In this document: piece after piece, positions 1 to 30,654 of the stretch
Numbering within the stretch: position 1 is the first letter of the stretch
Layout of the letters: each line of letters opens with the position of its first letter
Assembly: GCA_964567955.1 (NCBI GenBank)
Contig: CAZMPE010000001.1
Span: forward strand, 1 to 30,654
Source: an uncultured Phycisphaeraceae bacterium
Lineage (GTDB): Bacteria; Planctomycetota; Phycisphaerae; Phycisphaerales; UBA1924
Reading direction: 5' to 3'
DNA: 30,654 nucleotides
Notes under the pieces: model-generated
What the model saw: the letters and a program-made list of their open reading frames with translations, nothing else
Told to the model about the DNA's origin: nothing
The model's database searches: none
Position numbers and translations under genes: made by a program

Positions 1-1
1 G

Positions 2-127
2 CGCAACACGTGGGCTGATGGCGCGGCGTACGACGCGCAGGCGAAGAAGCTGGCCAAGCTCTTCCGCGAGAACGACGCCAAGTTCGAGATGCCCGACAGC
101 GTGCGCGCGGCCGGGCCCCGGGCCTGA
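2..127 (+). CDS. pckA: Phosphoenolpyruvate carboxykinase (ATP), C-terminal fragment (gene starts left of window)
   Basis: Frame from nt 2 reads [41 protein letters not shown], matching the typical ATP-PEPCK C-terminus (NTW..K.AYD.QA.KLA..F..N...AAGP). Not in ORF track. Confidence 0.75.
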
Positions 128-164
128 GACCGTCCGGTTTCACACGACTCCGGAGCCGGCAGCC

Positions 165-944
165 TTGAAGCAACGCAGACCCTATATCGGCGGCAACTGG
201 AAGATGAACACCAACCGGCTGTCCGCCGCCACACTGGCGCGTGCGGTCGTGGATGCCCTCGTCGGCACGCAGGGCGTGGATGTCGCCGTCTTCCCGCCGT
301 TCCCGTTCCTGCTCAGCGTCGGCGCGATCCTGCGCGAGCGCGGCTCGTTCATCCGCCTCGGCGCCCAGGACGTCTACCACGAGCCCGACGGCGCGTTCAC
401 CGGCGAGGTCTCCATCCCGATGCTCAAGGACTGCGGCGTGTCCGTCGTCCTCACCGGCCACTCCGAGCGCCGGCACGTCATCGGTGAATCGGAGACGATC
501 GTCCACGAAAAGACCCAGGCCGTCCTCAACAGCGGGCTCGACTGCATCCTCTGCGTCGGCGAACGGCTCGATGAACGCGAGGCCGGACGCACCGACATGG
601 TCAACGAGGAGCAGGTGCGCCTCGGACTCCGCGGCGTGCCGCCCGAGCAGATCGCCCGACTTACGATCGCCTACGAGCCTGTCTGGGCGATCGGCACCGG
701 CCGCACGGCGACCCCCGCGGACGCTCAGAGCGCCCAGGCCAACATCCGCTCGGTCCTCACCGATCTGTACGGAGCCGAGATCGCCTCCCGGGTCCGCATC
801 ATGTACGGCGGATCGCTGAAGGCGAGCCACGCCACCGACCTGTTTGCCCAGCGCGATATCGACGGCGGACTCGTCGGCGGGGCCTCCCTGAGCCCGGCGG
901 AGTTCGTGGCGATCGTGCGTGCCGCAGCCAAATCGGGGGGCTGA
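165..944 (+). CDS. tpiA: Triosephosphate isomerase
   Basis: Motifs GGNWKMN, GAFTGEVS, GHSERRH, AYEPVWAIGTG, DGGLVGGASL. Start placed at TTG 165; the ORF-track extension to nt 18 overlaps pckA. Confidence 0.97.
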   Translation: MKQRRPYIGGNWKMNTNRLSAATLARAVVDALVGTQGVDVAVFPPFPFLLSVGAILRERGSFIRLGAQDVYHEPDGAFTGEVSIPMLKDCGVSVVLTGHSERRHVIGESETIVHEKTQAVLNSGLDCILCVGERLDEREAGRTDMVNEEQVRLGLRGVPPEQIARLTIAYEPVWAIGTGRTATPADAQSAQANIRSVLTDLYGAEIASRVRIMYGGSLKASHATDLFAQRDIDGGLVGGASLSPAEFVAIVRAAAKSGG

Positions 945-1019
945 GCCCCTCCCCCTCCACCCCCGTCGCCGACCTAGACTTCCCCCCCTTCGCCCCGGCG
1001 AACCCAGGAGTCGGACCGC

Positions 1020-1538
1020 ATGTCGATACTGCTCGGTTTCAACTCGATTCTCACCTCGATCCTGGTGGTCCTGTTTCTTTTGGTGTGCGTGCTGCTCATC
1101 CTGGTCGTGCTGATCCAGCGTCCCTCCGGCGGCGGGCTCTCCGGCGCGTTCGGGTCGGGGGCCGGTTCGGGCCAGACAGCTTTCGGCGCCAAGACCGGCG
1201 ACGCGCTCACCTACGCCACGGTCGGCATCTTCATCGTCTTCCTCATCCTGGCGATCGGCCTGAACTATGCGGCGCGGCCGCCCAAGCCATCGACAATCCC
1301 GACCGCCACCTCCGTACCCGGCACCGAGTCGCCCGCGACGACCACCGAAACCGACGCGACAGGCGCCGCTCCGGCGGGTTCCGACCCCGCCGCCGGCGCC
1401 GCCACGACGACGACAGAGCCCCCCGCCACGACAACCGAACCCCCCGCGACGACAACCGAGCCGCCGGCGACGACGGAGCCGAAGCCCGCGGATCCGGTCA
1501 CGCCCGATCCCGCGCCGGCAAACCCGCCGCCCCGCTGA
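1020..1538 (+). CDS. secG: Preprotein translocase subunit SecG with long Pro/Thr-rich C-terminal tail
   Basis: TM1 ending in VVLIQ, glycine loop GGGLSGAFG..GQTAFG, TM2; AGGAG RBS; follows tpiA as is common. Confidence 0.92.
   Translation: MSILLGFNSILTSILVVLFLLVCVLLILVVLIQRPSGGGLSGAFGSGAGSGQTAFGAKTGDALTYATVGIFIVFLILAIGLNYAARPPKPSTIPTATSVPGTESPATTTETDATGAAPAGSDPAAGAATTTTEPPATTTEPPATTTEPPATTEPKPADPVTPDPAPANPPPR
1407..1490 (+). repeat. In-frame 21-bp tandem repeat encoding (TTTEPPA)x3 + TTEPKPA
   Basis: acgacgacagagccccccgcc / acgacaaccgaaccccccgcg / acgacaaccgagccgccggcg / acgacggagccgaagcccgcg read directly. Confidence 0.9.
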
Positions 1539-1618
1539 GGGCGGGCCCGTCTGATAGACTCAGCGCGCGGCCGGCGTCGGTCGCGAATGGCGCATCGATC
1601 ACGAGCGGAGCCCGATTT

Positions 1619-2506
1619 TTGATCCGCAGCATGACCGGATTCGGCGAGGCCTCGGCCCAGGTGGACGGGGTCCACTACTTTGTCGAGGTCCGCTCCCTCA
1701 ACAGCAAGTACTTCAAGGCCGTGATGCGGCTCCCCGAGGAGTACCAGGGCCTCGAGGCGGAGATCGAATCCGTCCTGCGGGCGCGCCTGGCCCGCGGCAC
1801 GGTCACCCTGACGGCCAAGTGCACGGACACCAGCGAGGCCGCGGCGCTCGAGGTCAACCATCGCGCCCTGGACCGCTACGTCGAGCAGCTCCGCCGTTCG
1901 CCGGTGTTTTCCAAAGGCACTCCGATCGATGTCGGGGCGCTGCTGGCGCTGCCCGGCGTCCTGCAGCCGCCGACCAACGAGGAGGCGCGGTTCGCCCGCG
2001 CCCGGACCGCCTTCCTGCCCCTGGTCGAGCGGGCCTGTTCGGGCCTGCTCGCGATGCGGGGCGTCGAGGGCAAGGCGTTGCTCGATGACCTGATCCACCA
2101 GCGGGAGATGATCGACGAGCGGCTCCGCCTCATCAGCGAACGCGCACCGCTGGTCGTCACCGAGTACGAGAACCGGCTCAAGGCCCGCATCGACACGCTG
2201 CTCCAGAGCGCGCAGGTCCGCGTCGAGCCGGTCGAACTCATCCGCGAGATCGCCGTCTACGCCGAGCGCACGGACATCGCCGAAGAGATCAACCGCCTCA
2301 ACGGCCACATGGAGCAGTTCAACGATCTCCTCACCGCCGAGGGCGACAAGCCGGTGGGCCGCACGCTTGACGTCCTCGCCCAGGAGATGCTCCGCGAGGC
2401 GAACACCATCGCCAGCAAATCGCCCGATTCGGCGATCTCGCGTGCCATCGTCGAGGTCAAGGGCGCCATTGATCGGATTAAGGAACAGGTCCAGAACGTC
2501 GAATAG
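1619..2506 (+). CDS. yicC: YicC/YloC family endoribonuclease
   Basis: N-terminal MIRSMTGFG, VEVRSLNSKY, C-terminal EEINRL..H, GRTLDVLAQEMLREANTIASKS, IKEQVQNVE. TTG start at 1619 inferred. Confidence 0.93.
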   Translation: MIRSMTGFGEASAQVDGVHYFVEVRSLNSKYFKAVMRLPEEYQGLEAEIESVLRARLARGTVTLTAKCTDTSEAAALEVNHRALDRYVEQLRRSPVFSKGTPIDVGALLALPGVLQPPTNEEARFARARTAFLPLVERACSGLLAMRGVEGKALLDDLIHQREMIDERLRLISERAPLVVTEYENRLKARIDTLLQSAQVRVEPVELIREIAVYAERTDIAEEINRLNGHMEQFNDLLTAEGDKPVGRTLDVLAQEMLREANTIASKSPDSAISRAIVEVKGAIDRIKEQVQNVE

Positions 2507-2575
2507 GACCCGCCCGGACGGATCCCCCCTCTTGGGCGGGAACGCCCGGGCCGTCCCGTTCGAATAGACCGGCGG

Positions 2576-3757
2576 ATGACTGACCCTCGCGGAGTCCAAG
2601 GTTCAGGCGAGCACCCCGGCAGCGGCGGACGGGCTATCGGCCTCGGCAGCCCGGGAGAGTCCTCCGTTCCGCCCCTCAGCGCCGGCACGCTCTCGGCCGA
2701 AGGGACCGGAGCCGAGCCGCGCGCCGCACGCGAACAGTTCGACGCCGGTGAACTCGCCATGGTCTGCTCCCATTTCGACGTGGGGGTCATCGAGGCCGTC
2801 CGCGAATATCGGCGCGGCTCCAGCCGCGCACCCAAGGTCGCGCTCAAGACGAGCGGGGGCATGTACCTGCTCAAACGCCGCGCCGCCGGCTCGGGCAAGG
2901 ATTCGGCCAACCGCGTCGCTCTGAGCCACGCTGTGCAGGCGCACCTCGCGCAGCGCCGCTTCCCGCTCCCCCGCCTCGTCCGTACGCGCGAGAACGCCTC
3001 GACAAGCCTCGAGCTCAACGGGCGCGTCTACGAGCTCTTTGAGTTCGTCCCGGGCAACGGGTACGACGGCTCGCTCGACGCCACCGGCGACGCCGGCCGG
3101 CTGCTCGCCTTCTTCCACAAGCTCCTCGGCAGCTTCGAAACCCGCTCCTACACGCCCCCGGTCAACACGTTCCACCGCGCCCGGGGCGTGGAGGAGCACC
3201 TGACCCGCGTGGGCGAGAACCTGCTTCAGCGCGCGGGCTCCACCGCGCCCGCCGCGGACCGCCTCCGCATCACCTACACCGACGCCGCCAGGCGCGTGGA
3301 CCGGATCGGCATCGGCGCATGGCCGCTCACCGTGCTCCACGGGGACTGGCACCCTGGGAACATGGTCTTCCGCGGCTCACGCGTCGTCGCCGTGATCGAC
3401 TACGACTCGGTCCGTGTCGCCCCGCGCATCATCGATATCGCCAACGGCGTCATGCAGTTCTCGATCGTCCGGGCCGGCGACGACCCCGAGCGCTGGCCCC
3501 CCCATCTTGACGAGGGGCGGTTCAAGCGATTCTGCCGCGGCTACGAGACCGTCAAGGACTGTGTCATCAGCAGCGCCGAACTCGAGGCCCTTCCCTGGCT
3601 GATGATCGAGGCCCTGATCGTCGAAGCGCTCATCCCCATCGCCGCCACCGGCTCGTTCGCCGGTCACAGCGCCGCCTCCTTCCTCCGCATGGTCGATGTC
3701 AAGACCGCCTGGCTGGCCCAGCACGCCGCGCGACTGACCGCCCTTGTCGGGGATTGA
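2576..3757 (+). CDS. Aminoglycoside phosphotransferase / type II homoserine kinase-like kinase
   Basis: Catalytic loop LHGDWHPGN and metal-binding VIDYD; YLLKRR lysine strand; LFEFVPG hinge. Confidence 0.8.
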   Translation: MTDPRGVQGSGEHPGSGGRAIGLGSPGESSVPPLSAGTLSAEGTGAEPRAAREQFDAGELAMVCSHFDVGVIEAVREYRRGSSRAPKVALKTSGGMYLLKRRAAGSGKDSANRVALSHAVQAHLAQRRFPLPRLVRTRENASTSLELNGRVYELFEFVPGNGYDGSLDATGDAGRLLAFFHKLLGSFETRSYTPPVNTFHRARGVEEHLTRVGENLLQRAGSTAPAADRLRITYTDAARRVDRIGIGAWPLTVLHGDWHPGNMVFRGSRVVAVIDYDSVRVAPRIIDIANGVMQFSIVRAGDDPERWPPHLDEGRFKRFCRGYETVKDCVISSAELEALPWLMIEALIVEALIPIAATGSFAGHSAASFLRMVDVKTAWLAQHAARLTALVGD

Positions 3758-3827
3758 CGCCCGTTCCGGCCGGGCGGAAATACGTAACGGACCTGCAACA
3801 ACCCGTTCCTCCGGGGGCGTTCTCCGG

Positions 3828-3833
3828 TACAAT
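3828..3833 (+). promoter_or_regulatory. Putative sigma70 -10 element (TACAAT) for the PDZ gene
   Basis: TACAAT about 35 nt upstream of GTG 3868, with GGAGG RBS at 3857-3861; -35 not convincing. Confidence 0.45.
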
Positions 3834-3867
3834 CCCGCAGTCCACGCCCTACGACCGGAGGCCGCGC

Positions 3868-4947
3868 GTGACCATCCGCCGCACCGCCCGACTCTTGATC
3901 TTCTGTGCTGCCGTGGCGGTTCCGCCGGTGGCCGGGCAGGTCGGCCCTCCCGCCCTCGATCAACTCGTGTCGGACCTCGATTCCATGGACGCGGCCCGCC
4001 GCCTCCAGGCTACCGGTGTCCTTTCCGACAGCCCGGATCTGGCCCTCAGGGACCTCGAGCCGATCCTGCTCCGCCCCGACCTCTCGCCGGAGCAGCGGAC
4101 CCGCCTTTTGACCGCGGCGAAGAACCGGTTCCAGTCCGAGCCACGCGCCGCTCTCGGCGTCGAGTTCGACATCGAACTCCCCGAAGAAGCGGGCGTTCAT
4201 TTGCGCCGCACCATCCCCGGTTTCGCCGCCGCGGACATCCTGCGGGCCGGCGACCGCATCGATTACGTCGACGGCGTCCGCCTCGCGGGGCGCGAACACA
4301 TTCGCGCGATGATCATCTCGCGCGACCCGGGCGACACACTGTCCCTCGGCGTCCTGCGCAACGGGTCCCTGATCACCGTCGAGGTCCCCTTGGGCCGATT
4401 CCGCGATCTGGACGACCCGCTCTCCGGGCGCAGCGGCAACAGCATGATCGGCGCCGCGCTGGTCCGCGCCTGGGCGATCCGCTCGGAGCCCTACGCCGCA
4501 CTCGAACACGCCAACACACGGACCATCGACAGCGGCCTGACGCCCGCGGCGTGGCAGCCCGACGGCGCGCCGCCGGCCGGGTCCTTCGATGAGCAGCGCC
4601 GCCAGCCGACCGTGGTGATGGGGGGCACAGCCCGCGGCGGAGTCGATCCTCAACAGGTCGATCTCTCTCAGAACTGGACGCCGGGGAGCGGCCGGGTCAA
4701 TCCCGGCGCCAACGGCCGACAAATGGGTCTGGACGAGATCCTCCGAACACGACTGGCCAACAGCCGTCAGCAAAGGGCTCAACTGGCCCAGATCGCCGGC
4801 CTGCTGCGCCGCCAGGTCGAGTCCCCCAACCTGGGCCCCGTCATGCGTGAGAGCCTCAAACGCGATCTCGACCAGTACGAGCAGGCGATCCGAGCCCTGG
4901 ACGCCTCGATCACCGCGATCCAGGACGAACTGATGCGCCGTCGTTAG
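3868..4947 (+). CDS. Secreted PDZ-domain protein with helical N-terminus and coiled-coil C-terminus
   Basis: Signal-like N-terminus; PDZ signature ALGV...PGFAAADILRAGDRIDYVDG...PGDTLSLGVLRNG; GGAGG RBS before GTG 3868. Confidence 0.75.
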   Translation: MTIRRTARLLIFCAAVAVPPVAGQVGPPALDQLVSDLDSMDAARRLQATGVLSDSPDLALRDLEPILLRPDLSPEQRTRLLTAAKNRFQSEPRAALGVEFDIELPEEAGVHLRRTIPGFAAADILRAGDRIDYVDGVRLAGREHIRAMIISRDPGDTLSLGVLRNGSLITVEVPLGRFRDLDDPLSGRSGNSMIGAALVRAWAIRSEPYAALEHANTRTIDSGLTPAAWQPDGAPPAGSFDEQRRQPTVVMGGTARGGVDPQQVDLSQNWTPGSGRVNPGANGRQMGLDEILRTRLANSRQQRAQLAQIAGLLRRQVESPNLGPVMRESLKRDLDQYEQAIRALDASITAIQDELMRRR

Positions 4948-5133
4948 CCCGCCACGCCCCCGGGGAGCCAGGAATGCCCGAAACGTCCGGAAACCGTGGG
5001 GGTGGCGGGGCCAGACCCGGGCGGGCTCCCCGTGCGTATGGAATTCGTGGAGGTGCGGGGGTCGAAGTGCGCCGTTCGGCGCCGCGCCGCCCGATAAGAG
5101 GAGAAGACGGGGAGTTGGAGGAGTCGTTCGCCC

Positions 5134-8100
5134 ATGGCCACCCGTTCTGAGTCCAACCCGCCGGAAACCCGGACCGCGACCGATCCGGCCGCCATCCGGC
5201 CGGTGGCCGAGAGCCTCCGGCGAGTCCGCATCCGCGCCCGGCTCTGGCTCATCACCAGCGCGCTGGCATGGCTCGTGTGCCTGCTGATCGCCGGTGTCCT
5301 GGCGACCTCGTTTGTCGATTACCTCCTGCTGCTGCCCTCGTGGCTGCGCGCCATCGTCCTGGGAATCGGCGCGATAGCCCTCGCAGGCCTGGTCGTCCGC
5401 TGGCTCGTGCCCGCGGTCCGATTCAATCCCAGCCTGACCGAGGTCGCCTTGCGGATCGAACGGACCCCCGAAGGGCAGAACGCGGGGCTCACCGGTGTGC
5501 TCGCGTCGGGCCTCGAGTTGTCCAAAGCCGAATCCGCCGGCCACCCGACCCCCGCCGCACGTTGGATGGCCGGTCGAGTCATCGAGGACGCCGCGAACCG
5601 CTTCCGTCGCTTCCGCGCCTCCGTCGTTCTGAATAACGTCCGGCTGCGCGAGAGCTTCCTGCTGGTGGTCGCGGCGTTGATCGTCGCCGGCGTCGTCGTC
5701 GCGGCGGCGGGCCTGTCCAATACGCAGATCGGACTGACCCGCGTGCTGGCCCCGTGGAGCGGCGTGGACTGGCCGCGCCGCACCGAGGTCGCCGACGCCA
5801 CCAGTTTCGCCGTGCATCCGCTCGGGACGGCCCTTCCGCTGCGTGCCGCCGTCCTCCGGACCGACGCCGCGCCCGGCCAGACGCGCGTCTCGGCCCGGTA
5901 CCGGCTCTACTCGGGCGGCGAGCCGGGCCCGCTCGTCCGCACCGAACTGCCGGCGCAGGACCGCGACATCCGCGTCTCCTCCCCGACCGGGGGCGAGGAT
6001 CAGTGGGGCGAACTTTATGAACGGCTGATCGAGCCCGCGGCCCTCGGCCTGGTGCGCGAGAGGCCCGATGCCGGCGCGAGCGTCGCCGAGCTCGAGTATT
6101 GGTTCGAGACCTCCGATGACCGGACGCCGGCGCGGCGGATCAAGCTGGTCTACCCGCCCACGGTCACCGGGGCCCGGGCCGAGGTCCGGCCGCCCGCGTA
6201 CGCGCCGCTGTCGGATTCGGGCAGGACGGCCCGGGCCGCGTACGTAGCCGGCACGCACGATCTCGGCCAGGGTCACGATCAGCGGGCGATCGTCGCGCCG
6301 GTCCTCGTCGGCTCGAGCATCACGCTCGAGATCGACTTCAGCAAGCCCGTGATCGCTCCCCCGCCGGAGGGCGACGCACGCCGCTCGTTCCTCTCCGCGG
6401 CGCTGCCCGGTGTCGAATTCGGCGCGGCCGCCGCGATGTCGTTCGGCGAAAGCTCCTGGACGATCGAGTGGACGCTCGCCGACTCGATCCGCATCCCCGT
6501 CGCTGCGCGCGACGAGCACGGGCTGACAAGCCCGGACGAATCGGCTTTCTCGTTCGAGGCGTTGCTCGACCGTCCTCCCGCCGCGGTCGTGACCGTCCCC
6601 GACCACGACGAGTCGGTCCTGGCGACGGCGGTGGTGGACGTGACCGGTGAGGGGCGCGACGACGTGTGGATCGAATCGGTCGCGCTGGACGCGCAGATCG
6701 CGCGCAAGCAGGCCGGATCGATCGGCGCCGCGCCGGAGGCCGTGGGCGAGCCAGCGCGTCTCGGCGCCCGTACCTTCGGCGAGACGGAGCGCCCGACCCA
6801 GGCCACCGTCACCGGACGGGCCGACCTTGCCCCCATGGCCCTCAAACCGGGCGACGAACTCTGGATCACCGCCGTCGTGGTCGACGGCTACAACCTCGAC
6901 GGCGCGCGCCACGAGCCCGTGCGTTCCACGCCCCGCCGACTGCGCGTGATCAGCGAGGACGAACTGGTCGGGCAGATCCGCTCCGAACTCGGAAACGTCC
7001 GCCAGGCCGCGATCAGAATCGATGAGGAGCAGGCCGGATTGCAGCAGTCCGCCGCGGCCGGCGAACTCTCGGCCGAGGAGCGGCGCCGCCAGGCGGGCAT
7101 CATCCAGCGGCTCGAGCGCCAGGGTCAGGCCGTCGAACGGATGTCGGAGCGTGCCGCGCGCAACAGCCTGGCCGACGCCTCGCTGACCGGCATGCTGCGC
7201 GATGTCGGTGAACTGCTGCGCGAGGCGGCCGCCTCCGGCGAAAAGGCCGACGCTCGAATCGACGACGCCGCGCGTCGGCTCGAGGAAGAGGAGTTGCTCC
7301 GTCTCACTCCTGAACAGGCCGAGTCGGTGCAGGAGGCGCAGAAGGAAGTCCGCGAGGCCATCGGTCAGGTCATCGAGATGCTCGACAAGGGCGAGGACAG
7401 CTGGGTCGTCCGGCGTGAGCTCCAGCGGCTGCTCGAGCAGCAGCGCGAGCTGCAGGACCGCACCCGCGCCGCCGGCGAGAACACCGTCGGACGATCCGAT
7501 CAGGAACTCACCCCGCAAGAACGCGCGGAACTCGCCGCCATCGCCGAGCAGCAGCAACGCCTCTCCGAACAGGCCCAGCGCGCCCTGGACGCGATGGAGA
7601 ACCGCGCCCAGCAGCTCCGCGAGGCCGACGCCGCGCAGGCCGCCGCCATGCAGCAGGCCGCCGAACGCGGGCGCAAGGGCCAGGTGCCCGAGCGGATGGA
7701 GCAGGCGTCGCGCAGCGCGGCCCAGAATCAGACCGGCGCGGCCCAGGAGCAGCAGCAGCAGGCGATGGACGCGATGGAGCAGATGCTCGACGACATGGAG
7801 AACGCGGAGCGCAACCGCGACGAGTCGCTCCGGCGCCTGCTCTCGAGCCTCATCGAGTCGCTCGACGGCTTGATCCTGCAGCAGGAGGTCGAGCTCGGCC
7901 GGATCACCGCGGCCCGCGACGACGGGTCGGGCTTCGCGGGCCTCGACGCCGGGATGATCCGCGTGAACCAGAACACGCTCGGCGTGCTCGGCGAGGCCAA
8001 GGCCGCCTTCCGCGAGATGGCGAAGGTCGCCGAGCTGATCGAGAACGCCGCCCAGTCGCAGTCCAACGCCGTGACCAGCCTGCGTGCCGATCCCGTGAAG

Positions 8101-8850
8101 GACGAGGAAGCGGAGCAGGCCGAGCAATCCAGCCTGCGGTCCCTCAAGCTCGCCCGCGAAGAGGCCCGGCGTCAGGAGGAGCAGGCCCGACAGCGCGATC
8201 AGGACCGCACGCGCCGCGAGCTGCGCCGCGTCTACCGCGACGCCCTCGAGCAGCAGATCGCGCTCCGCACCGAGACCGCGCCCTTCCTCGGGCGCGAGCC
8301 CGACCGGCGCGACCGCATGAAGATCCGCGCCTTCGGCGAGCGCCAGGAGACACTGCGGCAGACGCTCGCCGATCTCCACCGACGCACCGAGGAGATGTCC
8401 GAAGCACCCATCTTCGATTTCGCGCACCGGCAGCTCGAGCACGTGCTCGGGAACGCCGCCAAGGCGCTCCGCGCCGGCGCCGCCGCGCCCGCCGTCGGAC
8501 GCGACCAGGACGCCGCCGTCCGCATCCTCCAGTCGCTGGTGGAGGCGCTCGCCGACTCCAAGAACCAGAACGACGAGTTCCGCGACGCCGACAGCGGACA
8601 GCAGGGCGGCGGCGGCGACTCGCAACCGCAACCGCTGCTGCCGGACCTCGCGCAGCTCCGGCTGCTCCGCGGCATGCAGATCCAGGCCGCGGAACTGACG
8701 AGGGCGCTGCACGAATCCAGCGACCCCCGCGCGAAGGACGACATCCGGGCGCTCGGCGAGCTCCAGGGCGAGCTGGCGAGCCAGGCCGAGTCGCTCCTCC
8801 GGAAACTCGAAAGCCCGCAGCCCGGCGAGATGCCGGCGGGAGGGCCGTGA
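5134..8850 (+). CDS. Large membrane-anchored coiled-coil protein (DUF4175-like), 1238 aa
   Basis: Three N-terminal hydrophobic helices, beta-rich middle (RPPAYA, DRPPAAVVTVP, LKPGDEL), long E/Q/R/A coiled-coil C-terminal half; GGAGGAG RBS. Confidence 0.75.
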   Translation: MATRSESNPPETRTATDPAAIRPVAESLRRVRIRARLWLITSALAWLVCLLIAGVLATSFVDYLLLLPSWLRAIVLGIGAIALAGLVVRWLVPAVRFNPSLTEVALRIERTPEGQNAGLTGVLASGLELSKAESAGHPTPAARWMAGRVIEDAANRFRRFRASVVLNNVRLRESFLLVVAALIVAGVVVAAAGLSNTQIGLTRVLAPWSGVDWPRRTEVADATSFAVHPLGTALPLRAAVLRTDAAPGQTRVSARYRLYSGGEPGPLVRTELPAQDRDIRVSSPTGGEDQWGELYERLIEPAALGLVRERPDAGASVAELEYWFETSDDRTPARRIKLVYPPTVTGARAEVRPPAYAPLSDSGRTARAAYVAGTHDLGQGHDQRAIVAPVLVGSSITLEIDFSKPVIAPPPEGDARRSFLSAALPGVEFGAAAAMSFGESSWTIEWTLADSIRIPVAARDEHGLTSPDESAFSFEALLDRPPAAVVTVPDHDESVLATAVVDVTGEGRDDVWIESVALDAQIARKQAGSIGAAPEAVGEPARLGARTFGETERPTQATVTGRADLAPMALKPGDELWITAVVVDGYNLDGARHEPVRSTPRRLRVISEDELVGQIRSELGNVRQAAIRIDEEQAGLQQSAAAGELSAEERRRQAGIIQRLERQGQAVERMSERAARNSLADASLTGMLRDVGELLREAAASGEKADARIDDAARRLEEEELLRLTPEQAESVQEAQKEVREAIGQVIEMLDKGEDSWVVRRELQRLLEQQRELQDRTRAAGENTVGRSDQELTPQERAELAAIAEQQQRLSEQAQRALDAMENRAQQLREADAAQAAAMQQAAERGRKGQVPERMEQASRSAAQNQTGAAQEQQQQAMDAMEQMLDDMENAERNRDESLRRLLSSLIESLDGLILQQEVELGRITAARDDGSGFAGLDAGMIRVNQNTLGVLGEAKAAFREMAKVAELIENAAQSQSNAVTSLRADPVKDEEAEQAEQSSLRSLKLAREEARRQEEQARQRDQDRTRRELRRVYRDALEQQIALRTETAPFLGREPDRRDRMKIRAFGERQETLRQTLADLHRRTEEMSEAPIFDFAHRQLEHVLGNAAKALRAGAAAPAVGRDQDAAVRILQSLVEALADSKNQNDEFRDADSGQQGGGGDSQPQPLLPDLAQLRLLRGMQIQAAELTRALHESSDPRAKDDIRALGELQGELASQAESLLRKLESPQPGEMPAGGP

Positions 8851-8851
8851 C

Positions 8852-9547
8852 ATGAGAGCGAACACGCTGATGGCCGGGCTCGCGGCGATCCTGATCGGCG
8901 CCTCCGGCGCGATGGGGCAGGAAGCGCCGACGCCCCCCGCGCCGCCGCCGGCCGAGCCGCCCAGGGACGAGCTGCCGACGCTCGACGATCTGCTCGGTCT
9001 CCCGCAAGCGCCCGACGCCGCCCGTCGCACGCCGGGAACGGACCCGGCGTCGACGGAACTCGAGCGCAAGCTGTCGATGCGCGAAGCCGCGCAGCAATTC
9101 AAGCAGGCCGTCGTGCTCATGAGCGAAACGGCCGACCGCATCCGCGGCGCGGGCGATACCGGCATCGCCACCCAGCGCCTGCAGGAGGATGTGGTCCGCA
9201 AGCTCGACATGCTGATCCAGGCCGCGGAGCAGAACTCGCAGCAGAGCCAGCAGTCCTCCTCGTCCTCGTCCTCCGGCGACCCCGACCGGCAGAGCCAGCC
9301 CAACCAGCAGCGCCCCGAGCAGGGCGAGCAGCAGCAGAACCAGGGCGACAACCGTGCCGAGGCGACCCCGCCGGGACGCGCCGAGGGCGCGCTCGACCCC
9401 AACCTCGCCGCACGCGGCGCCGCCTGGGGCTCGCTGCCCGCGCGGGTGCGCGACGCCCTGATGCAGGGCACGCAGGAGCAGTACAGCTCGGTCTACCAGC
9501 GCCTGACCGAGGCCTATTACCGCAAACTCGCGGAGTCCCCGAAATGA
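8852..9547 (+). CDS. Secreted Gln/Ser-rich hypothetical protein with conserved C-terminal WGxLP...Y...YY..LA helix
   Basis: Signal peptide (MRANTLMAGLAAILIGASGAMG), helical hairpin, low-complexity QS tract; starts 1 nt after upstream stop. Confidence 0.75.
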   Translation: MRANTLMAGLAAILIGASGAMGQEAPTPPAPPPAEPPRDELPTLDDLLGLPQAPDAARRTPGTDPASTELERKLSMREAAQQFKQAVVLMSETADRIRGAGDTGIATQRLQEDVVRKLDMLIQAAEQNSQQSQQSSSSSSSGDPDRQSQPNQQRPEQGEQQQNQGDNRAEATPPGRAEGALDPNLAARGAAWGSLPARVRDALMQGTQEQYSSVYQRLTEAYYRKLAESPK

Positions 9548-10614
9548 ACCGCGCCTGGCCCGCCGTCATCCTCGCCGCCGGCCTCGCGCTGCCGGTGTCC
9601 GCGCGCCAGGAGGCCGTCCGCGCCGACGGCGGCACCAGCGCCCAGAACAACGCCCTCGCCGACGAGATCACGCCCGAACTCGACGCCGCCGTCCTCAAGG
9701 GGCTCAAGTACCTCGCCGCACAGCAGACCGACGACGGCTCCTTCGGCGAAGGCCGCTACGGACGCAACGTCGCCGTCACCGCCCTCGCCTGCCTCGCCTT
9801 CATGGGCGACGGGCACATGCCGGGGCGCGGCGAGTACGGCCCCATCGTTCAGAAGGGGCTCGAGTACATCCTCGCCAACTGCACCGAGAGCGGCCTCATC
9901 GCCGGCGACGCCTCCAACGGACCGATGTACGGGCACGGGTTCGCCGCGCTCTTCCTCGGCGAGATCTGCGGCATGACGCAGGGCGGCGGCGACACGCAGC
10001 TCGCCTCGCGCGTGCACGAAGCGCTCGTCAAGGCGATCCACCTGATCGAGAAGACGCAGAACGAGCAGGGCGGCTGGCGCTACAACCCCGTCCCCTACGA
10101 CGCGGATGTCAGCGTCACCATCTGCCAGATCATGGCTCTGCGGTCCGCGCGCAACGCCGGGCTCGAGGTCTCCAAGCAGACCATCGACCGCGCCGTCGAG
10201 TACGTCCGCCGGTGCCAGAACCCCGACGGCGGCTTCAAGTACCAGCTCGAGAGCGGCTCGAGCGGCTGGCCCCGCTCCGCCGCGGGCGTCGCCAGCCTGT
10301 ACTACGCCGGCATCTACCAGGACGACGCGATCGACAAGGGTATCGAGTACCTCAAGCGCGAGGCCCTCCCCGGCGCGACCGCCCCGTCCCGGGCCCATTA
10401 CTACTACGGACACTACTACGCCGTGCAGGCCATGTACCTCGCCGGCGGGGACCACTGGTCCAAGTGGTGGCCCGCGATCCGCACCGAACTGCTCGCCGAA
10501 CAGTCCGGTGAGGGGGGTTGGGAGGATCGCAGCGTCGGTCCCAGTTATGCCACCTCCATGAGCCTCATCATCCTCCAGATGCCCAAGCGGTATCTGCCGA
10601 TCTTCCAGAAGTAG
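9544..10614 (+). CDS. Secreted prenyltransferase/squalene oxidase repeat protein ((alpha/alpha)6 barrel)
   Basis: QW-like repeats QQTDDGSF, TQNEQGGWRY, CQNPDGGFKY, EQSGEGGW; signal peptide; ATGA overlap with upstream gene. Confidence 0.85.
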   Translation: MNRAWPAVILAAGLALPVSARQEAVRADGGTSAQNNALADEITPELDAAVLKGLKYLAAQQTDDGSFGEGRYGRNVAVTALACLAFMGDGHMPGRGEYGPIVQKGLEYILANCTESGLIAGDASNGPMYGHGFAALFLGEICGMTQGGGDTQLASRVHEALVKAIHLIEKTQNEQGGWRYNPVPYDADVSVTICQIMALRSARNAGLEVSKQTIDRAVEYVRRCQNPDGGFKYQLESGSSGWPRSAAGVASLYYAGIYQDDAIDKGIEYLKREALPGATAPSRAHYYYGHYYAVQAMYLAGGDHWSKWWPAIRTELLAEQSGEGGWEDRSVGPSYATSMSLIILQMPKRYLPIFQK

Positions 10615-10639
10615 CCCCGATCCGTTCACGCCGAATGCC

Positions 10640-11863
10640 ATGAACCATCCGTCTGTTCGAGCCCGGTCCCTGGTCGTGTGCGCCGCCGCGCTCGGCGCCG
10701 CGTCGTACGCCGGAGCGCAGAGCGCCCCGCGCATCCTGCTCGACCGCGACCTGCGCGAGCGCACCGTCACGCTGACAGGCCTGGACAACCGGACCATCAC
10801 CTACAGCGACGAGTCCGGCCTGCTCCGCACCGAGTCCGTCTCCGAGTACGTCGCCGTCCTCGCGCCCGCGGCGCCCGACGTGCCCGAGGGAACGTCCATG
10901 ATCTGGTTCACCGACGGCCGGCGGCTCACCGGTTCGGTCCGCCCCGCCGAGGGAGACGCGCTCAACTGGTCGCATCCCGTTTTCGGAGTCGTCCGTGTCC
11001 GCCTCGACGATGTCCGGCGCCTCTTCCTCGCCGACGCCGCGCCCGCCGCGGCAAAGCCGGAGCCCCCGCAGGGCGAAGACCTGATCGTGCTCCTGAACGG
11101 CGATCGCCTGACCGGTTTCGTGGATTCCATCGGCTCGCCGATCGTCCTCGAGGTCGGGGGCCAGCCGCGCGAGATCCCGCTCGATCGCGTCGCGGAGGTG
11201 CGCCTGGCCAACCCGATCGCGCGTGCCCGCGGCATGACGGTCTGGCTCGCCGACGGCAGCGCCGTGGGCGTCGCCTCGATCCGCACGAACCGCGCGGGCG
11301 AGACGCGCATCGTCCCGCGATGGAACGCCAACGCCGAGGACCCCCGCCAGCCCACCGAATCGCCCGAGGACCCCGGCGCCGCGGTCCCGCTCGCCGACAT
11401 CATCGCCGTCGCCTTCGACGCCGAGCGGCTGATCCCGCTGGCCTCGACGCCCGTGCGTGACCAGCGCCCCGCCGCCGGGCGCCCGTGGGCCGAGTCGATC
11501 TCGACGGGCGACGCCGCCTCGGCCCTTCTCGGCGCGCCCGATGTCATCCTTCCCGGCCCGATGACCGTCGAGTGGGACCTGCCCGCCTCCGCTTCGCGCT
11601 TCGGCTGCACGGTCGAACTGCCCAGCGCCATGCGGACGTGGGGCGATTGCGAACTGGTGGTGTCCATCGTGGGCGCGGACGGAAAGAGTTCCGAGGTCTT
11701 CCGGCGGCGCCTGAACGCCGACGCCCCGACCGCCTCGGTCAACGTCGCGCTCAAGGGCTCGTCGCGCCTGCGCATCGCGGTCGAGGCGGGCGAGTACGGC
11801 CCGATCCAGGACCGCCTCGTGCTGCACCGGGCACTCGTGCTCGTCGACCGCTCGCCCGGCTAA
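10640..11863 (+). CDS. Secreted protein with repeated small beta modules and C-terminal NPCBM/NEW2-like domain
   Basis: Signal peptide; repeats IWFTDGRRLTG / IVLLNGDRLTG / VWLADGS; C-terminal RFGCTVE...WGDCELVV...DG...VNVALKG...LRIAVEAG..G...D pattern of NPCBM. Confidence 0.6.
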   Translation: MNHPSVRARSLVVCAAALGAASYAGAQSAPRILLDRDLRERTVTLTGLDNRTITYSDESGLLRTESVSEYVAVLAPAAPDVPEGTSMIWFTDGRRLTGSVRPAEGDALNWSHPVFGVVRVRLDDVRRLFLADAAPAAAKPEPPQGEDLIVLLNGDRLTGFVDSIGSPIVLEVGGQPREIPLDRVAEVRLANPIARARGMTVWLADGSAVGVASIRTNRAGETRIVPRWNANAEDPRQPTESPEDPGAAVPLADIIAVAFDAERLIPLASTPVRDQRPAAGRPWAESISTGDAASALLGAPDVILPGPMTVEWDLPASASRFGCTVELPSAMRTWGDCELVVSIVGADGKSSEVFRRRLNADAPTASVNVALKGSSRLRIAVEAGEYGPIQDRLVLHRALVLVDRSPG

Positions 11864-13035
11864 CGCATCTTGATCGAGGTCAGCGCGATCACCACCAGCA
11901 GAACGCTGATGATCCAGAATCGCGCGACCACCTGCTGCTCCGTCCACCCGCCCAGGTGCAGGTGATGGTGGTACGGCGCGCAGCGGAAGATCCGCTTCCC
12001 GCCCGACGCCTTGAAATACGCGACCTGCAGCGTCACCGACGCGATCTCCGCCAGGAAGACGCCGCACATCACCAGCAGCACCACCTCCTGCCGGATCACC
12101 ACCGCCCCGTACCCCAGCAGCCCGCCGAGGCACAGCGACCCCGTGTCCCCCATGAAGACCTGCGCCGGCGAACAGTTCCACCACAGGAACCCCAGGCTCG
12201 CCCCGACCATCGCCCCGCAGACCACCGCCAGCTCGTCGGCGCGATAGATGTACGGCACCAGCAGCGTCTGCGCCGCCGCCTGGTCGCCCGCGATCAGCGT
12301 CAGCACCAGCAGACCCAGACCGACCGCCACCGTCACGCCGGACGCCAGCCCGTCCATCCCGTCCGTGATGTTCACCGCGTTGCTCATCCCCGCCGTCATC
12401 AGCACCGCGATCAAGATGAACACGCCCTGCGGCAGGAAGATCAGCGCCGGGTTGAGCGTCGCCGCCTTGTCGAGGTACGTCTTCTGGAACGGCAGGTTGA
12501 GCACGTGCGCCAGGTCCGCCGCCGTCCCCGGCGAATCCCCCGCGCGATAGGCGAACATCCCGATCAGCAGGCCCAGGCCGATCTGAAAGACCAGCTTCTC
12601 CCACGCGTACAGGCCCTGCCGGCTCTTGAGCCCGCGCCGGGCCGAGGTCAGCTTCAGCCAGTCATCCACCCCTCCAAGGACCGCCAGCCAGACCAGCACG
12701 ATCAGCGCCGTGTAGACGTAGAAGTGGCTGATGTCCGCCAGCAGCAGCACCGACGCCCCGATCGCCCCCGCGATCAGGATGCCGCCCATCGTCGGCGTGT
12801 TCGCCTTGGACACCGCGCTCTTGCGCAGCGCCTCCGCGTCCGTCAGCCCCGTGTCGCCGATCTTCATCTTCGTCAGCCACGCGATCGTCCGCCGGCCGAA
12901 GAAGATCACGATCAGGAACGCGAGAAACGCCGCCGCCAGCGCCCGGAACTGGATCTGGTCGAGAATCTGCAGCGCCCACAGCAGATCGTGGTCGGCCAGC
13001 CAGTCGCGGATCTTGTCGTAGAGGATGTACAGCAT
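11860..13035 (-). CDS. mraY: Phospho-N-acetylmuramoyl-pentapeptide transferase
   Basis: TPTMGG, DDWLK, NAVNITDGMDGLA, FMGDTGSLCLG, APYHHHL motifs; multiple TM helices. Confidence 0.97.
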   Translation of the reverse strand: MLYILYDKIRDWLADHDLLWALQILDQIQFRALAAAFLAFLIVIFFGRRTIAWLTKMKIGDTGLTDAEALRKSAVSKANTPTMGGILIAGAIGASVLLLADISHFYVYTALIVLVWLAVLGGVDDWLKLTSARRGLKSRQGLYAWEKLVFQIGLGLLIGMFAYRAGDSPGTAADLAHVLNLPFQKTYLDKAATLNPALIFLPQGVFILIAVLMTAGMSNAVNITDGMDGLASGVTVAVGLGLLVLTLIAGDQAAAQTLLVPYIYRADELAVVCGAMVGASLGFLWWNCSPAQVFMGDTGSLCLGGLLGYGAVVIRQEVVLLVMCGVFLAEIASVTLQVAYFKASGGKRIFRCAPYHHHLHLGGWTEQQVVARFWIISVLLVVIALTSIKMR

Positions 13036-13061
13036 GAAAGGCCGGCGCCACGAGCCGGAAG

Positions 13062-14483
13062 TCAGCCCGGGCCGGTCAGACTATCACGGGCACGCAACGC
13101 CGCGGCGACCCGCTCCAGGCGCATCCGGCGTGACCCTTTGAGCAGCACGGTGTCCCCCGGGCGCAGCACGTCCGCCGCGGCCGCCACGTGGACGTCGTCG
13201 GTGTCGGCGATCACGATCGCCCCGGTGTCGCCCACGGCCCTGGCCGCACGGGCCATGTTCGGGCCCACCAGCACCAGCAGGTCCGCCGCACCGCGCCCGC
13301 GGATCTCCCGGATCAGGTCCTCGTGCGCGCCGTCGGAGTGCTCGCCCAGCTCGAGCATGTCCCCCAGGACGGCGACACGCCGCCCGCCGCCGATGTCGTT
13401 GAGCGTGATGATCGCGGCCGCCATCGAGTCGGGGTTGGCGTTGTACGCGTCGTTGATCACCCGCACGCCGTGGATCGTCGAAGATTCCAGCCGCATCTCC
13501 GCCCCGCGCACCGCGTCCAGCCCCGCCTGCAGCGCCCCGTTCTCCACTCCGAACCGCCGGCCCACCGCGATCGCCGCCGTCGCATTGAGCGCGTTGTGCC
13601 GCCCGAGCAGCGGCACGCGGAACGCCCCGCGCTCGTTCACCGTGAACGTCACTCCCGACCCGTCCTGCCGGACGTCCCCGGCCCGCAGGTCCGCGCCGCT
13701 CCCCGTCCCGAACGTCACCAGGTTGAACGGCGCCCGACCGTCCGGACCCGCCCTGAACCGCTCGCCGATCACCTCCAGCAGGAACGGCGCGTCGGCGTTG
13801 ACGACGGCCAGCCCGCCCTGGCGCAGCGACGCCAGCTGCGAGGCCTCCTCCTCCGCCACGCCGCGCAGCGACGACAGGCCTTCGAGGTGCTCGCGCCCGA
13901 CCCCGGTGATGACCGCCACATCAGCGCCGACCACCCGAGCCAGCTCGTCCACTTCGCCGGGCGCGTTCGTCCCGACCTCGCACACCAGGTACTGGTCGCC
14001 CGGACGCGCCCCGAAGATCGTCAGCGGCACGCCCACGTGGTTGTTGAAGCTCTTCACCGACGCCGACCCGCGCAGCCCGCGCGACAGGATCGCGTCGATC
14101 AGCCGCGACGTCGTCGTCTTCCCGTTCGAGCCCGTCACCGCGATCACCCGCGTGCCGTCCAGCGTCTTGCGGTACGCCGCGCCCAGCTTCAGAAGCGCAC
14201 GGCGCGTCCCGGCGACCCGCAGCACGCCGCAGTTGGGCGCCACCGGCGAATCCGGCGCCTCCTCGACGATCGCCAGCGCCGCACCCGCCCGCGCCGCATC
14301 GCCCACGTGCAGGTGCCCGTCCGTGCGATCTCCACGGATCGCCACGAAGATCTGCCCCGGCTTGATCGCGCGGCTGTCGGTGCTCACGGCGGGGTGGGGG
14401 TCCAGCGCCCGCGCCGACGCCGGCCGGGCCAGCCAGGTCCCGCCGAGCACGGCCCGGATGTTGTCAAACTCCCAGAAGCTCAT
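13062..14483 (-). CDS. murF: UDP-N-acetylmuramoyl-tripeptide--D-Ala-D-Ala ligase
   Basis: STDSR, AVTGSNGKTTT P-loop, SFNNHVGVPLT, NDAYNANPDSM, VLGDMLELG, LLKGSR. ATG 14483 overlaps the murE stop (ATGA). Confidence 0.96.
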   Translation of the reverse strand: MSFWEFDNIRAVLGGTWLARPASARALDPHPAVSTDSRAIKPGQIFVAIRGDRTDGHLHVGDAARAGAALAIVEEAPDSPVAPNCGVLRVAGTRRALLKLGAAYRKTLDGTRVIAVTGSNGKTTTSRLIDAILSRGLRGSASVKSFNNHVGVPLTIFGARPGDQYLVCEVGTNAPGEVDELARVVGADVAVITGVGREHLEGLSSLRGVAEEEASQLASLRQGGLAVVNADAPFLLEVIGERFRAGPDGRAPFNLVTFGTGSGADLRAGDVRQDGSGVTFTVNERGAFRVPLLGRHNALNATAAIAVGRRFGVENGALQAGLDAVRGAEMRLESSTIHGVRVINDAYNANPDSMAAAIITLNDIGGGRRVAVLGDMLELGEHSDGAHEDLIREIRGRGAADLLVLVGPNMARAARAVGDTGAIVIADTDDVHVAAAADVLRPGDTVLLKGSRRMRLERVAAALRARDSLTGPG

Positions 14484-16084
14484 GCTCGACGGCCGCCCCT
14501 CGCCCGGACACCCGCCGCCTTCGCGGGCCGGCGCGTCACGATGACCGGCTTGCGCGCGCCCGGCCTGGCTCGCTTCACGGGCGCAAGCAGTTCCCGCGCG
14601 ACCTCGCGATCGTCGAAGTGCGTCCTGATCGTCCCCCCCTTGCCGTCGGAGAGGATCTGGTCGGTCTCGTGCCCCTTGCCCGCGATCAGGACGACGTCGC
14701 CCGCGCGCGCATCGGCGATCGCCCGCGCGATCGCGCTCCTCCGGTCGGCGTCGACAACCGTTCCCCTCCGCTGGCGCGCCGGCACGCCCGCGATGATCTC
14801 GTCGATGATCGCCGACGGCTCCTCCGTCCGCGGATTGTCGCTGGTGATGTACACCGCGTCCGCTAGCTCCGCCGCCGCCGCGCCCATCCGCGCCCGCTTC
14901 GTCCGGTCGCGGTCCCCGCCGCATCCGAAGACGACCCGCAGCGTGCCGCCCTTGTCCATCAGCGGACGGATCGCCCCCAGCACCTGCCGCAGCGCGTCAT
15001 CGGTGTGCGCGTAGTCCACGAGGACGGAATACGGATGGCGCGCCCCGGTCACCACCTCCAGCCGCCCCGGCGGCGCCGCCGCGTGCTCAAGAGCCTCAGC
15101 GATATCCGCCGTCTTCACGCCCGCGCCGTGACACGCCGCCGCCGCCTGCAGCGCATTCATCACGTTGTGACGCCCGACCAGCGGCAACAGGCAGGTGATC
15201 GCCCCCCACGGGCCGGCAAAGGCCGCCCGCGTACCCGCCATGGTCATCGCTCTGATCGACGCGCGGCACTCGCCCGCCTTCACCTTGCGTCCGACCGCCG
15301 CGCCGATCGTGCACCGCAGCACCGGCGCCCGGCAGTCGCGGATCATCCGCGCCGACGCCCGATCGTCCGCGTTCACGATCGCCAGCCCGTTCTCCGGAAG
15401 CATCGCGAACAGCTTCGCCTTCGCGTCCGCGTACTTCTCCATCGTCCCGTGGTAGTCGAGGTGGTCCCCCGTCAGGTTCGTGAAGACACCGATCTTGAAC
15501 GCCAGCGCCGCCGGCCGCTCCTGGTCCAGCGCGTGACTCGAGACCTCCATCACCGCCGCGCGGCAGCCGGAATCCACCATCACCCCGAACGTGCGGCTCA
15601 GCTCCGTCGCCGGCGGCGTGGTCAGGATCGACGGCGCGATTTCAGCGCCGTCGTCGATCAGCACGGTCCCCATCAGCCCGCAGCGCACCCCGCACCGGTT
15701 GAGGATCTGGTGGATCAGGTGCGCCGTCGTCGTCTTCCCGTTCGTCCCGGTCACCCCGATCAGCGTCAGTCGCCCGGAGGCGGAGCCATAGAACCGCTCC
15801 GCGATCTGCGCCGCCGCCAGCTCGACGCCCGTGCCGGCCAGCAGCAGCGCCGCACCGGACCCCTCCGGAAGCCGGAGCGACCGGTCATCCGTCAGCACCG
15901 CGACCGCGCCCGCGTCCAGCGCCGCCCGCACGAACTCCCGCCCGTCGGCCTTCTGGCCCGTCCGCGCGATGAAGAGCGAACCGGTCACCACCGTCCGGCT
16001 GTCGTCCGTGATGTCGCAGATGCGGATCGCGCCGGCGGCGGCCGTACGGATGTTCAGTCCCGCGATCAGGTCGGCGAGCATCAT
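14480..16084 (-). CDS. murE: UDP-N-acetylmuramoyl-L-alanyl-D-glutamate--2,6-diaminopimelate ligase
   Basis: GVTGTNGKTTT, MEVSSHALDQ, FTNLTGDHLDYH, VDYAHT, VFGCGGDRD, SDNPR, IAGKGHE. Confidence 0.97.
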   Translation of the reverse strand: MMLADLIAGLNIRTAAAGAIRICDITDDSRTVVTGSLFIARTGQKADGREFVRAALDAGAVAVLTDDRSLRLPEGSGAALLLAGTGVELAAAQIAERFYGSASGRLTLIGVTGTNGKTTTAHLIHQILNRCGVRCGLMGTVLIDDGAEIAPSILTTPPATELSRTFGVMVDSGCRAAVMEVSSHALDQERPAALAFKIGVFTNLTGDHLDYHGTMEKYADAKAKLFAMLPENGLAIVNADDRASARMIRDCRAPVLRCTIGAAVGRKVKAGECRASIRAMTMAGTRAAFAGPWGAITCLLPLVGRHNVMNALQAAAACHGAGVKTADIAEALEHAAAPPGRLEVVTGARHPYSVLVDYAHTDDALRQVLGAIRPLMDKGGTLRVVFGCGGDRDRTKRARMGAAAAELADAVYITSDNPRTEEPSAIIDEIIAGVPARQRRGTVVDADRRSAIARAIADARAGDVVLIAGKGHETDQILSDGKGGTIRTHFDDREVARELLAPVKRARPGARKPVIVTRRPAKAAGVRARGGRRA

Positions 16085-16159
16085 CGCAGCGCAATCTCCG
16101 GAGTCGAACGTGCCCGGTTCTATCGGAGCGCACCCGAGAGCCGGGGTAGTTTTGCACGC

Positions 16160-17251
16160 TCAGGGCAGGATCAGCATGGCGTCCCCGAAACTGTAGAACC
16201 GGTACCGGGCCGCGATCGCCGCCGCGTAGATCTCCCGCACCCGCTCCACACCCCCGGGGAAGAGCGCCGCCACCATCGCCAGCAGCGTCGACCGCGGCAG
16301 GTGGAAGTTCGTCAGCAGCCCGTCGGTCCACCGCCACGCGTACCCCGGCGTGATCAGCAGCCGCGTCTCCATCGCCTCCCCCATCGGTCGCGCCGCCGCG
16401 AACGACTCGACCGTCCTCGCCGACGTCGTCCCGACGCAGATGACGCGCCGCCCGCCCGCCCGGGCCGCCTCCACCGCCGCGCACGCCCCCGACGACATCC
16501 CGCACCACTCCGAGTGCATCCCGTGCTGCTCGACGAACTCGGCCGAGACCGGCAGGAACGTCCCCGTCCCGACATGCAGCGTCACGTCCACCCGTTCGAC
16601 ACCCGTACGAGCCAGGCTCTCCAGCAGGCCCGCCGTGAAGTGCAGCCCCGCCGTCGGTGCCGCCACCGACCCGGGCGCCCGCGCGTACACCGTCTGGTAC
16701 CGCTCCCGGTCGGTCGAGTCACCGACCGTCATGCCCGCCGATCGGCGAGCCTTCAAGATGTACGGCGGCAGCGGCGTCCACCCCGCCCGCTCGAGCGCCG
16801 CCGCGCCGGTCTCGCCCGGCGCACCCCGCACCCGGACCGCCCACGCTCCGCGCTCCTCCGCCTTCGCCGCCAGTTCAAGCGTCACTCCGCAGGCCCGCTC
16901 CGACGCATCGAGCAGCTCGACGGTGACGCCCGCGCGCAAGCTCTTGCCCTGCAGCATCGCCACCCATTCTTCCGCCGTGCCCGCCGGCGGGTGCAGACAC
17001 AACCCCTCGACCCGTCCGCCCGTGTCCGCCCGCCGCCCGACCAGCCGCGCCGGCACCACGCGCGTCGAGTTGAACACCAGGCAATCGCCCGCTCGCAGCA
17101 GCGACGGCAGGTCGCGCACACGCCGGTGCTCCAGCCGCGACGAGTCCGAGCGGCTCACCACCAGCAGCCGGGCGCTGTCGCGCGGCTCGACCGCCGTCGT
17201 CGCGATCAGCTCCTGCGGCAGGTCATAGTCAAGATCGGAGGTCCGCAGCAC
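16160..17251 (-). CDS. queA: S-adenosylmethionine:tRNA ribosyltransferase-isomerase
   Basis: DYDLPQELIA, VFNSTRVVPARL, PLPPYI, YQTVYA, GSVAAPTAGLHFT, TLHVGTGTF, VGTTS, TNFHLPRSTL, FYSFGDAMLI. Confidence 0.97.
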   Translation of the reverse strand: MLRTSDLDYDLPQELIATTAVEPRDSARLLVVSRSDSSRLEHRRVRDLPSLLRAGDCLVFNSTRVVPARLVGRRADTGGRVEGLCLHPPAGTAEEWVAMLQGKSLRAGVTVELLDASERACGVTLELAAKAEERGAWAVRVRGAPGETGAAALERAGWTPLPPYILKARRSAGMTVGDSTDRERYQTVYARAPGSVAAPTAGLHFTAGLLESLARTGVERVDVTLHVGTGTFLPVSAEFVEQHGMHSEWCGMSSGACAAVEAARAGGRRVICVGTTSARTVESFAAARPMGEAMETRLLITPGYAWRWTDGLLTNFHLPRSTLLAMVAALFPGGVERVREIYAAAIAARYRFYSFGDAMLILP

Positions 17252-17444
17252 GCCCTGTCCCCTGTGACCCGCCGATCACTCGACGCCACGCGCCGTGTTG
17301 ATCCCGTGCATCACACGTCGCATCCGGCCCGGTCGCCATCGGGCCGATCCACGCGCCCCGTCCGGCCACGCGGCCGAAGCAGGCGATTCTATCGGACGCG
17401 CGCCGGCCCCCGTCGCGCGGCACGCCATTCGGACGGAGTGGAGC

Positions 17445-17789
17445 GTGACCCCGTGCTCTCCAGATCCGATCGGTCTTCCGGCGGCATTCCCGCCGGCCCG
17501 GCCCGAGCCGCGCATCAAGCCCGTGCCGCCATGCGGCGATCGCGCGCCACTGCCCTTTGACCGCTTTCTGGAGAGGCTCAACAAGGAAGAACGCGCCGCG
17601 CTCCCCCGAACCCGGCCGCACCGGTCGACGCCCGCGGACCCCTCACCCGGCGCGCCCCGCCGCCCGGACTCTCCCCGGCTCGGCGACCTCACGCCCGTCA
17701 TCCCGACCGTCGTGGAGCACCGCCTGCGCGTGCACTACCGGATCGAGGTGCCCATCCCGCTGGGCCACATGATCGATCTCTTCGCGTAG
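17445..17789 (+). CDS. Small Pro-rich hypothetical protein (114 aa) ending LGHMIDLFA
   Basis: GTG after GGAGTGGAG RBS-like sequence; GC3-biased codons in the 3' half; fills the gap between queA and the SpoIID gene. Confidence 0.55.
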   Translation: MTPCSPDPIGLPAAFPPARPEPRIKPVPPCGDRAPLPFDRFLERLNKEERAALPRTRPHRSTPADPSPGAPRRPDSPRLGDLTPVIPTVVEHRLRVHYRIEVPIPLGHMIDLFA

Positions 17790-17792
17790 GAC

Positions 17793-19151
17793 CTAGTACG
17801 CCCGCTCCAGCTTCGCCCCGGGGTAGAAGCGCACGAGCATGGTGCGCCAGTCGTCGCCCCGCGCCGCCATCGCCTGGGCGCAGTGCTGGCACATGCCGAC
17901 CCCGTGCCCGAACCCGCGCCCGCTGATCGAGACCTGCGATCCGTTGAACACGAACGCGATGTCGCCGCTCGCGACCCGCGTCTGCGATGTGATCGCCGGC
18001 AGCCCGGACGCGCTGAAGTTGCACGCGATCCGCAGTTCCTCGGCGCTCAACAGGTAGGACCGCCCGTCCGAATCCCGCAGCCGGTACGCCGCGGGACGGT
18101 TGTCGCCGTTCGTCCGGTCGACCGACACGTTGATGATCGTCGAAGCACGCTTGATCTCGTTCCCGCTCGAGGCGCCCCACGCCCGAACCCGGCGCGTCAG
18201 TTCGTCGATGTCGCGCGCCACCGTCCAGCGGTACAGCTTCGAGTCCGTGCACATCGACGGCCGGCTGTGCGACTGCAGCGGCGGATCGAGGTTGTACTCG
18301 AACCCGGCCGTGGTCGGCCACGTGTCCGCCGCCGACGCCGTCCGTCCACCGCACGTGCTCGAGTAGTACGTGCGCAAGAGGCGGTGCTCCCACGTCAGCA
18401 CCACGCCGCGCGTGTTCTTCACCGCCTGCAGCGCCACCGGCAGCACGGTGCTGCCGCCGTACACCTGGTCCGCCGTCGTGCTCTCCACGTCAAAGTCGCG
18501 CCCCACCCCGATCGACCGCTGCCGCTCGTGCAGCGCGTACGAACGCGCCGCCACCGCCTGCACCTCGAACGCGCCCAGCGACCAGTGCTGGTACAACTCC
18601 TTGGCGATCACCCCGGGCAGATACGTCTCGACAGGGATCAGCGCCACCACGTCGAACGAGCCCGCGATCGTCCCGTCGGCGGCCCTCAGGGGACGGGGGA
18701 TCAGCCGCAGTCGTCCCGGGTACACCGTCCCGTCCACCGTGATCCGCGCCCCCTCGCCGCTCTCTTCACCCGCCACATCCGCCGCCGCCCACGGCTCAAG
18801 AACCGTCCCCACCCCGTTCGCCCCGACGATCGACAGCCGTCCCGTCGCGGCATCCACCTTGACGTCCGCCGGACCGCTGATCTCCGTCACCACGCCCGCC
18901 GGTGATCCGATCTCAAAACGCGTCGCCCCGGAGAGCCGCGTCTGCCCGATCCCCGTCCGGATCCGGACCCGCACATCGGGCTCGCCGGGCAACTCGACCC
19001 CAACGTCACGCGGCACCGCGGTGGTCGGACGGGTCCAGCTCTGGCACGAAGCCACCCCGATCACCGCCCCGAGCAGCAGCAGCGCGACCGCTCCGACCGC
19101 CGCCTGACGGCGCGTCAAGCCGAAATGTGAAGTTGGGTGCTCGGCTGTCAT
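17793..19151 (-). CDS. SpoIID/LytB-domain lipoprotein (putative lytic transglycosylase)
   Basis: ETYLPGVIAKEL, QAVAARSYA, DQVYGG, TYYSSTCGG, GRGFGHGVGMCQ, LVRFYPG; lipobox VASC; start at ATG 19151 (MTAEHP...). Confidence 0.9.
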   Translation of the reverse strand: MTAEHPTSHFGLTRRQAAVGAVALLLLGAVIGVASCQSWTRPTTAVPRDVGVELPGEPDVRVRIRTGIGQTRLSGATRFEIGSPAGVVTEISGPADVKVDAATGRLSIVGANGVGTVLEPWAAADVAGEESGEGARITVDGTVYPGRLRLIPRPLRAADGTIAGSFDVVALIPVETYLPGVIAKELYQHWSLGAFEVQAVAARSYALHERQRSIGVGRDFDVESTTADQVYGGSTVLPVALQAVKNTRGVVLTWEHRLLRTYYSSTCGGRTASAADTWPTTAGFEYNLDPPLQSHSRPSMCTDSKLYRWTVARDIDELTRRVRAWGASSGNEIKRASTIINVSVDRTNGDNRPAAYRLRDSDGRSYLLSAEELRIACNFSASGLPAITSQTRVASGDIAFVFNGSQVSISGRGFGHGVGMCQHCAQAMAARGDDWRTMLVRFYPGAKLERAY

Positions 19152-19196
19152 GTCGTGCGTCCGATCCCGCCCCGCCCACACCCCGCCACCAGCCCC

Positions 19197-19207
19197 TGTA
19201 GGATACA
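19197..19207. promoter_or_regulatory. Overlapping divergent -10 elements (TAGGAT on +, TATCCT on -) in the palindrome TGTA-GGA-TACA
   Basis: Only AT-richer patch in the 113-bp gap between two divergent genes. Confidence 0.35.
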
Positions 19208-19264
19208 CGCTCTCAACCCGGGGGCGCCCCCGAACCGTCCCCGCCCATCGTGGAGGCCGTGCAC

Positions 19265-19726
19265 ATGATGTCACGAACCGGGATTGCTCGTCGGGCGGCC
19301 GCTACCACGAGTCTGATCGGCACACTGCTGTTCGCCGCGGGAGTGTCCATCGCGCTCGTCGCCCCGCTCGCCTCCTGCGGCGGCGGCGCGTCCATCGACA
19401 AGGACACGAACTCGCCCTACCAGGGGCCCGAGATCAGCATCGACTCCGCCGGGCCGCAGCACATCATCCTCGTGCAGGCCCCGTCGGCCGGATGGACCGT
19501 CGTCTTCGATCAGACCCGCCCGGCCCTCGGTACCACCGAGGTCTTCGTCTCCCTCATCCGCCCGAACCCAGCCTTCCAGCACGCACAGGCCGTCGTCGAG
19601 CAGCGGCTCGGCTCAACCGTCGCGTCCAACTCGCGGATCAACGTCTTCGCCCGCGTCTGCGACCACGGCGCCGATCCCAAGGACTTCGCCTACCGATCCG
19701 CCGGCCGCGCCGCCCGTGAGCCATGA
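19265..19726 (+). CDS. Putative lipoprotein, PrcB C-terminal-like domain
   Basis: GGAGG RBS; lipobox LASC; PSAGWTV...[18 protein letters not shown] resembles the PrcB_C pattern PTGGY...V.V....P.P...TQA (recognition by eye). Confidence 0.55.
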
Positions 19727-20916
19727 CCGCCGATTCACCGAGCCTCCGGGATCTCGTGCGCCTGACCCTCACCCCGGGCGTCGGACCCATCCTCATCGCA
19801 CGGTTGATCGAGGCCTTCGGCGAGCCCGCCGCCGTGCTCGCCGCCTCGGCAGCACAACTCGAACGCATCAAGGGCATCGGGCCGGGCCGATCGCCGTTGA
19901 TCGTCCGCGGCCTCAAGGAATCCGCCGATCTCGTGGACGATGAACTCGCCCTCGCGGCGAAGCTCGGCGTCCGGCTCGTCCCGAAATCAGACCCTGAGTA
20001 TCCGCCGCTGCTCGCCGAGATCCGCGATGCGCCGCCACTCCTCTATGTCCGCGGCCGGTTGCTCCCGGACGGCCCCGACCGCTACCCGGTCGCCATCGTC
20101 GGCTCCCGAAACTGCACCGCCTACGGCATCGAGCAGGCGGAACGCTTCGCCACCGTCCTCGCCGCCGCCGGGCTCACCATCGTCTCCGGGGGCGCTCGAG
20201 GCATCGACACCGCCGCCCACCGGGGAGCGCTGCGGGCCGGCGGGCGCACCGTCTCCGTGCTCGGCTGCGGCCTCGCGCACTGCTACCCACCGGAGAACGC
20301 CGAACTCTTCGAACGCATCGGCGCCGGCCCCGATCCCCGCGGCGGCGTGGTCTCCGAGCTCCCGCTGCGCGTGCCGCCAGACGCCGACAACTTCCCCGCA
20401 CGCAACCGGATCATCTCCGGACTGAGCCTCGGCCTGATCGTCATCGAGGCGGGCAGCCGGTCCGGTGCGCTGATCAGCGCCCGGCTCGCCGCCGAAGACC
20501 ACGGGCGCGAGGTCATGGCCGTCCCCGGACGGGTGGACTCTCCCTCGAGCGCGGGATCGCTCGAACTCCTCAAATCGGGAGGGGCCCTCCTCGTCACCGA
20601 TCCGGGCGATGTCTTGGCCATCCTCGAATCTCCCGCCCGTCACTCGTTCGAGGGGTCCCACGAATCCCGCTACGCCGACCCGTCCCGCGAACCGGCGGGT
20701 CTCTTCCGGCCCGACACCGCCGTCGAAGCCAAGGCCCCGGGTCTGACCGACACCCAGCGCTCGATCCTCGATGCCCTCGAGGATCCGCTCACGGTCGACG
20801 AGCTTGCCCGTGCCGTCGGTCAGGATGTCGGAGCCCTGCGAGCCGACCTGACCGTCCTTGAGATCCAGAAGCGTGTCCAGCGGCTCGGATCGAAGATCGG
20901 CAGGGCTCGGCGGTAG
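19723..20916 (+). CDS. dprA: DNA-processing protein DprA
   Basis: [58 protein letters not shown]-terminal winged helix. Confidence 0.96.
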
Positions 20917-21017
20917 GGTCGATCCCCCAAGAGAAGCCGCAAACATGGATGCTCCAAGGGCTTGCAGAGGGCCCAAGTGGCCGTTCAGGAAAAAAACGGG
21001 TCCTGTTGGCAAGACAC

Positions 21018-21046
21018 TTGCCGTGTGGCAATTGCTTGGCTATCGT
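21018..21046 (+). promoter_or_regulatory. Putative sigma70 promoter TTGCCG-N17-TATCGT upstream of lexA
   Basis: Canonical 17-bp spacing; lies in the most AT-rich patch of the dprA-lexA interval. Confidence 0.6.
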
Positions 21047-21252
21047 GTACCGAACAAAAGTGAAAGAAAACTGTCGCATGACTCTCGGGACTGACGATCA
21101 CAACTGCACGTTCGATGGGCCCGCGTCGGGCCCGGGCCGGGGACCGGCACTCCAACATCCGCGAGCGGAGGCCTCCAGCGCTGAGCCCGAACTGCCGCAG
21201 ATCCGCGGCGGACGGACCATGCGTACCGGTTCGATCGGTGAGGGATCGCCCG

Positions 21253-21759
21253 ATGAGTTCCAAATCCAGACCATTGCTTGTTCTTGGTCCGGGCGGCGAG
21301 TTCGTGACGGAGTTCCGTCCCGACAACGCGGGACGCCTGGTCGCCGGCGCCGCCGTCATCGGCGAGCCCGTCGAGGTCGGAGGATGGCTGGCGCGCCTCG
21401 GCGCGCTGGTCGGCGGGCTCATGCTCGCGGACGGATTGTTGAAACGGCAGGCCGGCGTCCTGCGGGGCTTCGTCGCCCCGGCATCGCCGACGGACGCCCG
21501 GCCAAGGTTGTCGCGACGGCTGGACATCATCGAACCCCTTCGTGAGGAGTGCATACATGAATCTCACACCCAAGCAACTGCGGATCCTTCAGCTCATCCG
21601 CGACTGGCGTGTCCGGCGCGGCTATTCCCCGACGATGCAAGAGCTCGCCGACGAGATCGGCGTCAGCAAAGTCACGGTCTTCGAGCACGTCGAGGCCCTC
21701 ATCAAGAAGGGCGCCCTCGTGCGAGAGCCCAACAAGGCTCGCTCTTTGTCGATCGCTGA
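21253..21759 (+). CDS. Uncertain hypothetical ORF (168 aa) in the lexA leader, overlapping lexA by 203 nt
   Basis: GGTGAGGGA RBS-like sequence; GC3-biased codons from about codon 13 to the lexA start; the out-of-frame overlap makes it doubtful. Confidence 0.35.
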   Translation: MSSKSRPLLVLGPGGEFVTEFRPDNAGRLVAGAAVIGEPVEVGGWLARLGALVGGLMLADGLLKRQAGVLRGFVAPASPTDARPRLSRRLDIIEPLREECIHESHTQATADPSAHPRLACPARLFPDDARARRRDRRQQSHGLRARRGPHQEGRPRARAQQGSLFVDR

Positions 21760-22171
21760 GGGCACGGCCGTCCCGGACGAGTCCCGCCCTCTGCGCTTCC
21801 CGCTCGTGGGGAAGATCGCCGCGGGCTACCCCATCGAAAAGGTCGCCGACGAGGACGATATCGATCTCACCGAGATCCTCGGCAGCAAGCCGGGCCGGCA
21901 GGACACGACCTTCGCCCTCAAGGTCGAGGGCGACTCGATGCGTGACGAGGGCATCCTCAGCGGCGACTACGTCCTGGTGGAGCGCACCGAGGTCGCCCGC
22001 AACGGCGACCGCGTCGTCGCTCTCCTCCCGGACGGCCAGACCACCCTCAAGACCTTCTACAAGGAGGACGACCACATCCGCCTCCAGCCCGCCAACCCGG
22101 CCTTCGACCCCATCAAGGTCAAGTTCTGCCAGGTCCAGGGCATCGTCAAGGGCGTGGTGCGAAAGTACTGA
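21557..22171 (+). CDS. lexA: SOS repressor LexA
   Basis: LTPKQ..IL..I, GYSPTMQELA HTH, Ala-Gly cleavage site IAAGYP, catalytic Ser (GDSM) and Lys (TTLK); GAGGAG RBS. Confidence 0.96.
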   Translation: MNLTPKQLRILQLIRDWRVRRGYSPTMQELADEIGVSKVTVFEHVEALIKKGALVREPNKARSLSIAEGTAVPDESRPLRFPLVGKIAAGYPIEKVADEDDIDLTEILGSKPGRQDTTFALKVEGDSMRDEGILSGDYVLVERTEVARNGDRVVALLPDGQTTLKTFYKEDDHIRLQPANPAFDPIKVKFCQVQGIVKGVVRKY

Positions 22172-22213
22172 AGGTGCGCGCCCGACGGCGGGAATGATCC
22201 CAACGACTGACGG

Positions 22214-23002
22214 CTACTTCGTACCCGTCCCCCGGTTCCAATAGAAAACCGCCGTTCCATCGTCGCGCTCCATCAGCGCGGCGAGTTCGGCCACCGCCGC
22301 CTCGATCTCGTCCCGCGCGGCCAGGCCCCGTTCGATCAGCGCCCGCTCGCCCGACCGGATGTTCCCGATCAGGTTGGTGACCCAGCCCGCGAATCCGGGC
22401 GAACCCGACCAATGCACCTCCGGCGCGATCGACAACTCGATCGATCGGAATCCGGCTCCCTTCAGCAGCGGGAAGAGCCGCAGCCCGATGGACGCGTCGC
22501 CGCCCAGTTGTGACTGCAGCCGGCCGAACTTCGCCCACAGGGCGTCAAAGCGCGGCGTCGGCGGATGGAACCGGTTGATCTCGATGTTGTTCTCCTGCAC
22601 CGCCACCCGACCGCCGGGGCGCAGCACGCGCCGCATCTCGGTCAGCGCCCGCCCCGGGTCCGCCAGGTGCTCGAGCACGTAGCGGCAATACACAAGGTCG
22701 AACGACGCATCCGCGAACGGCAGCGCGTGCGCGTCCCCCTGCACGAACTCCACGTTCGGCGCCGACGACCGCCGCTGCGCCTCGGCCAGTTGGGCCCCGG
22801 CGTGCTCGATCCCCGTCACGCGCACCGCCCGCGACGCCACCTCGACCGCCAGCAGCCCCAGTCCGCTCCCGACCTCCAGCACGCGATCGCCGCCCGCCGG
22901 ATTGAGGTACCTGACGAACTCCGCGTTCGTCATCGCGTTGAGCCTGGCGAGGCGGTCCTGTTCGGAGGGGTCGGTGCCGTGGATGTACGAGGCGTCGGGC
23001 AT
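22214..23002 (-). CDS. Class I SAM-dependent methyltransferase
   Basis: VLEVGSGLG, QGDAHALPFADASFDLV, VLEHLADP, VLRPGG. Confidence 0.9.
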   Translation of the reverse strand: MPDASYIHGTDPSEQDRLARLNAMTNAEFVRYLNPAGGDRVLEVGSGLGLLAVEVASRAVRVTGIEHAGAQLAEAQRRSSAPNVEFVQGDAHALPFADASFDLVYCRYVLEHLADPGRALTEMRRVLRPGGRVAVQENNIEINRFHPPTPRFDALWAKFGRLQSQLGGDASIGLRLFPLLKGAGFRSIELSIAPEVHWSGSPGFAGWVTNLIGNIRSGERALIERGLAARDEIEAAVAELAALMERDDGTAVFYWNRGTGTK

Positions 23003-23026
23003 GGTGAGGAAGTGGGGGAGCGGCGG

Positions 23027-23827
23027 CTAGAACCTCTTGTGCACCGCCCGGCCCTCCGGGCCCTTCAGGCCGAGGATCGCGCGGGCCAGCGACAGATCGA
23101 TCGGAAGCGTGATCTTGATGTTCCGCGGGTCGCCCGCGATCACCGTCACCGTCTCGCCCAGCCGCTCCACGAGCTGCGCATCGTCCGTGCTGCTCAGGTC
23201 CGGCTGCCCGTACGCGCGCCGCAGCAGGTCGGCCCGGAAGACCTGCGGCGTCTGGACCGCCACCAGCCGCGCCCGGTCGATCGTCGCTTCCACCGTCCGC
23301 ACCACCGTGTTCCGCTTCGCCCCGCCGCCCAGGATGGCGTCCAGCGGATCGACGTCCCGGTCGTCGGACTCGCGCGCCGCCGCCCGCTTGAGCGTGTCGG
23401 AGACATCCAGCGCCGGCACCACCGCCGCGTACTTCCCCGCCGCGTCGAAGACCCGCTCGATCAGTTCCATCGGCGTGCACGGCCGCGCGGCGTCGTGCAC
23501 CGCGATGTGCGTCGCATCCGCCGGCACTTCGCCCAGAGCATTCCGAACCGTTTCATGCCTGTGCGTCTCGCCGCCGGCGCACACCTTCACGCCCAGCAGG
23601 CCGAGCTTGTCGCCGTGCCTGGCCTTGAACTCCGCATGGGCCTTGGCCTCGGCCGGACCCGCGACCACGATCGCCGAAACCGCGTCGTGGTTCGTGAAGA
23701 GCTCGACCGTCCGCTGCAGCACCGGCCGCCCGCCGAGGTCCTCGTCCAGCTTCGACCGGGGGAACTCGCTCGCCTCCGAGTACCGCTTCGAGAACCCCGC
23801 CGCGGGGATGATGACGGCGATCTTCAT
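23027..23827 (-). CDS. ispD: 2-C-methyl-D-erythritol 4-phosphate cytidylyltransferase
   Basis: VIIPAAG..KR, GGETHRHETV.NAL, IAVHDAARP, VQTPQVF, TDDAQLVE, NIKIT.P.DL; start MKIAV at 23827. Confidence 0.9.
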   Translation of the reverse strand: MKIAVIIPAAGFSKRYSEASEFPRSKLDEDLGGRPVLQRTVELFTNHDAVSAIVVAGPAEAKAHAEFKARHGDKLGLLGVKVCAGGETHRHETVRNALGEVPADATHIAVHDAARPCTPMELIERVFDAAGKYAAVVPALDVSDTLKRAAARESDDRDVDPLDAILGGGAKRNTVVRTVEATIDRARLVAVQTPQVFRADLLRRAYGQPDLSSTDDAQLVERLGETVTVIAGDPRNIKITLPIDLSLARAILGLKGPEGRAVHKRF

Positions 23828-23882
23828 GCCGCCAGCGTACGCCGGGTCGGCCCGAGCGGGCCAACCGGCCCGCCGTCGAATG

Positions 23883-23915
23883 AAAAACGGGCCGCCCGGC
23901 GTTCCGGGCGACCCG
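23883..23915 (-). terminator. Intrinsic terminator of PEP-CTERM-like paralogue 1
   Basis: Minus strand CGGGTCGCCCGG-AACG-CCGGGCGGCCCG-TTTTT (12-bp stem, one G.U). Confidence 0.85.
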
Positions 23916-23937
23916 CATGGATCAGATTGCACGAGAC

Positions 23938-24810
23938 TCAGGCGCGACGACGGCGGGCGGCGAAGAGACCGCCAAGGCCGAGCAGGCCGAGCGCCGACGG
24001 CGCCGGGACGATGCTCACGTTGTCCCAGCCGGTCGCGTTGTTCACGTTCCCCGTGAACAGACGGATATCGGTCGGCAGCGGCTTGGCCAGCACGTTGTTC
24101 TGACCGCCGGCCAGATACCAGCCCAGACCGCTGACGTCCACGGTCGTCACCGGCCCGCCGGCCGTGATGTCCTGGATCGACACCGACAGGATCTGGTTCG
24201 TGCCGAAGTCCCACTTCGTCGACTGGTGAATCCAGTGATCGGTGGGGATGTTCTGCCAGGCAGCCCCGGGCGACTGGAACGCCGGAGCCGCTCCGCCCGC
24301 GGCGCTGAACACGCCGTAGACGATCTCGTACGAAGTCGGGCTGGCCGGCACCATGTACCGCATCAGCTGCTGCCAGTAGTTCGCCGTGCTCGAGGGCTGC
24401 AGCGAGAAGCTGCCGAGGTTGTTCACGGGCGTGACGCCCGCCGGCCCGACGAAGAGGCCGTTGACGTCCCAATCGGCAGTCCAGATGTTCGTGCTGCTGA
24501 AGTCATGAGCGTGCTGGGCGCGCCCGATGTTGTTCGGAGCCGCCGTGCCCGCCACGCCGACGAACTGATCGCCGCCGTTCGGGTTGTTCGAGAAGCCGAT
24601 CGCGTTGCCGGCGTACGTGTGCACCTTGAAGTCAACGCTGCCCGCGACGGGGTTGTACCACCCGTCCTGGCCGCCGCCGCCGAAACCATTCGTCAGCAGC
24701 GTCCCGGCCGCGGAACCGGTGTAGACCGGGCCCTCGAAACCGGTGATGAAGTCGGCCCGGGCAGCCGCGGCCGCTCCGAGTCCGGCAAGAACAAAAGCAA
24801 GCACTCTCAT
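23938..24810 (-). CDS. Secreted PEP-CTERM-like (VPAP) protein, paralogue 1 (290 aa)
   Basis: GGAGGAG RBS, signal peptide ending ARA, C-terminal VPAPSALGLLGLGGLFAARRRRA (sorting motif, TM helix, Arg cluster). Confidence 0.85.
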   Translation of the reverse strand: MRVLAFVLAGLGAAAAARADFITGFEGPVYTGSAAGTLLTNGFGGGGQDGWYNPVAGSVDFKVHTYAGNAIGFSNNPNGGDQFVGVAGTAAPNNIGRAQHAHDFSSTNIWTADWDVNGLFVGPAGVTPVNNLGSFSLQPSSTANYWQQLMRYMVPASPTSYEIVYGVFSAAGGAAPAFQSPGAAWQNIPTDHWIHQSTKWDFGTNQILSVSIQDITAGGPVTTVDVSGLGWYLAGGQNNVLAKPLPTDIRLFTGNVNNATGWDNVSIVPAPSALGLLGLGGLFAARRRRA

Positions 24811-25072
24811 GGTCAGCTCCTCCCACAAACGAACGGGGTTTCCGTTGCCGATTGCCCGTCTGCTCCGCGTGAACGCCACCGGTGCCCGGGCCCAACCGAC
24901 TCTTGTCACTCTCCGAACCACGAACAAAGGCAACGCCCCGCCGCCGCGGGAGCCGCGCCGAATCGATCACTCAACTTTGAACACGTGCCTCGACATTCTC
25001 TCTCCGCGACCGGTCGTCGACCGCCGTTCCGCCAGAGCGGCGCGCCCCGGCGGTCGACTCAAGAACGAGCCC

Positions 25073-25102
25073 ATGATGCCCGGAGGCGAGGGGCGCTGTC
25101 AA
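25073..25102 (-). promoter_or_regulatory. Putative sigma70 promoter TTGACA-N18-CATCAT for paralogue 1
   Basis: Perfect -35, T-rich UP-like tract upstream (TGTTTTTTGTG). Confidence 0.6.
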
Positions 25103-25245
25103 CACAAAAAACATGCAAATTCCGAGCCCACCGGGAAACCCCCCAAGCCCCGCCCCGACCGGCAGGCGAACGACCGGCGTAAAGGGGCCCCCCGGACCCG
25201 CCAGGAAGGCCCGGCGGCCTATGATTCCACGCTCTTTGACAACCT

Positions 25246-25594
25246 GGGGCCGAACTGGATTCGACCGGGCAATGAAGGTCGGATGTGGCGCGTCGAGGAG
25301 CATGCCGGCCTCGTAAAAAGCATGCAAAATCATAATTGCCAACAGCAATTACGCTCTCGCGGCCTAAATAAGGCCGCACGATCCCCGTCAGACGCCCGAT
25401 GTGGCGGGGATCGAAGACATCGGGCTGGCCGCTGTGCGTCGTGCTCAGGAGCAGCGGTGAGGAGTTACTGAGGGCTGGGTTGGGCGGAACGCCGTCGGTG
25501 GCGGCCCGCTCCGCTGAGATCAAATCACCGAACACACGCGTAGAGGCATCCGGCTGACTGTCACGGGACGGGGGTTCGATTCCCCCCGGCTCCA
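25246..25594 (+). ncRNA. ssrA: tmRNA; tag reading frame 25338-25367 encodes (A)ANSNYALAA*
   Basis: 5' GGGGCCGAACTGGATTCGAC; 3' T-arm GGGGGTTCGATTCCCCC then CGGCTCCA; acceptor stem GGGGCCG/CGGCTCC with G3.U wobble; ATAATT before the resume codon; TATGAT -10 at 25220. CCA not fully encoded. Confidence 0.96.
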
Positions 25595-25690
25595 TTCTCA
25601 TCCGCGCCTCCGGGCTCGGCGGACACCGATCGGTGTCCCGTTTCGCTCCGACGATCTCGGATCCCTCCTCTCAGCAGAAAGGGGACTTCC

Positions 25691-25864
25691 ATGCTGCGCT
25701 GGTCCATCGCCTTTCTCATCGTGGCCCTGATCGCCGCCGTGCTCGGGTTCGGCGGTATCGCCGCGGATGCCGCGGGCATCGCCAAGGTCCTCTTCTTCAT
25801 CTTCCTGGTCTTGTTCGTTCTGTCCCTTGTGTTCGGCGGCCTCCGCAGGGGCGGCAAGCCGTAG
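25691..25864 (+). CDS. DUF1328 / UPF0391 (YtjA-like) small membrane protein, 57 aa
   Basis: [57 protein letters not shown]; too short for the ORF track. Confidence 0.9.
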
Positions 25865-25924
25865 CGCGCCCTGTTCCGGTGAACCCCGGCGCCGCACCTC
25901 CGGGTCTGAGAATCATGACAAAGC

Positions 25925-25961
25925 AGAAACGGGCCGCCCGGCCTTCCGGGCGGCCCGTATT
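25925..25961. terminator. Terminator hairpin between DUF1328 gene and paralogue 2 (U-tract better on minus strand)
   Basis: ACGGGCCGCCCGG-CCTT-CCGGGCGGCCCGT perfect 13-bp stem; TTTCTGCTT follows on the minus strand. Confidence 0.8.
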
Positions 25962-25983
25962 CAGTTGTTCCCCGGAACTGTGC

Positions 25984-26862
25984 TCAAGCGCGACGCCGGC
26001 GGGCGCCGAACAGTCCGGCGAGGCCGAGCAGCGCAACGGCCGAAGGAGCCGGGATGATGGACACATTGTCCCAGGCCAACGCGTTGCGATTGCCGTTGCC
26101 CGAGTTCGTGCCGCCGAACAGCCGGAAGCCGGTCGGCGTCGGGGCTCCGGCCGCGCCGCCGAAGAGGTATCGGTCAACAGGATTGTGCACGACCGTCGTG
26201 TTGGTCGTCAGATCCGTGATCGAGACGCTCAGAATCTGATTGGTGCCCAGATCGAACGTCGTGCCCCACCGGTACCAGTGGTCCATCGCCAGGTTCTGGA
26301 AGGCCGGGTCGGGCACCGACTCCGTCAGCTGCGTGCCCGCGGCGTTGAACCAGACGTAGTCGGCGTTCCAGGCGCCGCCCGTGGCCGTGTTGGCCCAGCG
26401 GGCCAGGCCGATGAACGACTGCTGCCCGGGAAAGACCTGCGTGGAAAAGCTCCCGATGTTCTGGGAGAACGGGGCTCCCGCTCCCAGGAGGGCCGTCGCG
26501 GCCGCGATATCAAAGGACGCCGTCCAGACGCCGGTGCCTGATCCGTACGTGATGTCCCGCTGCGCCCGCGAGAACGGCTGCGGCAACCCCTGCGCCGGGT
26601 CGGCCCCGATGGAGGCCGCGAACTGCGTGCCGCCAGTCGGATTCAGCGGAAGCCCCAGGGCGTTGCCGGCGTAGGTCATCACCAGGCCGTCCTGGCTTCC
26701 CGCGACCGGGATGTAGAACCCGTCCTGCCCCGTCAGGACAGTGCCGGCGGGCGATCCAGCGTAGGTGTTCGGCTCAAACCCCGTGGTGAACTGGGCCTGG
26801 GCCTCGCTGCCTAGCGCGACGGCCAGCGCAAGAACAAACGGACTCGAGAATCGAACGGTCAT
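25984..26862 (-). CDS. Secreted PEP-CTERM-like (IPAP) protein, paralogue 2 (292 aa)
   Basis: AAAGGAGGAG RBS, signal peptide ending AQA, C-terminal IPAPSAVALLGLAGLFGARRRRA. Confidence 0.85.
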   Translation of the reverse strand: MTVRFSSPFVLALAVALGSEAQAQFTTGFEPNTYAGSPAGTVLTGQDGFYIPVAGSQDGLVMTYAGNALGLPLNPTGGTQFAASIGADPAQGLPQPFSRAQRDITYGSGTGVWTASFDIAAATALLGAGAPFSQNIGSFSTQVFPGQQSFIGLARWANTATGGAWNADYVWFNAAGTQLTESVPDPAFQNLAMDHWYRWGTTFDLGTNQILSVSITDLTTNTTVVHNPVDRYLFGGAAGAPTPTGFRLFGGTNSGNGNRNALAWDNVSIIPAPSAVALLGLAGLFGARRRRA

Positions 26863-27146
26863 GTTCTCCTCCTTTGGCAAGTCGCCAAACCGTCCGGCAG
26901 CGGCGCTCCCGGACATCTTGTCTCTCTTTGGACTGTAACGCGCGCCCCTGATCGGCCCCAAAGGAAATGCGCCCGCAAGATCGGAAAATCCTGCGCCCGC
27001 GCCCTTTGTTCGGGCCCTGCTTACGAGGTGTTGGGCAGAAGTTTGCAGCTCGATGATGACGCCGCGCACAGCACGATTCCGGACTTCGCGATCGAGTTCG
27101 ACCCCGCCGCCCGATTCACGCCGGACCCCGCATCCATCCGGTCCGC

Positions 27147-28160
27147 TCAGAGCCACCGCGCCCGTCGGAACACAACAACAAGGGCCACCGCCAGAGCCCC
27201 GAGCATGCCGCACACGATGATGAAAGCCCACGGGTTGTCGCTCCCGGGGATGCCGCCGACGTTGATCCCGAGGAGCCCCGTGATCAGGCCGAGGGGCAGG
27301 AAGATCGCGGCCACAAGCGACAGCAGATACATCGTCCGGTTCATGTGCTCGGCGATCCGGCTGGCCAGTTCCTCCTGCGCGATCGCCGCCCGCTCGCGGG
27401 CCGCGTCCAGGTCCTCCACGTAACGAGTCACGCGATCCGCGGCGTCGCGAAGCCGGCCCAGATGCGCCCTCTTCAGCCATTCCGGTGGCGTGGACGGCGC
27501 GCGAAAAAGCGCCTCACGTTGAGGGGCCAGATAGCGACGCAGCATGATGCACTCGCGACGCACCTGCGCCAGGTCCCGCCGCAGCGTCTTCGCCGGTGAC
27601 GTGACCAGAATCTCCTCGAGATGGTCGACCCTGTCCGAAAGGTCCGCGATCACCGGCTCCATCCGCTCGGTCAGACGCGAGGCCAGAGACACGAGCAACT
27701 CGGGTGCGCCCACCGGTCCCCGCCCGGCCCCAAGGTCATCGCGCAGGTCCTGGGCCGCCAGCAGCCGGCGGTGCCGCACCGTGATGACACGGTCCTTCTG
27801 CACCCACGCCCGAAGGGAGACCATGTCCTCAGGGTCCGCCCCGGGGTTCAGGTTCACGCCGCGCAGATTCACCAGCAGGCCGTCCCCGATCGCCTCCCAG
27901 CGCGGCCGCGTCTCCTCTTCGAGCAGAGCGTCGGCGACCTCGGGCGAGAGCCCCGCCTCCCGGCGGACCCAGGCCCCCGACGCAGCGCCGACGCGATCCA
28001 GATGAACCCAGAGGTGCCCCTTCTCGCCGGTCCAGTTGCGGACGCCCGGCCAGTCGAGGGACACGGCGCCGCCCCGACCGTCCATGAGGAGCGCGGCCAG
28101 AAGCCCATCAGGCACGTCGGTGTGCATCGGTATCTCCGGGTCCTGAGCGATCCGGGCCAT
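27147..28160 (-). CDS. zntB: CorA-family zinc transporter ZntB
   Basis: LWVHLDR, EETRPR, VNLRGVNLNPGADPEDMVSLR, RRYLAPQREAL, FLPLGLITGLLGINVGGIPG (GIN signature), two C-terminal TMs. Confidence 0.9.
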   Translation of the reverse strand: MARIAQDPEIPMHTDVPDGLLAALLMDGRGGAVSLDWPGVRNWTGEKGHLWVHLDRVGAASGAWVRREAGLSPEVADALLEEETRPRWEAIGDGLLVNLRGVNLNPGADPEDMVSLRAWVQKDRVITVRHRRLLAAQDLRDDLGAGRGPVGAPELLVSLASRLTERMEPVIADLSDRVDHLEEILVTSPAKTLRRDLAQVRRECIMLRRYLAPQREALFRAPSTPPEWLKRAHLGRLRDAADRVTRYVEDLDAARERAAIAQEELASRIAEHMNRTMYLLSLVAAIFLPLGLITGLLGINVGGIPGSDNPWAFIIVCGMLGALAVALVVVFRRARWL

Positions 28161-28202
28161 GGTACTCGCCGCCCGCCAGGACGCTCCCCGCCGTCGTCCG
28201 CC

Positions 28203-28240
28203 AAAACGAGAACGGGTCGCCCGGAAGGCCGGGCGACCCG
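28203..28240 (-). terminator. Intrinsic terminator of paralogue 3
   Basis: Minus strand CGGGTCGCCCGG-CCTT-CCGGGCGACCCG-TTCTCGTTTT, perfect 12-bp stem. Confidence 0.8.
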
Positions 28241-28264
28241 AACGGAGCAGAGAGTGACCGCGAT

Positions 28265-29131
28265 TCAGGCGCGGCGGCGACGACCGGCGAAGAGACCGCC
28301 GAGGGCGAGCATCGCCATCGAAGCCGGGGCCGGAATGATCTCAAAGTTGTCGAAGCCGAAGACGTGGATGTTGTTCGCGCCGCCGCCCGCGAAGAAGCGG
28401 ACGTCCGTCGGAATCGCCTGCGTCGGGTTCGCCCCGCCCGCCAGGTACCAGCCCATGGCCGAAACATCGACGACGACGGGCGCGGCCGCGTCGTGCAGGT
28501 TGTCGATCGACACCGACAGAATCTGGTTCGTGGTGAAGTCCCACGTCGTCGACTGGCGGTACCACGTGTTCAAGCGGAGCGCATCCCAGTCCGGGCCGGG
28601 GAGCGTGTTGGCCTGCTGAACGCCCGCCGCGTTGAAGAACACGTAGTTCGCGTCGTAGGCGTTGCCCGTGGCCAGGTTGTCCCAGGTGTACAGCGTCTGC
28701 CAGAACCGCGAGGTCGCCGACGGCTGCAGCGAGAAGCTGCCCAGGTTGTTGATCGCCGGCAGGACGCCGCCGAACCGGTCAAAGTTGATGTCGAACGACG
28801 CCGTGTACGTGGTGTTGGACAGGAAGTTGATCGCGTGCTGCGCACGACCGAAGCCGGAGGCGCCGAAGTTCTGAACCGCGGCGAACTGGGCGTTGCCGGT
28901 CGGGTTGTTCACCAGACCCACCGCGTTCCCCGCGTAGGTGAAGACCTTGCCGTCCGTGCTGCCGTTGACCGGGTTGTACCACCCGTCCTGGCCGCCGCCG
29001 CCGAACCCGTTGGTCAGCGCGGTGCCCGCGGCGGAACCCGCGTAGGTCGGGGGCTCAAAGTTGGTGGCGTACTGCGCCTGAGCCGCGCCCGTCAGCGCCA
29101 AGCCCGCGACAATCGTGACTGCTTTGAACAT
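28265..29131 (-). CDS. Secreted PEP-CTERM-like (IPAP) protein, paralogue 3 (288 aa)
   Basis: GGAGAG RBS, signal peptide ending AQA, C-terminal IPAPASMAMLALGGLFAGRRRRA. Confidence 0.85.
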   Translation of the reverse strand: MFKAVTIVAGLALTGAAQAQYATNFEPPTYAGSAAGTALTNGFGGGGQDGWYNPVNGSTDGKVFTYAGNAVGLVNNPTGNAQFAAVQNFGASGFGRAQHAINFLSNTTYTASFDINFDRFGGVLPAINNLGSFSLQPSATSRFWQTLYTWDNLATGNAYDANYVFFNAAGVQQANTLPGPDWDALRLNTWYRQSTTWDFTTNQILSVSIDNLHDAAAPVVVDVSAMGWYLAGGANPTQAIPTDVRFFAGGGANNIHVFGFDNFEIIPAPASMAMLALGGLFAGRRRRA

Positions 29132-29310
29132 TGTTCTCTCCGTTCCGTTTGACGAACTGCTCTCCGCGTAGCTCTCTCCGCGTACCGGCTTCTACCGGGA
29201 CGACAAACAAACTCGACCCGGCGCCGTCGGCACGCCGTGAAAACTGCATCAAGGTCGCGGCAGCCTATCGAAACCCAAACGCCGCGCCGTGACGGAGTCT
29301 CCGGTAGTTC

Positions 29311-29338
29311 ATTGTGCACGAGATTCGGAGTTCAGCAA
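29311..29338 (-). promoter_or_regulatory. Putative sigma70 promoter TTGCTG-N16-CACAAT for paralogue 3
   Basis: Hexamers read directly; T-rich tract upstream; spacing one short of optimal. Confidence 0.45.
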
Positions 29339-29658
29339 CCAAAATCCCCCAAAAAGGAGGGAATCATGAGAAGATTCCCCCCAGAATGGAGCCACGCAAG
29401 GCGGTCGGTCGCTCCCAGGTCACAACCCTGTGAATCTGGACAACGCAGATCGGTGTTGGTACGGCTGGTGTGCGCCGAAAGAGCCGGGCGCCGGGCCCAT
29501 CACAGCTGCGGCCGGCGACCCGCGGCACAGAGACGCGACGCCCTTAGACTGCCCCGAGCCCGCGTGCGCGGCGGTCCGAGCCGCACGGTGGCGCACTCCC
29601 GGCCCTCCGGACCGAAGCGTCACCCGCCTCCCGTGCGTGCCGGCCAGGGAGCGCTCGC

Positions 29659-30006
29659 ATGGGCCTGATCCACGAGTTCAAGGAGTTCGCCGTCAAGGGC
29701 AACGCCGTTGACATGGCCGTCGGCATCATCATCGGCGCCGCCTTCGGCAAGATCGTCAGCTCGCTGGTCAACGACATCGTCATGCCGCCGATCGGCGTCC
29801 TGCTGGGCGGCGTGGATTTCAAGGACCTCGAGTGGGTGATCAAGGAAGCGTCGGTCGACGCGGCCGGCGCCGCGATCCCCGCGGTCTCCGTCCGCTACGG
29901 CATGTTCCTCAACACCGTGATCGATTTCCTCATCGTCGCCTTCGTCATCTTCATGGTGATCCGGACGATGAACCGAGCGCTGCGCAAGCGGCCCGCGCAG
30001 GCCTGA
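29659..30006 (+). CDS. mscL: Large-conductance mechanosensitive channel
   Basis: [41 protein letters not shown]; [16 protein letters not shown]. Confidence 0.97.
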
Positions 30007-30012
30007 CGCCGC

Positions 30013-30654
30013 TCAGTTCCCCCCGTCCTTGCGGAGCAGTTCGATCTGGCCCTGCCGCGCCTCATCGATCGCCTCGCCGAGGATCCGCGCGGCCTCCTGC
30101 GGCGCGTGGAAGCCCATCGAGTTCTCGGCGTTGATGAAGTCCACGCGGTACTGCGCCTTGCGCTGGAGCGCGCGGGCCTCCGCGAGATGCGCGTCCGGAA
30201 CCCCGCGGGCCATGGCCTGCTCGAGCTCGCCGATCAGGCCGACGACCGCGTCGAGGGCGCGGTCCATGAGCTGCTTGGTGCGGTCCTGCACCGCGAACAC
30301 GCGCTCCTTGATCTCGTCCTCGCCGTAGCGGTGGCACACCTGGCAGGCCTTCGAGACGTTGAGGAGCGGGCTGCGGACGTGGTGGTCGCTGATCTTCATC
30401 GCGCCCTCCCTCACGTAGGGCATGTGGCAGTCGGCGCAGGAGACGCCGGAGCGCGCGTGGATGCCTTGGCTCCACAGCTCGAACTCCGGGTGCTGCACCT
30501 TGATGACGTCGGCGCCGCTGATCTTGTGCTTGAAGTCGGAGAAGGGCGCGCCATCGGAGAACTTGTACTCCGCGTAGTAGGCCTCCATCGCCTCGGCCTT
30601 CACGCCTTTGTGCCACGGGAAGAAGAGGAGCGCCTTCGAGGCGCAGTAGTACTC
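30013..30654 (-). CDS. nrfA: Ammonia-forming cytochrome c nitrite reductase c552 subunit, C-terminal part (gene starts right of window)
   Basis: Open frame to window edge: [22 protein letters not shown] (KxQH diagnostic motif), heme motifs CADCH and [23 protein letters not shown]. Confidence 0.92.

Follow-up and report, generated by a model that had tools for sequence, protein, structure and literature searches.

Four Phycisphaerales genes as the displaced distal half of a DUF58/BatA/vWA envelope cluster

Clusters of the MoxR/DUF58/vWA type go by the name Bat in Bacteroides and spirochaetes; their counterpart in Rhizobium leguminosarum is cmdA-D (RL3499-RL3502). The vWA membrane proteins that they encode are located in the envelope, with BatA-type vWA domains directed towards the periplasm in Borrelia, and in Rhizobium the operon family has been connected with defects in envelope and morphology (PMC5700661 and references cited there). 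The Bat operon of Leptospira gave no phenotype (PMC3557215), and the function of these reference operons is still unsolved (PMC5700661, PMC3557215).

We analyzed a stretch of 30,654 nucleotides from an uncultured Phycisphaeraceae bacterium (hereafter the window), in which four genes, designated g1 to g4, follow one another on the plus strand. The features are as follows:

Spacer, 4948-5133, plus strand: 186 nt located 5' of g1, sequence read directly.
g1, 5134-8850, plus strand: inner-membrane protein of 1238 aa, a probable distant DUF4175 relative.
g1 residues 1-204, 5134-5745, plus strand: membrane anchor with a strongly conserved Arg-rich loop (residues 93-173).
g1 residues ~205-605, 5746-6948, plus strand: array of beta-sandwich (Ig-like or macroglobulin-like) domains.
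g1 residues ~608-1238, 6955-8847, plus strand: charged Gln/Ala-rich helical region; close to its C-terminal end, a disordered linker rich in Gly.
g2, 8852-9547, plus strand: secreted, Gln/Ser-rich protein of 231 aa.
g3, 9544-10614, plus strand: secreted, single-domain alpha/alpha toroid of 356 aa.
g4, 10640-11863, plus strand: secreted protein of 407 aa with small beta modules and a C-terminal NPCBM/CBM51-like jelly roll.
g4 residues ~290-404, 11507-11851, plus strand: the NPCBM/CBM51-like jelly roll (AlphaFold and Foldseek).
mraY, 11860-13035, minus strand: convergent with g4.

ORF calls and direct reading of the sequence confirmed the four ORFs, coordinates, and junctions given in a preliminary description of this DNA: g1 and g2 are separated by 1 nt (TGAcATG), the g2/g3 junction is -4 nt (ATGA), and a gap of 25 nt lies between g3 and g4. 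The codon-position GC of all four genes was as in real genes (GC3, 0.89-0.90), and a GGAGGAG ribosome-binding site is located 9 nt 5' of the g1 start codon (ATG). The 186-nt spacer is probably the site of the block's own promoter, which we infer rather than read because a search of the spacer 5' of g1 for a sigma-70 consensus gave none. The N-termini of g2, g3, and g4 were signal-peptide-like when read by eye. The block was tightly coupled and, by such sequence features, extracytoplasmic, as previously proposed.

The earlier statement that the window contains no ATPase, DUF58, or vWA gene also held. A combination of tblastn, motif scan, and Pfam annotation detected no MoxR, DUF58, or vWA gene in the whole 30.6 kb; tblastn found no DUF58 homologue in the window, and no membrane protein combining a BatA N-terminal region with a vWA/MIDAS domain was present there. 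PADLOC models of known anti-phage defence systems, including MoxR-vWA conflict systems, gave no match at E<=0.01 to g1-g4 or to the DUF58, BatA, and vWA proteins of a related locus (L069).

Genomic comparison demonstrated strong co-conservation, beyond what chance would give: of the 57 Phycisphaerales loci, from different species, that had sufficient DNA 3' of the block, 56 keep g1-g2-g3-g4 in this order on one strand. Across 61 loci, the median of the g1-g2 and g2-g3 junctions was -4 nt. Three genes identified by Pfam, encoding DUF58, BatA/vWA, and a vWA-like membrane protein, were located directly 5' of g1 in 46 of 69 retrieved loci, corresponding to 42 of the 62 informative loci (those in the g1 tree with sufficient upstream DNA). 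Junctions in these joined loci were all about -4 nt, including that from BatA to vWA (-4 nt), with the exception of the vWA-g1 junction, where a spacer was always present (median ~177 nt; minimum 56). In the g1 tree, the 20 split loci were spread over at least eight clades. The window grouped with L001 and L005, and its closest long-contig relative was split too. In a sister MAG that is split in the same way (GCA_020849105.1), g1-g4 are found on contig 23 (L001) and the DUF58-BatA-vWA genes on contig 4 (L072).

The comparison showed the ancestral arrangement in Phycisphaerales to be DUF58, BatA/vWA, vWA-like membrane protein, a spacer of ~180 nt, and g1-g2-g3-g4, with repeated breaks at the spacer; the window belongs to one of at least eight lineages in which the cluster broke at this point. 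Because of the adjacency in 42 of 62 loci and the location of the sister MAG's proximal genes elsewhere, g1-g4 represent the displaced half of a MoxR/DUF58/vWA-type cluster rather than the stand-alone new operon first described. The preliminary description had named a displaced half of an already characterised MoxR-vWA operon as one outcome that would overturn its reading. A displaced half is what we found; it is, however, the detached far half of a widespread DUF58/BatA/vWA envelope cluster whose type is functionally uncharacterised. In none of the 69 loci was a MoxR gene found less than 10 kb away from the cluster (no ORF, the window included, had a MoxR-type Walker A motif), and the involvement of the ATPase is therefore assumed from other phyla. 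BatC (TPR), BatD, and BatE (SH3) were not detected among the Pfam annotations of the neighbours.

A related cluster was found on plasmid pPL62-3 of Planctomyces sp. SH-PL62 (VT85_RS29525-RS29820), which resembles those of Phycisphaerales in carrying, on one strand and in this order, DUF58, BatA, vWA, homologues of the N- and C-terminal parts of g1, a g2 homologue, and an NPCBM protein. The g1 N-terminal homologue was recognized with an HMM E of 1.9e-17; a separate secreted protein (h542) was collinear with the g1 helical region (hhalign 79.6%, E 1.5e-5), and h182 was homologous to g2 (BLASTP, 9e-7). The plasmid-borne cluster differs in that g1 is in two pieces, DUF58 is frameshifted, and a g3-like toroid gene is absent, and its NPCBM protein differs from g4 in its length of 912 aa and an extra DUF1583-like domain. 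In Gemmatirosa, MoxR, DUF58, and BatA lie beside a g1-like protein. Homologues of the second vWA-like membrane protein were present on replicons of Azospirillum, Methylobacterium, and Paracoccus.

An autonomous four-gene envelope operon, whose adjacency to DUF58/BatA/vWA reflects inherited synteny without functional coupling, would account for the spacer of ~180 nt that always parts the block from the vWA gene, for at least eight losses of linkage that left the block intact each time, and for the lack of a nearby MoxR. We nevertheless consider this unlikely. Adjacency has been kept in 42 of 62 species although their g1 proteins are merely 35-54% identical, g1-like, g2-like, and NPCBM proteins recur with DUF58/BatA in another planctomycete class, and a g1-like protein occurs with MoxR/DUF58/BatA in another phylum; such recurrence is hardly explained by inertia. 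The repeated separation and the block's own spacer do indicate that it can be expressed, and might act, independently of DUF58/BatA.

At its 3' end, the block is tail-to-tail rather than head-to-head with mraY, which is convergent on the minus strand with a stop/stop overlap of 4 nt. In 30 of 54 loci, a convergent mraY lay no more than 600 nt from g4, and murF and murE come after mraY in the window and in L068. This neighbourhood, together with the DUF4175-labelled N-terminus of the Acinetobacter division protein AdvA (PMC7481262), would fit an accessory role in cell division or in the synthesis of peptidoglycan. We regard such a role as quite improbable, since mraY and the block occupy opposite strands, the neighbours differ in 24 of the 54 loci (e.g., VKOR/DsbA or HDOD), and the putative likeness to AdvA, which has no Bat context, is confined to a short TM-proximal region.

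Hydropathy analysis located three hydrophobic segments in g1 (residues 39-57, 74-92, and 176-194), accompanied by an Arg-rich N-terminus and the Arg-rich loop at residues 93-173. Invariant residues were P93, A94, F97, P99, A105, L106, E109, L123, A124, and G126. By the positive-inside rule, the predicted topology comprises an inside N-terminus, a TM1/TM2 hairpin, a cytoplasmic loop (93-173), TM3, and a large periplasmic part. Structural features were read from the AlphaFold model (pLDDT 89.9) of a homologue with 42% identity, in which the anchor region was modelled as helices and a beta-rich region (strands 205-556) was followed by ~620 residues of helices, with a disordered segment at 1101-1126. 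The helices, of 30-63 residues and with pLDDT >90, were arranged as stacked bundles, not as the long coiled coil described earlier. In g1 of the window, the helical region contained up to 54% E/R/K/D/Q per 100 residues. Foldseek searches with the beta region retrieved multi-Ig ectodomains, the periplasmic domain of GldM, and the MG domains of C3 and alpha-2-macroglobulin (E ~1e-4, low TM-scores), and Big_7 matched this region weakly in 4 of 19 homologues. Like GldM of type IX secretion (6ey4; Foldseek E 2.7e-4), g1 is predicted to have an inner-membrane anchor, a helical part, and an Ig-like chain across the periplasm. Membership was rejected owing to the reversed domain order of g1 (Ig first, helices last) and the lack of a T9SS context; with a TM-score of 0.10 and no sequence similarity, GldM serves as a 'works like' comparison only.

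Proteins of the DUF4175/TIGR02302 family have two to three N-terminal TM helices, beyond which a long extracytoplasmic part contains low-complexity stretches rich in Gln and Gly. According to hydropathy, composition, and the model, g1 shares the N-terminal TM helices and the long external Gln/Gly-rich C-terminal part. At the level of profiles, the outcome was mixed: Pfam DUF4175 (PF13779; gathering score 27.3 bits) gave no match at E<0.1 to the window protein and none to 18 of the 19 homologues tested, the exception (P0102) scoring 29.1 bits at model positions 186-386, over the beta region. The g1-like protein of Gemmatirosa reached 26.0 bits over a collinear later part of the model (positions 621-766), and the NCBIfam HMM TIGR02302 had no match at E<=1 in any of the 19 aligned g1 sequences. 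A profile of the N-terminal 650 residues of g1 retrieved 7322 cluster representatives at E<=1e-3, and the g1 homologues (n=164) were all from Phycisphaerae and all unannotated. Overall, g1 is probably a distant DUF4175 relative.

One difference from DUF4175/TIGR02302 proteins is the split into g1 and g2 in most species studied here. The g2 protein (11% Gln, 8% Ser) matched no Pfam or NCBIfam family and has a conserved C-terminal motif, WGxLPxRxRxxLxQGxxxxxSxxYxxLTExYYxxLAE. In six species (L007, L008, L021, L027, L037, and L062), g1 and g2 form a single in-frame ORF; g2 effectively amounts to a C-terminal g1 module that can be detached.

Within the block, g3 was the most highly conserved gene (58-80% identity between loci), with the motifs MYGHGFA, GGWRY, ALRSARNAG, WPRSAAG, and LPIFQ, as well as LFLGExCGMT, which holds a conserved Cys. 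Its predicted fold is that of the prenyltransferase/squalene-cyclase repeat toroids (PF00432, PF13243): g3 matched SQHop_cyclase_C (48.1 bits, 1.1e-12; cutoff 26.1) and Prenyltrans (30.8 bits, 2.7e-7; cutoff 26.5). These above-threshold matches and the high identity would suit a genuine isoprenoid enzyme, either a prenyltransferase or a class II cyclase, in an operon that modifies a lipid such as a hopanoid. This is very improbable: g3 is a lone toroid of 330 residues with a signal peptide, it matched solved class II cyclases only at the level of QW-type repeats, it scored 24-36 bits against NCBIfam cyclase models with cutoffs of 322-851 bits, and the DxDD catalytic motif was absent from its sequence. 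Assignment as a squalene-hopene or oxidosqualene cyclase was rejected on the single ~330-residue toroid in place of a full-length architecture of two domains, the low equivalog scores, and the missing DxDD.

The AlphaFold model of g4 (pLDDT 87.6, pTM 0.85) contained four to five small beta modules with repeated xNGDRLxGxV motifs, followed by the C-terminal jelly roll. It superposed on CBM51 modules (Foldseek; 2vmi, TMt 0.73; 2vmh, 0.69; 2vmg, 0.67; 7js4, E 2.5e-7). Pfam NPCBM (PF08305; cutoff 23.9 bits) scored below its cutoff for g4 of the window (16.5 bits) and for its L069 orthologue (20.9 bits), in comparison with 118.8 bits for the Planctomyces counterpart; the g4 homologues (n=25) were all from Phycisphaerales. 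In the model, the C-terminal 115 residues have the same beta jelly roll as the CBM51/NPCBM modules of Clostridium perfringens GH95, GH98, and ZmpB, from which g4 differs in its lack of an attached catalytic domain, sequence identity of 8-13%, and sub-threshold Pfam score. The predicted folds suggest that g4 may bind glycan, and any ligand of g3 would likewise be deduced from its fold. The three TMs, secreted g2, g3, and g4, toroid, and NPCBM-like fold anticipated in the preliminary description agreed with hydropathy, signal-peptide-like starts, Pfam, and the model. The HMM searches that it had proposed fared unevenly: a PF00432/PF13243-type match to g3 was obtained, DUF4175 failed to match g1 of the window, and NPCBM was sub-threshold although its fold was recovered.

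Two further explanations draw on these folds. One is a system for capturing or degrading glycan, in which g4 would serve as the lectin, g3 as a glycosidase-like enzyme of the six-hairpin type that attacks external polysaccharide, and g1/g2 as the anchor at the cell surface, consistent with the CBM51-like fold of g4, the usual occurrence of CBM51 modules in glycoside hydrolases, and the alpha/alpha toroid fold of g3. We consider this improbable, given that g3 matches terpene-cyclase/prenyltransferase repeat families and no glycoside hydrolase family, that vWA/DUF58 proteins are the conserved partners, and that the conserved neighbourhood contains no transporter, TonB-dependent receptor, or sugar-metabolism genes. 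The other is a split alpha-2-macroglobulin-like periplasmic trap, with MG-like Ig domains in g1, a thioester-domain-like toroid in g3, and a CUB/jelly-roll-like domain in g4. The thioester domain has an alpha/alpha toroid fold in common with g3, the Cys of LFLGExCGMT is conserved, and the g1 beta region lies near the C3 and alpha-2-macroglobulin MG arrays (Foldseek E ~3e-4). The TM-scores of 0.07-0.10, however, are the same as for any multi-Ig protein, g3 lacks the CGEQ thioester motif, and no A2M/TED Pfam match was obtained at E<0.1, which makes such a trap highly improbable.

In our assessment, g1-g4 probably constitute the periplasmic (distal) module of a Phycisphaerales MoxR/DUF58/BatA-vWA envelope system, acting by a mechanism that we infer as follows. 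The three helices of g1 would anchor it in the inner membrane, where its conserved cytoplasmic loop could dock the likewise cytoplasmic DUF58/MoxR pair, and g1 would project its Ig-like array and then its helical bundles into the periplasm. The g2 protein, once the C-terminal tail of g1, would bind the far end of g1, and the g3 toroid and g4, with its beta repeats and CBM51-like lectin domain, would fix the assembly to wall or outer-membrane glycan. Assembly or remodelling of the complex may fall to a MoxR ATPase whose gene would lie elsewhere and to the MIDAS/vWA domains that BatA and the third protein expose in the periplasm. In physiological terms, the result might be envelope integrity or shape, as for the Rhizobium operon; the Leptospira Bat operon, which lacked a phenotype (PMC3557215), indicates that an envelope-integrity output is not general. 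A periplasmic scaffold touching glycans is the most plausible physical picture, whereas a part in shaping an enlarged planctomycete periplasm, as raised in the preliminary description, is speculative.

For the Phycisphaerales core, these results define a set of periplasmic partners, namely a DUF4175-like Ig/helical scaffold with its detachable tail, plus the alpha/alpha toroid and CBM51-like proteins; some of these accompany the core beyond Phycisphaerales. The cluster consists of two translationally coupled, separable blocks, and when a DUF4175-like block is annotated without a nearby ATPase or vWA gene, the rest of the genome should be searched for the missing half. More speculatively, and in our view doubtfully, g1/g2, g3, and g4 could be the long-missing effector end of Bat/Cmd MoxR-DUF58-vWA systems, an ATPase/MIDAS-controlled, periplasm-spanning strut that grips wall or outer-membrane glycan and sets or repairs envelope spacing in Planctomycetota. 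If true, this would offer the first mechanistic entry point to operons that are conserved in many phyla and have gone without a functional assignment for more than 25 years.

In comparison with the known systems, described Bat operons contain BatC (TPR), BatD, and BatE (SH3/TPR) in place of counterparts of g1-g4. The Phycisphaerales loci differ from Bat/Cmd also in that MoxR is never adjacent, and the window itself is devoid of DUF58, BatA, and vWA. The likeness to Bat/Cmd lies in the core: most Phycisphaerales have the block clustered with DUF58, a BatA_N and vWA protein, and a second vWA-like membrane protein.

The four open reading frames of the block lay exactly where the preliminary description had placed them, and codon-position GC (GC3 of 0.89–0.90 for g1–g4) identified them as genuine genes in a window with a G+C content of 70%.

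Block genes and selected window features
5134–8850, + strand: g1, 1238 aa, DUF4175-like inner-membrane protein
8852–9547, + strand: g2, 231 aa, secreted Gln/Ser-rich protein
9544–10614, + strand: g3, 356 aa, alpha/alpha toroid
10640–11863, + strand: g4, 407 aa, NPCBM/CBM51-like protein
11860–13035, − strand: mraY (Pfam)
27147–28160: CorA
29659–30006: MscL

The close relatives of the window proteins were all from Phycisphaerales (Planctomycetota). The g1/g2 junction read TGAcATG and the g2/g3 junction ATGA, g3 and g4 were parted by a gap of 25 nt, and purine-rich ribosome-binding sites were embedded in the preceding genes. An antisense ORF of 1935 aa over g1 and g2 (3664–9471, − strand) was rejected as a gene on the basis of its unfit codon-position GC; it is an artefact arising, as with many other long overlapping frames, from the 70% G+C, and does not warrant annotation. 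Other genes in the window encoded TpiA, a YicC-like protein, an APH-family kinase, a PDZ protein, DprA, LexA, a methyltransferase, CorA, and MscL. The 3′ part of the gene for cytochrome c552 (NrfA-type nitrite reductase; nrfA) at 30013–30654 (− strand) crossed the window end. The region 23900–27500, with a G+C content of 0.655–0.67 compared with ~0.70–0.73 elsewhere, contained two ORFs (23938–24933 and 25984–27480, both − strand) without a Pfam match and may be foreign or fast-evolving DNA.

A word-seeded search with g1 retrieved 164 homologues, all from Phycisphaerae and all unannotated, and scanning one genome per species yielded 67 loci. In tblastn searches with the window proteins, 56 of the 57 loci with at least 3.6 kb of DNA after g1 kept g2, g3, and g4 behind it, with order and strand unchanged. 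The sole exception was L052, in which neither tblastn nor a profile HMM recognized g4 in the region 7304–11828; no other locus with enough downstream DNA lacked it. Identities to the window proteins by tblastn were 35–54% for g1, 36–58% for g2, 58–80% for g3, and 29–45% for g4, a range indicating that the block has been kept through long divergence and not by recent common descent. An exact look-up of the window g3 returned no record, and a tblastn search of plasmids with g1 gave no match.

The genes were also tightly coupled. In most loci, g2 and g3 had their nearest possible starts 4 nt before the end of the gene upstream (median −4; 61 loci), and the g3–g4 junction was looser (median +3). 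This spacing and the conservation of the block point to co-transcription of g1–g4; the runs holding the window sequence were DNA metagenomes only (sand and bioreactor), with no RNA run found. Scans for sigma-70 promoters and intrinsic terminators remained at background level. A recurrent motif upstream of g1, TGGAATGG(G/A)TCGG, was discarded as a regulatory element, as it lies at the 3′ end of the vWA coding sequence, where it encodes the peptide LEWxGRRL. In six species (loci L007, L008, L021, L027, L037 [2757–6938], and L062), g1 and g2 constituted one ORF of ~1400–1520 aa ending in the g2 motif, and these fusions suggest joint action of the two products by reasoning of the Rosetta-stone type. 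The counterpart of g1–g2 in Planctomyces sp. SH-PL62 was divided among three genes (744, 542, and 182 aa), and the family thus seems to tolerate both fission and fusion at domain boundaries.

The g1 protein had an Arg-rich N-terminus and hydrophobic helices at residues 39–57, 74–92, and 176–194, in agreement with the three transmembrane helices originally proposed; the N-termini of g2, g3, and g4, read by eye, were signal-peptide-like. No curated family of Pfam or NCBIfam matched g1 or g2, and g2 orthologues returned low-complexity noise alone. The g1 homologue P0102 passed the Pfam cutoff for DUF4175 (29.1 versus 27.3 bits; residues 332–569, model positions 186–386), and a g1-like protein of Gemmatirosa scored 26.0 bits (model positions 621–766); the window g1 itself was unmatched by DUF4175, and TIGR02302 gave no match. 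A distant relationship to DUF4175 is the most suitable description of g1.

The architecture of g1 was read from the AlphaFold model of P0093, a homologue of 1190 aa (83-sequence alignment; pLDDT 89.9, pTM 0.64). The model comprised, in order, a TM1/TM2 hairpin, a helical TM2–TM3 loop, TM3, ~350 residues of beta-sandwich domains, and ~620 helical residues. The TM2–TM3 loop was the best conserved part of the g1 N-terminus and is probably cytoplasmic according to the positive-inside rule. The helices were 30–63 residues each and parted by short turns, with a Gly-rich disordered linker preceding the last two; the helical part therefore consists of bundles in the model and not of the single long coiled coil proposed earlier. 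Foldseek retrieved generic multi-Ig proteins alone, with low TM-scores, namely receptor ectodomains, the GldM periplasmic domain, and MG arrays of C3/alpha-2-macroglobulin. A split macroglobulin-like trap is an improbable alternative suggested by such fold hints only. The g2 protein carried a conserved N-terminal LDDLLGL, a central helix, a Gln/Ser-rich linker, and a C-terminal WGxLP...YYxxLAE. The idea that g2 corresponds to the extreme C-terminus of single-chain DUF4175-like proteins was downgraded to a hint, since only a weak positional match was obtained in Gemmatirosa (hmmsearch i-E 0.0087; hhalign probability 6.9%), and the evidence for g1–g2 unity is the in-frame fusions rather than this match.

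The alpha/alpha toroid of g3 was corroborated by SQHop_cyclase_C (48.1 bits) and Prenyltrans (30.8 bits), both over the Pfam cutoff, and similarity to solved class II terpene cyclases was confined to their repeats. Alternatively, g3 might be a true isoprenoid enzyme, but it scored far under the NCBIfam cyclase cutoffs and lacked a DxDD motif, and a secreted protein (judged by its signal-peptide-like start) with a single toroid and without the catalytic motif does not fit such a role. Strong conservation and invariant motifs suggest a specific ligand or partner. The motif GPMYGHGFAALFLGEICGMTQ at residues ~128–148, which contains a conserved Cys, hardly varied among 59 species and may form a site of ligand binding or reactivity in the toroid. 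The g4 protein reached only 16.5 bits with Pfam NPCBM, and its NPCBM-like nature was confirmed at the fold level: the AlphaFold model (pLDDT 87.6, pTM 0.85) showed four to five small beta modules with a repeated NGDRLxGxV motif, followed by a C-terminal jelly roll that superposed on CBM51 modules (2vmi, TMt 0.73). Such a module could also belong to a glycan-utilisation system, yet no hydrolase family matches, transporters, or receptors accompanied g1–g4. Searches of g1–g4 and of the L069 DUF58, BatA, and vWA proteins against anti-phage defence models (PADLOC) gave no match.

We next consider the genes associated with the block. In the distant locus L069, gene calls with Pfam labels, followed by confirmation of the domain identities, revealed a single-strand cluster of DUF58, a 778 aa BatA_N+VWA_2 protein, a 781 aa vWA-like membrane protein (X781), g1, g2, g3, and g4. 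Using the L069 proteins in tblastn searches, we found DUF58, BatA, and X781 directly upstream of g1 in 46 loci. The same queries had no match in the window, and the earlier statement that it contains no MoxR, DUF58, or vWA gene was borne out by Pfam annotation and tblastn. A Walker A scan of all loci revealed no MoxR-type ATPase within 10 kb in any of them. The BatA–X781 junction was a 4-nt overlap in nearly all loci, and X781 and g1 were separated by a spacer in every case (median ~177 nt, minimum 56 nt); the cluster is thus built of two tightly coupled blocks.

A neighbour-joining tree of g1 contained 42 joined and 20 split loci, the latter in at least eight separate clades. The window grouped with L001 and L005, which were both split and both had an upstream PDZ gene; the closest relative on a long contig (P0003, 56% identical) was also split, with the order PDZ–g1–g2–g3–g4. 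A search with X781 led to IT437_00830 in the MAG that carries the L001 g1 copy (IT437_04820; GCA_020849105.1), in which Dus–DUF58–BatA–X781–FHA/PP2C phosphatase occupied contig 4 and g1–g4 contig 23. The proximal half is therefore present but moved in a lineage with the window's layout, and the break falls in the spacer that parts the two blocks everywhere else. The X781–g1 spacer and the repeated splits would also suit an independent operon, but the association with DUF58/BatA recurs across a class and a phylum. We thus conclude with high confidence that g1–g4 is the detached distal half of a DUF58/BatA/vWA cluster. A displaced half of this kind was among the outcomes that the preliminary description had itself set as refuting its proposal. 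The preliminary description stands as to the ORFs, junctions, and conserved block, and fails as to a self-contained novel operon, with the caveat that the parent cluster is conserved but without functional characterisation.

Several flanking genes recurred. A membrane-anchored PDZ protein with a coiled-coil-like C-terminal tail (3754–4947, + strand) was encoded directly upstream of g1, at a gap of ~190–215 nt, throughout the window's split clade, whose four members (the window, L001, L005, and L076) otherwise differed in their flanks; homologues were found a few kb away in L018 and L023. The PDZ protein may be a fifth partner confined to this lineage, or its gene may just be a syntenic neighbour. 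In L072 (12514–14121; also L073 and L074), an FHA and PP2C (SpoIIE) phosphatase gene followed DUF58–BatA–vWA on the same strand, and in L072 a Ser/Thr kinase with TPR repeats lay next to it on the opposite strand; a regulatory link with the detached proximal half is possible. Downstream, a row of mraY, murF, and murE (11860–16084, − strand) converged on g4 with a stop overlap of CTAA; queA and a SpoIID-domain gene, likewise on the minus strand, come after it. The minus-strand position of mraY makes it convergent with g4, with overlapping stop codons, rather than head-to-head as first described. An alternative role for the block as an accessory of division or peptidoglycan synthesis is suggested by a convergent mraY next to it in 30 of 54 related loci, although mraY lies on the opposite strand and is not universal, and the AdvA/DUF4175 link covers a short N-terminal region only (PMC7481262).

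With low to moderate confidence, we propose a strut mechanism for g1–g4 and the vWA proteins. MoxR ATPases act together with vWA/MIDAS partners as assembly or remodelling chaperones (Snider and Houry 2006, cited in PMC5700661). The g1 protein would stand in the inner membrane as a strut, with a cytoplasmic loop possibly coupled to DUF58/MoxR and with g2 carried at the tip of its periplasmic part; g3 and g4 would tie the strut to a glycan of the wall or outer membrane, and the vWA proteins would assemble or remodel it.

Beyond PHYCISPHAERALES, we searched 1.84 billion proteins with a profile built from the first 650 residues of g1 and retrieved 7322 cluster representatives at E≤1e-3 (closest 150 listed) and 765 at E≤1e-30. 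Through X781, we reached examples in Planctomyces sp. SH-PL62 and Gemmatirosa. Plasmid pPL62-3 of the former carried a related cluster, all on one strand.

Cluster on pPL62-3
DUF58, frameshifted
BatA
vWA protein, X781 homologue (2e-39)
744 aa protein, homologous to the N-terminal two thirds of g1 (HMM E 1.9e-17)
542 aa secreted helical protein, collinear with g1 residues ~807–1198 (hhalign 79.6%, E 1.5e-5)
182 aa g2 homologue (9e-7)
912 aa NPCBM protein (Pfam 2.3e-34)

Unlike the Phycisphaerales block, this cluster had no g3-like gene, and g3 was seen solely in Phycisphaerales. Gemmatirosa kalamazoonensis (Gemmatimonadota) encoded MoxR (AAA_3, 1.3e-59), DUF58, BatA, and a 1268 aa g1-like protein consecutively, with an X781-like gene 5 kb upstream, and Azospirillum had DUF58 and an X781-like gene with no g1-like gene nearby. 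This comparison defines a core of MoxR/DUF58/BatA/X781 of the Rhizobium RL3499–RL3502 type. As accessories, g1/g2 often accompanies it in at least two phyla, and the NPCBM-type protein does so in planctomycetes. In Borrelia, a vWA domain of the BatA type is oriented towards the periplasm (PMC5700661). By the title of Vanderlinde 2011 (cited by PMC5700661 and PMC5118466), cell morphology and envelope integrity depend on the Rhizobium operon, and the Leptospira operon gave no phenotype (PMC3557215). The block g1–g4 is a Phycisphaerales-specific distal module of this known but unsolved Bat/Cmd-type cluster, separated from its core in the window; it defines periplasmic partners of the core and reveals a two-block structure, through which the function of Bat/Cmd operons becomes somewhat more approachable.

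Follow-up and report, generated by a model that had tools for sequence, protein, structure and literature searches.

The window, as the whole 30,654-nucleotide stretch of DNA analysed here is called, ends inside a cytochrome c nitrite reductase gene in which a Cys stands two residues after the catalytic Tyr (Tyr+2). This raises the question of whether a pentahaem NrfA forms the Tyr-Cys bond known from octahaem nitrite reductases (ONRs), or whether the Cys serves another purpose or none. Whether nitrite stays in soil in the form of ammonium or escapes as a gas is decided by NrfA. The CXXCH clade of pentahaem NrfA (Welsh 2014) is described as monophyletic and taxonomically diverse and is reported to make up about 90% of soil nrfA placements, yet it contains few isolates, and hardly any of its enzymes have been studied (Saghai et al. 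2023, PMC10716430). TvNiR, an octahaem enzyme, has its catalytic Tyr bonded to the Cys at +2, and the bond has been proposed to improve proton donation (PMC12285233, PMC6209398); a 2025 review lists this link as one of three differences between the octahaem and pentahaem enzymes (PMC12285233).

A nrfA gene fragment at the window edge

Reverse-complement translation of positions 30013-30654 yields 213 codons plus a stop on the minus strand, with coding sequence from 30654 to 30016 and the stop codon at 30013-30015. The open frame runs off the right window edge, and its first residues are E-Y-Y-C. An earlier note, made from the letters alone, had reported EYYC at this edge (14 residues at 30613-30654) and named no strand; translation of the minus strand bears the motif out, including the Cys codon at 30643-30645, which is TGC and appears as GCA on the plus strand. 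The features of the fragment are as follows.

30013..30654, minus strand: 3' part of nrfA, identified by translation, the PF02335 match and best PDB matches to pentahaem NrfAs
30643..30654, minus strand: E-Y-Y-C (Ca2+-ligand Glu, catalytic Tyr, variable Tyr, Cys at Tyr+2), in the columns of E. coli E215-Y216-Y217-F218 and TvNiR E302-Y303-N304-C305
30541..30558, minus strand: S-D-G-A-P-F insertion with conserved Gly and Phe, limited to the Cys-bearing subtype, the Phe lying in the TvNiR Phe344 column
30490..30501, minus strand: K-V-Q-H (Ca2+ ligands Lys, by its backbone carbonyl, and Gln; catalytic His), in the columns of E. coli K261/Q263/H264 and TvNiR K358/Q360/H361
30424..30438, minus strand: haem 4 motif CADCH, from translation, aligned with haem 4 of all NrfAs
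30331..30345, minus strand: haem 5 motif CQVCH, from translation, aligned with haem 5 of all NrfAs

The fragment matches PF02335 (Cytochrom_C552) over profile positions 181-381 of 438, with 255.5 bits (gathering score 24.1) and E 1.2e-75, and its best PDB matches are pentahaem NrfAs (W. succinogenes NrfA, E 1.9e-47), indicating that EYYC sits in a real conserved gene and is no chance string. Octahaem nitrite reductases reached only about 1e-22 in the same search of solved structures. Five Cys are present, namely the four haem Cys and that of EYYC, and the catalytic and Ca2+-site residues E1, Y2, K52, Q54 and H55 fall in the columns of E. coli E215, Y216, K261, Q263 and H264, with a Tyr-to-His spacing of 53 residues in this subtype. 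Judged from these matches, the protein at the window end is almost certainly NrfA, represented by its C-terminal 213 residues; NrfA is the catalytic subunit in the membrane-associated, ammonia-forming cytochrome c nitrite reductase NrfH-NrfA.

Haems 1-3, including the CxxCHV expected before EYYC, the catalytic Arg, any membrane anchor or signal and the region upstream of the gene lie beyond position 30654. An exact 45-mer search of metagenome contigs, aimed at the missing 5' part, had no match, no identical record of the mscL product exists, and sequencing reads matching 30250-30654 gave nothing but short stretches of other nrfA genes at the conserved haem 4. The closest database relative of the fragment is 75% identical and the nearest relatives range from 59 to 75%, so the five-haem, CxxCH architecture ascribed to this gene is taken from relatives of at most 75% identity, the window itself containing haems 4 and 5. 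Against the NCBIfam equivalog for canonical NrfA (NF008339/TIGR03152), the fragment scores 193.9 bits with a cut-off of 595, and for P0271, a full-length relative, the scores on the canonical equivalogs are 221.9 (cut-off 595) and 163 (cut-off 692.5); scores so far below the cut-offs in full-length proteins fit a divergent subtype.

Haem content and operon context of the relatives

Three sets of relatives were compared. The first comprised the best 120 database matches to the fragment, every one of them a fragment. Among these, 104 have the haem-3 to haem-4 spacing of 78 that marks the subtype, and 103 of the 104 carry Cys at Tyr+2 (101 CxxCH-V-EYYC, 2 TYYC); the remaining protein, P0036, has ESYS in place of EYYC and is a counter-example to conservation of the Cys within the subtype. 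The second set was drawn from 197 genomic loci in species-representative genomes, which gave 102 unique full-length Cys-bearing sequences after de-duplication (101 EYYC, one TYYC). All 102 have five haem motifs with CxxCH at haem 1 (CLHCH, CLQCH and similar), and among the complete Cys-bearing genes of this set none has CxxCK or eight haem motifs. The third set, 120 further full-length Anaeromyxobacter-like proteins, likewise has five haems and CxxCH at haem 1 in 120/120 (86 EYYC, 34 EYFC). In that genus A. dehalogenans is a proven ammonifier; the Anaeromyxobacter matches obtained here were MAGs. In complete relatives a single residue, nearly always Val, separates the haem-3 CxxCH from E-Y-Y/F-C, in agreement with the CxxCHV context expected in the earlier note.

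Several side observations concern these sets. The best 120 matches (P0001-P0120) are all at most 372 aa long, and in many of them the start is an internal Met shortly ahead of haem 3. Their truncation is mostly explained by short contigs, and some cases lie on contigs of 38-89 kb; if those long-contig fragments sit at contig ends, nrfA may be a frequent assembly break point. In addition, the T-Y-Y-C sequences of L008, P0019 and P0033 have Thr for the Ca2+-ligand Glu, as in Ca2+-independent Geobacter NrfAs, and keep the Cys.

The occurrence of CxxCH at haem 1 throughout the relatives most probably places the window's gene in the known CXXCH clade and not with canonical Lys-ligated NrfA, and by analogy with C. 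jejuni NrfA the catalytic haem of the encoded enzyme is probably ligated by the His of that motif. In 157 of 190 locus records, the ORF immediately upstream of nrfA is tetrahaem with CxxCHxM as its first motif; a contig end cuts most of the remaining records. Three examples of this ORF pass the cut-off of the equivalog TIGR03153 (159-166 bits against 134) for NrfH, a tetrahaem quinol dehydrogenase of the NapC/NirT type. The search for nrfH proposed in the earlier note thus came out positive in the relatives, and there is a high probability that the window's gene is the nrfA of an nrfHA operon of the CXXCH clade.

These data also bear on the reading that the gene is an ordinary ONR whose first haems happen to lie outside the window. 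The N-terminal part is absent from the window, and the ONR family is defined partly by an active-site Cys (PMC5433712). All relatives of sufficient length, however, have five motifs with CxxCH at the catalytic haem, against the order 3xCxxCH-CxxCK-4xCxxCH of ONRs, and in published ONRs EYNC or EYSC precedes a long loop, a combination of EYYC with a short loop never occurring among them. An AlphaFold model of a full-length relative (pLDDT 82, pTM 0.82) gave TM scores of 0.61-0.73 to pentahaem NrfAs versus 0.58 to ONRs. The chance that the gene is an ONR is therefore close to nil, and the preference of the earlier note for a pentahaem enzyme stands, complete relatives having five haem motifs and never eight, and the fragment being closest to pentahaem NrfAs. 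In terms of database matches, ONR identity is effectively refuted (pentahaem E 1e-47 versus octahaem 1e-22).

The enzyme might mainly serve NO, hydroxylamine or nitrite detoxification, or sulfite reduction, instead of respiratory nitrite ammonification, with the Cys adapting the site to its substrate. In catalytic triad, Ca2+ site and nrfH partner it nevertheless agrees with nitrite-ammonifying NrfAs, and the sole natural CxxCH enzyme to have been characterised reduces nitrite to ammonium with high activity. NO, hydroxylamine and sulfite are also substrates of NrfAs, some of which have a role in detoxification (PMC12285233, PMC13562315); moreover, full-length relatives reach 222 bits against the canonical equivalog cut-off of 595, and neither a nitrate reductase nor any other nitrogen-cycle gene is found in the window, whose remaining genes are housekeeping. 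On balance, such a main role seems improbable. The gene downstream of nrfA in the window is mscL and not nrfBCD. The capacity of the organism for dissimilatory nitrate reduction to ammonium (DNRA), which the earlier note had deduced, is not demonstrated: its basis is a 3' fragment of nrfA in a window with no other nitrogen-cycle gene.

Position of the Cys at the active site

An alignment of 133 unique full-length NrfAs with E. coli NrfA and TvNiR lines the window Cys up with TvNiR Cys305 and with Phe218 of E. coli, and the register is unambiguous because no gap occurs from the haem-3 motif to the Cys. The reference numbering used in the earlier note proved accurate for both enzymes. In E. coli K-12 NrfA (L198), the haem-3 motif CGQCH at 209-213 is followed by V214-E215-Y216-Y217-F218, which verifies Glu215, Tyr216 and Phe218; the published TvNiR chain reads CAQCHV-E302-Y303-N304-C305, with K358, Q360 and H361 further on (PMC5433712 S1 Appendix), so that Tyr303 is followed by Cys305 at the Phe position, as the alignment also indicates.

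The surroundings of the Cys are those of a standard NrfA site. Arg106, Tyr216, His264 and Lys261 (E. coli numbering) do not vary among the relatives, Glu215 and Gln263 are both kept in 101 of the 102 EYYC-set sequences, and the proximal Lys126 is replaced by His in all EYYC sequences of the alignment. In the structural model, E-Y-Y lies in a beta-strand paired with the following L-x-F-P-W strand, a geometry in which Tyr (i) and Cys (i+2) would face the same side.

Conservation of the Cys and its covariation with an insertion

In the third set the residue between Tyr and Cys drifts (86 Tyr, 34 Phe), whereas the Tyr and the Cys are constant in 120/120. Exactly 11 Cys, the ten haem Cys and that at Tyr+2, occur in 89/102 and 116/120 full-length proteins of the second and third sets, respectively; with 11 Cys and no partner, an intrachain disulfide is excluded.

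When EYYC and EYYF NrfAs with CxxCH at haem 1 were compared, only three alignment columns separated them: the Cys itself, an inserted Gly and an inserted Phe. The insertion has Gly in 100/102 and Phe in 99/102 of the EYYC set and is a gap in 30/30 EYYF sequences, and the haem-3 to haem-4 spacing is 77-79 residues in the former and 73-74 in the latter and likewise in E. coli. TvNiR has Phe344 where the inserted Phe aligns, in a similar local context (xxF-FDWKH versus IDF-FDFRH), and we suggest that the inserted Phe may fill the space of the lost Phe218 ring. The active-site description in the earlier note was thus right in the position of the Cys and missed the covarying Gly/Phe insertion.

When representatives of 50%-identity clusters were sampled across the family, Cys at Tyr+2 went together with CxxCH at haem 1 in 4/4 determinable cases, to which nine partial sequences can be added, and was found in 0/18 representatives with CxxCK, which have Phe, Leu or Val there instead. 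The comparison with canonical NrfA in which the earlier note had framed the motif consequently does not hold, since every Cys-bearing relative has CxxCH at haem 1 and none of the 18 CxxCK sequences has the Cys.

Conservation, lack of a partner and covariation with the insertion are together evidence, at the level of aligned sequences, for a functional Cys at Tyr+2. This has to be weighed against the view that the Cys is a tolerated small substitute for Phe218, with the loop Phe filling the space and no catalytic meaning. A neutral site would drift, and the Cys is invariant across many phyla while its neighbour varies; furthermore, extra Cys are generally selected against in multihaem c-type cytochromes. 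What speaks for neutrality is that Val, Ile or Leu is tolerated at this position in other family members and that the covarying Phe could be mere packing compensation. Overall, a Cys without catalytic meaning has little probability.

As a separate observation, the EYYF-type CxxCH NrfAs (loci L018-L080) have an unpaired Cys of their own in 58% of cases, at alignment column 237 between haems 1 and 2, compared with 11% of the EYYC type; this column is a gap in E. coli and Ser in TvNiR.

A putative Tyr-Cys thioether

We propose that a Tyr-Cys thioether forms in EYYC-type NrfA, and on the analogy with TvNiR we give this reading a probability of roughly 0.55. [quoted passage not shown] Proper placement of a Cys alone is no guarantee of a Tyr-Cys bond, and the bond-forming chemistry might differ because the catalytic haem is probably His-ligated here and Lys-ligated in TvNiR.

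The main competitor is a Cys that remains unbonded next to the catalytic Tyr, as a thiol or thiolate, and acts, for instance, in hydrogen bonding or proton relay, as a switch sensitive to redox state or NO, or as a carrier of persulfide. That it is strongly conserved with no partner Cys shows that there is a function and not which one, and no report of the bond in any pentahaem enzyme was found within the PDB and literature searched. The register, on the other hand, is the same as the C-x-Q-C-H-V-E-Y-x-C of TvNiR, in which the structure shows the bond, and published ONR sequences carry EYNC or EYSC at the same site. A free thiol near a redox-active haem in the oxidising periplasm is, moreover, prone to modification. 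A lasting free thiol is rather unlikely in our judgement, while the thioether remains the preferred reading.

The PDB copies searched contain no pentahaem structure with CxxCH at haem 1 or with Cys at Tyr+2, and a text search of the literature returned nothing relevant on the EYYC motif or on Tyr-Cys in pentahaem NrfA. The expectation in the earlier note that the motif is clade-wide and uncharacterised is thus in line with the data, given the Cys in 103 of 104 subtype fragments and no characterisation in the literature and PDB searched. The CXXCH clade is known, as is the Tyr-Cys link in octahaem enzymes; the Cys-bearing pentahaem subtype is undescribed within the same PDB and literature searches.

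Distribution, phylogeny and significance

A scan of 185,579 species genomes for CxxCHVEYYC found such genes in at least 120 species-level genomes. The matches listed include Planctomycetota, Acidobacteriota, Myxococcota, Gemmatimonadota, Verrucomicrobiota, Marinimicrobia, Latescibacterota, Chlorobiaceae, Gammaproteobacteria and others, and the cultured carriers among them include Geothrix fuzhouensis, Geothrix rubra and Pontiella sulfatireligans. The CXXCH clade is monophyletic with 92% bootstrap in a neighbour-joining (NJ) tree, and inside it the monophyly of EYYC (8%) and of EYYF (28% NJ bootstrap) is in neither case reliable. TvNiR is about 30% identical to the EYYC and EYYF groups alike and no closer to either. 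Common ancestry with ONRs and convergence are both compatible with these data as origins of the Cys in EYYC NrfA.

An invariant Cys at the TvNiR site in a broad, multi-phylum part of the CXXCH clade challenges the octahaem/pentahaem distinction drawn in reviews. We tentatively suggest, at somewhat less than even odds, that the EYYC enzymes may be a mechanistically distinct and environmentally dominant class of pentahaem NrfA that combines a His-ligated catalytic haem with a Tyr-Cys cofactor, the cross-link being a recurrent solution, ancestral or convergent, for tuning the proton-donating Tyr and possibly compensating for the loss of the Lys. If this is true, much of the nitrate ammonification in soil would pass through a never-studied active site, and the cross-link would be no octahaem peculiarity. 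E-Y-Y/F-C together with the Gly/Phe insertion also provides a simple sequence marker by which environmental nrfA could be split into functional subtypes.

Other genes in the window

Two paralogous secreted proteins flank corA (25984-26880 and 28265-29131, both on the minus strand; 48% identical, E 9e-65). Each has a signal peptide and a C-terminal tail of the form IPAP...hydrophobic...RRRRA resembling a PEP-CTERM sorting signal, and no Pfam match. A 1238-aa ORF at 5134-8850 on the plus strand shows a strong coding signal (third-position GC 0.90) and no Pfam domain; the antisense 1935-aa ORF at 3664-9471 that overlaps it is probably a high-GC artefact. An mraY-like GT4 gene, murF and murE lie together at 11860-16084 on the minus strand without the rest of the division/cell-wall cluster, and with starts taken from the longest ORFs, murF and murE overlap by about 440 bases, which makes it probable that one start is called too far upstream. 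QueA (16160-17251, minus strand) is at most 54% identical to any species-representative genome, the best match being a Planctomycetota MAG, and the source organism seems to represent a deep lineage in which no close relative has been sequenced.

Comparison with known enzymes

The thioether proposed here has counterparts outside the multihaem cytochromes. In galactose oxidase, cysteine dioxygenase and the NirA sulfite reductase, a thioether from a Cys sulfur to a Tyr ring tunes a catalytic Tyr near a redox metal. These enzymes have unrelated folds and metals, and their Tyr and Cys are far apart in sequence and not in an i/i+2 arrangement.

Among the pentahaem enzymes, canonical CxxCK NrfAs (E. 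coli, W. succinogenes, S. deleyianum, Shewanella, Desulfovibrio) share with the window's subtype the fold, the arrangement of haems 2-5, the triad and the Ca2+ site. They differ in haem 1, which is Lys-ligated and depends on a dedicated haem lyase, and in having Phe at Tyr+2 without the Gly/Phe insertion; E. coli NrfA differs further in its partner, which is NrfBCD and not NrfH. With the CXXCH clade, the window's relatives share five haems, CxxCH at haem 1, nrfH, the Arg/Tyr/His triad and the Ca2+ site. C. jejuni NrfA (CjNrfA) is a natural CxxCH enzyme in which the motif His is the proximal ligand and which has high nitrite-to-ammonium activity (Hermann et al. 2026, PMC13562315). Its Tyr-to-His spacing is about 100 residues and no cross-link is reported for it (PMC13562315), whereas the window's subtype has a spacing of 53, Cys for Phe and the Gly/Phe insertion. 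P0241, a CjNrfA-like representative, has EYYF and a spacing of 101 residues, and CjNrfA, the only solved natural CxxCH NrfA, thus appears to be of the EYYF type.

At the active site itself, there is a parallel in TvNiR and the other ONRs (PDB 2OT4 and others), which have the same C-x-Q-C-H-V-E-Y-x-C register, Arg/Tyr/His and Ca2+ ligands, and a Phe aligned with the inserted Phe of the EYYC subtype. ONRs are distinguished by eight haems, a CxxCK (Lys) catalytic haem, EYNC or EYSC with a long loop, a hexameric assembly and an identity of only about 30%.
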